Part shown: positions 1 to 64,000 of the stretch, one piece after another
Layout: each line of letters starts with the position of its first letter
Numbering within the stretch: position 1 is the first letter of the stretch
Source: Candidatus Omnitrophota bacterium
GTDB taxonomy: Bacteria > Omnitrophota > Gorgyraeia > Zapsychrales > Fredricksoniimonadaceae
Direction: 5' to 3'
Assembly: GCA_903944345.1 (NCBI GenBank)
Contig: CAJARJ010000009.1
Span: 65,875 to 129,874, forward strand
DNA length: 64,000 nucleotides
Made by a program: the position numbers and the translations under genes
Notes under the pieces: generated by a model
Told to the model about the DNA's origin: nothing
What the model saw: the letters and a program-made list of their open reading frames with translations, nothing else
Database searches by the model: none

Positions 1-198
1 GTTTTCAAAACTTTCATTACATTCGAAAGGAATATGATACTCATGCCCCTTGAAGGTCAATGACGAGCAACCCCAAAGACGGGTCAAAAAGTGAACAGAC
101 ATCCCCTCTTCCGCAAAGCGCTGCTTGTAATACCATATCTCGGGCTCATAATAATCCCCCTCCATCAGTATGCCAATTTTCTTTCCGCCTGCCATCAT
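1..198 (-). CDS. DJ-1/PfpI-like protein, N-terminal part (CDS runs off window start)
   Basis: Manual translation of the minus strand from ATG at 198 gives MMAGGKKIGILMEGDYYEPEIWYYKQRFAEEGMSVHF... with no stop before the window edge. The KKIGIL..G....E pattern is typical of DJ-1/PfpI. Its start overlaps the stop of the upstream gene (ATGA). It is absent from the ORF track because no stop lies in the window. Confidence 0.35.
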   Translation of the reverse strand, partial: MMAGGKKIGILMEGDYYEPEIWYYKQRFAEEGMSVHFLTRLWGCSSLTFKGHEYHIPFECNESFEN

Positions 199-1793
199 GA
201 CGCTCCCTTGTATCGGACTGCCAACATGGTAATATCATCGGATTGAGGAGCATCCAGCACGAAACCTTGAACTTCCTCGCGCATCCGCAGAATGATATCC
301 TTGACTGATTGCTTCTGAATTTGCCGTAAAATAGTTTTCAGGCGTTCTTCCGAAAACTGTTCCTGAGCGGCATTCATGGCTTCGGTAACACCGTCAGTAT
401 AAAGAAAAACGGTATCCCCGGGCTTGATAAGCATCGAATTGTTTTGCGAAAGTTTGTTTTCCATAACGCCCATAACAAAACCGCCCGGAACTTTGAGATA
501 ATTAAAACAACCCAGATGGTCACAATTTTCGATAGGATCATGACAATCGCCACAGCAGCTGCGGTCAAAGACCAACGGCGGATTGTGCCCGGCATTGCAG
601 AACTGCAATTCTCCGGTCTGGATATTAAGAATCGCACAAAAAACCGTAACAAACTGACACGTGGAATTGTCCGGATACATAATATTGTTAACCCGGGTCA
701 GGATCTCGTCAGTAGAAAGGCCGCGCTTGGCTTCATTCTTGATCAAGGTTTTACTGATGGCCATAAACAAGGCCGCCGGAACGCCTTTCCCGGAAACATC
801 ACCAATAACAAAACACAGCCTGTGATCATCAACAAAAAAGAAATCATAAAAATCCCCGCCTACTTCCTTGGCCGGATCCATCAAAGCAAACAAGTCAAAC
901 TCTTTACGTTCAGGGAACTCTACCGGAAGCATGCTGGCCTGAATATCTTTGGCAATACGTAATTCGCTCTCCATGCGTTCACGGGCCGCAGTTTCGGCCT
1001 TCAGATTCTCGATGAACCTTTTGATCGACACCTGAATAAGCTCAATAGCCAGCGAAGGATCTTTGCCAAAAAAACGAATAACCTCATCCTTGCCCATGGT
1101 AAAGACTTCGAGGTCCTCCTCGCAAACGGCAGAGCAAGTCCTCTCCTTGTAGGGAGAGAAAATTCCCATTTCCCCGATAACATCTCCCTCACCTACAACT
1201 TTCTTGATCTCAACCAGTCGAATAGCACCTTTGGCAATATAAAACATCCGGTCAGCAGGATCCCCGGCCTTGAAAAGAGTCTCACCCTGTCTGAAGGTTT
1301 CTTTCTTCATAAACTCGAGCGGCCAGCGGCAGACACAATCAGAAGCTCCGGAAGAAGATTTGCCTCCGTTTGGCTTTCCGTCATGACAGCAGGAGTTGGT
1401 CTTTACCAGAGTCAGGATGTTGCGGCCATCTTCCCGGCGATAAATGACATCGTCCATAATCTGGCGAATCATGAATATCCCAAGTCCACCAATACGCCGC
1501 GCCTCCATCGGAGCCGTAACGTCCGGAGCAGCTAATGCCAACGGATTAAACTCAATTCCGGAATCAATAATCGTAATCTCAAGACAGTGCTCCTGATTAA
1601 GAACAACAATCTCCAGATCACCTTCTGAACCGGGATAAGCGTAATTTATAACGTTAACCAGAGCTTCTTCGCAAGCAAGCTGAACCTTATCGATTGTTTC
1701 TTTCTTGAAATACTGCCGTGCAGCCGCATCGCGAATAAACACGAACATGCTCTCAAGATTGCCGAGTTTTGCGGGCAAACAAAGTCGTTCCAT
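195..1793 (-). CDS. Three-domain signalling protein: RsbW/SpoIIAB-like anti-sigma kinase (HATPase) + cNMP-binding domain + PP2C/SpoIIE phosphatase
   Basis: The N-terminal part has the GGLGIFMIRQIMDDV HATPase_c motif. The middle part is CAP_ED-like (GEMGIF...C). The C-terminal part carries the PP2C/SpoIIE motifs FYDFF..GDVSGKGVPAALFMA and DGVTEA. Cys-rich inserts are present (CCHDG..CVC and CCGDCHDPIENCDHLGC). Confidence 0.75.
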   Translation of the reverse strand: MERLCLPAKLGNLESMFVFIRDAAARQYFKKETIDKVQLACEEALVNVINYAYPGSEGDLEIVVLNQEHCLEITIIDSGIEFNPLALAAPDVTAPMEARRIGGLGIFMIRQIMDDVIYRREDGRNILTLVKTNSCCHDGKPNGGKSSSGASDCVCRWPLEFMKKETFRQGETLFKAGDPADRMFYIAKGAIRLVEIKKVVGEGDVIGEMGIFSPYKERTCSAVCEEDLEVFTMGKDEVIRFFGKDPSLAIELIQVSIKRFIENLKAETAARERMESELRIAKDIQASMLPVEFPERKEFDLFALMDPAKEVGGDFYDFFFVDDHRLCFVIGDVSGKGVPAALFMAISKTLIKNEAKRGLSTDEILTRVNNIMYPDNSTCQFVTVFCAILNIQTGELQFCNAGHNPPLVFDRSCCGDCHDPIENCDHLGCFNYLKVPGGFVMGVMENKLSQNNSMLIKPGDTVFLYTDGVTEAMNAAQEQFSEERLKTILRQIQKQSVKDIILRMREEVQGFVLDAPQSDDITMLAVRYKGAS

Positions 1794-1798
1794 AGGAT

Positions 1799-2134
1799 TT
1801 ACTCTGTCCAGGAATCCTGCAGGGTCATAAAATTATCCAGACCACTCATTTTAATGACATTCAATATTGCGGGGGCCGCAGCAACCATAAAGATATGAGC
1901 ATCCACTCCGATCTTCTGTTTTGCGAAAATGATCACACGCAATCCGGCGCTGGAGATATACTCCAGGTTCTTGGCTATAAAAACCAGCTTGGTTACACCT
2001 TGACCCGCGTACTGCTTGATCTCGGTCTGAAGAGCTTCCGAATTAGTGGCATCCAGTCGACCGATCAACTCGACTTTGACAACCTTATTGGCACATACTA
2101 CGCTAAATCTGGAATCCATAGTCTGTTTCTCCAT
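1799..2134 (-). CDS. STAS-domain anti-sigma-factor antagonist (RsbV/SpoIIAA-like)
   Basis: The protein is 111 aa and has the conserved phosphorylatable Ser motif YISSAGLRVII. It sits between the PP2C fusion protein and GlgX. Confidence 0.8.
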   Translation of the reverse strand: MEKQTMDSRFSVVCANKVVKVELIGRLDATNSEALQTEIKQYAGQGVTKLVFIAKNLEYISSAGLRVIIFAKQKIGVDAHIFMVAAAPAILNVIKMSGLDNFMTLQDSWTE

Positions 2135-2149
2135 TTATGATACATTCCC

Positions 2150-4282
2150 CTATCGGGTCTTTTTCCCTACCAGTATGACCACCGAGCGAGACCCCAGCAT
2201 AAAAGCGGATTGATCCGCTAATTCCACTTCTTTGCCCGGCTGCCAGATATCCTGGGGAGCCGGAGCATCCGTATTGGCAAAAACATGCCAAATCATCCCC
2301 GAAGGAAGCTGGGGCAATTCAAAAAGAGCACTCTGCCAATGCATGTTCATTGCGACATAAATCCCGTTATCATCAACTGTCCCGCCTTTGGCATGATGAC
2401 CACACAAAAGAAATGCAATCCGGCGACTTTCCGGGGACCAGTCAACATCCCAGGCCTTCTGACCGTGCCAGGTAATATCGGCATAACCACTGCCCATATA
2501 ATCCCTGTTCTGAAAATGAGCACGATTTCGCAATACCGGATGCGCTTTTCTGAAAGCGATCATCTGGCTGAAAAAATTGAACAACTCGCGATTTTTTTTT
2601 AGCATACGCCAGTCAATCCAGGAGATTTCATTGTCCTGGCAATAAGCGTTATTGTTACCCCATTGCGTATTGGCAAACTCATCCCCCGCCAGAATCATCG
2701 GAGTACCCTGACTGACCAGCAGCAGTGCGGCAGCATTTTTCATCTGCTTGATACGCAAACAATTGACCGCCGGATCTTCAGTCTCTCCCTCAACACCGCA
2801 ATTCCAGCTATCATTGTCATTCGATCCGTCAGAATTATTTTCGCCGTTGGCTTCATTATGCTTGTCATTATACGAAACCATGTCATAAAGAGTAAAGCCG
2901 TCGTGGGCAGTAATAAAATTGACCGACGCACAGGCCCCACGACCTTCCCATGAATACAAATCCGGAGACCCCTGCAATCTCTGTGCGACCGCTCCCAGCA
3001 TTCCGGGTTCACCTTTAATAAATTTGCGGATATCATCGCGGTATTTTCCGTTCCATTCGGCCCAACGACCCCATGCAGGAAAAGATCCCACCTGATATAA
3101 GCCGCCAGCATCCCAGGCTTCGGCAATCAGTTTGCATTTTCCAAGAATCGGGTCAAATGCCAAAGACTCCAAAAGCGGAGGACTATGCATGGGCGCTCCG
3201 TTTTGATCCCGGCCAAGAATCGAGGCAAGATCAAATCGGAAACCGTCCACATGATAATCCGAAGCCCAATAGCGCAGGCAATCAAGAATCATGCTGCGAA
3301 CAATCGGATTGTTACAATTAAGCGTATTGCCGCAACCGGAGAAATTGAAATAGTAGCCCTCGGGAGTCAGCAAATAATAGGTCTTATTATCGATGCCGCG
3401 ATAAGAAATATACGGGCCGCGTTCATTGCCCTCTGCGGTATGATTAAAAACAACGTCCAGAATAACTTCAATGCCGTTCTTGTGCAGTTCCTTGATCATG
3501 GTTTTGCATTCATCAACCTGCATCCCCAGTTTTCCGGTAGCCGCGAATCCGGCTTTGGGAGCAAAAAAGCCGACATTGCTGTACCCCCAGTAATTCATCA
3601 GCATTTTCCCGCTTGCAGAAGAAATGCGTGAGTTCTCGAATTCATCAAACTCGTGAATAGGCATAAGTTCAATGCAATTAACCCCAAGCTCTTTAAGATA
3701 GGCTATTTTCTCCCGAATACCGGAAAAAGTCCCCGGATGCTTGACACCCGAAGAACTATGGCGAGTAAACCCGCGCACATGCGCTTCATAAATAACCAGA
3801 TCTTCGACCGGAGTTTCCAGCGGCCGGTCGTTTTCCCAGTCAAAATCATCGAAGCAAATCCGGGCCCGGTGCTGATACGCATCCGACCAGTCCGGAGCCT
3901 TGCCCCAAACATCCCGACCACCAATTGCTTTGGCATAAGGATCCATAAGAATTTTTGTTTTGTCACAACGATGCCCTTCATGAGCATTAAAAGGGCCGTC
4001 TATGTAAAAACCATATTCGATATTTTCATAATCCAAGTCGAAAACAACCATCGTGAAAACATTGCCGATACGAAACTCGTCCTTGAAGGGTATTGTGGCA
4101 CAAGGCTTCTGCTCCCCCTTGCTGAATAACACCAAAGTACAGGATGTAGCAATGCGGGAATAAACCGAAAAATTAACCCCACCCTGAACGATTGTTGCTC
4201 CGAACGGCAAAGGTTTACCAACCCGCAGTTTGAATTTTCCGCAATCACTGTCATGGGTAGGATGCAGGTCAACCCTAAGCAT
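2150..4282 (-). CDS. glgX: Glycogen debranching enzyme GlgX (GH13 isoamylase-type)
   Basis: 710 aa. GH13 signature blocks are present: GFRFDLASILGRD, EAWDAGG and DGFTLYDMVSYNDKHNEANGE. The N-terminal region is CBM48-like. Confidence 0.85.
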   Translation of the reverse strand: MLRVDLHPTHDSDCGKFKLRVGKPLPFGATIVQGGVNFSVYSRIATSCTLVLFSKGEQKPCATIPFKDEFRIGNVFTMVVFDLDYENIEYGFYIDGPFNAHEGHRCDKTKILMDPYAKAIGGRDVWGKAPDWSDAYQHRARICFDDFDWENDRPLETPVEDLVIYEAHVRGFTRHSSSGVKHPGTFSGIREKIAYLKELGVNCIELMPIHEFDEFENSRISSASGKMLMNYWGYSNVGFFAPKAGFAATGKLGMQVDECKTMIKELHKNGIEVILDVVFNHTAEGNERGPYISYRGIDNKTYYLLTPEGYYFNFSGCGNTLNCNNPIVRSMILDCLRYWASDYHVDGFRFDLASILGRDQNGAPMHSPPLLESLAFDPILGKCKLIAEAWDAGGLYQVGSFPAWGRWAEWNGKYRDDIRKFIKGEPGMLGAVAQRLQGSPDLYSWEGRGACASVNFITAHDGFTLYDMVSYNDKHNEANGENNSDGSNDNDSWNCGVEGETEDPAVNCLRIKQMKNAAALLLVSQGTPMILAGDEFANTQWGNNNAYCQDNEISWIDWRMLKKNRELFNFFSQMIAFRKAHPVLRNRAHFQNRDYMGSGYADITWHGQKAWDVDWSPESRRIAFLLCGHHAKGGTVDDNGIYVAMNMHWQSALFELPQLPSGMIWHVFANTDAPAPQDIWQPGKEVELADQSAFMLGSRSVVILVGKKTR

Positions 4283-4636
4283 TTAAGCCCCTTTCTTGAC
4301 AGTTGTCAGCGCAGAAAAAGCAGAAGGAACATCCTCAAAACTCTTGAAAAAATTATTGAAGCCTGTCATCTCCATGACATCCTGAACCTCAGGAGAAAGA
4401 CCGCTAAGCACCATAACACCCCCGATTGCTGACATCTGCTTGGCAGCCATCAACAAAAGCCTTAAGCCGGCACTGGATATGTAGGCACACGCCCCCAGAT
4501 CCATAATAACCGCCGCCCCTTTTGTCGAAGCCAAAGGCAGTATCATTTCCTGTGCGGCATTAACCGTATTACCGTCAAGACTGCCGGAAAGCTTGATAAC
4601 AGTGACCCCGTCCAGAGCTGTAGTAGTAATCTCCAT
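4283..4636 (-). CDS. STAS-domain anti-sigma-factor antagonist (second copy)
   Basis: 117 aa with motif YISSAGLRLLL. It abuts the glgX start with no gap. Confidence 0.8.
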   Translation of the reverse strand: MEITTTALDGVTVIKLSGSLDGNTVNAAQEMILPLASTKGAAVIMDLGACAYISSAGLRLLLMAAKQMSAIGGVMVLSGLSPEVQDVMEMTGFNNFFKSFEDVPSAFSALTTVKKGA

Positions 4637-4676
4637 TTTCTATTCCTTAATTCCGGACTGCTGTATAGTCCGGATT

Positions 4677-6497
4677 TTATGCCACAGGCGTAAGACGCAC
4701 CTTGACCTTGGGCCTATAATTTAAATTCGGTAAATCAACCGTGAGTTTCTCCGCATCAAAATTTTTCCAGGGATTACCGTCAATCCAGACCTCCGAGATA
4801 CGCACACTACCTTTAGGAAGAATATCCGGCTGAACCCGCAGAATATCCCCAGGGAAGCCATGCGGTAACGGTTTGAAATAAAGATCCAGCGGTTTCTTTG
4901 TATAAAGCAAATTCTGGTAGACCTGGGACAAATAGCATAGTTCGATCGAATGGTAACAGGCCATGGAATGACTGCCCTTCAGGCGTTCCGTTCCGAGCAG
5001 AAATGGCAACCCGTTATTAAGCACATTGAAATATACTGCGCCATCATCATGATCCAGGAAGAAGGCATTGTAGAAAGCTGCAGACTCGCGCCCCAGACGC
5101 AAATACTCGGGGTCCTTCAATACACCATGCATAATCTGATAGGCAAGAATGGCCTGCTCCTGCTGCCACCAGGCTTTACGATCGTGCCAGACATGACGAT
5201 AACAGGTTTCCCCCGGAGCCAGTTCTCTTTCCATAACGTCGTACCACCCGCCCCTCTGGACATCCATGCCGACTGTCGGCATAATGCTGGCAATCTTGCG
5301 GGCGAAATCCACATATTCCTTCTTGGATTTCAAACTGTTGATGCGTAACAAATTCCAGGCAATCTTGAGATTGTGTCCGATCACGCCCCGATTCTGCTGC
5401 CAGCCCCAGGTCTTGTCATGGCTCCAATCCTCCAGAAACTTTTCCTGAACGAACGGACTGTGCTCATAATCAGGGAAATATTTGGTAATGCAGTCGGCCG
5501 TCTCAATCAGGAAATCTTCGTGCTTCTTGTCGCCGGTGGCCAGCCAGAGATTGATCAAATAAGCTGGCGCATGATCTCCCAGCGAATTCCAGTTCTTGCG
5601 TCCGCGGTTTCTACCCAAAGATTCGTGTCTGGGATTAAGATTAACCGGATCGATATGGGAGAAATATCCGCCCTTTTCCTTGTCCAGAAAGAAACGATCA
5701 AAAAGATCAATGGTCATCTTGATATCTTTCATAATCGCCGGATCCCCGGTAATACGATAGGTCTGAGTGGGACCCGCCAGAGCATAAATCTGTTCATACA
5801 TCGGGATGCCATCATAATCATCACCGAATTCCGAGGCAAAGACCTTATGCTCCCGGCCATGCTTGATATCAATACCGTGGTACCAGTAGACCACATTCTC
5901 ATCCGTGTCATAGAAACGCATATGATCGCGCAGATACTGAGTCCCCTTCTCTGCCGCCTCCAGAAAACGATCTTCTCCGGTCAAAAGAAACGCCGAGGCC
6001 ATTCCATAGACCATCCGCGAAATGGTATCTGTCTCCTGACGATGATCCTCTTTACGCTCCCCGGTCAAAGATATCATCGTACGATAGTTGTTGTAATCGA
6101 TGGTATCCGGACTTCCGAACTCTGCCTTGATATAGAAATCCGCAATACTGGCGGCCTGCTTGATCCACCAATCAGCTTCTTCAAAACGGAAGTTATCGAT
6201 CCCGGCTCCAGAAAAAACAAGCACCTTGGCATCAAAATCAAACCCCTTGCTCTCGGGATAAAAAATACCCATTACATACAAGTACTGCCCTTCAACCATG
6301 AGCTCATCGATCCTGCCGGTATAATCGCACCATCCTTCACCTAAATTACGTGGTCCACGAGCATAAGCAGAAGCGGTCAGACGGGCGAAGAACTCTCTGC
6401 CATCAGTTGTTTTGAGGGAAAATGTACGTTTGTCCTTATCAAATCTGGTGACATAGCCGGCAATCGTATCTGAAAACTCGAACTTGATGTTATTCAT
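4677..6497 (-). CDS. AGE-family (N-acylglucosamine 2-epimerase / cellobiose 2-epimerase-like) six-hairpin protein with N-terminal extension
   Basis: 606 aa. The C-terminal block RKAWWQQEQAILAYQ matches the K.WW.Q.EA pattern of the AGE/YihS superfamily. An N-terminal beta-rich domain of about 200 aa precedes it. Confidence 0.5.
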   Translation of the reverse strand: MNNIKFEFSDTIAGYVTRFDKDKRTFSLKTTDGREFFARLTASAYARGPRNLGEGWCDYTGRIDELMVEGQYLYVMGIFYPESKGFDFDAKVLVFSGAGIDNFRFEEADWWIKQAASIADFYIKAEFGSPDTIDYNNYRTMISLTGERKEDHRQETDTISRMVYGMASAFLLTGEDRFLEAAEKGTQYLRDHMRFYDTDENVVYWYHGIDIKHGREHKVFASEFGDDYDGIPMYEQIYALAGPTQTYRITGDPAIMKDIKMTIDLFDRFFLDKEKGGYFSHIDPVNLNPRHESLGRNRGRKNWNSLGDHAPAYLINLWLATGDKKHEDFLIETADCITKYFPDYEHSPFVQEKFLEDWSHDKTWGWQQNRGVIGHNLKIAWNLLRINSLKSKKEYVDFARKIASIMPTVGMDVQRGGWYDVMERELAPGETCYRHVWHDRKAWWQQEQAILAYQIMHGVLKDPEYLRLGRESAAFYNAFFLDHDDGAVYFNVLNNGLPFLLGTERLKGSHSMACYHSIELCYLSQVYQNLLYTKKPLDLYFKPLPHGFPGDILRVQPDILPKGSVRISEVWIDGNPWKNFDAEKLTVDLPNLNYRPKVKVRLTPVA

Positions 6498-6790
6498 GAC
6501 AATCTCCCCTGAATGTAACGAATCAGACTAGTCTTCCTCTAACAAAAAAACGAGTCCGGTGCGGGCTCGTCTTTTATACGCATTTTGCTATAAATCCGGC
6601 CAACAAGACATACTGGAACTCCACGAGGAAAAATGGTAGATTACTTGTAAGTTCAAATTGGCAAAATAATACCTACTTAACAGAGGGCATTCTATCACCC
6701 GTTTTGATTTACACAACTATTTTTCAAAATGTATCTTTATGGCTGAAAACTATCTAACATTCCCGTCGCCTAAAATGAAAGAAACTCGCT

Positions 6791-7249
6791 ATGCTTAAAA
6801 TATCAACAAAAACCCGCTATGCCATCCGTGCCCTGGTAGAAATGGCTAATGACAGCAAGCAACTTCATTTGCTGGATCAACTTGCCCTGCATCAAAACAT
6901 TTCCAGAAAATACCTCGAAAACATTTTTGCACTGCTTAAAAAAGGTTCCATCGTGCAAAGCAAAGTCGGCAAGAATGGCGGCTTTTACCTGCGAGAGAAA
7001 CTGGAAACCATTACCCTGTTAAGAATTTACGAATTGATGGAAGGAGAGGTCGAAGTTGTCAGCTGCCGGAGCAGGAAAAGAAGCTGCCCTCGCCTGTCAT
7101 TCTGCCCGGTCAGTCCGGTATGGAGCGAGGTCAGCGCGCAAATAAAAAAGACACTTGCCTCAAAAAGTCTCAAAGATCTTTGTGAAATCAATCGAACAGA
7201 AGCCAACTGCGAGGAATCAAAGCCCGCAAGTAAAAAAAGATCAGCATAA
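6791..7249 (+). CDS. Rrf2-family transcriptional regulator (IscR-like)
   Basis: The N-terminal HTH reads MLKISTKTRYAIRALVEMA. A three-Cys cluster (CRSRKRSCPRLSFCP) could ligate an Fe-S centre. The gene is divergent from the glgX/STAS operon. Confidence 0.8.
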   Translation: MLKISTKTRYAIRALVEMANDSKQLHLLDQLALHQNISRKYLENIFALLKKGSIVQSKVGKNGGFYLREKLETITLLRIYELMEGEVEVVSCRSRKRSCPRLSFCPVSPVWSEVSAQIKKTLASKSLKDLCEINRTEANCEESKPASKKRSA

Positions 7250-7286
7250 TCGCTTGAGACTCCCGGCTTGACAGGAGCTTCTGTTT

Positions 7287-7885
7287 CTACCGTCTTTTCT
7301 TTTTGGTGTCCACAACCCCGGGCGCTGATTTTACATGAGCTTTAATTAAATTCAAAATTTCGGTATTGCCCCTGCTTGTGGCCAACGACAGCGGCGTTGC
7401 TCCATTGTCCATCTTTGCGTTGACATCAGCTCCGTTTTGCAGCAGCATCCTGGCAACCTCGACATGCCCCTGCTTGCGCCCCTTAAAGCAGGCAAAATGC
7501 AAGGGAGTTGCCCCGTCCTTGGCTCTAGCGTTCACCATTGCACCACGATCAAGCAGCATCCTCGCGGCCTTGGTCTGGGCCTGAGAAGCCGCAACATGCA
7601 AAGGCGTTCCATCATTACCATTCGTAACATCTATTTTAACATGATACTCATCCAGAAGAACTTTAACCACTTCCAATTGTCCCCGCCCGACAGCCCAGTG
7701 TAGCGGCGTCTTGCCCTGTTCATCCTTGCTGTACAGCAGCGACTGATCATGATCCTGATCCAGTAATGTTCTAAGCAAGGTAACATCACCGCTTTTGGCG
7801 GCTTCATGAATAGGCTCCGAAAAAGAAATCCCAGGCGCCAGCGAACAGCACAATAGGATGAGAACAAGAGAGAATAAACTTTTCA
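7287..7885 (-). CDS. Secreted ankyrin-repeat protein
   Basis: At least four ANK repeats are present (G.TPLH.A....L.VV.LL). I trimmed the start to GTG at 7885, which has an AGGAG Shine-Dalgarno; this gives a signal-peptide-like N-terminus (VKSLFSLVLILLCCSLA). Confidence 0.7.
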
Positions 7886-8015
7886 CAAGGACTCCTTTCC
7901 TGACTCGATGATTTGCTGCTATTATAATGCGCAATAAAGCCTCAGAATATATTTCTTTACAAAATTTTATGTTCCAGACTTCTCTACATGGAACAAACAA
8001 TAAAGGAGTTCAGCA

Positions 8016-8762
8016 ATGAAACCTGTCAACGTCGGGATTACGGGAGCCGCCGGAAACATCGGAACCACTCTGCAGGAAGGCCTGGCTCGGGATTATTCTT
8101 TATCTCTTTATGACACAAAAGAGATTTTAACAGCCCCCGGTGCCAGATTTATAAAAACTAATCTAAGCGAAGAAACCACCCTTCACGGTCTTTTTGACGG
8201 TCTTGATGCACTTATTCACCTGGCCGGCAACCCGCGCCCTGATGCTCCCCGGAAACAAACCCTGCAAAACAACTTTCTCGCCACCAGCCTTGTGTTTGAA
8301 GAGGCCCGCCGCGCCGGAATTAAAAAAATCGTTTTTGCAAGCAGCAATTTCTACCATGAAAATGATCTTGCCCAAACACTCCACAATCCCAACCGGGGAT
8401 TGATCACTCTGGATGCGCCCCCCAGCCCCGTCTGCCTTTATGGCGAATCAAAAGTTTATGGAGAGAACCTGGGCCGACATCTCTCTTATACAGGTGGTTT
8501 AAAGTTTGCCGCTTTAAGAATCGGATGGACGGTTCCGCAGGACACCCCAAGACCATATGACAGTCCTTATATGCGGGCTGTATTTTGCAGCAAAAGGGAT
8601 CTGGTGCAGGCTTTTGTAAAAGCACTGGAAGTTGACACAGATTTTATCACTGCTTTTGCTGTCAGCAACAATTCCCGGGCAGTATTCGATCTGGATGAAA
8701 CCAGAAAAACTCTTGGCTTTATCCCCCAGGACAATGCCGAAAACTATTTCAGGAAAGACTAA
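8016..8762 (+). CDS. NAD-dependent epimerase/dehydratase family (SDR) protein
   Basis: Rossmann motif VGITGAAGNIGT at the N-terminus; 248 aa. Confidence 0.7.
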   Translation: MKPVNVGITGAAGNIGTTLQEGLARDYSLSLYDTKEILTAPGARFIKTNLSEETTLHGLFDGLDALIHLAGNPRPDAPRKQTLQNNFLATSLVFEEARRAGIKKIVFASSNFYHENDLAQTLHNPNRGLITLDAPPSPVCLYGESKVYGENLGRHLSYTGGLKFAALRIGWTVPQDTPRPYDSPYMRAVFCSKRDLVQAFVKALEVDTDFITAFAVSNNSRAVFDLDETRKTLGFIPQDNAENYFRKD

Positions 8763-9427
8763 CCCTTCCGCTGATGCCCGTTAAAAAGAAATGAAAACAT
8801 AAAATAAAGGGCGATCAGAAAATACAGTGTAAAAGCCAGCCCCGTGCTGACAAAAGCCAGAAAAGCGGCCACAAGATAGGCCACCGGTCCAAACAAGAAC
8901 GCGGCAACAATAGCCTTGCGATATGCGGGCAACGGAATGCCTTCCTTCAAAATCTTGCAATCGAAAATACCATACCATCTGACAGCCACCAATGCCCCAC
9001 CGGTCAAGGCCATCACCACTCCGTAAAAAGCCACGGCCAGAGGATTCTGTGGATAATCGCCTACAAGCGCAGTGGGGAAAGGGATAAACGAAACAAACAA
9101 CAGTACAAATACATTCAACCAGAACAGAATAATATTAAATCCACGAAAACTGTCAAAGATGCGATGATGATTCACCCAAACAATACAAACTGTCAAAAAA
9201 CTGATGATCCAGCTCAAGAATTTTGGCAGAAGACCCCGTAAAGCATCCAGTAAAACAGACACCGAATCTGCCTGGCCGATATGAGGAACCTTGATCTCCA
9301 GGATCAGCAGCGTGACAATAATGGCAAAAATACCATCGCTAAAAGCCTCCACACGGCTTTTGGTCAGTTCACCATAACGAAAAGTTTTCTGATCCGCCCT
9401 ATCGGCTGATAAATGTTCCGCTGCCAT
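8759..9427 (-). CDS. DUF1211 / TMEM175-like membrane protein (putative K+ channel family)
   Basis: RVEAFSDGIFAIIVTLLILEI signature, with multiple TM segments. Confidence 0.55.
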   Translation of the reverse strand: MAAEHLSADRADQKTFRYGELTKSRVEAFSDGIFAIIVTLLILEIKVPHIGQADSVSVLLDALRGLLPKFLSWIISFLTVCIVWVNHHRIFDSFRGFNIILFWLNVFVLLFVSFIPFPTALVGDYPQNPLAVAFYGVVMALTGGALVAVRWYGIFDCKILKEGIPLPAYRKAIVAAFLFGPVAYLVAAFLAFVSTGLAFTLYFLIALYFMFSFLFNGHQRKG

Positions 9428-9581
9428 AATAAAGATGAGCCTTTCTGATTCAATATTTCAAGAAGATAAAGCACGAAAACCTGAAAAACTCTTTGATAGT
9501 ATACCATCCGCATGGATTCTCCAAATCGAAATCAAAAGAAATGCTCAAGCTCTGTTGAGCGACTGACAGGTATTTTCTGTC

Positions 9582-9971
9582 TTATTCTATCTGCTGCCCC
9601 GGACGATGCCGAGCACAACAATTGGCTGCATCCGCCGCATCCGCATTTTCCTCGATGGTTTTAATTATTTTATGACACCGGCTCATCTGGGCTCGCGTCA
9701 AGACCTCTCTTAATCGGCTGTACAAATCCGAGCGCAATTCTTCGGATTGAGCCAACGTCGGGCCTGAACCTGACTCCGCCCAAAGTTGTTCGCGTCTGGC
9801 CATATTAGACTCGATGATCAAGGTCACTGCAGACAGCTGTTTCTGATCCAGATTCAAGTCTTTCTGTACCGTTTCAATAATCTGAATTGCGTCAGGCCAT
9901 TCTTGTGCACAGGCAGCCGCCCCCAAAAATATAGTGGCTAAAATAATAATACCGATCATCTTGCGTCTCAT
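9582..9971 (-). CDS. Periplasmic hypothetical protein (possible Spy/CpxP-like LTxxQ family)
   Basis: I trimmed the start to ATG at 9971 (MRRKMIGIIILATIFLGAAACA signal peptide), which has an AAAGGA Shine-Dalgarno. The protein is small, helical and charged. Confidence 0.35.
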   Translation of the reverse strand: MRRKMIGIIILATIFLGAAACAQEWPDAIQIIETVQKDLNLDQKQLSAVTLIIESNMARREQLWAESGSGPTLAQSEELRSDLYSRLREVLTRAQMSRCHKIIKTIEENADAADAANCCARHRPGQQIE

Positions 9972-10113
9972 AGAAACTGTCCTTTCTTCTGCAAACGTAA
10001 TCATTATGGAATAAAGGCGCATCCTTAAGGTATGCGCCTTTATTCCATAAACTACTTACTGCAATGGCTGGTCAACCCCGGATTCAACAGGCCGGCCTAG
10101 CAGCCTAAAACTA

Positions 10114-10899
10114 TTACTTGCCTGGAACAGAATCCGCAATGGTCATATTATTAATCACGCTCTTCACGCCATTGACATCTGCCACCAACTTGCCGACCAA
10201 AACCTTTTCGGCATCGTTCTTGGCAACCCCGCTAACAGTTACAATACCATCGACAACGGCCACCTTGGTATTCACAGCACTGGTCGAATGATGCGACAAG
10301 AGTGCCACCTTAACCTGGGCGACAATAGACGCATCATCAATCTTTTCACCCAACGTCTGCCCGCTGCTCGCCGGAATATTAGCCAAAGTCATCTCATTCT
10401 TGACATTCTTGACACCGCTTACATCTTTGGCATATTCTCCGGCCAAATCCTTCTGGGCCTGCGATGCAGCTTCACCTTTAAGTGTCACTACCCCGTCTTT
10501 AACCTCAACCAGCGTCTTGAAAGCATTGACGTTGGGATGGAACAAAAGAGTAGTTTTAACTTTCATACCGATCCAGCCATCCGAATTCTCGGCAGGACTG
10601 TCCCCTTTAAGAACCAGCTGATTATCCACGCTCTTGACACCCGGCAAATTTGCCACCGTTTCCTGTGCTAACGATTTGTGAGACTCTTGTGTAACGCTAC
10701 CAGTCAAAGTAACCACCCCGTCTCTGGACCGAGTAACAACCGAATCATCCTTAAGATATGTTCTATAAACATACGACTCCTGAGCCGTTGACTCAATCCG
10801 GCTGTCCGTCTCAGAAGCGAAAGCACCAAATACAAACGAGCCACTGCACAACACAACAGCCGCGATTGCTGTAAACGACTTCGAATAATTAGTTTTCAT
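10114..10899 (-). CDS. BON-domain periplasmic protein (OsmY-like, 3-4 BON repeats)
   Basis: Repeated VVTL.G.V......LA...V.N.PGVKSV.N.L blocks. I trimmed the start to ATG at 10899, which has a GGAAGG Shine-Dalgarno and a signal peptide. Confidence 0.7.
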   Translation of the reverse strand: MKTNYSKSFTAIAAVVLCSGSFVFGAFASETDSRIESTAQESYVYRTYLKDDSVVTRSRDGVVTLTGSVTQESHKSLAQETVANLPGVKSVDNQLVLKGDSPAENSDGWIGMKVKTTLLFHPNVNAFKTLVEVKDGVVTLKGEAASQAQKDLAGEYAKDVSGVKNVKNEMTLANIPASSGQTLGEKIDDASIVAQVKVALLSHHSTSAVNTKVAVVDGIVTVSGVAKNDAEKVLVGKLVADVNGVKSVINNMTIADSVPGK

Positions 10900-11144
10900 A
10901 AAACACCTTCCGTTAATTAAGTTTTGTGCCTTTAACAATATGCACATATCTCGATGCTTCCTTATAGTAAAACACCGACCATAGAAATCACTCCAACTCC
11001 TTTCCAATGCCAAGGTTGGCGCCCTTAGACATTGCGCGCATTATTCCTTTATTTCCTTATAGAATGATTCTAGTTGTCTATAAAAAGAAAACAATTGAAC
11101 CGGGGTATAACAGGCCTTGTGACCCGTCTTGAATGGGGGAAATA

Positions 11145-12125
11145 TCACGCCTCTATCAACTCAACAAGCCTGGGATAAATCACTGCGATTCTTTGGTAGG
11201 GCTGCTCGGGGTCAATCAAATCATGCAAAACACCTAAACTTCTATCGAATTCAAAACGCGTAATTCTTACACCGTTATGTTTCTTCCAGTTATCAATCAC
11301 CTTTGCAAAAATCCTGTCATTCACCGATTCATCTAGCGCATTGGCAACTACAAGAATGTCCTGCGTTTTGGGTGCCAGTCTGCTGGCATCTTTAATCACG
11401 AACCAGCCCAAAAGCATGATTTGAGCCAACCCTCTGGTTGAAAAACGATAGTACGCAGAAGTCGGCCCCAAAAGCTCCTTCTTTTTCTCATTACTCCACC
11501 ACAAGAACATATCAGGCAGGATCAGCAAGAAATTGATAGCCAGCTTCAAGCAACTGACGGGCAGCATCTTCCATCCCCAAAACGGCGATATTATAACCGC
11601 TTTATCGACATCACCCCTGTTCTGCGCAATCCAACAGGCCATGTTTGCCCCCATAGACAAACCGGCGACAATAACATGCCGGCCCAGTCCCCGGGCAATA
11701 TCCACAGATTCATCTGATAATTCGATCAATTCCGACACTGTCAGTCTGGAGTAATCTTCAGTCATTCGATCCTTGAGGCCATGATGTGGTACCCGGGGAA
11801 TCAAAACATTATAACCCTTATTGTAAAAGATCTCCCCCAGGGCCCTAAATTGTCGCGGGCTGTTTGTCCCTCCATGAAAAAAGACAATAACGCGCCCGAC
11901 CCGCTTGCCGTGAGTCAGAAAGACAAGATGTCCATCCGAAGAAACCTCATCCCCGTCGACATTGCGTAAATCATCAATACGCCTTACGCTTTCCTGATAA
12001 CTTCTCGATGGCACAGTTCCTGAAACGGGAGAATCTACCCGTAACAGTTTTGAGAATAAAGTCCTGAATTCATTAAATATTGACATCACGGCTTTCAGAA
12101 TGTTTCCTTGAATCTGTTGAGACAT
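11145..12125 (-). CDS. Alpha/beta-hydrolase (esterase/lipase-like)
   Basis: FFHGG oxyanion motif and GLSMG nucleophile elbow. Confidence 0.65.
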   Translation of the reverse strand: MSQQIQGNILKAVMSIFNEFRTLFSKLLRVDSPVSGTVPSRSYQESVRRIDDLRNVDGDEVSSDGHLVFLTHGKRVGRVIVFFHGGTNSPRQFRALGEIFYNKGYNVLIPRVPHHGLKDRMTEDYSRLTVSELIELSDESVDIARGLGRHVIVAGLSMGANMACWIAQNRGDVDKAVIISPFWGWKMLPVSCLKLAINFLLILPDMFLWWSNEKKKELLGPTSAYYRFSTRGLAQIMLLGWFVIKDASRLAPKTQDILVVANALDESVNDRIFAKVIDNWKKHNGVRITRFEFDRSLGVLHDLIDPEQPYQRIAVIYPRLVELIEA

Positions 12126-14173
12126 ATTCTCATAAACTGATCCGGAAAAACGTCAAACATCTTTTCGGCATGACCACCATTTGCCATAACCTTCAGAGCC
12201 TTGGGGTGCCGTGCTTTATCGAACAACAGCCGAGTATAACTCAACTTAACAAGCGAATCTTTGCCCCCATGCAGAAACAACACTGGCGTGGGCGCGATTT
12301 TGTCAACGACATCACCCGGGGGAAGCTTTTGCAAAGCCGGACTGCCCGGGCTGACCGCCTCCTCATCTTTGCCAATCTCTAAATTATGCTTGAGATCTTC
12401 CTCCATATCTTTCTTCCAATAATTATAATTAATACTTCCCAGATCGGACGGAGAGCTGACAGCTATAACACTGTCAATATTCTGATGAAAACTTGCTTCA
12501 ATCAAAGTTACGGCCGCGCCCAGTGAAAAGCCGATCACTCCAATTTTTTTATACTTATTCTCTCGGGCGTAAGCAGTAATAGCTCGCAAATCCTTATGCT
12601 CTTGTGCTGTCCATGTAAACACATCACCAATCTTGCCATGTTCACGAAAATCAAAAACAATCACATCGTACTCCCGGCTGAATGCCTCAGCCATCGCTTT
12701 CAACAGGGGCGTGTCCTTGTTTGTGTAAAAGCCGTGCGCAATGACAATGACCCTGGAAAACCCTTTATTAACATGATCAAAGGCAATGCGTTTCCCGTCA
12801 TCGGTCATCACATAACGATTGGCACCTCGCTCCTGTGCAGAAAAGGGCTCCGGCTGAACACTCCCTGAGGCTGTATTGACAATCTTCTCAGGTTCGGTGT
12901 TCCTGAAGTTTCCTTCAAAAATTGAAGTGAATACAGACCGGATATAATTTCTATAAATATCCCACTCGACTTTTATCCTCCAGAAATATAGATACTGTGA
13001 GCTGTTTCTTTTGCCCACAGCGACAGATTTTCGTGATCTGGCCTCCTCATACACAGCCAGCATGCGCTGGGCTGAAAGCTCAATCGTGTATTTCTGTGCG
13101 GTAGCTCTTGCGGAGTGCTTCATTGCCTGCAATTCTTCAGGAGCACAACGTAGTACCGATAACAATGCGTTAACAAAGCTATGCTGATCCATTTCAGCAA
13201 GCAAGCGTCCGTTAAAATGATCTTTAACAACATCCCTGGCTCCCGGAGCATCCAGTGCGACCACCGGCACTCCGGCTGCCATGGCCTCAACAAGAACAAT
13301 CCCTTGTGTTTCGCTCAAGGAGGCAAACGCAAAGACATCCATGGCAGAATATCCATCCACTAGATGCTCGTAATGCAAAACTCCGACCAAATGCAATCTA
13401 CTCTCAAGACCAGCATTCCTGAAGACATCCCTGATCATTGCCTCTGAGGAGCCTTTACCCACAATCAAAGCATGTGCGTTTGGTTCGATTTCCAATAATT
13501 CGACTATAGACGCTACCAGAAAATCCAGATTCTTCTCTGACGCCAGTCTGCCAACATGCCCAATCACAAAAGCAGCACTGGGAATCTGATTTTCTTTACG
13601 AAATCTTTTGCCATCGCCGTTTGAAAAACGCTTCAAATCTACCCCGGTTGGAACGACCTCCATAGGAGTCTTGACCCCCCGTCTAAGCAAGATTTCCTGT
13701 ATGCTTTCACTGGGAACAATCAGGCGATCGACACAATTGGCATAACCAGCCGCAAGCTTGACAATAAATCTTTTTACTCCTTCATTTTGTATCGGCCAAT
13801 CCTGCACGTACTCCTCAAACATTGTGTGATAGGTAAATACCAGCGGAATAGCGTGCTGCCGACTTAAACGTAACGCAAAATCTCCCATAAAAAACGGACA
13901 ATGGCTATGAACAATGTCCGGACTAAATTCTTTCATTAATCGAGTGAGAAGCCGGGAAACCGGAAAATTGACAGAAAAGATGGTCCAGCTGAATTTCTGG
14001 AAGGCGGGCAGACGAATTACCCCTGACTCCTCAACCGGAGCTCCCTGGAAAGTCGGAGTCACTATCAATACTTCATGCCCCAGGGCTTTAAATTCTTCGC
14101 TGAAAGAATGCACCGATTGCTCCAACCCCCCGACAATCGGAAAGTATGTATTGGTCATCATAAGAATTCTCAT
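12095..14173 (-). CDS. Fusion protein: GT4 glycosyltransferase (N) + alpha/beta-hydrolase (C)
   Basis: The N-terminal part is GT4-like (MRILMMTNTYFPIVGGLEQ...EAMAAGVPVVA). The C-terminal part has a GFSLGAA nucleophile elbow and LFLHGGKD. I trimmed the start to ATG at 14173, which has a strong GGAAGGAG Shine-Dalgarno. Confidence 0.65.
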   Translation of the reverse strand: MRILMMTNTYFPIVGGLEQSVHSFSEEFKALGHEVLIVTPTFQGAPVEESGVIRLPAFQKFSWTIFSVNFPVSRLLTRLMKEFSPDIVHSHCPFFMGDFALRLSRQHAIPLVFTYHTMFEEYVQDWPIQNEGVKRFIVKLAAGYANCVDRLIVPSESIQEILLRRGVKTPMEVVPTGVDLKRFSNGDGKRFRKENQIPSAAFVIGHVGRLASEKNLDFLVASIVELLEIEPNAHALIVGKGSSEAMIRDVFRNAGLESRLHLVGVLHYEHLVDGYSAMDVFAFASLSETQGIVLVEAMAAGVPVVALDAPGARDVVKDHFNGRLLAEMDQHSFVNALLSVLRCAPEELQAMKHSARATAQKYTIELSAQRMLAVYEEARSRKSVAVGKRNSSQYLYFWRIKVEWDIYRNYIRSVFTSIFEGNFRNTEPEKIVNTASGSVQPEPFSAQERGANRYVMTDDGKRIAFDHVNKGFSRVIVIAHGFYTNKDTPLLKAMAEAFSREYDVIVFDFREHGKIGDVFTWTAQEHKDLRAITAYARENKYKKIGVIGFSLGAAVTLIEASFHQNIDSVIAVSSPSDLGSINYNYWKKDMEEDLKHNLEIGKDEEAVSPGSPALQKLPPGDVVDKIAPTPVLFLHGGKDSLVKLSYTRLLFDKARHPKALKVMANGGHAEKMFDVFPDQFMRICLNRFKETF

Positions 14174-14208
14174 TGCCTCTCCTTCCGACAAAGACCAATC
14201 ACGCCCGG

Positions 14209-15666
14209 CTACAACCGGTTCTTTAATTCCAGAAGTTCTTTTCTTGCGGCCATACATATCGCACTATAGGAATCCTGCGCCCCCATCAATCGTCCATCCT
14301 TTTCCATATCCCCTGGGAGAAGCGGTTTCCCGAATCTCACCCTGATAGGGTGACGTTTGGGATACTTTACCGAACTGGCCCACGCTTCATGAGCCCCTTC
14401 AATAGCGACAGGTACAAGTTGAGCACCGCTTTCAAGAGCCAAAACCCCAAAACCTTTCTTGAAGCGGCCGATTTTCCCGGTCGTGCTGCGCAACCCTTCC
14501 GGGAAATAACACAAACCTTTCCCTCGTTTTAAAACCAGAAAGCAGCTGCGCAAGGCCTCGAGAAAATGGGTGGAGAAATCAAACGGAATAAATCGTCCCA
14601 TTTTTACTAAATTTCTTAAGACTCGGGACTTCACAAACGGCCTGAAGAAATAGGGCCCGAAAACAAAATAGAAAATCTGAAAGACCGGCCTGCGCGGCAA
14701 ACACGCGGCAATCGCCGGGCCATCAAGAAAGCTCGAATGATTGGCATAAAGAATATAAGCCCCTTCTTTGGGCACATTATCCGCCCCCTCACTTTTGATA
14801 CTAAAAAACAGTCTAAAAAGCAGACAATCAACAGCCGTTAAAGTAAATCGGAACAGCCAGGCGAAATAACCCGTACCCAGTTCGATCATTTCCCATGTTT
14901 CCTGATTTGGCGGCACACTTAAATTATTATTCCAGTAACCGGACCCAGAAGATATCCGCTGTCTCTTTGAAGCGATTATTTCAGGCGACTTAAGCGCGGA
15001 CTCCAGCTCCCGCAGCAGCTCTCTTACACTGAAGGATCTCGACACCGCCTCATCTTTTATGTCCGAACCAAACGCCAACTCGAGGCGTGATACAAGCTCT
15101 ATTCTGCCCAGAGAATCTATACCCAGATCAAGCTCCAGCGAATCCTCAAGCATGATCGGCCTGATAATCCCGCACTGCTCTTTCAGGCATTCCAGAACTT
15201 TTATCCCTTCCTCTGACCGCAAAAGCCCGGAATCACTGGCTAAGGCTTCTCCTGAGCCCGGAAGGGCCCCCTCGATTCCCGCGATGACTCTGGGCTCATA
15301 AATTTCCCTGACAGCATATCTTTCCAGCTTGCCAAAGAAATTGTGCGGCAAATCCTCGAGCGTAATGGTAAAGCCTTTGAGTCTTTTATAGACAGGCAAA
15401 GAAAGCGAGACATTGTCGAATCTCTCCTTAAGGACAGAACGCAAATTGACCTCGCCAAATTCCCTGAAACTATCCAGATCCGGCTGTATGACTGCCCAAA
15501 GCACCCTGGATTTCCTAACCCCATCCATTCCCGGGACTCCGAAAACACACATCTCTTTAACCGGAGCCATTTGGGTATAGACCGCCTCGATCTCCTCCGG
15601 ATAAATTTTCTCCCCCGGGTTCAACCTGAATGCTTCAATATATTTGCCCACAGGTCTCTCTGTCAT
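14209..15666 (-). CDS. Fusion protein: AMP-binding C-terminal subdomain + acyl carrier (PP-binding) domain + PlsC/LPLAT acyltransferase
   Basis: The N-terminal ~120 aa resemble only the C-subdomain of adenylate-forming enzymes (GEKIYPEEIEAV...GKLERY). An LGIDSL phosphopantetheine site follows. The NHSSFLD (HX4D) acyltransferase motif is present. The gene overlaps the upstream gene by 1 nt (TAATG). Confidence 0.6.
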   Translation of the reverse strand: MTERPVGKYIEAFRLNPGEKIYPEEIEAVYTQMAPVKEMCVFGVPGMDGVRKSRVLWAVIQPDLDSFREFGEVNLRSVLKERFDNVSLSLPVYKRLKGFTITLEDLPHNFFGKLERYAVREIYEPRVIAGIEGALPGSGEALASDSGLLRSEEGIKVLECLKEQCGIIRPIMLEDSLELDLGIDSLGRIELVSRLELAFGSDIKDEAVSRSFSVRELLRELESALKSPEIIASKRQRISSGSGYWNNNLSVPPNQETWEMIELGTGYFAWLFRFTLTAVDCLLFRLFFSIKSEGADNVPKEGAYILYANHSSFLDGPAIAACLPRRPVFQIFYFVFGPYFFRPFVKSRVLRNLVKMGRFIPFDFSTHFLEALRSCFLVLKRGKGLCYFPEGLRSTTGKIGRFKKGFGVLALESGAQLVPVAIEGAHEAWASSVKYPKRHPIRVRFGKPLLPGDMEKDGRLMGAQDSYSAICMAARKELLELKNRL

Positions 15667-18347
15667 TAATCTGCCCCATATTTCAGTTCATATAAATTCG
15701 TTCCCGGAAGAATTCTTTCCTTTTTAGAACCGGGAAAATGAATGTCAATCGCTGGCTCTTTCCCTTGCAGCCATTGCCCTTTCCACTCAACAAGGCTATT
15801 TCGCTTGAGGGGGCTGATTGTGATGTGGATATCACCAAAACTTGTAGGGGCCGGACCAAACGCAAGCGTCTGATTTTTATCCAGCCATATTCGGGGAACT
15901 CCTGAACACAAAATAAGCCCGTTGCCTTCTTCCCTAACAAAACAGTTGCGAATCATCAGGACCCATTCTGCTGCAGCCCAGACGTGCTGTCCGTCTCCCA
16001 TGCATCCGCCACCCGTGCGAGGATGAATGGATTCGGGCCACTGCCCTGTTGGAGACGCAAATTTTGCTACCGCGGCCATTAATGCAAAATATTCAGGATT
16101 CCCGGAACGCAAAAGCACCTGAGCCAAATGCAGAGACAGATAAGGATTGATCCCTGAATGAGTCATGTCATGAAAGAAGGCGCCAGAAACCAAACAGTTC
16201 TTCATTAAATAATCCGCTGTATTCGACATCCTGGGATCATTCGACTCTACAATACGAAGAGGATAGCTGGCCGCCAATGAACCTATCGCCCCGGAATCCA
16301 TGCGCCGATAAGGAGACGCGGGGATTGCTGGGCGATTCAAACGTTTCGCCACACTTTCCAGGCTTCGATCAATACTCTGCATTAAGGCCCGCGATTCGAT
16401 CTCGAAATAAGAAGCCTGATTATTATCGTTATATTTAGCAGACAAAAAAGCCGCACTTCTTAACCCTGCGACACACCAGTAGTCATCCCAATAATAAAAA
16501 TCATTTGGCCCCAGATGCTCGGCGCTAAATCCCGATGGCAACAAACCAGAATGCGGCGATAACAAATTATCGGGTAAACGCTTCTGACATATCCAGCGAC
16601 CGGCTTTATTGATCGATTCTTTCCACTCTTCGGGTGGAGCATTGCCTGTCATTTCACAATACTGCTGCATAATCCACAAGGCTTCTCCGTTAGAGTCCCA
16701 CTCCCCTTCCTGCGAAAGAAAATATCCCTGTAACGTCTGTCGGTCGCGGAAACAATCCAGAGCCCGGCGCACACGATCTTTCAGTCCGGCACACAACAAG
16801 GCCTTTAGAATAAAAGCCGCATCACGAAACCAGAACCTCCGGTAAATATACGGCCCCGGATAAACTTCCCTGGGAGAATGCAAGATCATGGTGCGAATTG
16901 CGGCTTCGTAAAGAAACTGGAAATGCTCATCGGGAACCTTAAGCAAACACTCACCCTGAAGACTGGCGGCCCAGGCTGTCCGGGCCATCTGTGCATCTTC
17001 CACACAGGCATTATTCCTGGTCCCTTTATTCTCTACTAACGGCACCGTAAGCGCTATCTTCCGTGCCTGCCCCGCTTTCAATTGATATATTACCGCCGCA
17101 GAAGCCATGCCAACTCGACAGCAAACAGCGTTCCTCTCCTCCTGAAACGCCAAACGAGCATAAACATCACCATGTTCATAACATGAAAATGCCCATTGAT
17201 CCGGAATTATGTCCCAATAGAGAGAGCTGTTCTGATTGACCTGCCAACCTATCCGGCCTTTCAATATGGCAATATCGTAAACAAGGCTCAATCCTTCCGG
17301 ATTGTAGGGCCGTAAAGCAATCACAAGTTTAGCGTCCTCATCTGTCCGGCCTTCAACCAGGATATGACAAACAGGTGACTGCGTCCCGCCTAAAACCTGA
17401 ACTTGGGTTATAAGCACCAGGCTCTCAAATCTGGATTCCGTAACAACGCAAAGACCTTTGTCCATGATCAATTTTTGTGAACACCCTGACAACCGGGAAG
17501 GAATCAAGGGCTCCCCCTTCCCGGGAATGATCCAGAAGTCCAGTGACCAACTGTCAAAATAGGGCGTTACCAGTCCGCGTGGATCAACCAGTGGATATTC
17601 GGTGCTGTCAGGAATGCCCAGAGCCGTCCAATTGCGATGGGTAAGATTAATCTGCGTTAACGAAAAGGACCGAGGTATAAACGCTTCGTTGAGCGGGTCA
17701 TATTGACATTCCACCCAGTATGGCCAGACCCAATCCAGATTATGCTGAATGGCCAGACTGTTCATCAGTCCGCGCGCGTGCAGAACAACTCCGGAGCGCA
17801 CCAACTCCAGCGGAGCCGGAACCTCGGAAGGCTGCATAAAATTCTGCAACTGAAACAGTATCTTGAACGGATCAGGAAAGCCTTGTCGGCGTGCCGCGTC
17901 TCTTACAAAGAATTTCCAAGGTATCCATTTCCACCACGTAAAAGAAGTACTCTGACCTATCATCGGGAGAAAAACCCACCATTTATAACCAATATAAACA
18001 AACACTCCTGTTGCTACCGAGGCTGCGATCAAGGCCGGAAGAATCGCTTCGGGCCATACGGCAAGAATGCCGTGATTTGTCAGAAGATTAAGACCTAAAG
18101 CCAGAAAGTTAACAAATATATAACGGCCAGCTTCACCGGACGCTTTCGAGCAATGGCATTGAAATATCCAATGCTTGTTAAACAGATACGCAACAAGCCC
18201 TGCGCATATGAAAGAAATTCCTTTCGCCAGACTGAAAGGAAGGAATTGAAATAAAAGATAATAAAGGCCGGCGTCTGTGGCCCCTACAAAAAAACCGACA
18301 AGACCAAACCGGAATATTTCTGTATGCATATTCATAAAGTACCGCAA
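15666..18347 (-). CDS. GtrA-like membrane domain fused to a large six-hairpin glycosidase-like (GDE_C/GH63/GH15-like) domain
   Basis: The N-terminal ~130 aa are GtrA-family (FGLVGFFVGATDAGLYYLL, with four TM segments). The ~750-aa C-terminal domain has a block typical of (alpha/alpha)6 glycosidases (SPTGQWPESIHPRTGGGCMGDGQHVWAAAEW). Confidence 0.5.
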   Translation of the reverse strand: MRYFMNMHTEIFRFGLVGFFVGATDAGLYYLLFQFLPFSLAKGISFICAGLVAYLFNKHWIFQCHCSKASGEAGRYIFVNFLALGLNLLTNHGILAVWPEAILPALIAASVATGVFVYIGYKWWVFLPMIGQSTSFTWWKWIPWKFFVRDAARRQGFPDPFKILFQLQNFMQPSEVPAPLELVRSGVVLHARGLMNSLAIQHNLDWVWPYWVECQYDPLNEAFIPRSFSLTQINLTHRNWTALGIPDSTEYPLVDPRGLVTPYFDSWSLDFWIIPGKGEPLIPSRLSGCSQKLIMDKGLCVVTESRFESLVLITQVQVLGGTQSPVCHILVEGRTDEDAKLVIALRPYNPEGLSLVYDIAILKGRIGWQVNQNSSLYWDIIPDQWAFSCYEHGDVYARLAFQEERNAVCCRVGMASAAVIYQLKAGQARKIALTVPLVENKGTRNNACVEDAQMARTAWAASLQGECLLKVPDEHFQFLYEAAIRTMILHSPREVYPGPYIYRRFWFRDAAFILKALLCAGLKDRVRRALDCFRDRQTLQGYFLSQEGEWDSNGEALWIMQQYCEMTGNAPPEEWKESINKAGRWICQKRLPDNLLSPHSGLLPSGFSAEHLGPNDFYYWDDYWCVAGLRSAAFLSAKYNDNNQASYFEIESRALMQSIDRSLESVAKRLNRPAIPASPYRRMDSGAIGSLAASYPLRIVESNDPRMSNTADYLMKNCLVSGAFFHDMTHSGINPYLSLHLAQVLLRSGNPEYFALMAAVAKFASPTGQWPESIHPRTGGGCMGDGQHVWAAAEWVLMIRNCFVREEGNGLILCSGVPRIWLDKNQTLAFGPAPTSFGDIHITISPLKRNSLVEWKGQWLQGKEPAIDIHFPGSKKERILPGTNLYELKYGAD

Positions 18348-19256
18348 TCAATCCGCAACGCGTGACCCAGCCTGCGCCCCGCGCAATGTTCTATAATTCT
18401 TATCCCTGTACATCAACATATCTGCTCTTTTGAGCAACTCTTCTATTGTCTGGGGTTTCTGCGGATTGTAATAAAGGATCCCGAGGCTGAATGTCAGCTT
18501 GCGTGGCGAATTGGTGTTATATTTTGTCTTTTCAAGATTTTCTTTCAGTCGCTTGTGCAACGCATCCAGGCTCTCGGACTTTGCTTCCAAAGCAAGTATT
18601 GCGAACTCATCGCCTCCGACTCTGCCAATAACATCCGAACTGCGGAACGTCTTTTTGAGAACATCGCCTGCTGTCACCAGCGCCCGGTCTCCCTCCTCGT
18701 GTCCAAACTTGTCATTAATCTGTTTCATATTATCCAGGTCTGCATAAATTAGAATAAGCCCCCTGCCCGAACGGTTAGACAACTTCAAAAGCTGATTGGC
18801 ATAGATCAAAAACCCCCTGCGATTACTCACGCCTGTCAAAACATCCACAAGTGCAAGCTCCCGCATTGTCACTTCCGCTTTCTTTAACCTGTCAAACTGG
18901 CTGACCATCGGCTTATAAAATAAAATATACAGCGCGGGGGAAAGCAAGACGATAAGCATGACTGAAGCAACTATGGGCATATCCGTCGTATGCAGATCAG
19001 GAAGCAGCATAAACAAATACTTTGCCAATAATCCACATCCCAGTATGGAGAGCGTCAGGACAAAAAGCAGCCTTCGGGGAGTGTACATTCTTTCAAAACT
19101 GTCCGGCCTGCATTTTCTATCGGAGGCACCAGCCGGGTTTAAAGTGGGATGATAACCCTCTTTCTTTGCCATATTAACAGTCTTTTCCTCAACAGCCCGA
19201 CGATAAAGTGTCGGGCTGATCTTGTCCTGAAGGAACCTCAAAACATCAATTCGCAT
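18348..19256 (-). CDS. Membrane-anchored GGDEF diguanylate cyclase
   Basis: An N-terminal TM region is followed by the RVGGDEFAIL active-site motif. Confidence 0.8.
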   Translation of the reverse strand: MRIDVLRFLQDKISPTLYRRAVEEKTVNMAKKEGYHPTLNPAGASDRKCRPDSFERMYTPRRLLFVLTLSILGCGLLAKYLFMLLPDLHTTDMPIVASVMLIVLLSPALYILFYKPMVSQFDRLKKAEVTMRELALVDVLTGVSNRRGFLIYANQLLKLSNRSGRGLILIYADLDNMKQINDKFGHEEGDRALVTAGDVLKKTFRSSDVIGRVGGDEFAILALEAKSESLDALHKRLKENLEKTKYNTNSPRKLTFSLGILYYNPQKPQTIEELLKRADMLMYRDKNYRTLRGAQAGSRVAD

Positions 19257-19307
19257 GAAACAAATCCCGTTATTCCGGATTTATCTTCAAAAAACGATAA
19301 CCCGGAT

Positions 19308-21221
19308 TTATTTATCATCCTTAACAACAAAATCCGCATCAATGACACCTTCATGCCTGCTGGCAGCCGCACTCGCAGAGCTATCCTTATAATTATTTTG
19401 CGTCTTAGCATCCGAATCCATCTTCATTGCGTCTTCTTCAACTGGATCCTTCTGAGACCTGGTGGATTTATACATCCCTTCGGCTAACGAGTGAGTTAAT
19501 TTGCTCAGAGACTCCATACAGGACTTGATGCGGTCAGACGCCTTATCTTTCACTGCCTGTTTGAGTGACTCCAACGCCTTGAATATGTTATCCCGATCAG
19601 ACGCCAAGACCTTCTCGCCATAATCCTTGAGCGCTTTTTCGGTTGAATACACCAGCGCATTGGCCTGATTAACAGCCTCTGCCTCCTCCTTGTGTTTCCG
19701 ATCCGCCTCAGCAAACTTCTCGGCCTCTTTTACCATCTTCTGAATTTCCTGCTCGGAAAGCTTTTTAGGAGATAAAATCCTGATTGACTGCTCCTTACCC
19801 GTGGCCTTGTCTTTGGCCCCCACATGTACGATCCCGTTAACATCGATATCAAAAATCACCTCAATTTGCGGAACTCCACGCGGCGCGGGCGGTATTCCTA
19901 CAAGATCAAACTTGCCCAATTCGGTGTTATCATTGGCCATCGGCCGTTCTCCCTGAAGAACGCGTATCGTTACCGCAGGCTGATTGTCATCAGCTGTCGA
20001 AAATATATTGGTCATTTTGGTGGGAATTGTCGTATTACGGTCAATCATTTTAGTCATGACCCCCCCCATCGTCTCAATGCCAAGGGTCAGTGGAGTTACG
20101 TCAAGAAGAAGAACATCCTTAACCTCTCCCTTGATAATTCCAGCCTGAACAGCCGCACCCAGAGCCACGCATTCCATCGGATCAATCCCGCGTTCAATCT
20201 TCTGCCCGGCTTCTGCCTCGACAAACGCCTGCACAATCGGCATTCTGGTCGGGCCGCCAACCATGATAATTTTGTCAATCTTGATTTGTCCCCCAACTTT
20301 GGCTGACGCATCCTTCAGCGCCTGGCGGATTGGATTCCGACATCTTTCGATAATCGGACCCAGAAGACTTTCCAGTTTTGCGCGATCCAGAGTCTGGATC
20401 ATATGTTTGGGCCCTGAAGCATCCGCCGTGATAAATGGCAAATTAATCTGGGTTTGAACAGTGGATGAAAGCTCTACCTTTGCTTTTTCCGCTGCTTCAC
20501 GCAAGCGCTGAAACGCCATTTTGTCCGCTGAAATATCGATACCTGTCTCATTCTTAAACTCACTGACAACATGTCCAATCAGAATATTGTCCATATCCGT
20601 GCCACCCAGCAAATTATCTCCGCTTGTGGCCAGAACCTCAAACGTTCCGCCTTCTCCCATATCAAGAACAGTCACATCCAGCGTGCCTCCACCAAGATCA
20701 AAAACCATGATCTTCTGTTCTTTACCCACACGGTCAATCCCGTAAGCCAGACAGGCAGCTGTTGGCTCGTTGATTATTCGTAACACTTTTAACCCGGCAA
20801 TCTCACCTGCGTCTTTGGTTGCCTGACGCTGGTTATCATTAAAATAGGCCGGAACCGTAATGACCACACTCTCGACAGTATCTCCAAGATATTTCTCAGC
20901 ATCCGCCTTGATCTTCTGCAAAAGGAAGGCCGAAATCTGCTGAGGCGTATATTCTTTACCAAAAATATTAAATTTGTGATCAGTTCCCATCTTGCGTTTG
21001 GCTGCGTAAACCGTGCCTTGCGGATTGATAGCTGCCTGCCGGTGCGCAGGTTCTCCTACCAACCGCTGGCCATCTTTGGTAAACGCAACAAAAGAAGGAA
21101 ACGCCTTGCCTGAGGCGACGCCTGCGCCTTCTGCAGACGGGATAATAACCGGCCGACCGCCTTCCATGACAGCCGCAGCTGAATTGGATGTACCCAAATC
21201 AATTCCTATAAATCGTGGCAT
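19308..21221 (-). CDS. dnaK: Hsp70-family chaperone (DnaK-like)
   Basis: [10 protein letters not shown] and [13 protein letters not shown] motifs; 637 aa. A short insertion lies near the N-terminus. No grpE or dnaJ is adjacent. Confidence 0.8.
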
Positions 21222-21302
21222 TAATAGCTCCTTTAAATTTTACTGGAAATAACCCAGATTTATTGCCTCGAATCAAAGCAAATGCAGCTGCACAACCTAC
21301 AG

Positions 21303-21974
21303 CTATTTTGTAGTGGTCACAGTTGTTGTGGTTGTCCTTGTTAGCCTTGGCGCGTACAGGGTTAACGCCTGAGCCAGCCGTTTCCCGTCTTTAACAACAT
21401 ATTCGACCCTCACCATATCGCCCGGCTTGATTCTTAACTGGACAGGCTCCAGCCCGGGACTCTGTCTGACCACAATCTTCCCCGGCTCAAAAACAAAAAA
21501 GGAGAAATTATCCCCTGCTTTTTCAAGGGCTGATGACCTGACAGCCAGAGTCAACGTTCCGGCGTCATTGATGTCCACAACTTCACCATAAGTATTCTGA
21601 TAGACCGACAAAGACTGGGGATCAACTGTAATCTTCTCTACAAACATCTCCTTGCGACCATTGATCATATCAATTGTGACATGTTGGCCAGGTTGTAAAT
21701 CCAGAACAGAGAGCAGTTTGTTGTCAGCAGGATCAGTGACCCGGGTTTCATGCTCGCTAACTCTGTACTCGGTTACTGCCCCTGTCCTTGGCGACGCATC
21801 GGCTTCAAGTTGCAGCTTGCCAGACCTGGTGTCCAGCCAAGTGATTTCACCCGATATGCGTTGCATCTCTTGCGCATTTGAAGCACGAGTAAAGATGCCA
21901 ACTAAAAGAACCGCAAACGTGAGCACAACAATCCTTCTGAAATATTTACAACTCATAATATGAATTCCTTTCAA
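21303..21974 (-). CDS. Secreted hypothetical protein
   Basis: Signal-peptide-like N-terminus (IVVLTFAVLLVGIFTRASNA). No recognisable motifs. Confidence 0.4.
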   Translation of the reverse strand: MKGIHIMSCKYFRRIVVLTFAVLLVGIFTRASNAQEMQRISGEITWLDTRSGKLQLEADASPRTGAVTEYRVSEHETRVTDPADNKLLSVLDLQPGQHVTIDMINGRKEMFVEKITVDPQSLSVYQNTYGEVVDINDAGTLTLAVRSSALEKAGDNFSFFVFEPGKIVVRQSPGLEPVQLRIKPGDMVRVEYVVKDGKRLAQALTLYAPRLTRTTTTTVTTTK

Positions 21975-21990
21975 ATTTTAGACATGTCTC

Positions 21991-22458
21991 TCAACGAATC
22001 AGCGACAAACGTCTGTTCTGGACTTCAGGTAGAACGCTTGCCAGCTGTGCCGGAATATCAGCGTTTAATTCTAATTTGACGACTCTCATGCGCGCCTGCC
22101 CCTGACTTATATCGTAGCCAGTCTGTTCCATGACTATTTTTTCGATATCTTCCAGGCTGGTATTTCCTGGATCAAATTTGACCTCCTGAATGTTCTTTAC
22201 ATCCAGCGAACTACTGGCTGTACCAGGCAAATAAATTGTACCGTTACTAAAATCAACAATATAGGCAATAACGCCAGGAATTATAAAGAACAAAAGCCCT
22301 ACTCCATCCAGAACTGCGACTCCGGCATCAATACGTCCGGATTTCTGTCCCCGGCGTTCAGGATATAGAAGAGTTCCGCACCCGGAAGATACAAAAATAA
22401 ACACCGAGCAAAACAATACATATAAAGTTTTGGTGGAAATCTGACTGATGCCTGTCAT
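21991..22458 (-). CDS. Hypothetical lipoprotein (YceK-like?)
   Basis: Lipobox SSGCGT after a signal peptide, and one predicted TM/amphipathic segment. Confidence 0.4.
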   Translation of the reverse strand: MTGISQISTKTLYVLFCSVFIFVSSGCGTLLYPERRGQKSGRIDAGVAVLDGVGLLFFIIPGVIAYIVDFSNGTIYLPGTASSSLDVKNIQEVKFDPGNTSLEDIEKIVMEQTGYDISQGQARMRVVKLELNADIPAQLASVLPEVQNRRLSLIR

Positions 22459-22693
22459 ATTCTGTCTCCTTTTTTAGTCATATCTTTTAAACGACGCGCA
22501 TCCAGCTTCTTTGGCGTTTACCCCTAAAGGGATACTACGCTCATTGAAAAACGATTCAATTGTACCGAGGTATACACCCCATCCGATCGCTCAGGCAGAG
22601 TTCGCACGCTTCCCCGCTCGCAAAATCGCCTGGTGGCAGATATTCTGACAATATTGATGTGCTTAAGGCCGGGATTTTGCAGCAGTTGGCAAT

Positions 22694-23320
22694 CTAGGGG
22701 TGATTCTCAAGCCTTGCCAGCGCTTCGGCAATTTCAAAGCTCAATAATGCAAAGGCTTTACTTAGGGCCTGAGTCAGACCCGGGTAATCATGCGGAATGA
22801 TCGGCTGCCTGAACTCCGAGCTTTTTATAAGAACAGTTTCTGAGCTTTGCACCTTGATGAGCTGCCACTGCACTACAAGGATCAGGTCTTTTTCCAGTTC
22901 GCTATCCAGTTGAACGATATTTAGCAGCACCTGGTATTTAACCGGCATCGACTGATTCCATGGATAGGCAGCTAATTCTGCCATAGGAAAGACAAGTGAA
23001 AGATTCTCCCTGATCAATCGCTCCAGACCACGATCAAGCGACTCTCCCCAGCGATCTAATTGGGAAAATTTAAGCATTCCATCCTGGTCTTGAGTTACGA
23101 TCTGAGGACGATCCTGATACTCCGGTATTTTTACCGGACCAATGCCGATCACTACGCTAACAGGCATATTTATTAACTTGCTGACTGAATCCCGGCTAGT
23201 GGCCTGTAGTTTATAAAAACGGGGTGTCGGACTGCTGGAAACAGATATGCACCCGCTAAGTAGCAAGGCCAAACATATCCCGTTTATAATCCTAAAGGGA
23301 TGTGTCCTGATCAGTCTCAT
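22694..23320 (-). CDS. PqiC/YmbA-like (DUF330) lipoprotein, ABC-transport auxiliary component
   Basis: Lipobox LLSGC. It lies immediately downstream of the MCE protein. Confidence 0.55.
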   Translation of the reverse strand: MRLIRTHPFRIINGICLALLLSGCISVSSSPTPRFYKLQATSRDSVSKLINMPVSVVIGIGPVKIPEYQDRPQIVTQDQDGMLKFSQLDRWGESLDRGLERLIRENLSLVFPMAELAAYPWNQSMPVKYQVLLNIVQLDSELEKDLILVVQWQLIKVQSSETVLIKSSEFRQPIIPHDYPGLTQALSKAFALLSFEIAEALARLENHP

Positions 23321-23321
23321 C

Positions 23322-24038
23322 TTATTCTCCTTTAGGCAACGCTTTGCCTTTCAAAATCGCTTCCGGATGCTGCTCAAGATATTCAGTCAGAAAACGTAAA
23401 GAACGCATGGACTGTTTTGTCTCCCTGATCATATCCCTGAGGTCATAGAGACTCCCGTGCAAATCACTCGAATTGACCAGTTTGTCCACTCCCCTGGTCG
23501 TTGCCTCGAGATTCTTTGCAATTTCCTTGATCGGTAATTCATTCATAAGATCAAAAATATCCAGAGGCGTAGGAAGCGTGGGCAACTCGGGGTACTCTTT
23601 GAGAATGCCTCGCAATTTTGCCGGCGTATCAGGATACAAATCAAATGAGATCAAAAGCTGTCCAGTCAGGAAACTCTGGACTTCAAGTTGTCCTCGCAGC
23701 CCCAGCGCAATCAGTTTTCTGTCTCCATCCTGTTCGCCGAAACCCGGAGTACCCTTTATACGGCCCTGTTCAATCTCCACAATGACCGGGAGCATCACAG
23801 TCCCGGCCTTCGAGTCATAAATAAGACTGATCTCTTTCACAACCCCAATGCTGACACCGCGAAACATGACCGGCGCTCCAATATCCAGACCTTTCACCGA
23901 ACCATCAAAATACAGGACAAATTTATTCGTACGCCTGAATATTTGCCCGGAACCAAAAGCCACAATAGCTATCAATAAGAACAGAATAGCCACAACCACA
24001 AACAGACCGATTAAGGTTTTATTCGCTGTTTTATTCAT
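23322..24038 (-). CDS. mlaD: MlaD-like MCE-domain protein
   Basis: An N-terminal TM segment followed by the MCE domain (FDGSVKGLDIGAPVMFRGVSIGVV). Confidence 0.75.
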   Translation of the reverse strand: MNKTANKTLIGLFVVVAILFLLIAIVAFGSGQIFRRTNKFVLYFDGSVKGLDIGAPVMFRGVSIGVVKEISLIYDSKAGTVMLPVIVEIEQGRIKGTPGFGEQDGDRKLIALGLRGQLEVQSFLTGQLLISFDLYPDTPAKLRGILKEYPELPTLPTPLDIFDLMNELPIKEIAKNLEATTRGVDKLVNSSDLHGSLYDLRDMIRETKQSMRSLRFLTEYLEQHPEAILKGKALPKGE

Positions 24039-24811
24039 GGTTCTGACTCCTTTGATTCCACCCCTCTTGTCAGAAAACGAACAACCCTGGAATCCGTACT
24101 ATTAGCCAATAAAAACCTCGGATCTCCGGTCGCGATAATTGTTTTACTCTCCGCATCCAGAAATGCGCCATTATTTCCGATTGCAAAAATACTGGCAAGT
24201 TCGTGCGTGATCACAACCACAGTAGCTCCCAAACCGTCTCTCAACTCAAGAATAAGATCATCAAACTTTCGGGCATTGACAGGATCCAGTCCGGCTGACG
24301 GCTCATCAAGAAAAATAATCTGCGGATCAAGCGCTATGGCTCGCGCCAGACTGGCTCTTTTGCGCATCCCTCCGCTTATTCCTGAAGGAAACAAGTCTTC
24401 CTGTCCACTCAAGCCTACCAGCGCCAGCTTAAAGGCAACAAGCTCACGAATCTGGGAAAAGGACAAGCTTGTAAACAATTGCAACGGCAAGGCAACATTC
24501 TCGCCGATCGTCATGGAACTCCACAAGGCTCCGCTTTGATAAAGAATCCCGAAACGGCACAGAATATTCTGCCGACCGCTTTCATCTTCATCCCAGAAAC
24601 TCCTGGCGTAGTACAGGACTTTACCCTTTATCGGAGATTTAAGGCCAATCAAGCTCTTGAGCAAAGTGCTTTTACCGCAACCGCTGACTCCCATAACGAT
24701 AAATATATCGCCTTTATTGACAGTAAAATTTACAGCCCGCAGCACAATATGCTCGTCGTACCCCAAATCAACATCCATAACTTGTATAACGGGCTGTTTT
24801 GCTGGTTCCAT
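24035..24811 (-). CDS. mlaF: MlaF-like ABC transporter ATPase
   Basis: Walker A GVSGCGKST, ABC signature LSGGMRKR and Walker B FLDEP. I trimmed the start to MEPAKQ. Confidence 0.8.
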   Translation of the reverse strand: MEPAKQPVIQVMDVDLGYDEHIVLRAVNFTVNKGDIFIVMGVSGCGKSTLLKSLIGLKSPIKGKVLYYARSFWDEDESGRQNILCRFGILYQSGALWSSMTIGENVALPLQLFTSLSFSQIRELVAFKLALVGLSGQEDLFPSGISGGMRKRASLARAIALDPQIIFLDEPSAGLDPVNARKFDDLILELRDGLGATVVVITHELASIFAIGNNGAFLDAESKTIIATGDPRFLLANSTDSRVVRFLTRGVESKESEP

Positions 24812-24815
24812 AAGC

Positions 24816-25943
24816 TTATATCCCCAGTGTCTGGCAGATAAACGTGATGACCGCTGTCGCAATGACAATGCCGGTTATCCCGGTAACGACTGCCGACATT
24901 GTTGCACTTGCAACGCCAACCGAGCTTCTTTCACATTTCATCCCGTGCCAGCATCCCGAGACAGCGATGATAACGGCAAACGCCAGAGAATGCACAAGTC
25001 CGATCCATATATAGCTGACCTTGACCGCCTGTTGGGTATGATTCAGATATTCCGCAAAATTAAGATGCAACATTCCGATACTGATAACCAAACCTCCCAG
25101 CACTCCCGAAATATCTGCGTATATGGTCAAAATCGGCATCATCAAAAATAATGCCAGAACCCGCGGAATGACCAGAAACTCGACCGGAGAAACACCCAAT
25201 GTTCTAAGCGCATCAATTTCTTCATTGGTTTGCATCATCCCCAGTTCAGCGGCAAATGATGCTCCAATACGGCCGGAAACAATTATTCCGGTCATCACAG
25301 CCGACAACACCCGTACCATGGCAATGCCCACGATATCGGAAATATAAATCTGCGCTCCGAACATCCTGAGCTGTATCGATGCTACAAAAGCGAGGATCAT
25401 GCCAACCAGAAAGCCTATTAAAGAAACAAGCAGAAAAGTGTCAATGCCACAGCGCCGGACCAAAAATATGAAGTCATCCCGACGAAAGTACAACTTTCCT
25501 ATCACAAGACGGCCAAAAGAAACAACAACATCTCCCAGAAATTCAAACCCGTTACGCACACTTTCATATTCCTGCAGCAACCCTACTCCCACCCGTTCAA
25601 GAAATGTCTCATGATTCTTCGCAGGCGCAATACCGCCTTTATGAGCCTTTGAGGCCAGCGCAAGCAGTCTCTGCGCAGTCTCTGGCAAGCCCGAGCGATC
25701 AACGGGAATATTCATGGATTCGCACTTACGAATCAGCTGATGTAAAAACGAGACGAGCCCGCTATCCCACTTCAAGTCCTGCGCAGCAGTAAGATTTATT
25801 TGCACAATATCAGGATGGCTGGCGAGGCAGGAGGTGACTGTATTTATTGAAAGAATGCCGGTCGCGATGCGCCAATCACCGCGCAACTTAACAAACAACT
25901 TGCCTGGATTTAAATAATCGAAAACAAGTTTCTCGGATATCAT
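24816..25943 (-). CDS. mlaE: MlaE-like permease with fused N-terminal STAS (MlaB-like) domain
   Basis: About 110 aa of STAS fold precede the MlaE permease core (several TM segments). Confidence 0.7.
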   Translation of the reverse strand: MISEKLVFDYLNPGKLFVKLRGDWRIATGILSINTVTSCLASHPDIVQINLTAAQDLKWDSGLVSFLHQLIRKCESMNIPVDRSGLPETAQRLLALASKAHKGGIAPAKNHETFLERVGVGLLQEYESVRNGFEFLGDVVVSFGRLVIGKLYFRRDDFIFLVRRCGIDTFLLVSLIGFLVGMILAFVASIQLRMFGAQIYISDIVGIAMVRVLSAVMTGIIVSGRIGASFAAELGMMQTNEEIDALRTLGVSPVEFLVIPRVLALFLMMPILTIYADISGVLGGLVISIGMLHLNFAEYLNHTQQAVKVSYIWIGLVHSLAFAVIIAVSGCWHGMKCERSSVGVASATMSAVVTGITGIVIATAVITFICQTLGI

Positions 25944-26015
25944 GCCGTCATTCTAAAGACAGCGCAAGAAACAGACAATTGTACCTGGGTACAACACAGC
26001 AAAAAGCAGGCAGTG

Positions 26016-26636
26016 TCAGGAGGAAACAATACCTGCTTGCCGGGCGAAAGAAATAAGCTCGGTTATGGTCTTGGCGTGCATCTTGCGCATGACTCGGCTT
26101 CGATGTACTTTGATCGTCTGAAGGGCTGTCCCGCGTCTGGACGCAATCTGCTTGTTCAACATCCCCCGGGCAACAAAGTGGAAAACTTCCAGCTCTCTGG
26201 GACTGAGTGTTTTAATTCGCGAACTAATCTTTTCTTTTTCGACGCTGGTTTCGTTCTGGTTCCTGCTTCTGGCCAATGCACGTTCCACCGCATCCAACAG
26301 GTCTTTTTCAGAGAAAGGTTTGGTAAGAAAATCAACGGCCCCTTTTTTCATGGCCTTGACACCCATGGGAATGCTCCCATGCCCGGTGATAAAGATAATC
26401 GGGATATCAAGATGCTCTGCCGCCATAGTTTCCTGAAGAATCGGTCCGCTGATGTCCGGAAGACGGACATCCAGAAGCAGGCATGACGGAAGCCGGGGGT
26501 GCTTGCAAGCCATAAACTCTGTTGCGCAGGAGAAGGTTTCCGCTTTGAATCCGTTGGCCATTAACAATAACGCTAATGACTTGCGAACCGAAGCATCGTC
26601 GTCAACAACATAAATAACGGACTGGCATCTGTGCAT
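26016..26636 (-). CDS. Response regulator, FixJ/NarL (LuxR-HTH) family
   Basis: REC domain (VVDDDASVR, LLLDVRLPDISG, KP) plus a C-terminal LuxR-type HTH (LSPRELEVFHFVARGMLNKQIA). Confidence 0.85.
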   Translation of the reverse strand: MHRCQSVIYVVDDDASVRKSLALLLMANGFKAETFSCATEFMACKHPRLPSCLLLDVRLPDISGPILQETMAAEHLDIPIIFITGHGSIPMGVKAMKKGAVDFLTKPFSEKDLLDAVERALARSRNQNETSVEKEKISSRIKTLSPRELEVFHFVARGMLNKQIASRRGTALQTIKVHRSRVMRKMHAKTITELISFARQAGIVSS

Positions 26637-26858
26637 AGGCTATCTTTTCTGCAGATATTTAAAAATAAAAGAGCGAGCCAATAAGGCCCCCCACCTCAGA
26701 AAGAATTATACTCTCTGTCGTCATCAAACACCAACAATAAAGAGCTCCCACTCCCGCCAAGAACGGGCTGAGCCCCTTGATATGTCAATTCATTCGAGCA
26801 AGTAAGCGGCATATGGAAACATTATCAGAAATATTAATGCTAGCGTCACGATTACTCA

Positions 26859-28118
26859 TCATAAATCCTTTCCGGAAACAGGAAGGGTAAAATAAAATGT
26901 CGCCCCGGGACCAGAATTGTTCCTGGCATCCAGGAGGCCTCCGTGCGCCTCTACTATAGAGCGACTGATCGACAATCCCATGCCCAAACCATCGAGCTTG
27001 CTCGTAAAAAAATGGCTGAACAATTTACTCAGGCTTTCCTCGGGAATACCACAGCCCGAATCCGTGACCTCAACCATGATCGAATTGGCATCCTGGAGAA
27101 AAGTTCGGAGAGTTAATTGCCTGGAATCACTGCGCTCATCCATGGCTTCCAGACTGTTGCTGATAAGATTCAGGATGACCTGCTGCAACTGGATACGATC
27201 ACCTTCTGTTAAAGGAATATCCTCTGCCAGATTAAAAACAAGGACTTTATTTCTTGCCGTAATATGCGGCATAATCAGCAGCACCGTGTCCCTGATAAGA
27301 ATATTGATATCAAGAGGCTCCAGTGATGGCTTGGTCTTTTTTAACAAAGTCCGCAACCGCCGAATAACCTCACAAGCCCGCTGGTCATCACTAATAATAA
27401 ACTGCAAAATTTCATGCAATTGAGGCTCTCTGTCTACAAGTAAACGCTGACCTGCCTGAGCATATGAGAGAATGGCTGTAAGCGGCTGACTGATCTCATG
27501 CGCCAGCGATGAAACGAATTCCGCCAGCTTGCCGACTCTTGTCACATGCAAAAGCTCCTCGCGCTGTTCCGCAATCTCCATATCCCGCTGCTTTATCAAT
27601 GTCGTATCAGTTTTGATCCCTACATAGTGAGTGACAATCCCGTTTTCATCCCGCACAGGAGAAATGCGCAGAAAACACCAGAATTTCTCACCATTCTTCT
27701 TAAAACTGAGCATTTCTCCATAAAAGATTTTTCCTTGCTCCAGTGTCTTTCTGATCTCGTGAGAAACGCGCTGATCAAAATCAGGCCCATAGAGAAGAAA
27801 ATAGTCTTTGCCTATAATGTCACCCTTCATATAACCCGTTATTTTATAAAATGAAGGATTGGCATAAACAACGAGAAATGCCTGATTTCTGGCTTCAATA
27901 ATAAAAATTCCATCAGCTGCGGCTTCCATGGCTTTGGTTCGGATATGGATTTGTTCTTCTGCAATCTTCTCTCGATCCGCCCCCAGCTGAAGCTGCCCTT
28001 GCTTGACATTCAACTCATCCGTTTTCTGGCGAACTTGATCTTCAAGACTTTGACGGGTTATTTTGTTTAATAAAGATTTTTTGCCCGGTTTAACTTTACC
28101 AACAGATTTCTTTATCAT
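26859..28118 (-). CDS. PAS-domain sensor histidine kinase (FixL-like)
   Basis: An N-terminal coiled coil, a PAS domain, the HisKA H-box HEISQPLTAIL and an HATPase domain (GLGMGLSISRSIVEAHGG). Confidence 0.8.
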   Translation of the reverse strand: MIKKSVGKVKPGKKSLLNKITRQSLEDQVRQKTDELNVKQGQLQLGADREKIAEEQIHIRTKAMEAAADGIFIIEARNQAFLVVYANPSFYKITGYMKGDIIGKDYFLLYGPDFDQRVSHEIRKTLEQGKIFYGEMLSFKKNGEKFWCFLRISPVRDENGIVTHYVGIKTDTTLIKQRDMEIAEQREELLHVTRVGKLAEFVSSLAHEISQPLTAILSYAQAGQRLLVDREPQLHEILQFIISDDQRACEVIRRLRTLLKKTKPSLEPLDINILIRDTVLLIMPHITARNKVLVFNLAEDIPLTEGDRIQLQQVILNLISNSLEAMDERSDSRQLTLRTFLQDANSIMVEVTDSGCGIPEESLSKLFSHFFTSKLDGLGMGLSISRSIVEAHGGLLDARNNSGPGATFYFTLPVSGKDL

Positions 28119-28498
28119 TCAAGCACCGCCTGGCTAATCCCTGGCAAGCCGTCAATGAGGTCAACCAGAGTCTGCCCATCCACCGGTTTCTGCAAAAAAC
28201 CAACAGCGCCAACTTCCAAAGCACGGGCGACTCCGTCAGCCTGTCTCACGGCTGAAATAAAGATAACCGGACGTCCTGACCCGGAGGCCAGAATAATTTT
28301 CTGAGTTGCCCAACCATCCAATCCGGGCATATTAACATCAAGTAGTAAACAACCTGGAGTATCCGCTGAAACAGTGTCAAAGAAATTTCTGGAAGAATTA
28401 AAAGTTTCAACCTGGAAATCAAAAGTCCCTAACAGGATCTTGAGAGCGCGGCAGACCGATTCGTCATCATCAACAACATAGACTTTCTTCATTTCCAT
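28115..28498 (-). CDS. Single-domain response regulator (CheY-like receiver)
   Basis: VVDDDESV, LLLDVNMPGLDG, KP. Confidence 0.75.
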   Translation of the reverse strand: MEMKKVYVVDDDESVCRALKILLGTFDFQVETFNSSRNFFDTVSADTPGCLLLDVNMPGLDGWATQKIILASGSGRPVIFISAVRQADGVARALEVGAVGFLQKPVDGQTLVDLIDGLPGISQAVLE

Positions 28499-28647
28499 AA
28501 GTTTACAATTACGCTCCCTGCCGATATATTTATAAATACAATCCCTTCAAATCAAAGATGGAAACAACTGAAGTCGCTTGAATTGATCCCGTCCATGAGT
28601 ATACACCCTTAAGATTCCAAAATTTCACAACATTTGTTAAGCGTCCA

Positions 28648-29064
28648 TTACAAGCAACGACTCCCGGAAAGTTCCAGCTTACCGCATGGATGACTTGACA
28701 CAATTTCGCTCTCTATGGCCCAGATTATATCCAGAGGCTGAAAGGGCTTCCTAAGCAACTTTCTAATACCGCACAAATTCATTAGCCCAAGGAACTCGTC
28801 TTTCAAGAACTCTGACATCGCAATAATCGGGATTCTCCTTGCTTCAAAAACACGATTAAGGGTAGCAGTCAATTCAAAGCCGTTTCCGCGTTTCATTTGT
28901 AATTCCATTAAAACAACATCCGGTTTATGCTGCATGACTACATCATCAGCCGACAACGGATCCATAACCAGTATAGGTGCATACCCACCCATCAACAAAA
29001 TATCTTCAATTTCGAAGATAAATTTCTTGTCCTCACCGATAACCGCTATCTTATTATTCTGCAT
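28648..29064 (-). CDS. Receiver-like domain protein with Glu at the phospho-acceptor position (pseudo-receiver)
   Basis: REC fold, but the acceptor context reads VVLMELQM (D to E). The conserved Lys is retained (LRKPF). Confidence 0.6.
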   Translation of the reverse strand: MQNNKIAVIGEDKKFIFEIEDILLMGGYAPILVMDPLSADDVVMQHKPDVVLMELQMKRGNGFELTATLNRVFEARRIPIIAMSEFLKDEFLGLMNLCGIRKLLRKPFQPLDIIWAIESEIVSSHPCGKLELSGSRCL

Positions 29065-29215
29065 AATTCGCCTTCATTTTTGTTGGCTTTTCGTTGGTTG
29101 GCTGGCATTGAACCACCCTCTTCCGGCAACTTGCTGCCGCTATTCTAACGAAATAGAAAATTGAATCAATTGTACCGAGGTATAACAGAAGCGTTTGAGG
29201 GGGGTTTTTGACTTC

Positions 29216-29254
29216 CAAAGAAAAATCCTCTGAACAGCTGTTGCCATTCAGAGG
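29216..29254 (-). terminator. Rho-independent terminator downstream of tRNA-Ser(GGA)
   Basis: Inverted repeat CCTCTGAA(N12)TTCAGAGG at 29227-29254. On the minus strand it is followed by a T-run (plus-strand AAAAA at 29221-29225). Confidence 0.4.
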
Positions 29255-29317
29255 ACTTTCTAATCTTTATTGTCGCATCCAGCGGGGCTCAATTAAAATC
29301 CCTGCTACAAAAAAAAA

Positions 29318-29405
29318 CGGAGAAGCAGGGATTCGAACCCTGGAGTCGCTATTAACGACCACACGCTTTCCAGGCGTGCGCCTTCAACCACTCGGCCACC
29401 TCTCC
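29318..29405 (-). tRNA. tRNA-Ser (anticodon GGA)
   Basis: The minus-strand sequence GGAGAGGTGGCCGAGTGGTTGAAGGC...CUGGAAA...GGGTTCGAATCCCTGCTTCTCCG folds as a class II tRNA with a long variable arm. It has G73 and no encoded CCA. Confidence 0.85.
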
Positions 29406-29442
29406 AAAAGCTGCGAAATATTATCATCCGTCAGAAAGAAAG

Positions 29443-29973
29443 TCAATGCTTTCCAGCGTCATTAAAAAACAGTTTAGCCGGATCAAACTTATCGCGCGGC
29501 TTATCCCCACCCACCGGATGGCCAACAGCAATAACACACAAAGGACTTATATTCTCCGAAAGGCCAAGAATAGCACGCACCGCGCTGGCCCGTTCAGGTC
29601 TTGGATGCGCCGCGGTCCAGCAAGCCCCCAAACCAAGCGCCTGAGCCGCAATCAAAATATTCTGCGCCGCCGCTGCACAATCCTGAACCCAATAATCCGT
29701 AGAATCTCCGCCATGCGCAAGACTCAAATCACTGCCAACCACAATAGCATGCTTGGCCGTAAGAAGCATTTTGGCATATGGAAGTTCTTCGGCCATTTTA
29801 TGAATCAGTGACATATCATCGACAACGACAAAACAAAAATGCCGGGTATCACGCGAAGTCGGAGCCGCCATGCCGGCACGAACCAACTCGGTAAGAACTT
29901 CGCGGCTAACTGGCTCTCCGGTATAACGACGGATACTGCGCCGATCAAAAATAGCCTTAAGAACAGGTTCCAT
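29443..29973 (-). CDS. Nitroreductase-family protein
   Basis: IFDRRSIRRYTGEPVSREVL..AG..APTS signature. Confidence 0.8.
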   Translation of the reverse strand: MEPVLKAIFDRRSIRRYTGEPVSREVLTELVRAGMAAPTSRDTRHFCFVVVDDMSLIHKMAEELPYAKMLLTAKHAIVVGSDLSLAHGGDSTDYWVQDCAAAAQNILIAAQALGLGACWTAAHPRPERASAVRAILGLSENISPLCVIAVGHPVGGDKPRDKFDPAKLFFNDAGKH

Positions 29974-30033
29974 CTTGTCTCCAGAAAAAAGAGGCGGATG
30001 AACCCGCCTCTTTAATTAATAAACATTCTCACA

Positions 30034-32154
30034 TTACAAAAGAATCCGCGCGTCAGCAGCGAATGAACCATCTTTGTTGGTGAACAAAGGATTGATATCA
30101 ACTTCTTTAACATACGGGGCGATGCGCTGAACGGCCATTAATGTTTTGACGATAGACTCCTTGTGCGCGCCCTGTCCGCGATAACCATCTAGCAACTTGC
30201 GGGCTTTAATTTCGCCAATCATTCTGACAGCATCCTGTTCGGCAAACGGTACAACTCGGAACGTAACATCTTTCAAAACTTCAACAAAAATGCCGCCCAT
30301 CCCGAACATCACCGCCGGACCGAACTGCGGATCTTTGTTCATGCCAACGATACACTGAATGCCATCAACCATCTGGCACAAGTTAACACCCATAATCTTT
30401 GCTTTGGGAGCGTTTTTGGCAACATTCTCCATCATCCGCGCAAAAGCTGCGCGCATTTCGTCGGCATTTTTGATATTCAAAATAACGCCGCCAACATCTG
30501 ATTTATGAATAATATCCACCGAGGCAATCTTCATGGCCACCGGATACATCTTCTTGGTTTCAGCCTCACGGACAGCATCCTCCGCGGTAACCGCCATGCC
30601 CCATTTAGGCATCGGGACTCCACATGCTTCCAGAACCTCCCTGGATTCATGTTCAAGTAAATACGTACGGCCTTCCTTGCGGACACGCTCAATAAGCTCA
30701 AGCGCTTGGGCTGGAGGAAGAACCACCGCAGCTTTCTCCTTGGGACGCGAAGAAATCTCCTGCCAATGATAAAGTGTCTTTAAACCGGAAACAGCTTCCC
30801 TGACTTCAGTCATGGCAGGGATCTGGTTCTCATTCAATATCTGAATAGCAGTCCGGGAGCGCTCGCCACCGACCATGGTAACCACAATCGGCTTGTTACG
30901 CTTAACCGTATTGTATTCTTCCACAATCGCCTTGGCGACCTCAACCGGATCGGTTACTGCGGTTTCGCAATAAAGAACAATGACTGCATGAATTCTTGCT
31001 TCATTTAAAGCGATCTTGACCGCCTCCCGATAGCTCTTGCAACCACCGCCACCCGTAACATCAATCGGATTCTTTGTACTGCCAAACTCGGGCATGGTAC
31101 AACGGAATTTTTCCTCAAGCCAAACCGGATCTTCCAGAAGCTTGATCCCGGAATGTTCGCATTCATCGGTTGCGCTCACCCCAATACCGCCGCCATTGGT
31201 AATGATTACGGCATCGTTGCCCTTGGGCATCGGCATACAAAGCACCGAACAGGCACAGAAAGCCTGCGTAAAATTCCTGGCCCGCATCATTCCCAACTGA
31301 TTGAAAGCTGCCGTATAAATAGTATCTGACCCGGCCAATGAGCCTGTATGCGACGCCGCTGCCTGAGCTCCTCGTGAGGAGGAGCCAGACTTGAGTACAA
31401 CCACCGGCTTTTTAACCTGGGTCGTCATAAACTTGCGCCCGTCTTTAATCCCTTCCATATAAATCAGGATAACGCTGGTATTAGGATCATCATTAAAATA
31501 CTCAATGAGTTCTTTTTCCCCTATGTCGGCCTTGTTCCCAAGACTGACCACCGCGGCAAGACCAATTTTTTCCATCATGGTCCACCCCATCAGAGAAATC
31601 GCCAATGCTCCACTCTGGGACACAAAAGCAATCTTCCCGGCAGCCAAATTCTGAGGGCCAAAAGATGCATTCAAATGCGCAGGCGTATAAACAAAACCAA
31701 AAGTATTCGGCCCCAGAAGAGCAATATTGTTTTTGTCGGCAATATCCTTAAGAGCCTGCTCTTCTTTGGTCTTCCCTATTTCAGAAAAACCGGAAGTAAT
31801 AATAACTGTTCCCTTGGTGTTCTTTTTAACGCACTCCTGCAAAACTCCCTCAACCAAAGGCGCCGGGACAGCAATAACCACAAAGTCAATATCGCCGGGG
31901 ACATCCAGCAAAGAAGAAAAACAGGGAACGCCAAGAATTTCCCTGGCTTTCTTGTTAATAGGATAAAGTTTTCCCTTAAAACCATTCTGAACAATATTAT
32001 TCAGAATCTGATAACCGATCTTTCCCGGCTCAGCAGAAGCCCCCACAACAGCAACACTTCTAGGGTTAAAAACATGTTGCAGGTTCTGAACCTTGACTTT
32101 GTTATCTTCTACCTGCCCGCAAGCTACATGACTGTCACTAGACATAATAACCAT
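30034..32154 (-). CDS. Acetyl-CoA synthetase (ADP-forming), fused alpha/beta (CoA-binding + ATP-grasp)
   Basis: CoA-binding N-terminus (VAVVGASAEPGKIGY), succinyl-CoA synthetase-like flavodoxin domain and a C-terminal ATP-grasp; 706 aa. Confidence 0.8.
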   Translation of the reverse strand: MVIMSSDSHVACGQVEDNKVKVQNLQHVFNPRSVAVVGASAEPGKIGYQILNNIVQNGFKGKLYPINKKAREILGVPCFSSLLDVPGDIDFVVIAVPAPLVEGVLQECVKKNTKGTVIITSGFSEIGKTKEEQALKDIADKNNIALLGPNTFGFVYTPAHLNASFGPQNLAAGKIAFVSQSGALAISLMGWTMMEKIGLAAVVSLGNKADIGEKELIEYFNDDPNTSVILIYMEGIKDGRKFMTTQVKKPVVVLKSGSSSRGAQAAASHTGSLAGSDTIYTAAFNQLGMMRARNFTQAFCACSVLCMPMPKGNDAVIITNGGGIGVSATDECEHSGIKLLEDPVWLEEKFRCTMPEFGSTKNPIDVTGGGGCKSYREAVKIALNEARIHAVIVLYCETAVTDPVEVAKAIVEEYNTVKRNKPIVVTMVGGERSRTAIQILNENQIPAMTEVREAVSGLKTLYHWQEISSRPKEKAAVVLPPAQALELIERVRKEGRTYLLEHESREVLEACGVPMPKWGMAVTAEDAVREAETKKMYPVAMKIASVDIIHKSDVGGVILNIKNADEMRAAFARMMENVAKNAPKAKIMGVNLCQMVDGIQCIVGMNKDPQFGPAVMFGMGGIFVEVLKDVTFRVVPFAEQDAVRMIGEIKARKLLDGYRGQGAHKESIVKTLMAVQRIAPYVKEVDINPLFTNKDGSFAADARILL

Positions 32155-32168
32155 CCTTGAATTATGTA

Positions 32169-35100
32169 TTAAGCCTGAGGCGGTTGAACTGACTTAACCG
32201 CAGCAGCCGTCTGGGCTGCCAATGCCTCGTAAATTGCCCACTTCTGATTTACATCCTGTTGCGCCAGCTCAATCAGGCGTTCAGCCTCAACAGGATTCGA
32301 CTTGACCAGCGATTTAAACCTGGTTTCACGATAAGCATAATCACGGAAGGAAAGTTTTGGTGCCGCAGAATCCAAAATAAGTGGATTCTTGCCTTCCTTG
32401 ATCAGCTCAGGATTATAACGGAATAACGGCCAATGACCGCTATCAACAACAGCCTTCTGCTCCAGCAAACCATTAGACATGTTGATGCCGTGCGCTATGC
32501 AATGACTATAGGCAATAATAATAGAAGCACCAGGGTACTTTTCTGCCTCAACGAATGCCTTGACTGTATGTTCGTCCTTGGCTCCTAAAGCCACCATGGC
32601 TACATACACACTGTTATAAGTCATGATCATCCGGGCCAAATCTTTCTTGGCCGTCGGTTTTCCCGAAGCCGCGAACTTGGCCACTGCGCCACGCGGAGAA
32701 GATTTGGACGCCTGTCCTCCGGTGTTCGAATAAACCTCGGTATCCAGCACCAAAACATTGACATTACGCCCGACAGCCAGAACATGATCCAGTCCGCCGA
32801 AACCGATGTCATACGCCCACCCGTCACCCCCGACAATCCAGACGCTCTTTTTGACAAGATTGTCCGCCAGCGAAATCAGGTGCGCGGCTTGTGAGGTTTT
32901 AATTCCGGCCAGTTTCTCTTTAAGAATCTGAATTCTTTTGCGCTGCTCAAAAATCTCGGATTCATCCACCTGCTGGCTATTGAGAATGGCTGCAACCAGA
33001 TCTCCGCCAACCTGTCCTTCCAGACCCTTGAGGAGCTCGCAAGCGAATTCCTGTTTTTTGTCGATGGATAAACGCATCCCCAATCCGAACTCGGCATTAT
33101 CCTCAAAAAGAGAATTCGACCAGGCCGGACCGCGTCCTTCACAATTCTTGGTATACGGCGTTGTCGGAAGATTCCCGCCATAAATAGAGGAACATCCAGT
33201 AGCATTGGCAATAACCGCTCGATCACCGTAAAGCTGGGTAATCAGCTTAACGTAAGGGGTTTCTCCGCAACCGGCGCAAGCACCGGAGAACTCAAACAAT
33301 GGCTGCAAGAACTGAACCCCGCGTACCGTATTTTGTTTGACCTTGCTGCGATCGACCTCGGGAAGACGGAAAAAGAAATCCCAGTTTCTTGCTTCCTGTT
33401 CACGGATCGGCAGAATCGGAACCATATGAATGGCCTTACGGGCAGGATCTTTCTTGCTTTTGGCCGGACAAGCTGATACGCAAACACCGCATCCTGTACA
33501 ATCTTCCGCCGCAACCTGAATACGAAAACGCTTGCCGGAGAACTCCTTGTCTTTGGCCGCTGCTGTCACAAAAGATTCCGGAGCGTTCTTGAGATCCGAT
33601 TCCTCAATAACTTTGCTACGAATAACTGCATGCGGACATACCATAACGCATTTGCCACACTGAATACAAGTTTCAGAATCCCAGTCCGGACACTCGAGCG
33701 CAATACAACGCTTTTCATACTGGGATGTCCCTGTCGGGAATGTCCCGTCTATCGGCATTTTGCTCACCGGGAGACTGTCTCCGCGATTGGCGATAATCTC
33801 GGCCGTTACAGAAGAGACAAACGCAGTAGGTGTCCCGGAAACCGGTGACTTGAGCTCCAGCGCGCTTGTAACAGCTGACGGAACCTTGACTTCATGCAGA
33901 TTGGCAATCGTCGTATCAACCGCCTTGAAATTCTGGGCAACAACATCAGCGCCTTTCTTTCCATAAGCTTTCTCGATCGACTTTTTAATCTGCTTGATGG
34001 CCTCTTCACGCGGCAAAACACCCGATATAGCAAAGAAACATGTTTGCATAATCGTATTGATACGCCCCCCCATGCCAGTCTCGTTAGCAACTGCGTAAGC
34101 ATCAATAACATAAAATTTCAGTTTCTGAGAAATAATATGCTGCTGGGTAACCCGGCTCAATTTATCCCAAACCTTATCATGAGCATAAGGACTGTTTAGA
34201 AGGAATACTGCCCCCTCGGCGGCATCCTTGAGGACATCATATCTTTCCAGGAAAAAGAACTGATGACAACCGATAAAGTTGGCTTTTCCGATCAGATAAG
34301 GAGCATGAATAGGATTTGGTCCGAAACGCAGATGAGAAAATGTCATTGATCCGGATTTTTTGGAATCATAAACAAAATATCCCTGTCCGTAATTAGGAGT
34401 ATTCTCTGCAATGATCTTAATCGTGTTCTTGTTTGCTCCGACTGTACCATCCGCTCCCAGACCATAAAAAAGGCAGCCGACACTCTGGGGATCTTCTATA
34501 ACAAAACTGTAGTCGACATCCAAGCTGGTGTGCGAAACATCATCATTTATGCCCACTGTAAAATGATTCTTGGGAGCAGTCTTTTTGGTCTCGTCAAACA
34601 CCGCCTTGACCATGGCCGGAGTAAACTCCTTGGAAGAAAGACCGTACCGTCCTCCGATAACCTTTGGAACTGAAGAAATAAGACCATCCTGACGACCTTC
34701 AAACAGGGCATTAAGAACATCCTGATAGAGCGGCTCTCCCGCAGAACCTGGCTCCTTGGTGCGATCAAGAATAGCCAGGGTTTTGACAGAGGCAGGCAAA
34801 GCCGCAATAAACGCCTTGACCGAGAACGGACGATAAAGACGAACCTTGATTAACCCAACCTTCTCTCCTTTTTTAAGCAAAGCATCAATTGTGGTCTGGA
34901 TCGTTTCACACGCAGACCCCATAGCAACAATAACCCGATCAGCGTCAGCAGGACCATAATACTGGAACAACTTGTACTGCCGGCCAACCAAAGCCGCCAG
35001 CTTATCCATCGAAGCCTGAACAATATCCGGACATTTCGTATAGAAAGGATTAACCGTCTCACGGCCCTGGAAATACACATCAGGATTCTGGGCTGTGCCA

Positions 35101-35747
35101 CGCATAAAAGGAGCATCAGGTGACAAACCTCTGTTCCGATGGGCAATCACCAACTCGTCACTGATCATTGAACGAATATCGTCATCAGAAAGCTGCTCAA
35201 TCTTGGCCACCTCATGTGACGTCCGAAAACCGTCGAAAAAATGCAGGAAAGGCACCCGACTTTCGAGGGTTGCAGAATGCGCAATCAGAGCCATATCCAT
35301 GGCCTCCTGAACACTACAAGAAGACAATAAGGCAAAACCGGTCTGGCGAACCGACATGATATCCGAATGATCGCCAAAGATGGACAAAGCCTGTGCGGCC
35401 AAAGAGCGGGCTGACACATGAAACACAGTACTGGTCAGTTCGCCAGCTATCTTGTACATGTTAGGAATCTTCAGAAGCAAACCCTGCGAGGCAGTAAACG
35501 TTGTAGTCATGGCCCCGGTCTGCAAAGCGCCGTGAACTGTTCCGGCTGCCCCGCCTTCCGACTGCATTTCCTGCACCAAAGGCACAGACCCCCAGATGTT
35601 TTTAATTTTATTGGCTGACCACTCATCAGCCAGCTCTCCCATGGTCGATGAAGGCGTAATCGGGTAGATTGCCGCAACATCGCTGACTCTGTAAGCAACG
35701 TAAGCCGCTGCTTCGTTTCCATCCAGTGTTACCATTTTACGCGCCAT
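32169..35747 (-). CDS. por: Pyruvate:ferredoxin (flavodoxin) oxidoreductase, single-polypeptide PFOR
   Basis: 1192 aa. The N-terminus MARKMVTLDGNEAAAYVAYRVSDVAAIYPITPSS is typical of PFOR. Two 4Fe-4S ferredoxin motifs (CIQCGKCVMVCPH, CTGCGVCVSACP) and the TPP-binding GDG motif are present. Confidence 0.9.
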   Translation of the reverse strand: MARKMVTLDGNEAAAYVAYRVSDVAAIYPITPSSTMGELADEWSANKIKNIWGSVPLVQEMQSEGGAAGTVHGALQTGAMTTTFTASQGLLLKIPNMYKIAGELTSTVFHVSARSLAAQALSIFGDHSDIMSVRQTGFALLSSCSVQEAMDMALIAHSATLESRVPFLHFFDGFRTSHEVAKIEQLSDDDIRSMISDELVIAHRNRGLSPDAPFMRGTAQNPDVYFQGRETVNPFYTKCPDIVQASMDKLAALVGRQYKLFQYYGPADADRVIVAMGSACETIQTTIDALLKKGEKVGLIKVRLYRPFSVKAFIAALPASVKTLAILDRTKEPGSAGEPLYQDVLNALFEGRQDGLISSVPKVIGGRYGLSSKEFTPAMVKAVFDETKKTAPKNHFTVGINDDVSHTSLDVDYSFVIEDPQSVGCLFYGLGADGTVGANKNTIKIIAENTPNYGQGYFVYDSKKSGSMTFSHLRFGPNPIHAPYLIGKANFIGCHQFFFLERYDVLKDAAEGAVFLLNSPYAHDKVWDKLSRVTQQHIISQKLKFYVIDAYAVANETGMGGRINTIMQTCFFAISGVLPREEAIKQIKKSIEKAYGKKGADVVAQNFKAVDTTIANLHEVKVPSAVTSALELKSPVSGTPTAFVSSVTAEIIANRGDSLPVSKMPIDGTFPTGTSQYEKRCIALECPDWDSETCIQCGKCVMVCPHAVIRSKVIEESDLKNAPESFVTAAAKDKEFSGKRFRIQVAAEDCTGCGVCVSACPAKSKKDPARKAIHMVPILPIREQEARNWDFFFRLPEVDRSKVKQNTVRGVQFLQPLFEFSGACAGCGETPYVKLITQLYGDRAVIANATGCSSIYGGNLPTTPYTKNCEGRGPAWSNSLFEDNAEFGLGMRLSIDKKQEFACELLKGLEGQVGGDLVAAILNSQQVDESEIFEQRKRIQILKEKLAGIKTSQAAHLISLADNLVKKSVWIVGGDGWAYDIGFGGLDHVLAVGRNVNVLVLDTEVYSNTGGQASKSSPRGAVAKFAASGKPTAKKDLARMIMTYNSVYVAMVALGAKDEHTVKAFVEAEKYPGASIIIAYSHCIAHGINMSNGLLEQKAVVDSGHWPLFRYNPELIKEGKNPLILDSAAPKLSFRDYAYRETRFKSLVKSNPVEAERLIELAQQDVNQKWAIYEALAAQTAAAVKSVQPPQA

Positions 35748-35802
35748 AACTACTCCTCTTCTCTAATCTGATATTAAACAATAAAAAGTGACTGCTCCTC
35801 AT

Positions 35803-35833
35803 TAAAAAACAAACCCCGCATACTTATGCGGGG
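35803..35833 (-). terminator. Rho-independent terminator after the HD-GYP gene
   Basis: Perfect hairpin CCCCGCAT-ACTT-ATGCGGGG at 35814-35833. On the minus strand it is followed by TTTGTTTTTT. Confidence 0.5.
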
Positions 35834-36038
35834 CAGCGCCATTCGAACGTCGTGGCCTTGGCGGCCTTGATGGATACAACCGGTGAAAAACAACTATCTG
35901 TGATGACGTGTGCTGAGCTCATAACAAGATGGGATTAAGATTCCTGAAAGAAAATATTTCTCCATATTACACCAATTCCCGAAAGTGTAAATATTTTTTT
36001 CTGAAATACCTAGAGGAAAAAACAGGCTTCCAGATTTG

Positions 36039-37496
36039 TTAAACAAGTCCGGCCAGAACTTCCACAACCCGTTGATCCAACTTTGCGTCCATCGACCTTA
36101 ACTCCGCCACAGCCTCCGCTCTGGACATCGCTCGACGGTGTGGTCGATCTATAACCAGATCATCATAAATGTTAACCGCACACAAGATGCGCACGGCAAG
36201 GGAAATCTGTTCAGCACGCAGACCGTCCGGGTAACCGGAACCATCCAGCATTTCATGATGATGACGAACAATTTCACACAAAGGCTGCAAAGAAGGAATC
36301 GGTCGAATAATCCCCTCTCCGATCTCGGGGTGCCGCTTCATCATGAGCAGTTCCTGATCGGTCAAAGACGATGGCTTGGCCAGAATTTCGTCGGCAACTC
36401 CAATCTTGCCCAAGTCGTGCAACCGCGCGGCATCCCGTAAATATCCGGCAAGCTGATGATCAACTTCAAGCGCCTGGGCTACTCTTGCGGACAAATCAGC
36501 GACCCGCTCCAAATGCCCACGCGCATACGGATCCTTTGCCTCGACCGCCATGGCTAACGCAGCCAGAGTCTCAAAATATGCCCGATCCTGATTTTTACTC
36601 AAAGAAGAATTCTCAATCGCAACCGCAGTCTGGCCGGCCAGATTCGTCAAAAGATCCATTTCTTCATTGCGAAAATTTGATCCCTCTTTCCGTCCGGAAA
36701 TAACCAACACCCCCTGAACATTCTCTCCCAGAAACAACGGTGCGCACATCATGGGGAAATCGAGCCCCTCCTCACCCTCAACAGTGTCCGCATGGTAATG
36801 TGTCTTGGATAATATCAACGCACTCCGATTTAAAAGAACGGGGGCAAAAAGACCGGTTTCAGCTGAAAACCCGTTCTTGGCGAAAGCCCGGGGAGATATA
36901 CCACAAACAGCTTTAACCCGCAAAGTCTTCTTGTCTTCATCCAGAAGCAGCAGAATGCCTTTACGACCAAACATCGCTTCAGTTGTTGTCTCGACGATCA
37001 GATCCAGAAAGGTATCCAGGCTGCTGAGGCTGGAAATGCCATGGCCTACGCGGGTCAAAACCGACTGCAGGGTTTTTTTGGTCAGCTCTAAAGTCTGAAC
37101 ATTCTCTTCCAAGCGATGCGTTACTTCACCAAAAGTTCTGGTCAGAACTTCAATTTCATTCTCACTTCCCTTGAGGTAAGACTGGATCTTCTCCGGACCG
37201 AGAACCTGTCCAAGCCTTGCCATACTGGCATTAGTCACATCAATCAGATTTTTCAACATAAGCCGCATGGCAACATAACCTGCAGCAACACCAAGAATAA
37301 CAATGATAAGCGTAATATTGAGCTGATCAACCGTCAGATCAATGCCTCCCGAATCCTCCAGCTGGGCGTAAAGATACATCAGAACACCAACAGGAATGAT
37401 TGTCATCAACACAAAAAAAACATGAAATTTTAATAAAATAGAACTGTTTTCAAAAGTTTGCAAACGAAATAGCTTCACACCTGCTCCTTTTGTCAT
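36039..37496 (-). CDS. HD-GYP c-di-GMP phosphodiesterase with N-terminal TM/HAMP-like and GAF-like regions
   Basis: HD motif HDLGKIGV, HHE and GYP (GSGYPDGL). The ORF-track start at 37613 is a TTG that overlaps purU by 80 nt, so I trimmed to ATG at 37496. Confidence 0.75.
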   Translation of the reverse strand: MTKGAGVKLFRLQTFENSSILLKFHVFFVLMTIIPVGVLMYLYAQLEDSGGIDLTVDQLNITLIIVILGVAAGYVAMRLMLKNLIDVTNASMARLGQVLGPEKIQSYLKGSENEIEVLTRTFGEVTHRLEENVQTLELTKKTLQSVLTRVGHGISSLSSLDTFLDLIVETTTEAMFGRKGILLLLDEDKKTLRVKAVCGISPRAFAKNGFSAETGLFAPVLLNRSALILSKTHYHADTVEGEEGLDFPMMCAPLFLGENVQGVLVISGRKEGSNFRNEEMDLLTNLAGQTAVAIENSSLSKNQDRAYFETLAALAMAVEAKDPYARGHLERVADLSARVAQALEVDHQLAGYLRDAARLHDLGKIGVADEILAKPSSLTDQELLMMKRHPEIGEGIIRPIPSLQPLCEIVRHHHEMLDGSGYPDGLRAEQISLAVRILCAVNIYDDLVIDRPHRRAMSRAEAVAELRSMDAKLDQRVVEVLAGLV

Positions 37497-37533
37497 TCGA
37501 AAAATAAAGAACAATTTCCTGATTTTCCCTTGA

Positions 37534-38400
37534 TCAATCGAACACAACAGTTTTGTTGCCATAACAAAAGATCTTATGCTCAAGATGCCAGCGCACTGCC
37601 TTGTATAGAACAACCCGCTCCAGATCCTGACCGATCCGCATCATGTCTGCAATCGAGTCTCTGTGAGTTACACGCACCGTATCCTGGTCAATGATAGGGC
37701 CCTGATCCAGTTCAGGAATCACATAGTGACTGGTTGCCCCTATAATCTTGACCCCTTTCTGATAAGCCTGCGCGTAAGGACTGCCTCCGGCAAAGGCAGG
37801 TAGAAAAGAATGATGGATGTTAATGATCCGCCTTGGGTATTGATCTACAAAAGCCGACGTCAATATTTGATGATACCTGGCCAACACCACAAGGTCAATC
37901 TGTCTGTCTGCCAGAATTTCAAGCTGACGAAGCTCCTGCTCATCCTTTGTCTGCGGACTGACAGGAATATGCACAAAATCGACGCCCGCCTGAGCACAGA
38001 AAAACGCAGCATCAGCGTGATTGCTTATGACAAGACGAAAATCACAAGGAAGATGTCCGGAAATATGACGAAACCAAAGGTCATAAAGGCAATGCAGATG
38101 CCGAGAAACAAAAACTGCGATACGAGGAACATGATCACTGAAAGAAATCCTCCAGTCCATGGAAAACTGCTCGGCCACCGAAGAAAACTCTTCGGAAATC
38201 CGATCGCGACTGACCAGAAACCCCTCAAGCTCCCATTTTACCCGGATGAAAAAGACAGAAGCATCCATATCTGTGTGCTGATCAGCATCAACAATATTTC
38301 CACCGCGACGATAAATAAAATCCGTTACAACAGCGGTTATCCCTTTCTGATCAGGGCAAGAAGCCAGAAGTATCGCGTATGCCATGCAGGGAATCCTCAA
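37534..38400 (-). CDS. purU: Formyltetrahydrofolate deformylase
   Basis: N-terminal ACT domain plus the formyl-transferase core (HHSFLPAFAG, SHYV). 288 aa. Confidence 0.8.
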   Translation of the reverse strand: MRIPCMAYAILLASCPDQKGITAVVTDFIYRRGGNIVDADQHTDMDASVFFIRVKWELEGFLVSRDRISEEFSSVAEQFSMDWRISFSDHVPRIAVFVSRHLHCLYDLWFRHISGHLPCDFRLVISNHADAAFFCAQAGVDFVHIPVSPQTKDEQELRQLEILADRQIDLVVLARYHQILTSAFVDQYPRRIINIHHSFLPAFAGGSPYAQAYQKGVKIIGATSHYVIPELDQGPIIDQDTVRVTHRDSIADMMRIGQDLERVVLYKAVRWHLEHKIFCYGNKTVVFD

Positions 38401-38428
38401 TATATAAAAAGATCAATGAACAAAAACT

Positions 38429-38596
38429 CTAATCGTAAGCCGCGTCAAAATCTTTGCCTTCGTATTTCTCCATATAATCTGCCTTGCGCAACCCCCACAA
38501 ATAAACTCCTGCCGCCATGGCGACCGCCAGAAGAATAAAAAAAAGAAATGTCCAGGAATAAGGCTTTCGAGTCGACGGGTCATAAAAAATAGACAT
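38429..38596 (-). CDS. Small single-TM membrane protein (55 aa), possibly CcoS/FixS-like
   Basis: Hand-translated: MSIFYDPSTRKPYSWTFLFFILLAVAMAAGVYLWGLRKADYMEKYEGKDFDAAYD. A GAGAGG Shine-Dalgarno lies 7 nt upstream. The ORF is below the 60-aa cut-off of the supplied track. The W.L[RK]..Y[DE] tail resembles CcoS. Confidence 0.35.
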   Translation of the reverse strand: MSIFYDPSTRKPYSWTFLFFILLAVAMAAGVYLWGLRKADYMEKYEGKDFDAAYD

Positions 38597-38608
38597 CGGG
38601 CGACCTCT

Positions 38609-39181
38609 CTATTTCTTTTGCACAGGCAAAGCCCCCAGACACGCTTCAATTACTATGCATTCTTTGGCCCAATATGTAAAAACAATTTCCTGCATCTTGT
38701 AAAGATCGTAATTAAACTTGGCCCCTGCCGGAGCATTGTTCTTGGACTTTATAGGCGACGAAATAAGCAAAGAAGGGTACCCCATCCCCGCCAGTTCAGT
38801 CCTGATATCCTCGGCTACAGTATTACATATTTCCGCACAAATATCACTTAAAAGCCCCTCGTCAGGCTTGACATCAAGCCGGTCGATCGCCTGAAGAAAC
38901 TTTTCCATCACGTCTTCTTTGATATAAAGAGCCATGGTTCCGACAGGACGCTCATCCTGCTGCTCCTTATCGGAAAGATAAAAATTAAGGGCAGAAAGAT
39001 AGCAGGGAGAATTAAACTTTCCCATTGCAAAAAGACGCATATATCCATTGGACTCGATAATGTCATGCTCACTGACCACCGGTTCGGACGTCGGAAGGAC
39101 ATTAAGCATTTTCTCCATGCTTTGCCTGAGAATCTTGATGATGGTCGCATTCAGTATCTTGTTATCAAATGTTTTTGTCAT
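38609..39181 (-). CDS. CheX/CheC-like phosphatase-family protein
   Basis: SDICAEICN matches the D-x3-E-x2-N motif of the CheC/CheX family, with Pro residues about 16-23 aa downstream. Confidence 0.4.
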   Translation of the reverse strand: MTKTFDNKILNATIIKILRQSMEKMLNVLPTSEPVVSEHDIIESNGYMRLFAMGKFNSPCYLSALNFYLSDKEQQDERPVGTMALYIKEDVMEKFLQAIDRLDVKPDEGLLSDICAEICNTVAEDIRTELAGMGYPSLLISSPIKSKNNAPAGAKFNYDLYKMQEIVFTYWAKECIVIEACLGALPVQKK

Positions 39182-39308
39182 ATAGAAATTCCTGTTGATG
39201 GATATTGATTTATCTTAATCAAATCCGGCTCACGATGGAAGAAAAAATCAAAAAAACAATTGCGCGGGAATGCTCTGGAAGACTATTAAGAATACGGCGA
39301 GCAGTTCG

Positions 39309-39337
39309 TTGACTTTTTGAAAAACGGATGATAATAT
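39309..39337 (+). promoter_or_regulatory. Sigma70-type promoter for the tRNA-Ser pair
   Basis: TTGACT (39309-39314), a 17-nt spacer, then TAATAT (39332-39337). The tRNA 5-prime end is at 39351. Confidence 0.5.
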
Positions 39338-39350
39338 GCCCTGCCTTACA

Positions 39351-39439
39351 GGAGAGGTGCCTGAGTGGTTGAAAGGGACGGTCTCGAAAACCGTTGTATC
39401 GGGTAACTGATACCCAGGGTTCGAATCCCTGCCTCTCCG
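39351..39439 (+). tRNA. tRNA-Ser (anticodon CGA)
   Basis: GGAGAGGTGCCTGAGTGGTTGAAAGG...ACGGT-CTCGAAA-ACCGT...GGGTTCGAATCCCTGCCTCTCCG; class II tRNA, G73. Confidence 0.85.
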
Positions 39440-39454
39440 TGTTATTTGACTTTG

Positions 39455-39581
39455 CAAGCAGGGATTCGAATTGAGCCTCGCTGGATGCGACGAACAGGAG
39501 CATCCTCCAGGCGAGGCGAAGGGCTGACCCGAACGAGCGTAACGAGAGAAGGGCACCGAATCCCTGCCTCTCCGTTTTTTT
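39455..39581 (+). pseudogene. Degenerate tRNA-Ser 3-prime fragment (T-arm + acceptor 3-prime strand) with T-run, preceded by an inverted copy of the T-arm
   Basis: 39556-39574 (CCGAATCCCTGCCTCTCCG) repeats the 3-prime end of the upstream tRNA and is followed by T7. 39455-39470 (GCAAGCAGGGATTCGAA) is the reverse complement of the T-arm. An internal hairpin GCCTCGCTGGATGC/GCATCCTCCAGGCGAGGC is present. There is no 5-prime acceptor half. Confidence 0.4.
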
Positions 39582-39592
39582 AGTTTCTCTGT

Positions 39593-39677
39593 GGAGAGGT
39601 GGCTGAGCGGCCGAAAGCGGCGGTCTTGAAAACCGTTGACTCGTAAGGGTCCGTGAGTTCGAATCTCACCCTCTCCG
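39593..39677 (+). tRNA. tRNA-Ser (anticodon TGA)
   Basis: GGAGAGGTGGCTGAGCGGCCGAAAGC...CGGT-CTTGAAA-ACCG...GAGTTCGAATCTCACCCTCTCCG, followed by CTCTTTTTT. Confidence 0.85.
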
Positions 39678-39869
39678 CTCTTTTTTCATCTGCGCATCCC
39701 GGACTACTTCATTTTTATCATCCGTTACGTTATTGACGGGCTGGTCAAACGGACAGACTGGAGCAAGTCTGCGGTGGAAGACAGCCATCTCTGCTGTATT
39801 CGCTCCAACTAGAAACCTAATAACACCAGATCTCCGTCCAGCTGCCAAAAGTGACGTTCCGGTTTTTCT

Positions 39870-40469
39870 TCAAAAAAGCTGTCTGAATATCTTCAGATAG
39901 ACATCCCCGGATTTATCCACCATGCCCCGAAAAAATTCAGGAAACGAAAAGCCTGGAAGAATCAACCCGGACACAAGTGCCACCAAAAAGATATCAACCA
40001 GATAAATCAGCGACATGGCAAAAAAGTAATCCGGTTTGCCAGGAACATTATCTTTGGCATATAAATCCCCGGCGGTCATAACGATATGCATGACGATGGT
40101 AAAAGACAACAAGAAAAGCAGAAATGGCCGGAAAGTCTCAATTTGGCCAATGGCCGTTGCCAGCATATAACCTAAAAGAACAAACAAAGTATAAATCGGA
40201 AGAACAAACGGCGCAGTGCTGATCAGGGGTTTGAGAAAACCGCACAGACTCGCTACGACCTTCTGCCCGAATAAATAAACGTGAGAAAAATCGTAAACAA
40301 AAAGTCTGCAAAAAAGATAACTGCCCAGCCCTAACTGCAACATGTCGCGGACCGAAGCTTCAAAAGAAGAATAACCGGCCAAAAGAGCCGCAGTTGTTCC
40401 GATCACAGCGGGAAATAAGGAAGCCGCAGCAAAAAATTTGAAAATATACAAAAAAGTCTCTTTCACCAA
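39870..40469 (-). CDS. Hypothetical polytopic membrane protein
   Basis: 199 aa with 5-6 hydrophobic segments. No recognisable motif. Confidence 0.45.
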   Translation of the reverse strand: MVKETFLYIFKFFAAASLFPAVIGTTAALLAGYSSFEASVRDMLQLGLGSYLFCRLFVYDFSHVYLFGQKVVASLCGFLKPLISTAPFVLPIYTLFVLLGYMLATAIGQIETFRPFLLFLLSFTIVMHIVMTAGDLYAKDNVPGKPDYFFAMSLIYLVDIFLVALVSGLILPGFSFPEFFRGMVDKSGDVYLKIFRQLF

Positions 40470-40481
40470 TACCTCCGAAGA

Positions 40482-41753
40482 TCAGACAGTTATCTTCTTT
40501 AATCCATTAGTGTACGGCCAAAGCACCTCGGGAACCATGATAGAACCATCCGCCTGCTGATAATTCTCTATGATAGCAATCATTGTTCTGGGAGTGGCCA
40601 CTCCGGAACCATTGAGAGTATGCACAAAAACCGGCTTCTTCATCCCTGCGCCCTTATAGCGGATATTGGCCCGGCGCGCCTGGAAATCTTCGAAATTAGA
40701 ACAGCTGGAAGCCTCCAGCCATTTATCCAGCCCAGGGGCGTAAACCTCGAGATCATAACACTTTGCTGCCGCAAAACTCATATCTCCGGCAGCCAGTTCG
40801 ATCACGCGGTAAGGTAATTTCAAGAGCTGAAACACTCTTTCAGCATTACTGACGAGCATCTCAAGCTCGTCATACGACGCCTCAGGCTTGACGAACTTGA
40901 CCAGCTCGACTTTATTAAACTGGTGAACACGCATCAGTCCGCGGGTATCCTTGCCGTAAGACCCCGCCTCCCTGCGAAAACACGACGAATAGGCGGTATG
41001 ATAAAGCGGCAATCTGGATTCATCCAGAATTTCGTCACGATACATGTTGGTAACCGGGACTTCCGCCGTAGGAATAAGATAAAGCGCATCTTCCGGAAGA
41101 AAATACATATCATCCTTCATTTTGGGCAGCTGCCCTGTCCCCTGCATACTGGCAGCATTAACCAAAACCGGAGGGAAGACCTCTTCGTAACCATGGTGAC
41201 GGGTATGCAGATCCAGCATAAAATTTATCAACGCCCGCTCAAGCAAGGCTCCGGCTTTCTTGTAAAGCAGAAAATTGGCACCGGAAAGTTTAGTCGCCCG
41301 CTTGAAATCAATAATATCCAGACGTTCCGCCAAAGCCACGTGATCCTGGGGCTTGAAGTCAAAAGAAAAAAGTTCCCCGCAACGGCGAACCTCCCTGTTG
41401 TTCTCCGGCCCCCCCCAGGGAACCTGGGGATACGGCACATTAGGAACATACAGTAACTTCTGCGTGATTTCATCCTCGATCAAGGCAAGCCGCGGATCGA
41501 TAGCGTCAATCTCGACTGCCACCGATTTCATGGCGGCGATAGCCTGCGCCGGATCTTTCTTCTCTCGAATCATCAACGAAATCTCGTCATTGGCTGCATT
41601 CTTGCGAGCCTTGAGCTGGTCAGCCCTGACAATCAGCGCCCGGCGTTCCTCGTCAAGAGCGAGAATAGCATCAAGATCCGCTCGCGAATTCTTCGCGGCC
41701 AATCCCTGCCTGACCCGCTCCACATTCTCCCGAATAAATTTCAAATCCAGCAT
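40482..41753 (-). CDS. serS: Seryl-tRNA synthetase
   Basis: MLDLKFIRENVERV N-terminal coiled coil and class II aaRS motifs; 423 aa. Confidence 0.9.
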   Translation of the reverse strand: MLDLKFIRENVERVRQGLAAKNSRADLDAILALDEERRALIVRADQLKARKNAANDEISLMIREKKDPAQAIAAMKSVAVEIDAIDPRLALIEDEITQKLLYVPNVPYPQVPWGGPENNREVRRCGELFSFDFKPQDHVALAERLDIIDFKRATKLSGANFLLYKKAGALLERALINFMLDLHTRHHGYEEVFPPVLVNAASMQGTGQLPKMKDDMYFLPEDALYLIPTAEVPVTNMYRDEILDESRLPLYHTAYSSCFRREAGSYGKDTRGLMRVHQFNKVELVKFVKPEASYDELEMLVSNAERVFQLLKLPYRVIELAAGDMSFAAAKCYDLEVYAPGLDKWLEASSCSNFEDFQARRANIRYKGAGMKKPVFVHTLNGSGVATPRTMIAIIENYQQADGSIMVPEVLWPYTNGLKKITV

Positions 41754-41786
41754 GTTAGAAACCTTTCCGCCTGTCCGGTACGCCCT

Positions 41787-42344
41787 TCAGGCCTTTAGAC
41801 ACCATTTAATTGAACACCCCATTGACGGATTCTGCTTTTTGTCCACCGAAAGTCCGGCGGCCATATTATTCATTGCTTCTTTTAATTCTTCCCGGGTCAC
41901 AGCGTCTTCATCTTTCCAATTGTCATCAATACGTCCATGATAAACAAGCTCTTTCTTTCCGTTAAAAAGATAAATGTCGGGAGTACACTGCGCCTTAAAA
42001 AGCCGAGCCACATCCTGCTTGTCATCAACAAGATACGGGAAAGACATCTCCAGTGTATGGCTTAACTCTTCCATCTTGGCGGGAGAATCTTCCGGATATT
42101 CCGGATGAATATTAGGATTAATCGCCACAGTAGCCACACGCATGCCCGCAGCATACCGGGCCAAACGAAGCAACCGCGGCCAGACAGCCTGGGCATACGG
42201 GCAATGGTTGCACGAAAATATAACAAGCAACCCCCGTTCCGCCGGCAAAGCGGCGCTGCAAAAAAGCTTGCCTGAAAAGTCTTTAAGCTCGAACGTCGGC
42301 AAAGGGAAACCCAGAGGAATCTTGACCGATTCAAGTAAAGCCAT
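41787..42344 (-). CDS. Thioredoxin-fold thiol-disulfide oxidoreductase (TlpA/AhpC-like)
   Basis: CNHCPY (CxxC) active site. I trimmed the start to MALLESVK. Confidence 0.6.
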   Translation of the reverse strand: MALLESVKIPLGFPLPTFELKDFSGKLFCSAALPAERGLLVIFSCNHCPYAQAVWPRLLRLARYAAGMRVATVAINPNIHPEYPEDSPAKMEELSHTLEMSFPYLVDDKQDVARLFKAQCTPDIYLFNGKKELVYHGRIDDNWKDEDAVTREELKEAMNNMAAGLSVDKKQNPSMGCSIKWCLKA

Positions 42345-42455
42345 AATAATCCTTTCGTAATAAAGCAAAAAAATAATACAATAACAACAATCCTGCAAGC
42401 GTCATAGCCAAGGACAGCGTTAAATCACCGCACAGTATATAACAAAGGACTGAAA

Positions 42456-43097
42456 ATGCGAAACAAAAGCCCCCTTATCGTAATCCAGATGGAACTTGGC
42501 CTCATGGCCAATTTTACCTATGTCGTCGCAGATCCGGCCAGCCGTAAAGCCATGTTAATCGACCCTGCCGACGACAAGAAAAGCATCCTGAACAAAATCC
42601 GGGACAACGCCCTGCTTCTGTCCGGGATTCTGCTGACTCACGGGCACTTCGATCACACCGGAGGCGCCAAAGCTATCGCAAGCGAGCTGAACATTCCCGT
42701 TTATCTCTCCGCTCATGAAGCCAAGTTTTATATCCCGAATTGCCCCCATCTGACATTCGTTAACGATGGCCAGACCATTCCTCTTGGAGATCTTTCCATT
42801 GAATGCCTGCACACTCCGGGTCATACTCCAGGCTGTCAGTGTTTTCTGATCAACCAGAACCTATTTACAGGAGATACTCTGTTTGTTGATGCGATTGGAA
42901 GAACCGACTTTCCTGGCGGCGACCCTAAAGCCCTCTTTGAGAGTCTGCAGAAAATCAAGCAGCTCCCCGACGAAACAATGACATGGCCCGGACATAACTA
43001 CGGAGCAACACCAAACGGGAAACTGGGAGACCTGAAAAAATCCAATCCTTTTCTGGCCAGTGCCAGAATAGAAGATTTTTTGCATATTAACGAATAA
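42456..43097 (+). CDS. MBL-fold metallo-hydrolase (glyoxalase II-like)
   Basis: THGHFDHTGG (HxHxDH) motif, and HTPGHTPG. Confidence 0.8.
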   Translation: MRNKSPLIVIQMELGLMANFTYVVADPASRKAMLIDPADDKKSILNKIRDNALLLSGILLTHGHFDHTGGAKAIASELNIPVYLSAHEAKFYIPNCPHLTFVNDGQTIPLGDLSIECLHTPGHTPGCQCFLINQNLFTGDTLFVDAIGRTDFPGGDPKALFESLQKIKQLPDETMTWPGHNYGATPNGKLGDLKKSNPFLASARIEDFLHINE

Positions 43098-43129
43098 GGA
43101 CAACCTTTATTGCTGCACAATAACCAGGT

Positions 43130-44197
43130 TCAGGTTGATCTGACAGCCGAACGGGAAGACAGCAAGACGAGTGTTTCAATATGCCTGGTCCGGGGGAAAA
43201 AATCAAACGGACGAACCTGAGCAATATCCCATTGTTTTTCCAACAGAACCAAATCTCTGGCCAGGCTTTGCGGAGAGCAGGATAAATACAACAAACTGTC
43301 CGCGCCACGGGTTTCGTTAAGAAGTGCGATAGCAGAAGCGCTTAATCCGGCTCGTGGCGGATCCACCATAAGAATCCCGCGGGATAAACCGGCCTCGGCA
43401 ACCAGAGCGGGAAAAACATCCTCAACTCTTCCCTGACGAACTTCCAGATTCCCTGCCTTATTATGCATCAAGTTATATCGAGCCAGACGGACTGAATGCT
43501 CGTTTTCTTCGATATTGATCACTTTTCTGACCAGATCATTGGTCATTAACCCGAAAAACCCAACACCTCCGTAGAGGTCATAGAGGATCTTATCCTCTCC
43601 CCAAACCGGCAAAGACCGCAGGACGCCAGCCAGGGAGGGAAGGATTGAAAGGTTGGCCTGAAAAAAAGTATCGAGCGAATAAAAAACTTTTCGCCCCAGC
43701 AACTCCGTATACAAATACTCACTGTCCTGAAGACGGGTGGACTTGCGGCCAATCCCCCCCCAACGCACCGGAGCAGCATCCCCACAACGCACAACCAGAC
43801 TGGCCATACGATAATCAGCCGGAATCCTGGCCTCAGCTTCCCGACGCAAATCAGGAATGAAATCGGAAATCTGCTCCATTGCTATCGGACAGGACGTAAT
43901 TTCCAGAACAGGGCCACGCTCAACCGGAGAAAAGCCGATATAAACCTTCCGGTCACGTCGCTGTAACAGCTTGAGATCCAGACGATTACGATAATGATAA
44001 ACCCGAGGCGAAGGCTCCACCGGAAAAAGTTTTTGCTCAACAAATCCGGGAACCGGCAAAAGAGCTGAACGTAGCACCTCAGCCTTCAGCTGCAACTCCC
44101 GTTCGTAAGGGATATCCTGATACTGACAGCCTCCGCAAAGCCCGAAAACCGGACAAACAGGAGTCGCCTGATCAAAAGAATCTGATGTATGAATCAA
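43130..44197 (-). CDS. RumA/TrmA-family SAM-dependent RNA (uracil-5)-methyltransferase
   Basis: N-terminal Fe-S Cys cluster (CPVFGLCGGCQYQ) and a class I methyltransferase core (DLYGGVGFFG). Confidence 0.7.
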   Translation of the reverse strand: MIHTSDSFDQATPVCPVFGLCGGCQYQDIPYERELQLKAEVLRSALLPVPGFVEQKLFPVEPSPRVYHYRNRLDLKLLQRRDRKVYIGFSPVERGPVLEITSCPIAMEQISDFIPDLRREAEARIPADYRMASLVVRCGDAAPVRWGGIGRKSTRLQDSEYLYTELLGRKVFYSLDTFFQANLSILPSLAGVLRSLPVWGEDKILYDLYGGVGFFGLMTNDLVRKVINIEENEHSVRLARYNLMHNKAGNLEVRQGRVEDVFPALVAEAGLSRGILMVDPPRAGLSASAIALLNETRGADSLLYLSCSPQSLARDLVLLEKQWDIAQVRPFDFFPRTRHIETLVLLSSRSAVRST

Positions 44198-44781
44198 AAG
44201 GTTGCCTTGAATGTATGCATCATGTATAACAAGTTCCAGCGATCACGTTTCTGGTAATGCCCGGCCGCTCCGATATATGTAATGGAATAAGCTTTCTTTT
44301 CAGACAAAAAAACATAAACAACTATGACCGAAGGCGTGTCCCCCTCGGCCGACAGCACCGTTTTCCAACCGGGCCGTCCGGAAATCTTGATCGCGACCGA
44401 TTCGATCACCTTGACATTAGGAAAAATCTCGGTCATCTGCAGACCAGCCACACGGGCATATTCTTCCACGGAAACAGCGTCGGCAGGCACATCGTTGACT
44501 GTCAGTGCTACATTCTCAAGAAAGATATCCAAAGGGGTTTCCTGAGGTGACACAAAGGCCACCAGAGCCTGGGGCTGCGGATGCACAACAACCTTCCAGG
44601 CGGATGGATAAGCCAAACTAAAACGATCTTCGAAACTTCGATAGTTCTTGAACATAATAGAAAGAAAAACAAAAACCGACAAACCTGCAAACAGCAAAAC
44701 GCCAAGAATGGAAAAGAGCACAATTTTAAATATTCCAACAGGTTTGTCTTTCACTATTCCTTCTCCATTCCGGTTTACCAT
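44194..44781 (-). CDS. Membrane-anchored hypothetical protein (PsbP/DcrB-like fold?)
   Basis: One N-terminal TM segment followed by a beta-rich domain. I trimmed the start to MVNRNGEG to avoid a 64-nt overlap with the upstream gene. Confidence 0.4.
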   Translation of the reverse strand: MVNRNGEGIVKDKPVGIFKIVLFSILGVLLFAGLSVFVFLSIMFKNYRSFEDRFSLAYPSAWKVVVHPQPQALVAFVSPQETPLDIFLENVALTVNDVPADAVSVEEYARVAGLQMTEIFPNVKVIESVAIKISGRPGWKTVLSAEGDTPSVIVVYVFLSEKKAYSITYIGAAGHYQKRDRWNLLYMMHTFKATF

Positions 44782-46103
44782 CTGATCGGCTCCAAAGGCA
44801 TTTCTAGCGAGCGCCACACAGCCAACGGCTCCATACATAAATATACAGGAACCCTGGCACCGAACTTCTCCCTGATCAAAGAGAGCATCACCCGATAAAT
44901 CCCCAGGCGAACTGATTCATGATAACGCAGTTTCCTGTCCGAACCCGGCAGCAGTTCTGCATCAAGGATTGTATTGCAGGGAAACCGATTTTCAATCATT
45001 TTCTTCTGGGTGAATGTCATGCGCAAGGTTCCCAGGCTAATCCAGGCCATGCTGGCTGAAGGAACGGCCGAAGCAATGGCCTTTACAACATCAGCATAAT
45101 CTCCCTCCCAGCCAGGGTAATAAAAAACAGGGTCGAAATGAAATGCTGTGCGATAACCCGCCCGGGCACAGAAAGCAGCGGCCTCGATCCTCTGCAACAG
45201 TCCAGCAGACAAGAATTCTTCCCGGTCAATAACCGTCTGTGGATTGACCGACCAGGCTGCCACAATATTCGGCCGTCCCGCATGGGCGAGGAGTCCCTGG
45301 ACATTCGCGCTTTTGGTTTTAAACTCAAACACACTCTCGGGATGCCCGCGAAAGAAATCCACTATTTTGCCAGAAAAACCGGTTAGATGATCAAAAGCAA
45401 GGGAATCCGTCGTCTCTCCGGATCCCACCCGAACAGCTTTGCGATACCCGGCAAAAGAAGAAAAGAAATCATCAATATTCGCTGGCAGAACAATTCCAGG
45501 AGCGTTGGTATAACTCTGCAGAAAACAGTACGAGCACTCGTAAGGACAACCAAATCCGAGGTTTACATTATGATAACCGCACCCCAGAACTCCGGGAGAA
45601 CAGGGACACGGTTTGTAATAATCATAAGCTTCCCGGACAATAAACAATTCCTTTGTCCGCTGATTATAAGCCTCGGCTGTGAAACGTGTTTGTCCGACAA
45701 ACTGCTTGTAACTTTTAATCTGGCGAAACTGTGCCCGTGGAAACAAGCGACCAACCTGTGCAGATAAATCTGTTTTGCTGACAGATTCTTCAATAAAAAT
45801 TCTTTCCGGGGAGAAAGCGGCTTCCCTGGCGGTGTCGACCTGACGATCCGGAGAAATATCCAGTACAGGAAAAACGGCATTGACAATAATGCCAGCGCTC
45901 GCAAGCTCCGGAAAACGTCTTTTAACCAGCTTGTGCTTGAGCTGTTCAAAAGACAGGCTTTCTTCAGATATGGATGCCAAAACAGTATCCGGAGAAATCT
46001 TTTCTCTTTTGGCAATTTCATAAACCAGCCGCACCAGTTCCTGTCGCTTATTGGGCCCTGCCCAGGGGAAACGCAGTAGAACAAGTTCTTGCAAACCCGA
46101 CAT
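44775..46103 (-). CDS. Radical SAM protein, spore-photoproduct-lyase-like family
   Basis: CPYECSYC (Cx3Cx2C) motif. I trimmed the start to ATG at 46103, which overlaps the AKR stop as TGATG. Confidence 0.6.
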   Translation of the reverse strand: MSGLQELVLLRFPWAGPNKRQELVRLVYEIAKREKISPDTVLASISEESLSFEQLKHKLVKRRFPELASAGIIVNAVFPVLDISPDRQVDTAREAAFSPERIFIEESVSKTDLSAQVGRLFPRAQFRQIKSYKQFVGQTRFTAEAYNQRTKELFIVREAYDYYKPCPCSPGVLGCGYHNVNLGFGCPYECSYCFLQSYTNAPGIVLPANIDDFFSSFAGYRKAVRVGSGETTDSLAFDHLTGFSGKIVDFFRGHPESVFEFKTKSANVQGLLAHAGRPNIVAAWSVNPQTVIDREEFLSAGLLQRIEAAAFCARAGYRTAFHFDPVFYYPGWEGDYADVVKAIASAVPSASMAWISLGTLRMTFTQKKMIENRFPCNTILDAELLPGSDRKLRYHESVRLGIYRVMLSLIREKFGARVPVYLCMEPLAVWRSLEMPLEPIRW

Positions 46104-47029
46104 CACACCCCCTCTGCGGAAGTCTGCCCACAAAGCGCATACTCCCGCTCGGACAAGCTCCACCCCGCAGCCCCGGCGTTTTCTTTGAGCTGCAAATGCG
46201 TCCGCGCACCGGCCAGCACAGTGAGCACCCCTTTTTTCCCCCTGACCCAGTTCAAGGCAGACTGGCTGGACGGATGGCCAAAAGACTCAAGCATCTGCGC
46301 CACACGGTACGCGTGACCAAAGGCATCTCCTTCAAAAAAACGATAAAATCTCTTTCGAGCATCCTGTTTGCCAAACTGTGGATAGCTCCGATACTTGCCA
46401 GTCAGAATGCCACCGCCCAACGCTCCATAAGCAATAAACCCGATACCGTGCTCCAGACAATATGGCAAGATTTCTTTCTCTGCCTCTTGCTGTAACAAGG
46501 AGTACTGCATTTGCAGTGTGCTAACCGGTGCGACCCTGCGGGCACGCTCCAGAAGAGAAATATCCGCATTACACATCCCGATATGACGAATTTTTCCTGA
46601 ACCCTGCAATTTGAACAAAATCTCCATTGTCCGCTCAATCAGGACATCCGGATCAGGCCAGTGACACTGGTAAAGATCAATCACATCGCATTGCAGTCGC
46701 GACAAAGAAGCATCGACTTCTTTCAAAACCGAGGCAGCAGACAAATCGTGCCGGATCCGGCCATTCTCACGGATAATCCCGCACTTTGTGGCAATAAAGA
46801 ATTTATCTCTCCTGCCTTGTATAGCCTCGCCAACAATTTGCTCCGCTATGCCATTCGAGTAGAATGGAGCCGTATCGATAAAGTTAATCCCTGCCTCCAT
46901 GGCAGCCTCTACCACCCTGCGGCTGTCCGCTGGATTTCCCCCGCCCCAATGCTCTCCCCCGAAAACCCAGGTGCCAAGTCCAATAACGGAAATCTCCTGC
47001 TTCGAACCGGGAAAAGTTTGATACTGCAT
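46103..47029 (-). CDS. Aldo/keto reductase
   Basis: GLGTWVFGG N-terminus and an AKR-family core; 308 aa. Confidence 0.8.
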   Translation of the reverse strand: MQYQTFPGSKQEISVIGLGTWVFGGEHWGGGNPADSRRVVEAAMEAGINFIDTAPFYSNGIAEQIVGEAIQGRRDKFFIATKCGIIRENGRIRHDLSAASVLKEVDASLSRLQCDVIDLYQCHWPDPDVLIERTMEILFKLQGSGKIRHIGMCNADISLLERARRVAPVSTLQMQYSLLQQEAEKEILPYCLEHGIGFIAYGALGGGILTGKYRSYPQFGKQDARKRFYRFFEGDAFGHAYRVAQMLESFGHPSSQSALNWVRGKKGVLTVLAGARTHLQLKENAGAAGWSLSEREYALCGQTSAEGV

Positions 47030-47116
47030 CTTTATCCTTTCACGCCGAGAAACTTTCGCCAGACAGCTGTGCTATACTTGCAAAACAGAATAACAGCATC
47101 CATGTAAAAGGCAACC

Positions 47117-47827
47117 ATGGACCGATTCCAGTCAATCTTCGGCATACCCACACAAGATATTCGCCGCACTGTAGTTTTACTACCCTTTATCCAACCGGGC
47201 ACCTTGGCTCTTCTGGGCATTGAAAAACTGCAAAACGGAGCGCTTTATTCAAGCGCCTCAACGCACTGCCTTTCGGTCATCCGCACTGGTATCGGTGCAG
47301 CTTTTACCGGGGACGCTGTTCTCTATCTAACTGAAACCCCGGTTCAAAATATCCTGTTTCTGGGAACCTGTGGATTAATTCAACAGACAAAAGACATTAA
47401 CACCGGCTCACTGGTTATTCCCAAACTTTCCTATAACATGGAAAGCTTCTGCGATATCCTGCTCGATGACTGTTCCAGCCCGGTCGCCGCCAACTGCGAT
47501 CCGCAGCTGGCTCATGATGCCCGTATCCTTACCGGACTGAGCCTCCCGGAAGTTTGCTGTGCGAGTTTCGGCTCACTTTATCTGGAAGAACAAAATCAGC
47601 CCCGCCTGCGCGCTCTGGGTATCGAGGTTATTGACATGGAATGCGCTGCGCTTTTTTTTGCTGCCGGCAAGACCGGTCACAGGGCACTGGCACTCCTGTC
47701 GGTGACCGATATCCCCGGGGAAAAACCCTATTACAGCAAAACCACTTCTTCTGACAAAAAAAGCCTGGCTGATAATCTCAGCCAGGCTTGTCTTGCAATC
47801 AATAAAATTGCCAGGCTGTATGCCTAG
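47117..47827 (+). CDS. PNP/MTAN-family nucleosidase (MTA nucleosidase or futalosine hydrolase-like)
   Basis: GTCGLI and VIDMECAALF motifs of the Pfs/MqnB family. Confidence 0.6.
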   Translation: MDRFQSIFGIPTQDIRRTVVLLPFIQPGTLALLGIEKLQNGALYSSASTHCLSVIRTGIGAAFTGDAVLYLTETPVQNILFLGTCGLIQQTKDINTGSLVIPKLSYNMESFCDILLDDCSSPVAANCDPQLAHDARILTGLSLPEVCCASFGSLYLEEQNQPRLRALGIEVIDMECAALFFAAGKTGHRALALLSVTDIPGEKPYYSKTTSSDKKSLADNLSQACLAINKIARLYA

Positions 47828-48771
47828 GATTTCTTTCTGGCAATAACTTTCCGGACGGCAGCCACAATATCAACAGACTTCAGCCGGTAATGCTGTAACA
47901 ACTGCTCCGGAGTTCCTGTCTGGCCAAAAGAATCATCAACACCAACCATCTCCACCGGAACAGGATAATTTCTGACCAAAACCTCCGCCACAGCACTGCC
48001 CAGCCCGCCCGCCAACTGATGCTCTTCTGCTGTAACAACCGCTCCGGTCGTCCGGGCACAATCCAGGATCATTTCGGTGTCCAGGGGCTTGATCGTGTGC
48101 ATGTTAACAACACGTACATGAATATTCTGACCTTGCAAGACTCTGGCAGCATCCAGAGCCTCCGAGACCATCGAGCCACAAGCAATAATCGCCGCATCTT
48201 TGCCATCGCACATCATATTAGCCTTACCCACAATAAAAGGCGAATCTTCCTCTGTCACAACGGGCAGCGGTGATCGCGATAAACGGACATAAAACGGCCC
48301 TGACTGGGCAATGATTGCATCCGCGGCTTTTCGGGCCTCCAAAGTATCGACAGGACAAATCACCCGCATGTTGGGCAGAACCCGCATAATAGCCAAATCC
48401 TCCAGGCACTGGGCACTGGCACCATCCTCTCCGACAGTAACTCCGGCGTGAGTGGCGATCAATTTAACATTCAGGTTGTTGTAACAAACATCCATCCGAA
48501 TCTGGTCGTAGGCACGGTTAGTCAGAAACACCGCAAACGAATTGGTCACAGCAATAAAGTTCTCGCTGGCGAGTCCGGCCGCCATGCCGATCATATCCTG
48601 TTCCGCTATACCGAGCGTAAAAAAACGCTCCGGACAGGCTTTTTTAAAATATTCCGCTCGAGTCGCATCTTCCAGATCAGCGGAAACAACCACAACCGAA
48701 GGATTATTCTTGCCAAGAACAGCCAACTGTTCACCAAAACCATCGCGTGTAGGAACGGGTTTTCTTTCCAT
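47824..48771 (-). CDS. Transketolase, C-terminal subunit (pyrimidine-binding + C-terminal domains)
   Basis: Split-transketolase B chain; 315 aa. It directly follows the N-terminal subunit gene. Confidence 0.85.
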   Translation of the reverse strand: MERKPVPTRDGFGEQLAVLGKNNPSVVVVSADLEDATRAEYFKKACPERFFTLGIAEQDMIGMAAGLASENFIAVTNSFAVFLTNRAYDQIRMDVCYNNLNVKLIATHAGVTVGEDGASAQCLEDLAIMRVLPNMRVICPVDTLEARKAADAIIAQSGPFYVRLSRSPLPVVTEEDSPFIVGKANMMCDGKDAAIIACGSMVSEALDAARVLQGQNIHVRVVNMHTIKPLDTEMILDCARTTGAVVTAEEHQLAGGLGSAVAEVLVRNYPVPVEMVGVDDSFGQTGTPEQLLQHYRLKSVDIVAAVRKVIARKKS

Positions 48772-48773
48772 AA

Positions 48774-49589
48774 TTAGTAGAGCACCTTCAATGCATCAGC
48801 GAGTTGTTCTTTATTGGGAGCTTTTCCATGCCAGGCACTCTTTAATTCCATGAAAGGCACGCCCTTGCCTTTGAGGGTATGCGCAATAATAACAGTCGGC
48901 TTGTTCTCGACCGTTTTGAAAGCCTCGAACGCCTGGATCAAAGACTGAATGTCATGCCCGTCCACTTCGATCACATTCCAACCGAAACTGGACCATTTCT
49001 GCGCTAACGGCTCCAGCCCCTTGATCTCGCTGACCAGCCCGTTCTCCTGAACTTTATTGTAATCCACAATCGCGCAAACATTATTGAGTTTGTAGTGAGC
49101 CGCGCTCATCGCCGCCTCCCACACAGACCCTTCCTGAATCTCGCCATCGCCCATAAGACAATAGACCTTAAAGCCCTTATTCTTCATCTTGGCTGCCATG
49201 GCCACCCCGTTGGAATAGGAAAGCCCATGCCCCAACGATCCGGTATTAAACTCGACTCCGGGCACCTTATGATGAACGTGGCCCTGCAGACGACTGCCAA
49301 ACTTGCGAAAGGTGGACAACTCCTCTTCCGGGAAATAACCAAAACCGGAAAGAGCAACGTAAGTAACGGGAGTAATATGCCCTTTGGAAATAATCAGACG
49401 ATCCCGATCCTCCCAGCGTGGCTCGTTCGGACGATGAGCCATAACCAATCCATACAAAACCACGAATATCTCAACCGCAGACAAAGATCCCCCCGGATGC
49501 CCGGAACCTGCTGCTTCCAGTGTCTCCAGAATCTTCTTTCGAAACTGTAATGCTTTTGTTTTTAATGCTACTGTTTCCGGTTTGCTCAC
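48774..49589 (-). CDS. Transketolase, N-terminal subunit (TPP-binding)
   Basis: GHPGGSLS and GDGE...EA TPP-binding motifs; 271 aa. Confidence 0.85.
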   Translation of the reverse strand: MSKPETVALKTKALQFRKKILETLEAAGSGHPGGSLSAVEIFVVLYGLVMAHRPNEPRWEDRDRLIISKGHITPVTYVALSGFGYFPEEELSTFRKFGSRLQGHVHHKVPGVEFNTGSLGHGLSYSNGVAMAAKMKNKGFKVYCLMGDGEIQEGSVWEAAMSAAHYKLNNVCAIVDYNKVQENGLVSEIKGLEPLAQKWSSFGWNVIEVDGHDIQSLIQAFEAFKTVENKPTVIIAHTLKGKGVPFMELKSAWHGKAPNKEQLADALKVLY

Positions 49590-49846
49590 ACAAGTCTCCT
49601 GTTAGAAAACTTCCTCAAAAAAATGACTGTGAAACTCAAGGAATATATCGCAAGCAAAGGAGGGAGTCAAGTCAAACCCGGCAAAATCTTGATATCAGCC
49701 CTAGGGCAGGTAAAAAGAAGTCTTTGTGGTTCCGGCTGAAAAAATATTCAGCGCACATTCTGGCATTATTCATCTGGTTCAATAATTCCCTAAGTGCAAA
49801 CTTTGGAATTAGAAATACATCGAAGCGAAAATGAGGAGTTTTCAAC

Positions 49847-49875
49847 TTGTCAACCCTTCCAAAAGAGGGTAGAGT
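49847..49875 (+). promoter_or_regulatory. Sigma70-like promoter giving a near-leaderless transcript of the STT3-like gene
   Basis: TTGTCA (49847-49852), a 17-nt spacer, then TAGAGT (49870-49875). The ATG is at 49882 with no Shine-Dalgarno. Confidence 0.35.
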
Positions 49876-49881
49876 GCCTGC

Positions 49882-52383
49882 ATGAAAAAAAACATAATCC
49901 CGCATTTGCTTCCCTGGCTGCTCACCGGATGCCTGGTCTTTATAGCAGGAATTTCTGTCCGCTTGTATCCACTAACCCATAATGTCACTTCTGATGCCTA
50001 TGAAGAAGGGACCCTTCTGGTCATCAACGGCATCCGCTCGATGCTGTCCGCACAGATCAGCGCCCAATTTCCACAAATGTCGTCAACTGAAAAAGAAGCA
50101 CTGGTTTCCAGCCGGCTCAACGAAACACTCCGCCAGGAGAACACCCGGGTTCGGAAAGCTTTCGAAGATGCCAGTCTGGAACTGCTCAAACAAAAGCCGG
50201 ACTCTGAGCACTACTTACTGGCTTCAGACGGATACTATTTTCTTAATCTGACCGAGAACATTCTGGCCAAAGGTGACGTAAGCGACCTAATCAAAGGAAG
50301 CCGTTACTTTAACACCCTTATGATGGCCCCGCTTGGCTACTGGGAGCCCCATTCATGGCATCCTTATGTCGGAGCATGGATCACCCGAGCTATCCGGCTC
50401 TTTGCCCCGGAAACTTCGACCATGTCCGCCGTTGCCTGGACTCCTATTGTTCTTCTGCCTTTTGCCATCGCCGCCTTTCTTTTTGCCTGCCGCGCCTCCG
50501 GCTGCTCCGTTGTCCCTTCTTTTACTGCTGCGGTCTTTTTTATTATGGCTTCTATTTACGTCAAGCGCAGCACCTACGCCTGGTACGACAATGACTCCTA
50601 TGCGGTTATCTTCCCGGCACTAGTTCTCGGCTGTCTCTTTATGGCATTACGCAGCCTCGGTCATACCAAAAAATTTATCCTCTACAGCGCTCTGGGGGCA
50701 GCATCCCTGGCCCTTTATTCGATGTTCTGGTCCGGATGGGTTTATCTCTGGGCCCTGACGCTGATAGCCATGACTGGAATAGGAATAAAATATCTTCTGT
50801 TGTCAGATCCCCGGATTAATCGGATAGCCCTGAGCGCAGCAACCCTGCTGGTTCTGACATTGCTCCTGGTCGCACTTTTGATCGGTCTGCCGCAAATCGG
50901 TGGAGTCATTCAAGCGGCATGGGGCGAATTGCAAAAATTTACAAATCCGGCTTTCAAAAGCTGGCCAGATCTTTTTGTTGTAGTCGGCGAACTAAAAAAA
51001 GGGTCCTGGAGCGATATTGCAGAACTCGGCGGAGGGCCTATTCCTCTTTTGGGTGCAGCGGTCAGTTTATTCTTCACACTTTATCTATTCCTGCGTAAAC
51101 GCATCCCTCCTTCGGATGAAATTATTATTCTGACTGCTTTTTCTTTGGTAACCTGCATGCTTGGCCTGTCTGCCCAGCGTTTTATTATCCTCTGCCTGGT
51201 TCCTGTATCTCTTCTTTTTGCTCTCGCCCTTGAGCAATCCTACGGCGCCAGAAAGAAACTTATCCGCCTTCTGCGAATCAATAAATCCTCTCTACGCTGG
51301 CTTGAAAAAGGCCTTCTTGCTTTGATGATTCTTTCTGTTTTTGTGCCGATTATCCATGGACAGCGTGCCATTCGCTCCCTGCTTAACCCCATTTTTAATT
51401 CAGCCTGGGACCGGGCGTTGACCAAACTCGCGCAAGAAACTCCTCCCGAAAGCATCATCAATACCTGGTGGACTCCCGGGCATTTCGTCAAAGCTATTGC
51501 CAAAAGATCTGTTACTTTTGATGGCGCCAGTATTAAAGGAGAACAGGCTTACTGGCTGACCAGAATCTATCTTGCCAATGATGAACGCGCTGCACTCGGT
51601 ATCCTGCGAATGCTTAACACCAGTTCAAACCAGGCAGCGGAATACCTGCAAAGCCTTGGTCTGCCTTTATCCATGGCCGTTCCTCTGCTTCTTGAAATCA
51701 CCAAGATGCCCGAAACAACGGCCAGACAAGCCCTGCGTAAAGTTTTCCCTGAAAACGCTACCAAAGAAATCCTGCGATTAACACATACCCCGCCCCCCCC
51801 CTCTTATATGCTGATTTATAACGAAATCGCGGAAAACAACCCGATGCTCGGGTACGTCGGCAAATGGGACTTCAGCCGTATCGAAAAACTTAACCAGACG
51901 CCTGCTGCGCTTAAGAAAATCCCTGCCCGGGGATCCTCTGGCTATACCGATTTTCTCTGGGGTCTTGTCGGAGGCCCTTTTCGTCAAAGCCCGATAATGA
52001 CTATGAATGGCCGCAATGGCACAAAAGAAATCTTTGCTGACACCCTGATCATCGATACTGACACAATGACCGCTGAGGTCCGTTCCAAAACTTATGGACA
52101 AGGCATCCCTTACAGTATTGTCTATCTTGATCCACACAAAAAAATTGTCACTGAGAAACCTCTCCCGGGAGCCAGTCTTACCTATTCCGTCGTTTATTTC
52201 ACCGATCGCCAGTCAAAAAAAGCCATCCTGATGGATCGGCTTCTGGCAAATTCACTCATTGTAAAAATGTATTATTTTGAAGGGAAAGGCCTTGAATATT
52301 TCGAGCCTTTTGCACAGGAACAGGATTTAACCGGACGCACCAGGATTTTCATTTACAAAATAAACTGGCCGAAGGATTTCTGA
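49882..52383 (+). CDS. STT3/AglB/PglB-family oligosaccharyltransferase-like membrane protein (GT-C) with a variant WWTPG motif
   Basis: 833 aa with about 13 N-terminal TM segments and a ~300-aa C-terminal soluble domain. The first-loop motif SDGYYF is comparable to the PglB NDGYAF motif. NTWWTPGH occupies the WWDYG position and is followed by TFDGAS, like PglB VDGGKH. Confidence 0.5.
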   Translation: MKKNIIPHLLPWLLTGCLVFIAGISVRLYPLTHNVTSDAYEEGTLLVINGIRSMLSAQISAQFPQMSSTEKEALVSSRLNETLRQENTRVRKAFEDASLELLKQKPDSEHYLLASDGYYFLNLTENILAKGDVSDLIKGSRYFNTLMMAPLGYWEPHSWHPYVGAWITRAIRLFAPETSTMSAVAWTPIVLLPFAIAAFLFACRASGCSVVPSFTAAVFFIMASIYVKRSTYAWYDNDSYAVIFPALVLGCLFMALRSLGHTKKFILYSALGAASLALYSMFWSGWVYLWALTLIAMTGIGIKYLLLSDPRINRIALSAATLLVLTLLLVALLIGLPQIGGVIQAAWGELQKFTNPAFKSWPDLFVVVGELKKGSWSDIAELGGGPIPLLGAAVSLFFTLYLFLRKRIPPSDEIIILTAFSLVTCMLGLSAQRFIILCLVPVSLLFALALEQSYGARKKLIRLLRINKSSLRWLEKGLLALMILSVFVPIIHGQRAIRSLLNPIFNSAWDRALTKLAQETPPESIINTWWTPGHFVKAIAKRSVTFDGASIKGEQAYWLTRIYLANDERAALGILRMLNTSSNQAAEYLQSLGLPLSMAVPLLLEITKMPETTARQALRKVFPENATKEILRLTHTPPPPSYMLIYNEIAENNPMLGYVGKWDFSRIEKLNQTPAALKKIPARGSSGYTDFLWGLVGGPFRQSPIMTMNGRNGTKEIFADTLIIDTDTMTAEVRSKTYGQGIPYSIVYLDPHKKIVTEKPLPGASLTYSVVYFTDRQSKKAILMDRLLANSLIVKMYYFEGKGLEYFEPFAQEQDLTGRTRIFIYKINWPKDF

Positions 52384-52482
52384 CCCTGACTGTCCCCGAG
52401 AACAGAGAACATCAAGGTTTAAGAATCTGCTCCAAAATATCTTGTTTTTGAAAAATGTTCTGCTATTATTAATTTCTCTCGT

Positions 52483-52559
52483 GGGTCGGTAGCTCAGTTT
52501 GGGAGAGCGCCTCGTTCGCAATGAGGAGGTCGTGGGTTCGACTCCCATCCGATCCACCA
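52483..52559 (+). tRNA. tRNA-Ala (anticodon CGC)
   Basis: GGGTCGGTAGCTCAGTTTGGGAGAGCGCCTCG-TTCGCAA-TGAGGAGGTCGTGGGTTCGACTCCCATCCGATCCACCA. It has the G3:U70 Ala identity pair and an encoded CCA. Confidence 0.85.
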
Positions 52560-52626
52560 TTTTTATCCCAAACATTTCCCCAAACATGCGGCTGGTTCGA
52601 TGCTGACACTTCTTGCTGCAGAATAA

Positions 52627-54291
52627 TCACGGAAATTCATATAAATATAAACCGACACCTTTGTCTTCTTTCTGAACTACCTTTTTGGCAGAAAGATCAA
52701 ATGAACGCTTAACTATATCAATCAACGCCTGCTCCAATGGATCATGTGTTGCCACATAGAGCCAAACGCGCCCCCAACGCTCTTTACTAATCACCGGCAC
52801 ATCCTGACAGGCGAAAAGTAACTGATCTCCTCCGCTTAACAGGCGTCGGAAATGTCCTCCGGCGTCATAAACGTTATACTCATAACGCATCGGAACACAT
52901 TCCCTGCCATTACTTTTGATCGAATCCAAAGCAAATTTTACCACGCGAACACCTCGCTGCAATTCCCCCTCAAACAACCCCAACGGTTGCGCTAAGAAAC
53001 GACCGTAGCCGTAAATAGGAGCGTAATGCCAAAAAGGCTCTTGTCCGGCAGTATTAAACACCAGCAAGTCCCCTTGCCGATAATTTTCATGAAACAGCCT
53101 CAAAGCCTCTCGTGTCTCAATTTTTGCGTGTGAATGGAAAAGATAGAACCCCGCTTCCAGAAAAGAAGGAACCACCAGAACCGCAACCAAGCCCACGGTC
53201 AATACAATCCTTCTCGCAGCAGAGAATTTGCTGATTAAAGCACCGACCGCCTCTGCAATCAGAAGGATGACTCCCGGCATAAGAAACAGGATCAGCCTGC
53301 CACGGAAAGGATACTTTTCCAGCGCTGCCGCAAGCAGCGCAGCCAGAACCGGAAACAAAAACATCCAGAATCGCGCACGATCGCGCTTCCATAACAGAAC
53401 CGCCCCGCTCAAACAAAGAAATCCCGCCAAAGGTGTCACATAAATCCCGGCAGCACCTCTGAACATTTCAAGAAAAGCCTTCAACGCCCACCATATCAAA
53501 GCCGGAAGATTGGTCCAACTACCTGTATAGACCGAACCGGAAAAAGTTGACAAAATAGCGGTACTCCCTACCATTGAGGCCAGACTAAGTCTATAGATAA
53601 CAAGCAAAACCAATAGCCAAACCGCCGCAATCAGAAACAAAAGCGGCGCTGCCGCATATCTTTTACGCGCCCACATATCATCCAGCAAAATGACTCCGAA
53701 CGCTGCCAGAACAAAAAGCAGGGCATTGGACATCCAGAGCCCTGCCACACCGAAGGCAAGCAGCCATAAAAGAGCTCTGGTTTTGTACTCACAGCGACGA
53801 ATCCATTCAAAAACCCACAAAGCCAGAACCGCCATTAAAAGATCACTGGAATACTGTTTCACCTCACCTGCGTAATAGACCATCGGTTCAGCAAAAGCAA
53901 ACAGCGCCAGAGCCCAAGGCAAAACATCTCGTGAGGCGTAACGACAAAGGTAACGATAAAAAAGTATTAAAGCAAGAATCGCCGAAAAAAACGGAAAAAA
54001 GCGCAAAACCATATCTGTCGGGCCAAAAAGAGAGACCAATATCCGTTCAATCACAAGAAAAAATAGCGGCTGTTTGGGAAATTCGGGGAAGATTTCGAAA
54101 TAAGAAAAAATTTCTCCCAATGACCGGCTTGTGATACTGACCGTCAAACAAGCCTCATCCAGCCATACCGAACGGTTCTCCAGATAATGCTTTAGACGAA
54201 ATATAATTCCCAGCGACAAAATTATCCATGACAAGCGGCCCGCAAGAACATTATAAAAAGCTCTTGTTTTATCCCGAAAGAATGACATCAT
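52627..54291 (-). CDS. GT-C fold glycosyltransferase (GT39/GT83, ArnT/PMT-like)
   Basis: 554 aa and polytopic. The first periplasmic loop carries the DE motif (RSVWLDEACL). A C-terminal soluble domain is present. Confidence 0.6.
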   Translation of the reverse strand: MMSFFRDKTRAFYNVLAGRLSWIILSLGIIFRLKHYLENRSVWLDEACLTVSITSRSLGEIFSYFEIFPEFPKQPLFFLVIERILVSLFGPTDMVLRFFPFFSAILALILFYRYLCRYASRDVLPWALALFAFAEPMVYYAGEVKQYSSDLLMAVLALWVFEWIRRCEYKTRALLWLLAFGVAGLWMSNALLFVLAAFGVILLDDMWARKRYAAAPLLFLIAAVWLLVLLVIYRLSLASMVGSTAILSTFSGSVYTGSWTNLPALIWWALKAFLEMFRGAAGIYVTPLAGFLCLSGAVLLWKRDRARFWMFLFPVLAALLAAALEKYPFRGRLILFLMPGVILLIAEAVGALISKFSAARRIVLTVGLVAVLVVPSFLEAGFYLFHSHAKIETREALRLFHENYRQGDLLVFNTAGQEPFWHYAPIYGYGRFLAQPLGLFEGELQRGVRVVKFALDSIKSNGRECVPMRYEYNVYDAGGHFRRLLSGGDQLLFACQDVPVISKERWGRVWLYVATHDPLEQALIDIVKRSFDLSAKKVVQKEDKGVGLYLYEFP

Positions 54292-54306
54292 ACACTCTCC
54301 ATAGAA

Positions 54307-55128
54307 TTATAAAGCACCCCGTAACCGCACCTGGATGCCCTCTGATTTGCTGTCGGCATCGACCCGGCTCTGTCCAAAAGCATTGATCTGATCAGCAAAA
54401 AAAGAACGTTCTTGTTCGGTCCCGGTCACTAAAGGCCGACCTTTCTCTGAGACAATCTTAACCCGTTGCTTTAAAAGGTCTTCAAGCCTCACGGCCAGGT
54501 CTTCTCTCTTTCTAGAGCGAAGCGCAGTGATGGCATCCATAACCTTGAATCGCTGATTGAGGATCATATAACACAGTCCGGCTCCGTAATGAAGCATGGC
54601 ATTATCGTCGCGATTCAGATTCTTCTCAAAAAACGGCAAAGCTTCATCCGCATTGGACTGTCCTAAAAGATAAACCCAGGCCAAAGAAACCTCAATGTCC
54701 GGCTGGGAGGTCTTCAGAGCAAGTGAACGGCTTAACGCTTGAGCGGCTTGAGAAAAATCACCAGAAGAATAACAGGCCCGACCCAGATTATTCAAAGCAT
54801 CCACACTTTGAGGATCAATATCAGCAGCCAGTCTGAAATATCGGATAGATTCCCGAGTATCCGCCATTGGCCCGGATTCAAAAACAACGCCAAGGCCGTT
54901 ATAGGCTGCGGAAAACCTGGGGTCGAGTTCTATCGCTTTCTTGAAAAATTCAATAGCCTGCTCATAGGCGCCATCACGAGTAGCCATTACTCCCATTTGA
55001 TAAAAATTTTCTTTAGTCAACGACGCGGCTGCGCACAAAGAAGAAAATGAAGAATGGACGACCAGAATTGCCAGGAATATAAAAGTAGACAAACAAAACT
55101 TTTTACTAGACACAGGATTACTGAACAT
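54307..55128 (-). CDS. Secreted TPR-repeat protein
   Basis: Signal peptide; I trimmed the start to MFSNPVSSKKFCLSTFIFLAIL. At least four TPR units (AYNGLGVV, ALNNLGRACY and others). Confidence 0.65.
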   Translation of the reverse strand: MFSNPVSSKKFCLSTFIFLAILVVHSSFSSLCAAASLTKENFYQMGVMATRDGAYEQAIEFFKKAIELDPRFSAAYNGLGVVFESGPMADTRESIRYFRLAADIDPQSVDALNNLGRACYSSGDFSQAAQALSRSLALKTSQPDIEVSLAWVYLLGQSNADEALPFFEKNLNRDDNAMLHYGAGLCYMILNQRFKVMDAITALRSRKREDLAVRLEDLLKQRVKIVSEKGRPLVTGTEQERSFFADQINAFGQSRVDADSKSEGIQVRLRGAL

Positions 55129-55792
55129 TCGAAGCTTTAGACTGATCAGACGAAAGACTGTCCTTGATTCTGACCAATGTCTTGGCACTTACAGAAGGAT
55201 CTGCCCCGATCACAAGCCTTGAGATGGTCAATGTAGCCTGAACAACATCCTCGGCTTTTCCAGAGGAAACAGTCATCTTTTCAACCTTAAAAAGATTTTT
55301 CGATGATTGTAAAGCATAAATAAAACTGGTCAAATCTGTCAAGGACGCTGAACAATCCAGCGAAACCAGATACTTTAAAAAATCATCCGTATACTCCTGA
55401 CCTGCCGGGGTCAGCTTGGACATCTGCACATTGGCTTTAGTGGCCATTAATTCGACTTGCTTCAAAAAATCGGCTATGACCTCTTCTTCAGCCTTGACCT
55501 CTTGAGTGAAATAATCTCCAAAAACAGAAGCATCCTTCATAATTCGTTCGCGATAGGCCAAAAAGTGCTGATTCTGCCGAACCACATTTTGCTCTTTTTC
55601 AATGGCTTCATTAAGCTGCCGCAACCGTCCCGTAGCAGGCGAAATCAAGAGCCGATCAAAAAGTGCCGCTGTCACCGCCAATGCGGCCAATAAAAAAACT
55701 TTTTTCTCCGTTGCTGAAAGACCGGAAATAAACTTGTGAATCAAGGGTTGCTCCTTATTTATCCTGGGCGATAGAAGAATCCTGGCGCTCAA
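55118..55792 (-). CDS. gspM: GspM/PilO-like T2SS inner-membrane component
   Basis: N-terminal TM, coiled coil and periplasmic domain. Placed by position downstream of gspL. Confidence 0.5.
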   Translation of the reverse strand: MSARILLSPRINKEQPLIHKFISGLSATEKKVFLLAALAVTAALFDRLLISPATGRLRQLNEAIEKEQNVVRQNQHFLAYRERIMKDASVFGDYFTQEVKAEEEVIADFLKQVELMATKANVQMSKLTPAGQEYTDDFLKYLVSLDCSASLTDLTSFIYALQSSKNLFKVEKMTVSSGKAEDVVQATLTISRLVIGADPSVSAKTLVRIKDSLSSDQSKASNVQ

Positions 55793-57224
55793 CCGGTTGC
55801 CCGAAAGAAGATATCCCGAGAACTATCTCGAAAACAGCGACATCTTTGCTGCGTTCTTTCCTGGTTGCCGTAGACTTGGTCTTGACACTCTCAAAAAGAT
55901 CTGACTCTTCCAGACTGGTTACAAAAGAAAACACCTGGGACATTGAATCAGAAACTCCCTGCAAACTCATTGTTCCGGAAAGGTCCATACTGACATTCGA
56001 AAGATACATCTCATCTGGAACCAGTCGATAAAGCTCCCGTATGACCTCCAAAGGAATTTCACGGGCAAACATATGTTGACGCAAAATGCGCGTCTTGGCT
56101 GCCATATTTTCAAGGTTGCGGACTTCCAGCTTTTGCTCAGCGAATTTCTCGATCAAATTCTGTTTCAAAAACATGTCTCTAAAATAGACCCGGCTGGACA
56201 TTCCTCCACTGATAAAAAAAAGAAAAAGAATAACCAAAACTCCAGCTTTGAAAGTTTCCTGTCCGCGCTGGAAAACAGCTCTCTGATCTTTTATTTCCTG
56301 CGGAACAAGATCGACCTGACATTTTGAGGCATATATCGCAGGCGCGATAACGTCCAAAGCTGTGTCATCAGTAAAATCCTTGACCAAAGCATCTTTGACC
56401 TGAGCATCTGCCTGGAGCAAATTGATATAAGAAAGTCGCTCTACTTTAACGCCATATGCGGCAGTGATTGCATCAGCAATCTGGGCCAAAGAAGACTGAT
56501 TCGAAGTTAGTACAAAGCGTCCCGGCTTAAGCGGTGTCCCCTGCTGTTCATAAGCATCCAGGGAAAGTTTTAACTCGTTCATGAATTGCCCGACAGCCTC
56601 GACATCCACCGTCAGATGCTCCAGTCCAATAGGAATCGAGCGGGCAGAAAGCAACGAAGACTGATTCTCCAGCATAAAAGTCGCGCTGGTTTTTGCAAAA
56701 TCTATAATCACAACCGGAGAATCATTCTTTTTGTGCTTGAAAATAGCCGCATAAAAATGCGCAATACCTTCCGGAACAAACTGAACCGAAGTTGTCTCCA
56801 GTTTGGCACGCCGCATCAAAGCAATTTTGTCTTTAACCACATCCCGCTTGACCACAACCAGAAGCACCCGGGTGGAATTAGGCTTTGGATGCCCCAACTG
56901 AATATACCCTGTCAGAATCTCATCTTTACTAAAAGGAGTTTGCCGGGCGGCCTGCAAAGCAAGAATCGAATCCAATTCATCTTTGTCGACAGAAGGAACC
57001 TCAATACTCTTGAGAGTCACAACGTCTGCGGGAATCAGGCAGATAACACCAGCGCCTTTGGTGTTGAACCCGGACAATACGCCAAGAAGCGCTGCGTCTG
57101 CTCCGGCATTATTGATAGGACGTTTGACCAGTTTTTCAATATATCCAGAACTCCTGATCTGGGCGATCTTGAGTGTGTCGGAAGAAATTGAAATACTGAT
57201 ATATCTGGAGTATCTTAAAGACAT
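55755..57224 (-). CDS. gspL: GspL-like (PilM-like cytoplasmic actin-fold + TM + periplasmic domain)
   Basis: 489 aa, matching the domain organisation of GspL. It directly follows gspK. Confidence 0.6.
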   Translation of the reverse strand: MSLRYSRYISISISSDTLKIAQIRSSGYIEKLVKRPINNAGADAALLGVLSGFNTKGAGVICLIPADVVTLKSIEVPSVDKDELDSILALQAARQTPFSKDEILTGYIQLGHPKPNSTRVLLVVVKRDVVKDKIALMRRAKLETTSVQFVPEGIAHFYAAIFKHKKNDSPVVIIDFAKTSATFMLENQSSLLSARSIPIGLEHLTVDVEAVGQFMNELKLSLDAYEQQGTPLKPGRFVLTSNQSSLAQIADAITAAYGVKVERLSYINLLQADAQVKDALVKDFTDDTALDVIAPAIYASKCQVDLVPQEIKDQRAVFQRGQETFKAGVLVILFLFFISGGMSSRVYFRDMFLKQNLIEKFAEQKLEVRNLENMAAKTRILRQHMFAREIPLEVIRELYRLVPDEMYLSNVSMDLSGTMSLQGVSDSMSQVFSFVTSLEESDLFESVKTKSTATRKERSKDVAVFEIVLGISSFGQPVERQDSSIAQDK

Positions 57225-57288
57225 GTCACCTCACCTGTTTGATTTTTATTATATCGCAATGCTTTTTAAAGGTTCAATGGAAATCGTA

Positions 57289-58305
57289 TTATTTTTGCAC
57301 CCAAAGTTCAACCTTCCCGGTTAAAACATCGAGCACTCCAAAAATCTCCGCATTCTCAGCGTCAGGTGTCCGGCTGCGGAAAGAATATACTGTCGACTCA
57401 ACGCCGATTATCCCCCTGGAATTAAGTGCGTCTATCTGCCGGGCGGAGTCTTCCTCAAGGCCAACGAGCTTGCCCACATCCGCAGCCACATCGAACGAAC
57501 GCAGAAAAATATGGTCATCAGCAGTTGCTTCAAGACCGTCTTTGCCCCGTCTTGCCTGCAAAATCCTGTCTGTCACCATGGCCTCCAGTCCCAAAGCCAA
57601 CAGCACTGTGCGGGAAGCTGTATTAATATTAACCCTGCCATTGCCATAAATTGTAAGATATGCAGCCAGCTTTCTGAACTTCTCTGCATTCATGCCTTTA
57701 ACCAGCAACAACTCATCCAGTCGCTCGAAAGGAGATTCCTTCATCGGATAAGGGGAATCCAGATTCTGGTAATAGCTATCACTAAAAAATCCCTGCGCCG
57801 AACGCATCCCGTAATCGCGCCAGTCGAGAATATCATCCGCGAGCGTCTGCGCCTCATCCGTCATCAGACCCAAAACAAGTGAAAGAAGCCTGGACAGAAC
57901 CGTCCGGTCGGACGTGTTTAAGTTGATCTTGGCCTGCTCATCGGCAAGACCAAAAAGAAAGCCGCTTCCCGCCACCGGATCCAGCTGATAGTCAACCTGA
58001 ACTTTTAAACCGGCAACCATAATTTCAGAAAAATCAGACGAATTATTATGCCTGCGTAATTTCGCGGATAATGACGGAAAAACTCCTGAAGTTTCCACAT
58101 CGTCTGTCAGCACCGCAATAGCTTTTTTTGCTCCGGCCTGCACTGCGGCGCGAACCTGAGAACGTGACTCAAGCCTTTTGAGCATGACAATTCTTTGCCG
58201 GGCGCCCAACCCGATCGAAACGGCCAGAATTGTCAGAAAAGATAACGACCACAAGGACAATAACAATACAGCAGCATCTTTACGAAACAAGAAAACTTTC
58301 CCCAA
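57289..58305 (-). CDS. gspK: GspK minor pseudopilin
   Basis: GspK hallmark GRVNINTAS and a hydrophobic N-terminal segment (AAVLLLSLWSLSFLTILAV). The track ORF (to 58566) overlaps gspJ by 260 nt, so I trimmed to TTG at 58305, 1 nt after the gspJ stop. Confidence 0.6.
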   Translation of the reverse strand: MGKVFLFRKDAAVLLLSLWSLSFLTILAVSIGLGARQRIVMLKRLESRSQVRAAVQAGAKKAIAVLTDDVETSGVFPSLSAKLRRHNNSSDFSEIMVAGLKVQVDYQLDPVAGSGFLFGLADEQAKINLNTSDRTVLSRLLSLVLGLMTDEAQTLADDILDWRDYGMRSAQGFFSDSYYQNLDSPYPMKESPFERLDELLLVKGMNAEKFRKLAAYLTIYGNGRVNINTASRTVLLALGLEAMVTDRILQARRGKDGLEATADDHIFLRSFDVAADVGKLVGLEEDSARQIDALNSRGIIGVESTVYSFRSRTPDAENAEIFGVLDVLTGKVELWVQK

Positions 58306-58306
58306 C

Positions 58307-58891
58307 TTACACCCCCGCCGGCAAAACAAAATATCTTGCAATTTTTCTGTTTTGCTTTTGTTCCACCCATTCGACCTCAACCATAATGCCAGCCGGAAGA
58401 ATCTGCCCTTCCTTAAATGGCAGAGCCTCGGATGAACCCGGATAATAATACAAGAAACGCAGACTACTGACGCCAGGTGCAACCTGGACAGGTGTCTGCC
58501 AATTGCCATGAACCGCCCGACCATAATCAGCCTGCTGCCGCACAATCTGGCCAGAAACTTCATCATAAAAGTACCTGACCACCCCTATCTGCTCACCGGC
58601 CACTTCATCGACCCGGGAACTTTTTGCATCAGTCTTTGCGTAAATAATAGTTGGAAAAGTAAGTGCAGAGATTTCGCCTTCAACCGAAAGCGTAGAAAAA
58701 AGAAAAGCGTTGGCTGTCTCGACTGCCAACCGGTCAAAAAAGACCGTCACGGCTTCCGCCGTCCTCACAGCCTGCATCTTCTTCCATAATTTTAACCCAT
58801 TTGACAAACAAAGAAAAACAGCAAGACTGATGGAAGCTACCAGCGCCGTAACCAGCAACATTTCCAGAAGAGAAAAGCCCTGTCTTTTCAC
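58307..58891 (-). CDS. gspJ: GspJ-like minor pseudopilin
   Basis: Prepilin-type N-terminus MKRQGFSLLEMLLVTAL. Confidence 0.6.
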   Translation of the reverse strand: MKRQGFSLLEMLLVTALVASISLAVFLCLSNGLKLWKKMQAVRTAEAVTVFFDRLAVETANAFLFSTLSVEGEISALTFPTIIYAKTDAKSSRVDEVAGEQIGVVRYFYDEVSGQIVRQQADYGRAVHGNWQTPVQVAPGVSSLRFLYYYPGSSEALPFKEGQILPAGIMVEVEWVEQKQNRKIARYFVLPAGV

Positions 58892-59313
58892 TGAGCTCCC
58901 GTGTTATTGAATGAAGAAAGTCCAGAAAAGTATGCACTCCGGGAAAGAGTAAACATTCTTTCCCTCTCCTGCCAGGATACGCTCAGATCAAGTTGAAAAA
59001 CTGACAACAATGTCCCCACAGGTTTGAGGACTGCAGACAGCTGAAAACTGACGGGTCGGACACCATATCCTTCCTCGCCCCCTGACGAAGAAACATCCGC
59101 GGCATGCAAAGAGCGCAGCTCCTTTTCGATAAAGGCGGATCTGGACTCCAAAAGATTCAGCGCATAAAGACGATTTGCCAAATGCTCATTCAAATCCGCA
59201 CCGAGCAAAAACGAACGATAGATGGCTACCAGACCGGCGGAAAGAATAATGATCGCGACCATAACCTCGATAAAAGTCAGGCCGGAACAATTACTTCCAG
59301 TTCGTAATATCAT
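58888..59313 (-). CDS. GspI/GspH-like minor pseudopilin
   Basis: Prepilin motif SG/LTFIEVMVAIIIL with E at +5. I trimmed the start to MILRTGSNCSG to limit overlap with gspG. Confidence 0.5.
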   Translation of the reverse strand: MILRTGSNCSGLTFIEVMVAIIILSAGLVAIYRSFLLGADLNEHLANRLYALNLLESRSAFIEKELRSLHAADVSSSGGEEGYGVRPVSFQLSAVLKPVGTLLSVFQLDLSVSWQERERMFTLSRSAYFSGLSSFNNTGAQ

Positions 59314-59710
59314 CCGCCTCGGCATCAGCATCCTTTCCCTTGGAGAAAAGATCATAGTCAGTTCTGTGCGCCCCGGGAGCCTGATAAACATAGGCATTGT
59401 TCCAGGGATCAAGCGGATCTTTTTCTAAATAGGGACCCTGCCAGTTTCTGGGAACAGGGGCCAGCGATGATTTCTCCCGCAATGCTCTAAGTCCCTGGGA
59501 AGTTGTCGGGAAAGATCCATTGTCAAGTTCATAAAGCTTGAGCGCCGTGGCAATATTAGTCTGGATATCGGCTTTAGCCACAGCAATCAGGGCTTGCTCC
59601 GACCGACCGGACAGACGCGGCATGATCATGGCCGCCAAAGCCCCGATTATAACTACAACCAGCATAATCTCCACCAAAGTAAAACCCTGGTCATTATTCT
59701 TCATACCCAA
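59291..59710 (-). CDS. gspG: GspG major pseudopilin
   Basis: MGMKNNDQGFTLVEIMLVVVIIGALAAMIMP ... NWQGPYL...DPWNNAY; a classic GspG. Confidence 0.85.
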   Translation of the reverse strand: MGMKNNDQGFTLVEIMLVVVIIGALAAMIMPRLSGRSEQALIAVAKADIQTNIATALKLYELDNGSFPTTSQGLRALREKSSLAPVPRNWQGPYLEKDPLDPWNNAYVYQAPGAHRTDYDLFSKGKDADAEADDITNWK

Positions 59711-59717
59711 CCTCCGG

Positions 59718-60575
59718 TTAAATGTTGTCCAATGACAAAAACGCTTTCCATCTTTTCTCCAGATCGTTCACCGATGGAAAGACCAAAGGATACGCAGTCT
59801 GGAGCGCCTGCTCAAAATCCTTGCCATCGCGCAATTCTCGCAGCAAGCGGCGAAAAGCGTCCCGTCCGTGCTTCTCCAGCATAAAAAGAACCAATGAAAG
59901 ACTCTGCGCATAAAATAATGATACTTTTGCGGTGTCCTTCTCATTAACAATATCCATTCCCGCAAGGATCGCTAACGGAATAATCTGCCCTGACGCTTCA
60001 ACCTGCTTTATTGCCTGCTGAACAATTTCTCGCTTATCGCTTTCCGCTAACTGGGCAATTCCCTCCTCAAGCCATAAAGGAACTTTGCTTGAAAACCCGA
60101 GAAAATCCCAAAGAACCAGATGGGCGATTTCATGCGGCAATGCTTCTTCCAGAAAACCGAGCTGCCCCAGCCAGGAAACGATCACCCGGCTTGAAAAAAA
60201 TTTTGAATACCGACTGGCATACGCTTTGGACCACTGCGGTTGTCCGGTAAAACGATTATAGCTGAACTGGTCTGGATATAAAACAATCCTAACCCTGCGA
60301 TCCCATGCCCAGGACTGCTGATGTCGGCTGTGACCAATATCAGAGGTAATCTTGCTGTAATACAATTCCGCCCGATCCAGAATTTGCCGGGCACTAGCCC
60401 GCTCCTGCTCGGCAGTAAACTCAACAAGAAAGTGCTCGCCCCTGACCTCCTGAAACGGCTGATTATCCCCGGCGCACGCTATCGAAAATAGCTGCGATAA
60501 AAAAAAGCACGACAGTAAAATAAAAACATGGAATCCTGACAAAATTCGGGGCAATAACGAAACTGTTCCGGTCAT
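59718..60575 (-). CDS. Secreted zinc metallopeptidase-like protein (HExxH...E gluzincin motif) embedded in the T2SS operon
   Basis: Signal peptide. HEIAHLV is followed 20 aa later by LEEGIAQ. The gene overlaps the gspF stop by 4 nt. Confidence 0.55.
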   Translation of the reverse strand: MTGTVSLLPRILSGFHVFILLSCFFLSQLFSIACAGDNQPFQEVRGEHFLVEFTAEQERASARQILDRAELYYSKITSDIGHSRHQQSWAWDRRVRIVLYPDQFSYNRFTGQPQWSKAYASRYSKFFSSRVIVSWLGQLGFLEEALPHEIAHLVLWDFLGFSSKVPLWLEEGIAQLAESDKREIVQQAIKQVEASGQIIPLAILAGMDIVNEKDTAKVSLFYAQSLSLVLFMLEKHGRDAFRRLLRELRDGKDFEQALQTAYPLVFPSVNDLEKRWKAFLSLDNI

Positions 60576-61777
60576 TGAAAGGCGTCCATCTGAAAGATTG
60601 GCATTAACATGGCGAAAACCAGAAACCCCACCACCAGTCCAACGCCAAGAATTAAAACCGGCTCCAGCAAAGTCATAAGAACTTTTGTCGATTCGGAAAT
60701 TTCTTCTTCATAGGTATCCGCGATGTCTTCCAAAGCCCGTGCCAGCTCACCGGACTCTTCCCCGACTGCAATCAACTGAACAAAGGAGTCCGGAATATTC
60801 TCGGCAGCAGACAACGCTTGCGCAAATCCGGCGCCTCCCGCAATTTGTTGCTGACAAAGCGTCAAAGCATCGGCCAGACGTTCATTAACAACTGTTGGCC
60901 CTGCAATCTCCAAAGAACGTAAAACAGGTATTCCACTGCGCAAAAGCAGACTGGTCGTCCGGGAAAAACGTTCGAGATCAATCTTGAGAAAAAAAGTCGC
61001 AAAAAAAGGGATCCCTGACATCATCCGGAAACAAACACCTCGCAAAGAGACCACGAACGCCGGTGAACGCAACAGCACAAGAAAAAGCAAAATTGCCGGA
61101 ATGGCAAAAGGCCACAACTTGCAGGCCAAATCACTTAAACGCATCACAATCAAAGTCGGCAGTGGCAAATTGCTGCCCAAATCACGAAAAAGCACCAGAA
61201 TCCGGGGAAGAACAAAAGTGAGAATAAAAACAACTGTCACAAAACCAAGTGCCAGCATAAAAGCCGGATAAACCAAAGCAGTTCTAACCTTGGAGGCTAT
61301 CTCCTCCTGTTTTCGGTAATAAACCACAACATTGGCCAGCATTTCTTTTAACTGTCCGCTTTCCTCTCCGGCTCTGGCCATGGCAATATACAAACGGGGA
61401 AAGAAATCCGCATGTTCTGCCAGGCATGCAGAAAAAGACCGGCCATTACGGATATTCGACGCAATATCTTTCAACACCCCAACAAGTCGTATATCTTTGG
61501 TCCGCCGCAAAATCATTTCAAGCGCCTTCAACAAAGGAACTCCCGATTTCAGCAGACTAACCAGTTGTTTGGAGAACGACAGCAGACTACGGCTACCAGA
61601 AGCTGACACTTGCAGAGGAACATGAACGCTAATCCCCCCATTTTTCTCTTCAACAACAACCGGCAACAAACTCATACGGCTAACCAGATCAATAGCCTCG
61701 CGCTGATCCGTCGCCAGAATTTCTCCCAAAACGGTTTCCCCGCTATCTTTCTTTGCTTTATAGGAAAAAAGCGGCAT
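60572..61777 (-). CDS. gspF: GspF inner-membrane platform protein
   Basis: 401 aa with two GspF repeats and three TM segments. Confidence 0.85.
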   Translation of the reverse strand: MPLFSYKAKKDSGETVLGEILATDQREAIDLVSRMSLLPVVVEEKNGGISVHVPLQVSASGSRSLLSFSKQLVSLLKSGVPLLKALEMILRRTKDIRLVGVLKDIASNIRNGRSFSACLAEHADFFPRLYIAMARAGEESGQLKEMLANVVVYYRKQEEIASKVRTALVYPAFMLALGFVTVVFILTFVLPRILVLFRDLGSNLPLPTLIVMRLSDLACKLWPFAIPAILLFLVLLRSPAFVVSLRGVCFRMMSGIPFFATFFLKIDLERFSRTTSLLLRSGIPVLRSLEIAGPTVVNERLADALTLCQQQIAGGAGFAQALSAAENIPDSFVQLIAVGEESGELARALEDIADTYEEEISESTKVLMTLLEPVLILGVGLVVGFLVFAMLMPIFQMDAFQ

Positions 61778-61780
61778 TGC

Positions 61781-64000
<2,220 letters not shown>

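Follow-up and report, generated by a model that had tools for sequence, protein, structure and literature searches.

We found that a gene in the 64,000-nt stretch of Omnitrophota DNA analysed here (the window) encodes a protein, called T below, that represents a derived, truncated subfamily of F1 and F2, which are ~900-aa Omnitrophota AMP-binding/ACP/PlsC proteins (for example, F1 at L062:8744-11428 and F2 at L004:13928-16660). Colinear homology over the C-terminal adenylation subdomain (A_sub), the carrier (ACP) and the acyltransferase (PlsC) indicates descent from this three-domain family. The adenylation core, ~430 residues, was lost once, at the A8 hinge, because the truncated proteins form one clade nested in full-length proteins. 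T itself is a 485-aa ORF that runs from ATG to stop and starts ~6 residues ahead of the hinge. Its features are:

14209-15666, minus strand: T, A_sub / ACP / PlsC-type acyltransferase, 485 aa (ORF and domain searches)
15292-15666, minus strand: A_sub remnant, aa 1-125, motifs A8-A10 of an ANL enzyme (homology, PDB profile, predicted fold)
15259-15300, minus strand: linker motif YEPRVIAGxEGALP, aa 123-136 (conservation in the alignment)
14992-15201, minus strand: acyl carrier domain, aa 156-225 (Pfam PP-binding, solved-ACP matches, Ser185 conservation)
14800-14991, minus strand: variable linker, aa 226-262, then hydrophobic segment, aa ~263-289 (conservation, hydropathy)
14377-14799, minus strand: PlsC/LPLAT-type acyltransferase domain, aa 290-430 (Pfam PF01553, 5kym match, NCBIfam)

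The A10 lysine of the window protein is Lys113 (codon 15328-15330). The predicted phosphopantetheine-attachment serine, Ser185, lies in LGIDSL (codon 15112-15114), and the HX4D motif, with His310 and Asp315, reads HSSFLD (aa 310-315, 14722-14739); the LGIDSL site and the HX4D acyltransferase named in an earlier sequence-only reading of this DNA were thus both located. Motif III, of the FPEGxR type, is FPEGLRS from aa 388, and the PlsC domain carries a 5-residue insertion compared to full-length relatives. The linker at aa 226-262 is the least conserved part of T (0.38 identity). Hydropathy peaks near aa 279-281, just ahead of the catalytic domain, and the hydrophobic segment probably represents the membrane-associating helices typical of PlsC, with a presumed membrane role. 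The motif YEPRVIAGxEGALP is almost invariant within the truncated clade and unconserved among full-length relatives; at the same position, the sister protein of L062 reads YGPKVTEERAGAAP.

Two of the three domains are evident from Pfam. In the HMM alignment that the sequence-only reading had proposed, PP-binding (PF00550, aa 156-219, E = 1.4e-7) and Acyltransferase (PF01553, aa 290-422, E = 4.9e-16) exceed their curated cut-offs, whereas AMP-binding_C at the N-terminus (aa 25-109, E = 0.0038) scores 18.5 bits against a cut-off of 24.5 bits. On Pfam alone the A_sub claim is marginal; it becomes established because of BLASTP colinearity and of NCBIfam, PDB-profile and AlphaFold/Foldseek matches. 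By BLASTP, aa 6-484 of T are colinear with residues 439-909 of a 910-aa AMP-binding/AMP-binding_C/PP-binding/Acyltransferase protein (37% identity, E = 7e-94), and the alignment begins at the TGRxKE hinge of this relative. In NCBIfam, aa ~17-124 match the very C-terminal ends of many acyl-CoA ligases, and a PDB profile search aligns aa 6-223 with the A_sub and PCP region of carboxylic acid reductase (5msc, E = 1.5e-8). The AlphaFold model of aa 1-231 (pLDDT 81.5; 86-93 across aa 151-220) retrieved in Foldseek A-PCP didomains (5msw, E = 9.7e-9); stand-alone ligases also match it through their C-terminal domains, with ~3 A rmsd across 110-125 residues. Together, the matches and the predicted model indicate the C-terminal subdomain fold (motifs A8-A10) of ANL enzymes, and the earlier statement that an adenylation enzyme is represented in T only by this subdomain, at the N-terminus, holds up against BLASTP, NCBIfam, the 5msc profile and the fold. 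The ACP is predicted to have a helical carrier fold with the conserved D-S-L serine at the start of helix II; it matches many solved ACPs in the PDB profile search and resembles housekeeping AcpP proteins. The acyltransferase matches Thermotoga maritima PlsC (5kym, E = 8.6e-17), and its best NCBIfam models are Aas-type acyl-ACP:phospholipid acyltransferases (E = 3.7e-20 to 7e-15); TIGR00530, which bears on acyl transfer to lysophosphatidic acid, scores 43.5 bits versus a cut-off of 102.95.

The adenylation core is missing from T, as had been claimed. Pfam gives no PF00501 match in the protein, motifs A1-A7 are absent, and tblastn with a full-length relative detects no core in any frame of the 64-kb window. 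A stand-alone core near homologues was considered and discarded, since tblastn over 90 loci placed core matches solely inside full-length proteins. The T family comprises more than 115 protein clusters of ~485 aa (66-100% identity) in 55 Omnitrophota GTDB species assemblies and corresponds to a single 50%-identity cluster among 1.84 billion cluster representatives. Of the other top relatives, the majority are ~870-940 aa long, with the match to T starting at aa ~430-445; the remainder are fragments, mis-called starts or other truncations. The loci with at least 62% identity to T all lack the core, while at 42-57% identity an in-frame core lies directly upstream in 21 of 22 loci (L083 is cut by a contig edge). 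In a simple neighbour-joining tree, built without support values, the 62 truncated sequences form one clade, in each member of which the core is missing (62/62). The sister of this clade is the full-length protein of L062, the closest relative of T (57% identity), which retains the core, and the pair is nested within the full-length clade F1. This placement strongly supports the earlier suggestion of a domain-loss derivative. Assemblies with T and assemblies with F1 do not overlap. In general, gene absence in metagenome-assembled genomes is weak evidence. The description of T as an orphan is apt for the polypeptide but not for the genomes, as this lineage commonly encodes full-length paralogues, which often share a contig with T.

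Shortening of this kind was found outside the T clade as well. Two short relatives unrelated to it (P0258 and P0212) are genuine N-terminal truncations judging by gene context, and similar truncations appear to have arisen in at least two unrelated lineages. These two proteins and two more (P0265 and P0231) have lost the A10 lysine and retained the carrier serine, HX4D and FPEG.

Within the T clade, the catalytic residues of A_sub have decayed while those of the ACP and PlsC are kept. For the roles of the A8 and A10 lysines we relied on a review of A-domain motifs (PMC11253843). The A8 lysine is present in 82/89 full-length proteins versus 7/115 T-clade sequences; glutamate takes its place in 66/115, and the window protein has Glu19 there. 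The hinge glycine, found in 85/89 full-length proteins, is replaced in the T clade, though a Gly occupies this alignment position in the window protein. The A10 lysine is more persistent (88/89 full-length versus 91/115): it is replaced in 24 of the 115 sequences (21%), and retained in the window protein and in 79% of the clade. Judged by the alignment, the T clade does not appear to carry the GRxD/E hinge, A8 lysine and A10 lysine set of ANL enzymes. Given these losses, we infer that A_sub is a retained scaffold and not half of a split adenylation site; a residual role is possible given Lys113. By contrast, Ser185, His310 and Asp315 occur in 115/115 sequences and FPEG is invariant, and the carrier and the acyltransferase of T appear functional. 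Because of this invariance, the intramolecular use of an acyl group carried by T's own ACP, as the sequence-only reading had suggested, is plausible.

Column entropies, compared between T and the full-length paralogue at equal overall divergence, follow the same pattern. In T they are 0.90 for A_sub versus 0.46 for PlsC, the best conserved part of the protein; the corresponding values for the full-length paralogue are 0.61 and 0.58. The linkers of T reach 1.07-1.29, so that A_sub is better conserved than the linkers, and the ACP is at 0.79 in T versus 0.83 in full-length paralogues. The clean deletion at the hinge, which apparently happened more than once, and the fact that A_sub outlasts its catalytic residues suggest that A_sub structurally supports the attached carrier domain. 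A structural role of this kind is relevant for the engineering of ANL-carrier fusions.

Overall, we favour, with slightly better than even confidence in the proposal as a whole, a scenario of a single ancient core deletion, an ACP loaded in trans, acyl transfer to a lipid, an A_sub scaffold and a glycolipid operon. The parent protein would have combined a fatty-acid-activating ANL domain, an ACP and a lysophospholipid-type acyltransferase, like a domain-reversed Aas with a built-in carrier. One ancient deletion, ending at the A8 hinge, would have removed the ~430-residue core and left A_sub, ACP and PlsC. Ser185 would carry the phosphopantetheine, and the acyl chain would be loaded in trans, most likely by the adenylation domain of F2, possibly by another acyl-ACP synthetase. 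The HX4D acyltransferase would then shift the chain from T's own ACP to an acceptor on the cytoplasmic side of the membrane, either a glycerolipid or a glycolipid, with A_sub out of catalysis and persisting as a folded unit that scaffolds or anchors the carrier domain. The conserved operon that contains T also encodes a membrane-anchored GH94/GH15/GH65-like enzyme and a lipid-type GT4, and in some cases lipase/thioesterase-like hydrolases. In this scenario the enzyme that loads T in trans is putative, as are the acceptor and the product, and the PlsC domain might instead draw acyl-ACP or acyl-CoA from solution.

F2, a full-length paralogue with 36-38% identity to T, is the leading candidate to load T's ACP in trans. 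It lies within 10 kb of T at L004, L027, L042, L055 and L069 and on the P0090 contig, and at least 19 further contigs appear to carry both T and F2, judging by identical longest-contig size. F2 is not found in the 64-kb window or in most T loci with 10-kb flanks. A bolder version, which we put forward tentatively and consider rather less than probable, makes A_sub an obligatory adaptor for charging in trans by F2. The two proteins would then constitute a split Aas-like system, with one activator for two acyltransferases, and the operon would build an acylated glycolipid peculiar to Omnitrophota. If so, truncations that keep A_sub elsewhere would mean that a carrier-acyltransferase pair needs A_sub to fold or function.

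T may also be seen as a part of a naturally split adenylation enzyme, in which its A_sub completes a separate core, or the core of F2, and loads T's ACP directly. Purifying selection on A_sub (0.68 identity to the window protein versus 0.38 in the variable linker), the persistence of Lys113 and the frequent proximity of F2 agree with this, but we consider it improbable. The search for a stand-alone core gene, which had been recommended earlier, yielded none in the window or at 68 related loci with flanks of up to 10 kb, and every core match belongs to a full-length protein with its own A_sub. The replacement of the hinge glycine across the clade, the mostly glutamate A8 position and the loss of the A10 lysine in about a fifth of the sequences also argue against a split enzyme, as do the four other short relatives (two of them context-confirmed independent truncations), all without the A10 lysine. 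Hence, of the earlier idea of a trans-acting adenylating enzyme, the weak form (the ACP charged in trans by some enzyme) stands and the strong form (A_sub completing a stand-alone core) is disfavoured. Charging without a dedicated ligase has somewhat more to recommend it, yet we still hold it to be unlikely. Here the ACP would be served by a type II fatty-acid synthase or acyl-ACP pool, or by ATP-independent transacylation via alpha/beta hydrolases; T would be a remodelling transacylase, and F2 would be unconnected. Alpha/beta hydrolases do accompany every form of the family: one is fused to the GT4 beside T, others are fused or adjacent to F2, and another lies directly downstream of F1 in L062. 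In addition, one contig has a patatin-like lipase between F2 and the cluster, F2 is missing from the 10 kb around most T loci, and the ACP of T is similar to housekeeping AcpP proteins. However, a literature search gave no precedent for either route, the hydrolases may just as well act as lipases or editing thioesterases, and moving an acyl group from an oxygen ester onto a thiol is energetically uphill.

The strong conservation of PlsC, its 5kym match (E = 8.6e-17) and the NCBI name '1-acyl-sn-glycerol-3-phosphate acyltransferase' could be taken to mean that the carrier and A_sub are both relics and that T is an ordinary PlsC-type acyltransferase using soluble acyl-ACP or acyl-CoA. This is very doubtful: across 115 sequences, Ser185 and the surrounding LELDLGIDSLGR show little or no variation, the conservation of the ACP equals that in full-length paralogues, unlike that of the relaxed linker, and independently truncated lineages keep the carrier serine too. 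Finally, there is next to no chance that a frameshift, a mis-assembly or a wrong start hides a full adenylation domain, the outcome that the sequence-only reading had named as its refutation. The sole hint is that the first ~15 residues of the window protein are atypical compared to the family consensus. Against it, the same 485-aa protein (P0001) is present on 8-9 independent contigs, the upstream ORF is an intact conserved 893-aa GtrA-family gene whose stop overlaps the ATG of T, and no frame of the window holds core-like sequence. Reading of the junction, tblastn of the window and Pfam on ORFs of at least 400 aa and several smaller ones revealed no hidden core. A compensated 5' frameshift was likewise dropped in favour of ordinary divergence; the other two frames, inspected by eye, stop within 15 codons and fit the consensus no better.

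Comparison with known systems places T closest to F1 and F2. It is colinear with them throughout, with 57% identity to the F1 sister and 36-38% to F2, and has the same domain order and the same carrier and acyltransferase motifs. It differs in the absence of residues ~1-430 (motifs A1-A7), the hinge glycine and the A8 lysine, in its clade-specific linker motif and in its operon, where T sits between a GtrA-anchored protein and a GT4. With E. coli Aas (PRK08043) and the larger PRK08633 and PRK06814, T would share the use of acyl-ACP as donor in the re-acylation of a lysolipid. However, only the acyltransferase part of these models is matched, at 54-71 bits versus cut-offs of 886-1349, and T has no synthetase core. 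Aas has the acyltransferase first, the complete synthetase second and a separate ACP. In T the order is opposite, as noted earlier (its acyltransferase matches positions 8-146 of the 719-position PRK08043), and the ACP is built in. An ElbD-like ether-lipid enzyme, with its CoA ligase / ACP / reductase / AGPAT architecture, was dropped as a candidate, T being without a reductase domain. A-PCP didomains (carboxylic acid reductase 5msw and 5msc; NRPS modules) share with T an A_sub followed by a carrier, in the same fold, but keep the adenylation core on the same polypeptide, and their acyl group goes to a reductase or condensation domain instead of PlsC. Thermotoga maritima PlsC (5kym), a 1-acyl-sn-glycerol-3-phosphate acyltransferase, shares the catalytic domain with HX4D and an FPEGTR-type motif, but is a single-domain protein of 247 aa without carrier or A_sub. 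FAAL-like domains fused to lysophospholipid acyltransferases have been described as 'unique domain organizations' of unknown function (PMC8460268); the general idea, an adenylating domain linked via a carrier to an LPLAT, is the same, but there the adenylating domain is intact, and the core-less form is not described. A literature search on the architecture of T, Omnitrophota lipids and natural A_core/A_sub splits returned nothing T-specific beyond that remark and the A-domain review cited above.

These comparisons bear on annotation. F1 and F2 are listed as 'AMP-binding protein' or 'long-chain acyl-CoA synthetase'. The latter database name is wrong for T, because T cannot adenylate, and '1-acyl-sn-glycerol-3-phosphate acyltransferase' overlooks its conserved carrier domain. 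T also marks a conserved operon specific to Omnitrophota, an uncultured phylum, which consists of a GtrA-anchored phosphorylase/hydrolase-like protein, the carrier-acyltransferase, a lipid-type GT4 and hydrolases. In the window, the neighbours of T are:

15666-18347, minus strand: upstream partner, GtrA-family protein, 893 aa (Pfam GtrA, AlphaFold, Foldseek)
12095-14257, minus strand: downstream partner, GT4 glycosyltransferase fused to an alpha/beta hydrolase (Pfam, NCBIfam)
11145-12125, minus strand: second alpha/beta hydrolase, 326 aa, overlapping the end of the GT4-hydrolase gene (Pfam)

The ATG of T overlaps the TAA stop of the upstream ORF by one base (TAATG), indicating translational coupling, which holds throughout the T family. 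A scan of 10000-22000 for promoters and terminators gave counts no different from shuffled sequence. The upstream protein is modelled with a four-helix GtrA membrane domain, a beta-sandwich, an (alpha/alpha)6 barrel and a second beta-sandwich (AlphaFold, pLDDT 68.8). Its 764-aa C-terminal part has no Pfam family at E <= 10 and no PDB sequence match; by Foldseek, the model matches cellobiose phosphorylase (1.4e-13), glucodextranase, glucoamylase and GH65 phosphorylases, and its predicted fold resembles that of GH94/GH15/GH65 glycoside phosphorylases and hydrolases. A GtrA-family match lies directly upstream in all T loci with a long enough flank, mostly as a full-length ~890-aa protein. The best match of the GT4 is alpha-monoglucosyldiacylglycerol synthase, at 149 bits, far under the curated 400-bit cut-off. 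Where truncated loci extend far enough, most have a GT4 directly downstream, with the hydrolase fusion in only some, and homologues of the 326-aa hydrolase are present in L012, L013 and L020. GtrA-anchored protein, T and GT4 follow each other in a conserved order, and an alpha/beta hydrolase may or may not accompany them. The operon probably serves the synthesis or remodelling of an envelope (membrane) glycolipid, the acceptor lipid and the product being conjectural. T overlaps the downstream gene by 49 nt, as does F1 in L062; since the two proteins encoded downstream have unrelated N-termini, we regard the shared length of the overlap as a coincidence.

A sequence-only reading had described T, the truncated protein family member, as carrying at its N-terminus only the C-terminal subdomain of an adenylate-forming enzyme (A_sub), followed by an acyl carrier protein (ACP) with an LGIDSL serine and an HX4D acyltransferase, in the order opposite to E. 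coli Aas and without the adenylation core. This description is accurate and the finding is real. The genes concerned are:

14209-15666, reverse strand: T, 485 aa
15666-18347, reverse strand: GtrA protein, 893 aa, a four-helix GtrA membrane domain plus a 764-aa remainder
22694-25943, reverse strand: Mla-type operon (MlaE, ABC ATPase, MlaD, auxiliary protein), near the cluster

Pfam detects PP-binding (aa 156-219, E = 1.4e-7) and a PlsC-type Acyltransferase (aa 290-422, E = 4.9e-16), with Ser185 (LGIDSL) and HSSFLD (aa 310-315) where the reading had placed them; an FPEG motif starts at aa 388. AMP-binding_C (aa 25-109, E = 0.0038) scores 18.5 bits, below the Pfam cut-off of 24.5 bits. Despite this marginal score, A_sub at the N-terminus is secure. 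By BLASTP, T aa 6-484 are colinear with residues 439-909 of a 910-aa AMP-binding/AMP-binding_C/PP-binding/Acyltransferase protein from another Omnitrophota contig (37% identity, E = 7e-94), the alignment beginning at the TGRIKE hinge of that relative. When solved structures were searched by profile, aa 6-223 aligned with the A_sub-PCP portion of carboxylic acid reductase. The top Foldseek matches of an AlphaFold model of aa 1-231 (pLDDT 81.5) are A-PCP didomains and, from stand-alone ligases, the C-terminal domains, which superpose at about 3 A across 110-125 residues. Among NCBIfam models, aa ~17-124 match the final ~100 positions of many acyl-CoA ligases, and the acyltransferase falls on the N-terminal section of the model for E. 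coli Aas; hence the domain order of T is the reverse of Aas. T is closest in logic to the acyltransferase half of Aas, but it lacks the synthetase core, has the opposite order and carries its own carrier, and so does not belong with Aas. It belongs, as a derived member, to a three-domain family of Omnitrophota that is uncharacterised.

A frameshift or assembly error hiding an upstream adenylation domain can be ruled out. The ORF upstream of T is intact and encodes a conserved GtrA-family protein, whose TAA stop is overlapped by the T ATG by one base (TAATG). With a full-length relative as tblastn query, no adenylation-core sequence was found in any frame of the 64-kb window, and none of its larger ORFs has an AMP-binding domain. 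A protein identical to T was recovered on 8-9 contigs that come from different samples, and proteins of ~485 aa that are 66-100% identical to it make up at least 115 clusters, whose named members are all Candidatus Omnitrophota.

We searched for relatives among 1.84 billion cluster representatives, where the truncated family falls into just one cluster at 50% identity. The other top relatives are mostly 870-940 aa long and match from residues ~430-445; the rest are fragments, mis-called starts or other truncations. In 80 loci from a scan of GTDB species genomes, annotated by tblastn, every locus with at least 62% identity to T lacks the core; a GtrA-family protein lies upstream in all of these with long enough flanks, and a GT4 glycosyltransferase downstream in most. 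At 42-57% identity, the core lies directly upstream in the same frame in 21 of 22 loci, the remaining one (L083) ending at a contig edge. A neighbour-joining tree built on the shared region, without support values, groups the 62 truncated sequences in one clade, with the full-length protein of locus L062 (57% identity) as sister; clade and sister lie nested within F1, the nearer full-length clade. F2, a second full-length paralogue, stands further off at 36-38% identity. Assemblies with T (55) and with F1 (21) do not overlap, although these metagenome-assembled genomes are incomplete. T thus looks like a descendant of F1 in one Omnitrophota sublineage, produced by a single deletion that seems to have ended about six residues before the A8 hinge. 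Of the two interpretations offered earlier, docking to a trans-acting adenylating enzyme or domain loss, the latter is the better and is well supported by the nesting of T among core-bearing relatives.

Mean identity to the window protein over 115 truncated sequences is 0.84 for the PlsC domain, 0.68 for the ACP, 0.68 for A_sub and 0.38 for the variable linker. A_sub is thus not in free decay. At like divergence (mean pairwise identity 0.74 in T and 0.76 in a set of F2 proteins), A_sub of T has relaxed (entropy 0.90 against 0.46 for PlsC), whereas in F2 it is constrained like PlsC (0.61 versus 0.58). The relaxation in T falls on catalytic positions.

Residues at key positions in full-length proteins and in T
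Hinge Gly: full-length 85/89; in T replaced by Ser, Ala, Thr, Pro, Asp or Glu
A8 Lys: full-length 82/89; T 7/115, with Glu in 66 (Glu19 in the window protein)
A10 Lys: full-length 88/89; T 91/115, otherwise Gln, Arg, Asn, Thr, Glu and others
Ser185, His310, Asp315, Arg116: T 115/115 each

A review (PMC11253843) assigns stabilisation of the adenylation half-reaction to the A10 lysine and of the thiolation half-reaction to the A8 lysine. Loss of constraint on both argues that A_sub of T is no longer part of any adenylation or thiolation active site. A linker motif, YEPRVIAGxEGALP (aa 123-136; 15259-15300, reverse strand), joins A_sub to the ACP; it is almost invariant across the truncated clade and missing from full-length relatives, and may be either a novel interaction surface or an A-PCP linker motif of the LPxP type.

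Several short proteins among distant representatives resembled other truncations, and gene context confirms two: P0258 (462 aa; L091:1085-2473), preceded by two CBS-domain genes, and P0212 (469 aa), preceded by divergently transcribed genes. These two, P0265 and P0231 come from other lineages (about 30-33% identity), lack the adenylation core and begin at differing points in A_sub. All four have lost the A10 lysine (now Glu, Thr, Ala and Ala) and retain the carrier serine, HX4D and FPEG. Independent core losses that each spare most of A_sub suggest a structural link between the subdomain and the carrier-acyltransferase unit. The one mention of related fusions that we found in the literature (PMC8460268) remarks that lysophospholipid acyltransferases with fused FAAL-like domains are 'unique domain organizations' of unknown function; no account of the core-less form was found. 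The case is of moderate interest as a clean, conserved and apparently recurrent domain loss in which a non-catalytic subdomain is kept.

For charging of the carrier, we rank first its loading in trans, either by F2 or by a different acyl-ACP synthetase. T has F2 as a neighbour within 10 kb in L004, L027, L042, L055, L069 and the P0090 contig, and in L027 and L055 F2 comes directly after the GT4-hydrolase gene; identical longest-contig sizes indirectly suggest at least 19 further contigs with both F2 and the T/GtrA cluster. F2 was not found by tblastn within the 64-kb window. Ligase-independent loading ranks second, and a carrier that is a relic third. That T is part of a true split adenylation enzyme is unlikely, given the lost constraint on the A8 and A10 lysines.

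The order GtrA-family protein, T, GT4 is conserved across related loci, and the operon is phylum-specific. The 764-aa remainder of the GtrA protein has no Pfam family and no PDB sequence match. In its AlphaFold model (pLDDT 68.8), two beta-sandwiches flank an (alpha/alpha)6 barrel; Foldseek finds GH94 cellobiose phosphorylases (1.4e-13), the GH15 enzymes glucodextranase and glucoamylase, GH65 phosphorylases and a cyclic glucan synthase phosphorylase domain. The GtrA protein has more than 3000 homologues, all named ones being Omnitrophota 'GtrA family protein', and appears to represent an undescribed membrane-anchored glycoside phosphorylase/hydrolase family. The best curated match of the GT4 protein is alpha-monoglucosyl-diacylglycerol synthase (E = 2.6e-43, full length, well below cut-off), other lipid glycosyltransferases also ranking high. 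The window's GT4 protein carries a fused alpha/beta hydrolase, with a second hydrolase next in line. Every form of the family has hydrolases as companions: beside F2, as an N-terminal fusion in some F2 proteins (~1160 aa) and, in L062, immediately downstream of F1. A patatin-like lipase separates F2 from the cluster on the P0090 contig, and Mla-type lipid-transport genes lie within 10 kb in 9/68 loci. Together, the GtrA protein, GT4, hydrolases, lipase and Mla genes suggest a role in membrane lipid or glycolipid metabolism.

The 12.4-kb P0090 contig reads alpha/beta hydrolase, F2 (916 aa), patatin-like phospholipase, GtrA protein and T, then the beginning of a further gene, and resembles a compact neighbourhood for lipid deacylation and re-acylation. 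The Mla-type operon is near the cluster in L001, L002, L003, L030, L041, L046, L052 and L080, in differing arrangements. Further unusual fusions lie beside or inside the full-length paralogue (L004:16675-17070, running off the locus; P0321, P0332, P0339 and P0341): a 640-aa PlsC-acyltransferase and GH1 glycosidase protein directly after F2, and ~1160-aa proteins that join alpha/beta-hydrolase, AMP-binding, ACP and PlsC. With its listed start, the GT4 ORF shares 49 nt with the end of T. Alignments to many homologues begin only at residue ~25-29 (MRILMMTN), so the gene may really start at Met29, near 14173 (region 14173-14257, reverse strand), which would leave a short intergenic gap. Just 0-18 nt, according to the start codon taken, separate the end of a GGDEF diguanylate cyclase gene (18329-19256, reverse strand) from the GtrA gene; 6 related loci also have it upstream, so it may be co-transcribed with the cluster. 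A BON-domain gene (10114-11013 in the window) recurs in 12 loci. Farther away, a 554-aa ORF without a Pfam match (52627-54291, reverse strand) adjoins an 833-aa STT3-like oligosaccharyltransferase homologue (49882-52383, forward strand).

Follow-up and report, generated by a model that had tools for sequence, protein, structure and literature searches.

A gene at 49882..52383 on the forward strand of the window (the whole stretch of 64,000 nucleotides of Candidatus Omnitrophota DNA that was analysed) encodes a real member of the STT3 superfamily. We read its product, with a probability of about 0.6, as a GT66-superfamily transferase that would be catalytically competent by its conserved residues, that belongs to a discrete and mostly Omnitrophota clade, and whose recognition of the acceptor appears to have been remodelled. 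The clade keeps the catalytic machinery yet replaces the Asp of WWD and the Lys of DGGK, and its target probably differs from the N-x-S/T signal. Features of the gene and its surroundings, with the evidence used to place them, are:

49882..52383, + strand: STT3-like (GT66-type) glycosyltransferase gene, 833 aa
49882..51381, + strand: N-terminal membrane domain, aa 1-500, approximately 13 TM helices (AF2 helix list, hydropathy peaks)
50224..50241, + strand: EL1 motif SDGYYF, aa 115-120, with the catalytic Asp D116; first DXD-type motif
50581..50601, + strand: second DXD motif, WYDNDSY, with D236 and D238 (conservation, alignment)
50962..50994, + strand: EL5 motif WPDLFVVVGEL, in which VVGE, with E370, is the equivalent of TIXE/SVSE
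51175..51183, + strand: QRF with R433, the presumed (pyro)phosphate-binding Arg (conservation, alignment)
51382..52380, + strand: C-terminal periplasmic globular domain of OST type, aa 501-833
51466..51480, + strand: WWTPG, aa 529-533, in the place of the WWDXG Ser/Thr-pocket motif (alignments, family counts)
51520..51531, + strand: DGAS, in the place of DGGK / DNXT (alignments, family counts)
52483..52559, + strand: tRNA-Ala(CGC), between the two convergent genes (ARAGORN)
52627..54291, - strand: GT-C glycosyltransferase, 554 aa, GT39/ArnT-like, last gene of the T2SS-like operon
54307..63538, - strand: T2SS-like pseudopilus operon (Pfam)

The ORF opens with ATG and closes with TGA, exactly at the coordinates given in the earlier note, and the motifs to which that note had pointed are all present: SDGYYF, WWTPG (within TWWTPGHF, aa 528-535), and TFDGAS (aa 545-550, within RSVTFDGAS, aa 542-550, nt 51505-51531). 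A scan for promoters and terminators gave nothing reliable beyond chance level. The Pfam STT3 model PF02516 matches aa 108-460 of the protein (E=2e-16, 61 bits against a cut-off of 24.5), is its sole match in Pfam and NCBIfam scans, and is found in 26 of 26 close homologues. Profiles built from the clade match only OSTs in the PDB (STT3A, 5e-19; AfAglB, 2.7e-14; ClPglB, 1.8e-5), and a Foldseek search with the protein returns PglB at 1.3e-18. A GT-C membrane domain of approximately 13 TM helices and an OST-type C-terminal globular domain are both present. These results support the original STT3/PglB-like assignment; the finding named in the earlier note as one that would overturn it, assignment by an HMM or structure search to a non-STT3 family, was looked for, and the STT3/OST assignment was upheld.

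A chance ORF was rejected on the strength of the 61-bit PF02516 match and because a set of representatives at 50% identity contains over 150 full-length relatives with scores of 550 bits or higher. Rejected likewise was a GT-C enzyme of PMT/ArnT type (GT39/GT83; Pfam PMT, PMT_2) or DUF2723 type, for which there was no HMM match and against which the OST-type periplasmic domain stands. The broader suggestion that the protein is a dead pseudo-enzyme, or a misassigned GT-C enzyme or transporter of such a type, draws on the missing WWD Asp, regarded as essential, and on the score of the Pfam STT3/PglB core-domain model PF21436, which falls below its cut-off (17 versus 23 bits). It is very improbable, being largely refuted by the PF02516, PDB profile and Foldseek matches, by the conservation of residues described below, and by the partial nature of the alignment to Pmt4 and ArnT, which extends over approximately 370-425 residues of the membrane domain only.

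Conservation was counted over 160 full-length members of the clade. D116 is kept in all 160 and aligns to STT3A D49 and AfAglB D47; D236 (158/160) and D238 (159/160) align to STT3A D167/E169 and AfAglB D161/H163, with one member, P0007, having lost the second DXD motif. In EL5, where the motif reads [T/S/V/A]VGE across the clade, E370 and P362 are each found in 160/160 members and W361 in 158/160, and E370 aligns to AfAglB E360 (...NGE) and to the SVAE of the canonical protein P0176. R433, again kept in 160/160, aligns to STT3A R405 and AfAglB R426. By alignment, then, D116, D236/D238, E370, and R433 correspond to the residues that, in OSTs of known structure, coordinate the metal, activate the amide, and contact the phosphate, and on this residue conservation the STT3-like protein is apparently catalytically competent. 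It also carries two helical insertions, one of approximately 90 residues on the periplasmic side between TM1 and D116 (the spacing from R27 to D116 has a median of 91 residues across the clade, compared with a catalytic Asp located at D47 in AfAglB and at D49 in STT3A) and one at aa 553-634 in the periplasmic domain.

The acceptor side of the protein has been rebuilt. WWTPG occupies the WWDYG column in four independent sequence or profile alignments, the first made by phmmer against the C-terminal domains of P. furiosus AglB and C. jejuni PglB, and the others by comparing clade profiles with human STT3A and A. fulgidus AglB and by hhalign against a canonical WWDYG protein. The replacement of WWDYG by WWTPG, which the earlier note had proposed, is thus confirmed column for column in sequence and profile space, so that the second refuting condition of that note, a WW motif out of register with the PglB site, found no support at this level. 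The description of WWDYG as a catalytic-site motif is not confirmed: together with DK/MI it makes up the Ser/Thr(+2) pocket, DGGK being the presumed binding site for the LLO (PMC8342417). The statement that the Asp and Tyr of WWDYG contact the +2 Ser/Thr holds in that the motif belongs to this pocket; the Tyr, however, is the variable X of WWDXG, and a contact between it and the sequon is unreported in the cited literature.

Within the clade, W529 (157/160), W530 (160/160), P532 (157/160), and G533 (160/160) are nearly or fully fixed, whereas position 531 varies (Pro 100, Ser 39, Ala 7, Thr 6, Cys 6, Gly 1) and is Asp in 0/160; the sub-clade to which the window belongs has Ser or Thr there. 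Of the exchange of Asp-Tyr for Thr-Pro, therefore, the invariant Pro is a property of the clade and the Thr, which is not conserved (P>S>A,T,C), is not. The protein in the window retains Trp-Trp and Gly and, as WWTPG, lacks the Asp regarded as essential in WWDXG, a motif itself termed essential (PMC12229607). Downstream, D547 and G548 (each 159/160) lie at a site that aligns to VDNNT of STT3A. The equivalent of DGGK in the clade is DGAT, DGAS, DGGS, or DGGT; among 155 listed four-residue variants, the fourth position is Ser or Thr in 144 and Lys in none. The DNXTZNX[T/S] double sequon motif is absent from the STT3-like protein. As judged from the alignments, the clade-defining change is the loss of the Asp and the gain of an invariant Pro, by which WWDXG becomes WW[P/S/A/T/C]PG, and across the clade DGGK becomes DG[AG][ST]. 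In a literature search, WWPPG, WWSPG, and WWxPG occurred in no paper, and WWTPG only as an unrelated abbreviation.

The profile alignments, and an hhalign comparison with the DK-motif protein P0176, end at aa ~583, before the DK/MI region. A candidate segment at aa 647-653 (NEIAENN) has the form [E/D]-x-x-[E/D], with no clear DK or MI, and E648, E651, and D663 are well conserved and located where DK/MI would be. One of these three acidic residues might stand in for the missing Asp and so leave the canonical sequon in place. The protein would then be an ordinary N-x-S/T OST in which another pocket residue supplies the lost hydrogen-bond acceptor, and the change of motif would be neutral drift fixed early in the clade. 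Conservation of both Trp residues, the Gly, the His/Tyr-Phe that follows, and an R..D-G segment agrees with such a reading, as does the Ser or Thr at position 531 in the window's sub-clade, which could still form a hydrogen bond; Desulfovibrio PglBs, moreover, tolerate the variants WWDWG, DGGR, and NL (PMC12229607). The variants reported in the cited literature all keep the Asp, however, and the Pro found at position 531 in 100 of the 160 members can offer no side-chain hydrogen bond, while the invariant Pro at 532 implies an altered backbone and DGGK has changed as well. C. jejuni PglB shows no activity when it carries D459V, Y460N/C, or G461D, or the two changes D459N-S492C together (PMC3527161); the single mutant D459V and the double mutant in particular argue against an unaltered OST, which we consider unlikely. 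Because substitutions at the Asp and Tyr positions of PglB abolish activity, we read the clade as having remodelled its acceptor recognition, and for the same reason its OST activity is not to be assumed.

The clade is sharply bounded: its members score at least 550 bits and canonical WWDYG proteins at most 98 bits. A genome scan returned 192 relatives; among the best 80 of these 192, most are labelled Omnitrophota, and the named members of the clade are almost all Candidatus Omnitrophota. A second homologue search with another alignment added almost no new members beyond three outliers. Hits in the library searched number 3,243. We conclude that the clade is large, natural, and under strong purifying selection. 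A literature search found no paper pairing STT3 with Omnitrophica, and searches on Omnitrophota glycosylation, pili, and the phylum in general returned nothing relevant.

The gene is convergent to a T2SS operon that ends in another GT-C enzyme, as the earlier note had described. Pfam identifies the operon from GspE (61781..63538) to a TPR protein (54307..55188) in the order GspE(MshEN)-GspF-peptidase_MA-GspG-two pseudopilins-GspK-PilM/N fusion-GspM-TPR protein. The product of 52627..54291 has a weak PMT_2 match in Pfam (17.8 bits) and homologues named GT39, many of them with PF13231; its AF2 model has a pLDDT of 90.6, and Foldseek matches it to GT-C transferases only (PglB, ALG12, STT3, ALG9, ArnT, and Pmt4). 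The tRNA-Ala(CGC) gene between the two convergent genes had been missed by the earlier note; the same tRNA follows the STT3-like gene in 11 loci of the sub-clade with at least 47% identity.

Across related loci, the T2SS-like operon and the STT3-like gene are arranged tail-to-tail in 53 of 65, the adjacency being missing in the other 12, and a gene for a trypsin-like protease is found directly upstream in 63 of 75. The protease gene is absent from the window, and the flank farther upstream is variable. In the window's sub-clade, this very junction is the site at which genes for a GT-C enzyme, a GT2 enzyme, and a UDP-GlcNAc 2-epimerase have been inserted. Since the operon is convergent, it is not co-transcribed with the STT3-like gene, and common ancestry within one phylum could account for part of the synteny. 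A Pfam search of the main ORFs of the window found no pgl-like cluster for lipid-linked-glycan assembly (initiating phosphoglycosyltransferase, flippase) beside the gene; the window does hold scattered glyco-genes, namely a GT4-hydrolase fusion, a GtrA-fused protein, and an epimerase.

N-x-S/T sequons are not enriched in GspG, the two minor pseudopilins, GspK, GspM, the TPR protein, or the protease, as counted over 44-67 orthologues per protein and compared with composition (for example, 0.51 observed and 0.62 expected per 100 aa). Nor are they conserved in position in these neighbour proteins, the best column holding a sequon in only 25 of 49 or 27 of 57 sequences. Such counts say nothing if the sequon of the clade differs. 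The missing N-x-S/T signal could also be taken to favour a GT66-derived transferase in which the OST scaffold has been re-used for an acceptor other than Asn, whether Ser, Thr, Trp, Arg, a lipid, or a cell-envelope glycan. Remodelling of both the acceptor- and the glycan-contact motifs of the periplasmic domain would suit this idea, as would the EL1 insertion of approximately 90 residues, which is missing from the solved OSTs that were aligned. That such a scaffold can accommodate other acceptors is shown by the related folds DPY19, PMT, and ArnT. Given the invariant Glu of EL5, which is specific to OSTs, Asn remains the most probable acceptor, and we consider a change to a different class of acceptor unlikely.

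The remodelled transferase would be an inner-membrane enzyme whose active site faces the periplasm, and it would move a glycan from a polyprenyl-(pyro)phosphate carrier onto, most probably, Asn side chains in proteins that are secreted or periplasmic. The +2 hydroxyl would not be read through the canonical Asp, so that acceptors are expected to follow a rule other than N-x-S/T or a relaxed form of it. More speculatively, the conserved protease and T2SS-like/TPR neighbourhood suggests envelope or secreted proteins as clients. A possible but tentative extension is that the clade is a GT66-derived periplasmic transferase that no longer reads N-x-S/T, follows a new rule or uses a new class of acceptor, and has as its substrates those envelope or secreted proteins that are connected with the neighbouring T2SS-like pseudopilus system, with the TPR protein, and with the trypsin-like protease.

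If active, the clade would be a natural experiment in the rewiring of sequon recognition and could supply bacterial glyco-engineering with OSTs whose acceptor rules are new or relaxed. It would also be evidence that STT3-type glycosylation is a core trait throughout a bacterial phylum most of which is uncultured; in the literature, the STT3 homologues of bacteria have been seen as few in number and gained by horizontal transfer (PMC4973528). The pseudopilus operon, with its conserved link to the gene, provides a concrete place to seek substrates. Should the tentative extension to envelope proteins be true, the system would be a bacterial counterpart of the N-glycosylation of archaeal pilins and archaellins, and a third independent bacterial lineage of STT3-type protein glycosylation, beside those of Campylobacterota and Desulfobacterota.

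Compared with the PglBs of C. lari and C. jejuni (single-subunit N-OSTs of GT66; PDB 5OGL, 3RCE, 3AAG), to which identity is approximately 14%, the clade has WW[P/S/T]PG for WWDYG and DG[AG][ST] for DGGK, and the MI motif is not identifiable, the alignments ending at aa ~583. The STT3-like protein differs from PglB further in its helical insertions, before the catalytic Asp and at aa 553-634, and its gene has no adjacent pgl glycan-assembly cluster in the window. Unlike AfAglB-L (PDB 3WAJ, 7E9S) and STT3A/STT3B, the clade lacks the WWDXG Asp, the double sequon, and, within alignments ending at the same point, a recognisable DK; the protein is also bacterial (Omnitrophota) and appears to be single-subunit. 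It resembles the Desulfovibrio PglBs (for example, DmPglB) in being bacterial with C-terminal motifs that deviate from the Campylobacter type. Those enzymes have WWDWG, DGGR, and NL instead of DK/MI and follow a relaxed acceptor rule (PMC12229607), and they show that motif drift accompanies changed specificity. In the Desulfovibrio PglBs, however, the Asp of WWD is retained and DGGR still has a basic residue, whereas the Omnitrophota clade has lost both.

The open reading frame that the earlier note had described as an oligosaccharyltransferase (OST) with WWTPG in place of WWDYG is intact, and every motif named for it was located:

49882..52383, + strand: STT3-like gene, ATG at 49882, TGA at 52381-52383, 833 codons
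aa 115-120 of its product: SDGYYF
aa 528-535: TWWTPGHF
aa 542-550: RSVTFDGAS

Searches of Pfam-A matched STT3 (PF02516) over aa 108-460 (E=2e-16; 61 bits, with the gathering threshold at 24.5) and, below threshold, the STT3/PglB core domain PF21436 over aa 523-580 (17 bits against 23); the sole NCBIfam match, weak and partial, was to an archaeal STT3 subfamily. An automatic annotation as STT3 exists already at family level. Public collections include an identical protein, which one source automatically calls dolichyl-diphosphooligosaccharide--protein glycosyltransferase. Bacterial STT3 homologues have been described in a broad evolutionary survey as few and acquired from archaea by transfer (PMC4973528); our literature search turned up no paper on this clade or its motif, and none on an STT3-type enzyme from Omnitrophota.

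An AlphaFold2 model built with 21 homologues as input (mean pLDDT 83.3, pTM 0.75) was compared with the PDB using Foldseek. The top match was Campylobacter lari PglB (5OGL, 6GXC, and 3RCE; E about 1e-18, TM 0.56/0.65), followed by eukaryotic STT3 (1e-13) and Archaeoglobus fulgidus AglB (1e-12), with DPY19, ArnT, and PMT matching far more weakly. The helix list of the model, together with hydropathy, agrees with a membrane domain that has some 13 transmembrane (TM) helices (aa 1-500) and, after it, a globular domain of ~330 residues.

The proposal that the WW motif is that of the PglB site holds at the level of sequence and profile comparison, since three sets of equivalences agree. With phmmer, WWTPG falls on the WWDYG of Pyrococcus furiosus AglB and C. 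jejuni PglB; the PDB sequences matched by family profiles are exclusively OSTs (STT3A, 5e-19; A. fulgidus AglB [AfAglB], 2.7e-14; C. lari PglB, 1.8e-5); and hhalign recovers the same WW and external loop 5 (EL5) equivalences, at 98% probability, with P0176, a canonical protein bearing WWDYG and DK motifs.

Conserved residues of the clade, with counts among 160 aligned full-length members and equivalents from profile alignment
D116 (160/160): STT3A D49; AfAglB D47
D236 (158/160) / D238 (159/160): STT3A D167 / E169; AfAglB D161 / H163
E370, in VVGE (160/160): STT3A not aligned; AfAglB E360 (TIXE position)
R433 (160/160): STT3A R405; AfAglB R426
WW-x-P-G (W529 157/160, W530 160/160, P532 157/160, G533 160/160): STT3A WWDYG; AfAglB WWDYG
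R542...D547-G548 (R542 160/160, D547 159/160): STT3A R...VD; AfAglB not aligned

The protein falls within a large and discrete clade. When the family profile was run in a full HMMER search against 1.84 billion 50%-identity representatives, 3,243 proteins passed E<=1e-3, of which 1,164 passed E<=1e-30. All of the top 150 matches are full-length, with at least 550 bits, whereas canonical WWDYG proteins picked up by the same profile reach at most 98 bits, leaving a wide gap between the two. Named homologues are metagenome-assembled genomes (MAGs) of Candidatus Omnitrophica/Omnitrophota. Scanning one genome per GTDB species gave 192 relatives; of the best 80 (34-56% identity), the majority bear a Candidatus Omnitrophota/Omnitrophica label, 26 are filed under the generic name "uncultured Planctomycetales bacterium" (MAGs assembled by third parties), and a handful are labelled otherwise. 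By these labels, an Omnitrophota origin of the window is almost certain.

Position 531 of the alignment is Pro in 100 members, Ser in 39, Ala in 7, Thr in 6, Cys in 6, Gly in 1, and never Asp; it is Ser, Thr, or Ala in the window's sub-clade (at least 45% identity) and mostly Pro in deeper branches. The equivalent of DGGK reads DGAT, DGAS, DGGS, or DGGT, and EL5 carries [T/S/V/A]VGE. Some 90 residues separate TM1 from the catalytic Asp, unlike in AfAglB (D47) and STT3A (D49). That the protein is dead or misassigned is very improbable, being strongly opposed by this pattern of conservation and by the OST-type C-terminal domain.

Individual relatives depart further. In P0007 (locus L004, 10001..12523), YKNS stands where the second DXD motif (YDND) would be, with D116, E370, R433, and WWSPG kept; this copy may have been inactivated or may work by a divergent mechanism. 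D236 is also missing from one further member of the 160. P0175, a distant relative of 859 aa with no Pfam assignment, shows a second, different departure from WWDXG: SWEWGS at the WW position, then NYYANR..IDD.

Downstream, the gene is indeed convergent, as had been noted, with a type II secretion (T2SS)-like operon ending in another GT-C gene:

52483..52559, + strand: tRNA-Ala(CGC), between the two stop codons
52627..63538, - strand: T2SS-like operon, including the terminal GT-C gene
63516..63998: V/A-type ATPase subunit, the next gene upstream of GspE

The operon encodes, in order, GspE (with a MshEN domain), GspF, a peptidase_MA protein (its gene lying between those of GspF and GspG), GspG, another two N-methyl pseudopilins, GspK, a fused PilM/PilN in the position of GspL, GspM, a TPR protein, and, last, a membrane protein of 554 aa. 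Genes for a secretin or a prepilin peptidase are absent from its vicinity. The 554-aa protein is, by its predicted structure (pLDDT 90.6), a GT-C enzyme: its Foldseek matches are PglB, ALG12, STT3, ALG9, ArnT, Pmt4, and AftA, and its homologues are named GT39, many with PF13231.

Window proteins were compared by tblastn with 84 related loci. The T2SS-like operon lies on the opposite strand in 53 of the 65 loci having at least 3.5 kb downstream, its TPR gene usually 0-400 bp from the STT3-like stop. L080, a locus without the operon, has the gene of a 1,784-aa all-TPR protein (12534..17888, - strand) in the tail-to-tail position, and next to it a GT2 of 475 aa; what recurs beside the STT3-like gene may therefore be a TPR protein instead of the secretion system as such. 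The tightest conserved partnership is upstream: a same-strand gene for a trypsin-like serine protease (221-259 aa, with a signal peptide and a GDSGGP motif) immediately precedes the STT3-like gene in 63 of the 75 loci that extend 0.9 kb or more upstream (e.g., L004 9212..9991, + strand). The whole 64-kb window has no copy, nor do its 91%-identical relatives, and locus L001 has a GT2 gene in that position. Farther upstream the flank varies (e.g., transketolase in about 17 loci at differing distances), and the surroundings of P0026, at 28% identity the most divergent member looked at, are unrelated.

The tRNA-Ala(CGC) also directly follows the STT3-like gene in L001 (12614..12689), L004 (12638..12713), L006, L007, L009, L011, L013, and L015-L018, and is limited at this junction to the sub-clade with at least 47% identity. 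The GT-C gene is inserted there, at the end of the T2SS-like operon, in nine of 65 loci, with or without GT2 and UDP-GlcNAc 2-epimerase genes. All nine appear to belong to the window's sub-clade, the one also carrying the tRNA, which may thus mark an insertion hotspot.

Elsewhere in the window, an 893-aa protein (15666..18347, - strand) has an N-terminal GtrA/DPMS transmembrane domain, its remaining ~770 residues matching no Pfam family or PDB sequence; this may be a further membrane glycosyltransferase that depends on a polyprenyl-phosphate sugar. Immediately downstream (12095..15666, - strand), a GT4 glycosyltransferase-alpha/beta-hydrolase fusion (720 aa) adjoins a 485-aa acyltransferase bearing a phosphopantetheine-attachment domain, an unusual pairing. 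Three tRNA-Ser genes (GGA, CGA, and UGA; 29317..29406 [-], 39351..39439 [+], and 39593..39678 [+]) are present, two in tandem close beside a seryl-tRNA synthetase gene (40482..41753, - strand).

The simplest reading of the conserved residues is that the clade comprises active periplasmic GT66-type transferases whose acceptor recognition, and perhaps recognition of the reducing-end sugar, would be unlike that of known OSTs. That the enzyme is a canonical OST in which another acidic residue compensates, with E648, E651, and D663 as conserved candidates in the 160-member alignment, is unlikely. A non-Asn or non-protein acceptor is slightly less likely still; peptide Asn would be favored by the invariance of the EL5 Glu and the retention of both Trp residues. 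By analogy with the AglB-dependent glycosylation of archaeal pilins and archaellins (PMC5131992, PMC11407970), clients may be envelope or secreted proteins: pseudopilins, T2SS cargo, the protease, or the TPR protein. The neighborhood suggests such clients weakly, because the operons are convergent, the loci probably all come from one phylum, and products of neighboring genes show no N-x-S/T signal. The sequon-reading motif would have been rewired naturally across apparently a whole phylum, and the clade is a testable lead to new OST specificities.

All solved OSTs share two DXD motifs, TIXE/SVSE, WWDYG, DGGK or DNXTZNX[T/S], and DK/MI; the Ser/Thr pocket is made up of WWDYG and DK/MI, and a contact with the lipid-linked glycan is presumed for DGGK (PMC8342417). 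WWDXG has been termed essential, and divergent Desulfovibrio enzymes (WWDWG, DGGR, NL) still keep WWD (PMC12229607). Mutants of C. jejuni PglB that lack activity include D459V, Y460N/C, G461D, and the doubly substituted D459N-S492C; activity is reduced by K478A, a change within DGGK (PMC3527161). Compared with these enzymes, the Omnitrophota clade keeps the metal-binding, amide-activating, and phosphate-binding residues under near-absolute constraint; what it has replaced is precisely the Asp of WWDXG with the variable residue after it, and the Lys in DGGK.

Follow-up and report, generated by a model that had tools for sequence, protein, structure and literature searches.

We find that the main pilus/secretion operon of the Omnitrophota, an uncultivated phylum, contains an intact gluzincin gene that is as fixed and as conserved across the phylum as the gene of the platform protein. 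Few bacterial nanomachines are as well studied as the type IV filament machines (T2SS, T4P, and relatives), and to our knowledge the canonical parts lists of these machines include no soluble metalloprotease. Our preferred, tentative reading is that of a periplasmic protease dedicated to the machine, for processing or turnover; a dedicated cargo of the same machine is the close rival. The gene lies in a window of 64 kb, the whole stretch of Omnitrophota DNA that was analyzed, where the operon and the parts of the peptidase map as follows:

63516–63998, minus strand: 3′ part of the last gene of an upstream F-type ATPase cluster (PF00006, PF22919)
61781–63538, minus strand: gspE/pilB-type assembly ATPase with an MshEN N-terminal domain (PF00437, 434.7 bits; PF05157, 69.4 bits)
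60572–61777, minus strand: gspF/pilC-type platform gene (PF00482, 198.7 bits)
59718–60575, minus strand: Peptidase_MA_2 gluzincin gene, a 285-aa ORF with a PF13485 match
60471–60575, minus strand: Sec type-I signal peptide, residues 1–35, with cleavage predicted by rule between ACA and GD
60120–60134, minus strand: HEIAH zinc-binding/catalytic motif (residues 148–152, with H148, E149, and H152), assigned by conservation
60051–60074, minus strand: WLEEGIAQ helix (residues 168–175) with the third zinc ligand E171 (HExxH-x18-E, ExxA)
59901–59915, minus strand: FYAQS with Tyr222, a candidate transition-state-stabilizing Tyr as in M1, assigned by conservation
59291–59710, minus strand: gspG major pseudopilin (TIGR01710, 144.3 bits against a cutoff of 88.85; PF08334)
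58888–59412, minus strand: GspI-like minor pseudopilin (N_methyl motif at residues 40–65, weak TIGR01707 match)
58307–58891, minus strand: GspH/J-like minor pseudopilin (prepilin N-methylation motif)
57289–58566, minus strand: gspK-like minor pseudopilin (PF21687, 54.6 bits against a cutoff of 26.2)
55755–57224, minus strand: PilM-PilN fusion, functional analogue of GspL (PF11104 and PF05137 on one protein)
55118–55792, minus strand: GspM/PilO-like protein (NF040576, 34.7 bits, and PF04612, 21 bits, both below cutoffs)
54307–55188, minus strand: periplasmic TPR protein, last in the conserved operon (many TPR Pfam matches, weak PilW/Tgl matches)

The peptidase gene is real and coding far beyond chance, because it matches PF13485 (Peptidase_MA_2) over residues 141–280 with 58.7 bits (gathering cutoff 32.4, E 8.8e-16) and has at least 175 homologs. 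Its ATG overlaps the gspF stop by 4 nt as ATGA, and its TAA stop is followed by CCGGAGG and then by TTG, the first possible gspG start. Both this overlap and the tight packing between gspF and gspG had been described in the original prediction, as had a 7-nt gap to gspG; the gap is correct for the TTG, but the likelier start is an ATG at 59704, two codons past the TTG and 13 nt from the peptidase stop, because a GGAGG between the two genes lies 6 nt upstream of it and GspG is 137 aa long in the 88%-identical locus L084. It can be inferred that the peptidase gene, whose next neighbor downstream is the major pseudopilin gene, shares a transcript with the platform gene, and it is probably translationally coupled to gspF. 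The 4-nt overlap supports this much and not the “stoichiometric co-expression” first proposed. A promoter and terminator scan of the operon returned 20 promoter-like sites where 11.8 ± 3.5 are expected and gave nothing informative on an internal promoter.

The N-terminus of the protein is, by rule-based prediction, a cleavable type-I signal peptide, consistent with the export signal noted originally. Residues 1–35 have a hydrophobic core and an A-C-A site, and among 229 full-length orthologs a hydrophobic region is found in 224 and a small-x-small site directly ahead of the mature domain in 199. We rejected a lipoprotein reading of the string SIAC, since the Cys is absent from the 88%-identical ortholog and lipobox-like strings occur in only 17 of the 229. 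The predicted mature protein (residues 36–285) has ~250 aa, a mass of 29.0 kDa, a pI of 6.1, and no Cys.

The sequence signature of gluzincins, HExxH with a downstream Glu in EGIA (ExxA), is conserved family-wide. Among relatives H148 and E149 are each kept in 269 of 270, H152 in 270/270, E171 in 269/270, and G172 in 268/270; Tyr222, which may have a catalytic helper role by analogy with M1 enzymes, is kept in all 260 relatives that cover the position. Altogether, 258 of 260 full-length relatives have HExxH, the Glu 18 residues downstream, and the Tyr intact, and judged by this conservation the peptidase is apparently catalytically active. Near-invariance extends to several positions outside the catalytic set, on the N-terminal sheet and near the motif helices (H48, W89, R94, W115, P166, and W168), which suggests one conserved substrate. 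The AF2 model is confident (pLDDT 89.2, pTM 0.82) and consists of a single domain with an N-terminal sheet and a helical C-subdomain, and the top 28 Foldseek matches are all M9 or M1 gluzincins (E 7e-6 to 1e-3, probability 1.0, query-normalized TM 0.45–0.59). The predicted structure thus has the thermolysin-like two-subdomain gluzincin fold of clan MA. The gluzincin assignment, made at first from HExxH and the EEGIAQ Glu, is therefore borne out both by the family and by the structure prediction and fold search that had been proposed as a check.

The best structural matches, the M9 collagenases (VhaC, ColG/H/T) and M1 aminopeptidases (IRAP, ERAP1, APN), share just 10–15% sequence identity with the peptidase. 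It has the M1-type HExxH-x18-E (18 residues from H152 to E171), the WxxEG helix, and the downstream Tyr, but not the accessory M1 domains, and at the place of the M1 exopeptidase motif GxMEN it has a segment TGQPxWS with a variable residue at the Glu position. Peptidase_M1 (PF01433) gave no match in the window protein and only 19–21 bits in four homologs (cutoff 27.7). Relative to the M9 collagenases it is a single domain without the collagenase activator domain, and Peptidase_M9 (PF01752) scores 17.3 bits, below the cutoff of 26. Flagellinolysin (NF033876), a protease embedded in flagellin, scores 28.1 bits against a cutoff of 205. A PDB search with the single sequence gave no matches, and one with the family profile gave sub-threshold M1 matches only, in which the WLEEG region aligns with WLNEG of the M1 aminopeptidase 3CIA.

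The closest likeness is to the PF13485 family (NCBI “peptidase MA family metallohydrolase”), whose members are likewise small, single-domain, exported proteins with HExxH, Glu, and Tyr; among the matches listed, 120/120 homologs carry PF13485. Within the wider Peptidase_MA_2 superfamily (14,407 clusters at E ≤ 1e-3), the proteins encoded in the Omnitrophota operon make up a distinct orthogroup (~286 clusters at E ≤ 1e-30). We found no biochemical or genetic characterization of any member in the literature on PF13485/Peptidase_MA_2. Long family members either have plain N-terminal extensions or are rare fusions or read-throughs to Lnt or a TlpA-like redoxin, both of which are envelope-facing enzymes; none is a Rosetta-stone fusion to a T2SS component. 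We also considered Gcp16, a protein with a gluzincin motif whose occurrence follows that of the mitochondrial T2SS and which has bacterial members in the PVC superphylum, to which Omnitrophota also belong; its link to the T2SS is by phylogenetic profile only (PMC8134430). Like the peptidase it is a putative HExxH/ExxA gluzincin tied to a T2SS-type machine, but its peptidase region is followed by two TM helices, its HExxH-to-Glu spacing is ~12, and it has no signal peptide, and the AF2 model of the peptidase has no C-terminal TM helix. Homology between the two was rejected, as hhalign of the 7 published Gcp16 sequences against the peptidase family profile gave a probability of 8.2% over 44 motif columns only.

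The peptidase occurs in the genomes of at least 502 species, practically all of them Omnitrophota, and in nearly every Omnitrophota genome examined its gene lies between the platform and pilin genes. The gspF gene adjoins it upstream in 69 of 80 loci (median gap 9 nt) and gspG adjoins it downstream in 73 of 79 (median gap 23 nt); in genome L037 it lies away from the operon. A complete absence from orthologous T2SS operons would have spoken against the original prediction, and orthologous operons almost always contain the gene. Median identity to the window protein is 39% for the peptidase and 41% for GspF, followed by GspK (38%), PilMN and GspI (34% each), and GspJ and GspM (31% each). Values of dN/dS are 0.05–0.13 for the peptidase, 0.06–0.12 for GspF, and 0.12–0.27 for the minor pseudopilins, pointing to purifying selection on the peptidase at the level of GspF with no sign of diversifying selection.

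The divergence of the peptidase correlates with that of its neighbors (r 0.76–0.80), and together with the uniform GC of the gene and its neighbors (0.47–0.49 across the operon) this led us to reject a recent horizontal insertion. The gene was originally said to be “inserted”; on comparative evidence it is instead an old, ancestral, and fixed part of the operon, vertically co-inherited across the phylum and without a compositional anomaly. In an exploratory mirror-tree analysis the residual distance covariation of the peptidase was highest with GspF (partial r 0.39–0.46) and PilMN (0.34–0.36), values that equal the strongest within-machine pairs, and ~0 with GspG, GspJ, GspK, and GspE; such covariation is prone to false positives, and similar rates and physical linkage to gspF could yield the GspF signal.

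The flanking machine has the GspG and GspK pseudopilins of a canonical T2SS and the PilM/PilN/PilO-type platform of a T4aP, and by sequence it is classed as a T2SS/T4aP hybrid. The gspE-type ATPase scores 586.6 bits with TIGR02533 (cutoff 630), the gspF-type protein 299 bits with TIGR02120 (equivalog cutoff 424), and the gspK-like protein 70.5 bits with NF037980, also below cutoff; a weak PilO match occurs in L002. The GspI-like and gspK-like ORFs as listed are probably over-extended, the former at its N-terminus and the latter relative to orthologs of ~338 aa. No GspD secretin, GspC, or GspO was found among the operon genes, 20 other window ORFs scanned, or the L001–L003 flanks, and no PilT retraction ATPase, PilQ, PilP, or PilD was found within the 64-kb window or the sampled flanks. 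The secretin scan took in every window ORF of ≥500 aa, and the remaining ORFs of ≥150 aa are all <380 aa, too short for a typical secretin. GspD, GspC, and GspO could be encoded elsewhere in the genome. The T2SS originally proposed is thus partly retained: the pseudopilins GspG and GspK are of the secretion type, but the platform is of the PilM/N/O type and the window holds no secretin, GspC, or prepilin peptidase.

Upstream, the F-type ATPase cluster ends in a gene that runs 23 nt into gspE, and the full 7-gene cluster is present at L084, L001, and L002. The locus itself has been described before, under the name “symbiotic F-type ATPase/T4aP” locus, by Seymour et al. 2023 (PMC10066038), who call the machine a T4aP; the arrangement, with a type-2/3-like F-ATPase cluster directly upstream of pilB/gspE, is the same as ours and was reported in every Omnitrophota class. 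The main text of PMC10066038 does not mention “peptidase”, “protease”, or “metallopeptidase”, and the embedded gluzincin seems to have drawn no comment so far. West-Roberts 2023 and a 2026 complete-genome preprint describe a different gspD/rcpC-type locus beside giant genes, not the peptidase operon, and a 2025 follow-up on V. archaeovorus has nothing on pili or on the operon peptidase. Omnitrophota are thought to be epibionts or predators, and the F-type ATPase cluster joined to their operon is unusual.

We tentatively prefer a dedicated role of the peptidase in the machine over its being a client for export. The protein would be a Sec-exported, soluble, single-domain zinc endopeptidase of ~29 kDa with H148, H152, and E171 as putative Zn ligands, E149 as general base, and Tyr222 as helper, and would form an ancestral dedicated module of the F-ATPase-linked type IV filament machine of Omnitrophota. 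Its site of action may be periplasmic, on or close to the assembly platform, and its conserved substrate would be a component or client of the machine. For example, it could clear or trim pseudopilins where the operon has no retraction ATPase, or alternatively mature a machine-dependent protein. In favor of this role we count the intact catalytic set, the confident gluzincin-like model, the conserved AxA signal peptide, the fixation in the operon, the GspF-like identity and dN/dS, the near-invariant non-catalytic residues, the covariation with GspF and PilMN, and the rare fusions to the envelope-facing Lnt and TlpA-like redoxin. Against it, we are aware of no T2SS or T4P in which a soluble metalloprotease serves as a working accessory, and other type IV filament machines work without one. 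Additionally, the known operon-encoded signal-peptide proteins (SslE, TcpF, and CofJ) are cargo, and the pseudopilin set G, I, J, and K is of the secretion type, which fits cargo.

It is possible, then, that the peptidase is itself a dedicated cargo. Once folded in the periplasm, it would be driven out by the GspG/I/J/K pseudopilus, leaving through a secretin whose gene lies elsewhere, and would act outside the cell, for instance on host or prey surface proteins of epibiotic or predatory nanobacteria. A Sec signal peptide on a soluble single-domain hydrolase, T2SS-type pseudopilins (GspG above its equivalog cutoff and a GspK domain), and the host-dependent lifestyle proposed for the phylum (PMC10066038) agree with this. 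Precedents for cargo encoded with its machine are TcpF of the V. cholerae TCP (PMC9565799, PMC10120004), CofJ of ETEC CFA/III, which behaves likewise (PMC6048534), and SslE/YghJ, a zinc metalloprotease with a dedicated E. coli T2SS-beta (PMC3707838, PMC4014459, PMC5012682). The peptidase is, like these three, predicted to be Sec-exported, soluble, and encoded with the machine, and like SslE it would be a zinc metalloprotease, but SslE is M60-like and a large lipoprotein. However, TcpF, CofJ, and SslE are lineage-specific, restricted to species or genera, whereas the peptidase is fixed at an internal position phylum-wide and evolves like a core subunit, as slowly as GspF and under strong purifying selection. 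Its likely substrate-facing residues are invariant although hosts presumably differ, it shows no covariation with the tip pseudopilins that would recognize cargo, and no secretin was found within the 64-kb window or the sampled flanks.

We consider it unlikely that the peptidase goes beyond a dedicated accessory role to be an obligatory enzymatic subunit, docked at the GspF/PilMN platform and cleaving pseudopilins or another component in the working cycle. Proteolytic disassembly or length control of the pseudopilus could then, for example, replace a retraction ATPase. Such a subunit would give a T2SS or T4P, for the first time, a step that depends on proteolysis other than the removal of prepilin leaders.

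A role in cell-wall or envelope remodelling, in which the peptidase locally cleaves envelope proteins or the stem peptides of peptidoglycan to let the machine through the wall, as dedicated lytic enzymes of other trans-envelope machines do, is improbable. Export of the peptidase, its expression together with the machine, and its core-gene conservation would suit such a role, and dedicated wall-remodelling enzymes are common in trans-envelope systems; but known peptidoglycan peptidases are M23, M15, M14, and NlpC/P60 enzymes rather than M1/M9-like gluzincins, and a Pfam search of the peptidase detected no peptidoglycan-binding domain (LysM, SPOR, PG_binding). Very improbable, too, is a general periplasmic housekeeping protease that rides in a highly expressed operon and is functionally unrelated to the machine. 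The huge size of the Peptidase_MA_2 superfamily and the off-operon gene of L037 would suit such a protein, but an adjacency of 86–92% would not outlast phylum-scale divergence without a functional link, and the operon members form an orthogroup of their own. Least credible is a non-catalytic structural subunit (a pseudo-protease), the “unrecognised structural component” once suggested, since catalytic residues this close to absolute conservation indicate an enzyme, or an alternative prepilin peptidase for the missing GspO/PilD, since prepilin leaders are cut at the cytoplasmic face and the domain is exported to the periplasmic side. That no GspC, PilP, or GspO gene was found in the operon would fit either, as would the speculation that Gcp16 takes the place of the prepilin peptidase in the mitochondrial T2SS (PMC8134430), but the two proteins are not homologous (hhalign probability 8%).

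A mature enzyme of 250 aa without cysteines should express easily, which makes the peptidase a concrete testable target. If it is cargo, it identifies the one protein that the machine was built to export and gives a direct handle on host attack or attachment by Omnitrophota nanobacteria. If it is an accessory of the machine, it would add a proteolytic step to pilus and pseudopilus biology and bear on how pseudopili that have no retraction ATPase disassemble.

The HExxH peptidase gene belongs to an operon for a T2SS/T4aP-like type IV filament system (hereafter the machine), read from the minus strand in the order last gene of an F-type ATPase cluster, gspE, gspF, peptidase, gspG, two minor pseudopilins, gspK, a PilM-PilN fusion, a GspM/PilO-like gene, a TPR gene and a PMT_2-like gene. 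The features of this region are as follows.

63516-63998, minus strand: last gene of the F-type ATPase cluster, overlapping the gspE start by 23 nt
61781-63538, minus strand: gspE assembly ATPase with an N-terminal MshEN domain
Directly upstream of the peptidase gene, minus strand: gspF/PilC-type platform gene (PF00482, 198.7 bits)
59718-60575, minus strand: peptidase, ORF of 285 aa
Directly downstream of the peptidase gene, minus strand: gspG pseudopilin (TIGR01710, 144.3 bits vs cutoff 88.85)
58888-59412, minus strand: GspI-like gene, mechanical ORF over-extended at the 5′ end, prepilin motif from residue ~40
57289-58566, minus strand: GspK-like gene, mechanical ORF over-extended at the 5′ end (425 aa vs ~338 aa in orthologs)
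52627-54291, minus strand: polytopic protein of 554 aa, 15 nt past the TPR gene, weak PMT_2 (GT-C glycosyltransferase) match, E 0.004
52483-52559, plus strand: tRNA-Ala, anticodon CGC, between the STT3-like gene and the operon end
49882-52383, plus strand: STT3-like oligosaccharyltransferase gene, convergent with the operon

The 86-aa and 63-aa ORFs at 52483-52559 overlap the tRNA-Ala and were rejected as spurious. Since the GspI- and GspK-like ORFs are over-extended, their large apparent overlaps with preceding genes are start-codon artefacts. The original prediction had placed an HExxH gene between gspF and gspG, and this descriptive part is correct, with PF00482 upstream and TIGR01710 downstream; the expected overlap of the peptidase ATG with the gspF TGA is seen as ATGA. 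After the peptidase TAA come CCGGAGG and TTG-GGT-ATG, in this order. The predicted distance of 7 nt to gspG holds for the first possible start, TTG; the ATG at 59704 is more plausible, given a GGAGG 6 nt upstream and the 137-aa GspG called in L084, an 88%-identical locus. GC content is flat over the peptidase region.

The peptidase matches Pfam Peptidase_MA_2 (PF13485) over the gathering score (E 8.8e-16). Among 39 aligned orthologs (36-88% identity), the residues that never vary include H148, E149 and H152 of HEIAH (residues 148-152), E171 of WLEEGIAQ (residues 168-175) and Y222, as well as H48, F49, W89, W91, R94, W115, S116, P166 and W168. All five H-E-H-E-Y positions are covered by 260 of 270 relatives and intact in 258 of these, the two exceptions being single substitutions. 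The spacing HExxH-x18-E with a WxxEG helix is the signature of M1 aminopeptidases, and a weak profile alignment with one of them, 3CIA, matches exactly these elements. An AlphaFold2 model from the alignment is confident (pLDDT 89.2, pTM 0.82), with the signal peptide as an N-terminal helix, one subdomain built on a five-stranded sheet and another that is helical. Its top 28 Foldseek matches in the PDB are all catalytic domains of M9 collagenase peptidases or M1 aminopeptidases (E from 7e-6, probability 1.0, identity 10-15%). The original prediction had read HEIAH and the EEGIAQ glutamate as a gluzincin active site and proposed structure prediction and a fold search; motif conservation and predicted fold support that reading, and the search returned M9/M1 gluzincin-type domains. 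By motif and predicted fold, the peptidase belongs to Peptidase_MA_2 and the gluzincins.

Closer assignments were rejected: for M1 there is no GxMEN motif and no significant PF01433 match, for M9 the score is 17.3 bits vs a cutoff of 26 and the activator domain is missing, and for flagellinolysin it is 28 bits vs 205. Since GxMEN is an exopeptidase motif, its absence from the sequence points to an endopeptidase. The N-terminus has the sequence of a classical type-I signal peptide. A hydrophobic core is present there in 224 of 229 full-length orthologs, a small-x-small site lies a few residues ahead of the first strand in 199, and lipobox-like strings are rare. The computed mature protein has 250 aa, 29.0 kDa, a pI of 6.1 and zero cysteines. 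This is an exported, soluble, minimal gluzincin that looks in every respect like an active enzyme. One subclade (P0099, P0110, P0115, P0120) carries an insertion of ~23 residues (consensus about YIRxTxTKxGExGVxFLS) at columns 264-286 of the family alignment A1, directly before the helix of the invariant Tyr.

A search of 5.8 billion proteins gave at least 175 matches; PF13485 is present in all 120 of those listed, and almost every named one comes from a Candidatus Omnitrophota MAG. When one genome per species was scanned, at least 502 genomes proved to encode a relative. Among the best 80 of these, most are labelled Omnitrophota, many have a generic MAG label ('uncultured Planctomycetales/Planctomycetia') and a few have others; because nearly all share the same operon, we treated the latter two groups as Omnitrophota-type. 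An HMM run exhaustively against 1.84 billion representatives resolved a discrete orthogroup of 286 clusters at E<=1e-30 and a wider superfamily of 14,407 clusters at E<=1e-3. Orthologous operons clearly contain the gene; their never doing so was among the grounds for refutation that the original prediction had named. Counting neighbours <400 nt away as adjacent, gspF is adjacent upstream in 69 of 80 informative loci (displaced in 7, absent in 4; median gap 9 nt) and gspG downstream in 73 of 79 (displaced in 4, absent in 2; median gap 23 nt). Between the ATPase cluster and the TPR gene, both included, gene order is the same in three loci of 38-50% identity, one of them on a 3.36-Mb contig. The earlier description of the gene as "inserted" is misleading, because the gene is ancestral to the operon.

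Several loci (own coordinates) depart from this order. Response-regulator/histidine-kinase genes lie between gspF and the peptidase gene in L025 (4613-5014), L049 (2887-5990), L072 (2914-6000) and L081 (3124-5986) and likewise upstream of it in L039, L054 and L082, and in L031 (6696-8660) the peptidase gene and gspG are separated by a histidine-kinase gene. Their placement suggests a regulated internal promoter that may drive the peptidase and pseudopilin genes. In L032, a 377-aa tandem paralog with a long acidic N-terminal extension (4854-5987, plus strand) stands between gspF and the true peptidase (5974-6777); HMIAH replaces its HExxH, and with the catalytic Glu lost it is probably an inactive pseudo-protease. 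L037 is the only sampled genome with an ortholog outside the pilus operon (5833-6723), adjoining mutL, a REP-associated-transposase-like gene and a 1971-aa ORF. Two close family members are joined to other envelope enzymes: P0251 (793 aa) runs from apolipoprotein N-acyltransferase (Lnt) through a signal-peptide-like segment to the peptidase, and P0189 (409 aa) from the peptidase to a TlpA/AhpC-like redoxin. Either may be a genuine fusion or an artefact of gene calling.

The machine is a hybrid of T2SS-type pseudopilins and a T4P-type platform. The operon genes and 20 other window ORFs, among them every ORF of at least 500 aa, yielded no secretin, GspC/PilP, prepilin peptidase or PilT; the unscanned ORFs of at least 150 aa are all <380 aa, a length that a typical secretin exceeds. 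The ATPase cluster has seven genes (beta, epsilon, c, a small ORF, b/delta-OSCP, gamma and an alpha-like gene with a V/A-type C-domain; L084 356-5742, L001 1-4487), and, given the 23-nt overlap with gspE, its genes and those of the pilus seem to form a single transcription unit. Distant gspE orthologs (about 740 aa; L001 4521-6737, L003 4527-6749) have an additional C-terminal PilZ domain; together with MshEN, this suggests c-di-GMP control. STT3 homologs lie just downstream of the operon in at least eight other loci (L003, L035, L048, L060, L061, L071, L075, L078), and with the PMT_2-like gene they raise the possibility that pilins or exported proteins may be glycosylated. The GspM/PilO-like protein has 224 aa in the window, 307 aa in L003 and 744 aa in L001 (13007-15241, on the 3.36-Mb contig), where the extra ~560 residues have no Pfam match and might hide a missing periplasmic or outer-membrane component.

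The window operon and its upstream ATPase gene have the arrangement that Seymour et al. 2023 (PMC10066038) describe for every Omnitrophota class, where a type-2/3-like F-ATPase cluster, termed "symbiotic", sits together with a "type-4a pilus" cluster. The text of that paper mentions no peptidase or protease. Elsewhere, according to Horvathova et al. 2021 (PMC8134430), an HExxH/ExxA protein with homologs in PVC bacteria, Gcp16, occurs together with the mitochondrial T2SS. Its kinship with the peptidase was rejected with a profile of seven published Gcp16 sequences (hhalign probability 8%, over the motif only; architectures differ). The two are unrelated, parallel examples of a T2SS-type machine with a gluzincin tied to it.

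Median identities to the window copy across 55 loci are 66% for GspG, 60% for GspE, 41% for GspF, 39% for the peptidase, 38% for GspK, 34% for PilMN and GspI, 33% for TPR, and 31% for GspM and GspJ. Peptidase divergence correlates with that of GspE, GspF and PilMN (r 0.76-0.80). In ten close locus pairs, some near dS saturation, dN/dS (NG86) is 0.05-0.13 for the peptidase, 0.06-0.12 for GspF and 0.12-0.27 for minor pseudopilins, indicating purifying selection like that on core components; nothing in these pairs hints at diversifying selection, which a host-directed effector would be expected to show. In an exploratory mirror-tree analysis of 44 non-redundant operons with shared phylogenetic signal removed, residual covariation of the peptidase is highest with GspF (0.39-0.46, bootstrap 95% 0.20-0.56), followed by PilMN (0.34-0.36), as high as for the GspF-PilMN and PilMN-GspM pairs, and about zero with GspG, GspJ, GspK, GspM and GspE. 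We take this as weak evidence, since signals of this kind can arise from similar rates of substitution and from physical linkage.

The analysis shows an export signal, a predicted gluzincin fold, intact catalytic residues, fixation in the operon and purifying selection as on core components; the peptidase's place of action and substrate we infer, and two readings are close. We tentatively prefer a periplasmic protease dedicated to the machine. The gene is fixed phylum-wide at an internal operon position and evolves at a rate like that of GspF, the invariant residues around the predicted cleft suggest one conserved substrate, and the weak covariation with platform proteins and the rare joins to the envelope enzymes Lnt and TlpA-like redoxin, if real, point the same way. 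Plausible substrates would be the pseudopilins, for turnover or length control in an operon with no retraction ATPase, or another client of the machine. Somewhat less probable, if still a serious contender, is that the peptidase is the machine's dedicated cargo. It is a signal-peptide hydrolase beside a secretion-type pseudopilin set, and there are strong precedents: the TCP operon encodes TcpF, which the minor pilin recognises (PMC9565799, PMC10120004), CofJ behaves like TcpF (PMC6048534), and SslE is a zinc metalloprotease with a dedicated T2SS (PMC3707838, PMC4014459, PMC5012682). However, known cargoes are lineage-specific, no secretin was found nearby, and the tip pseudopilins do not covary with the peptidase. 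A wall remodelling enzyme is improbable and a hitchhiking housekeeping protease slightly more so; a pseudo-enzyme, given the conserved catalytic residues, or an alternative prepilin peptidase, given the periplasmic topology, is the least credible. The locus integrates a gluzincin into a type IV filament operon. The peptidase, no oddity of this one genome, is a conserved part of a published Omnitrophota locus and had apparently gone unremarked. If the accessory-protease reading is true, it would make the finding more than notable to specialists.
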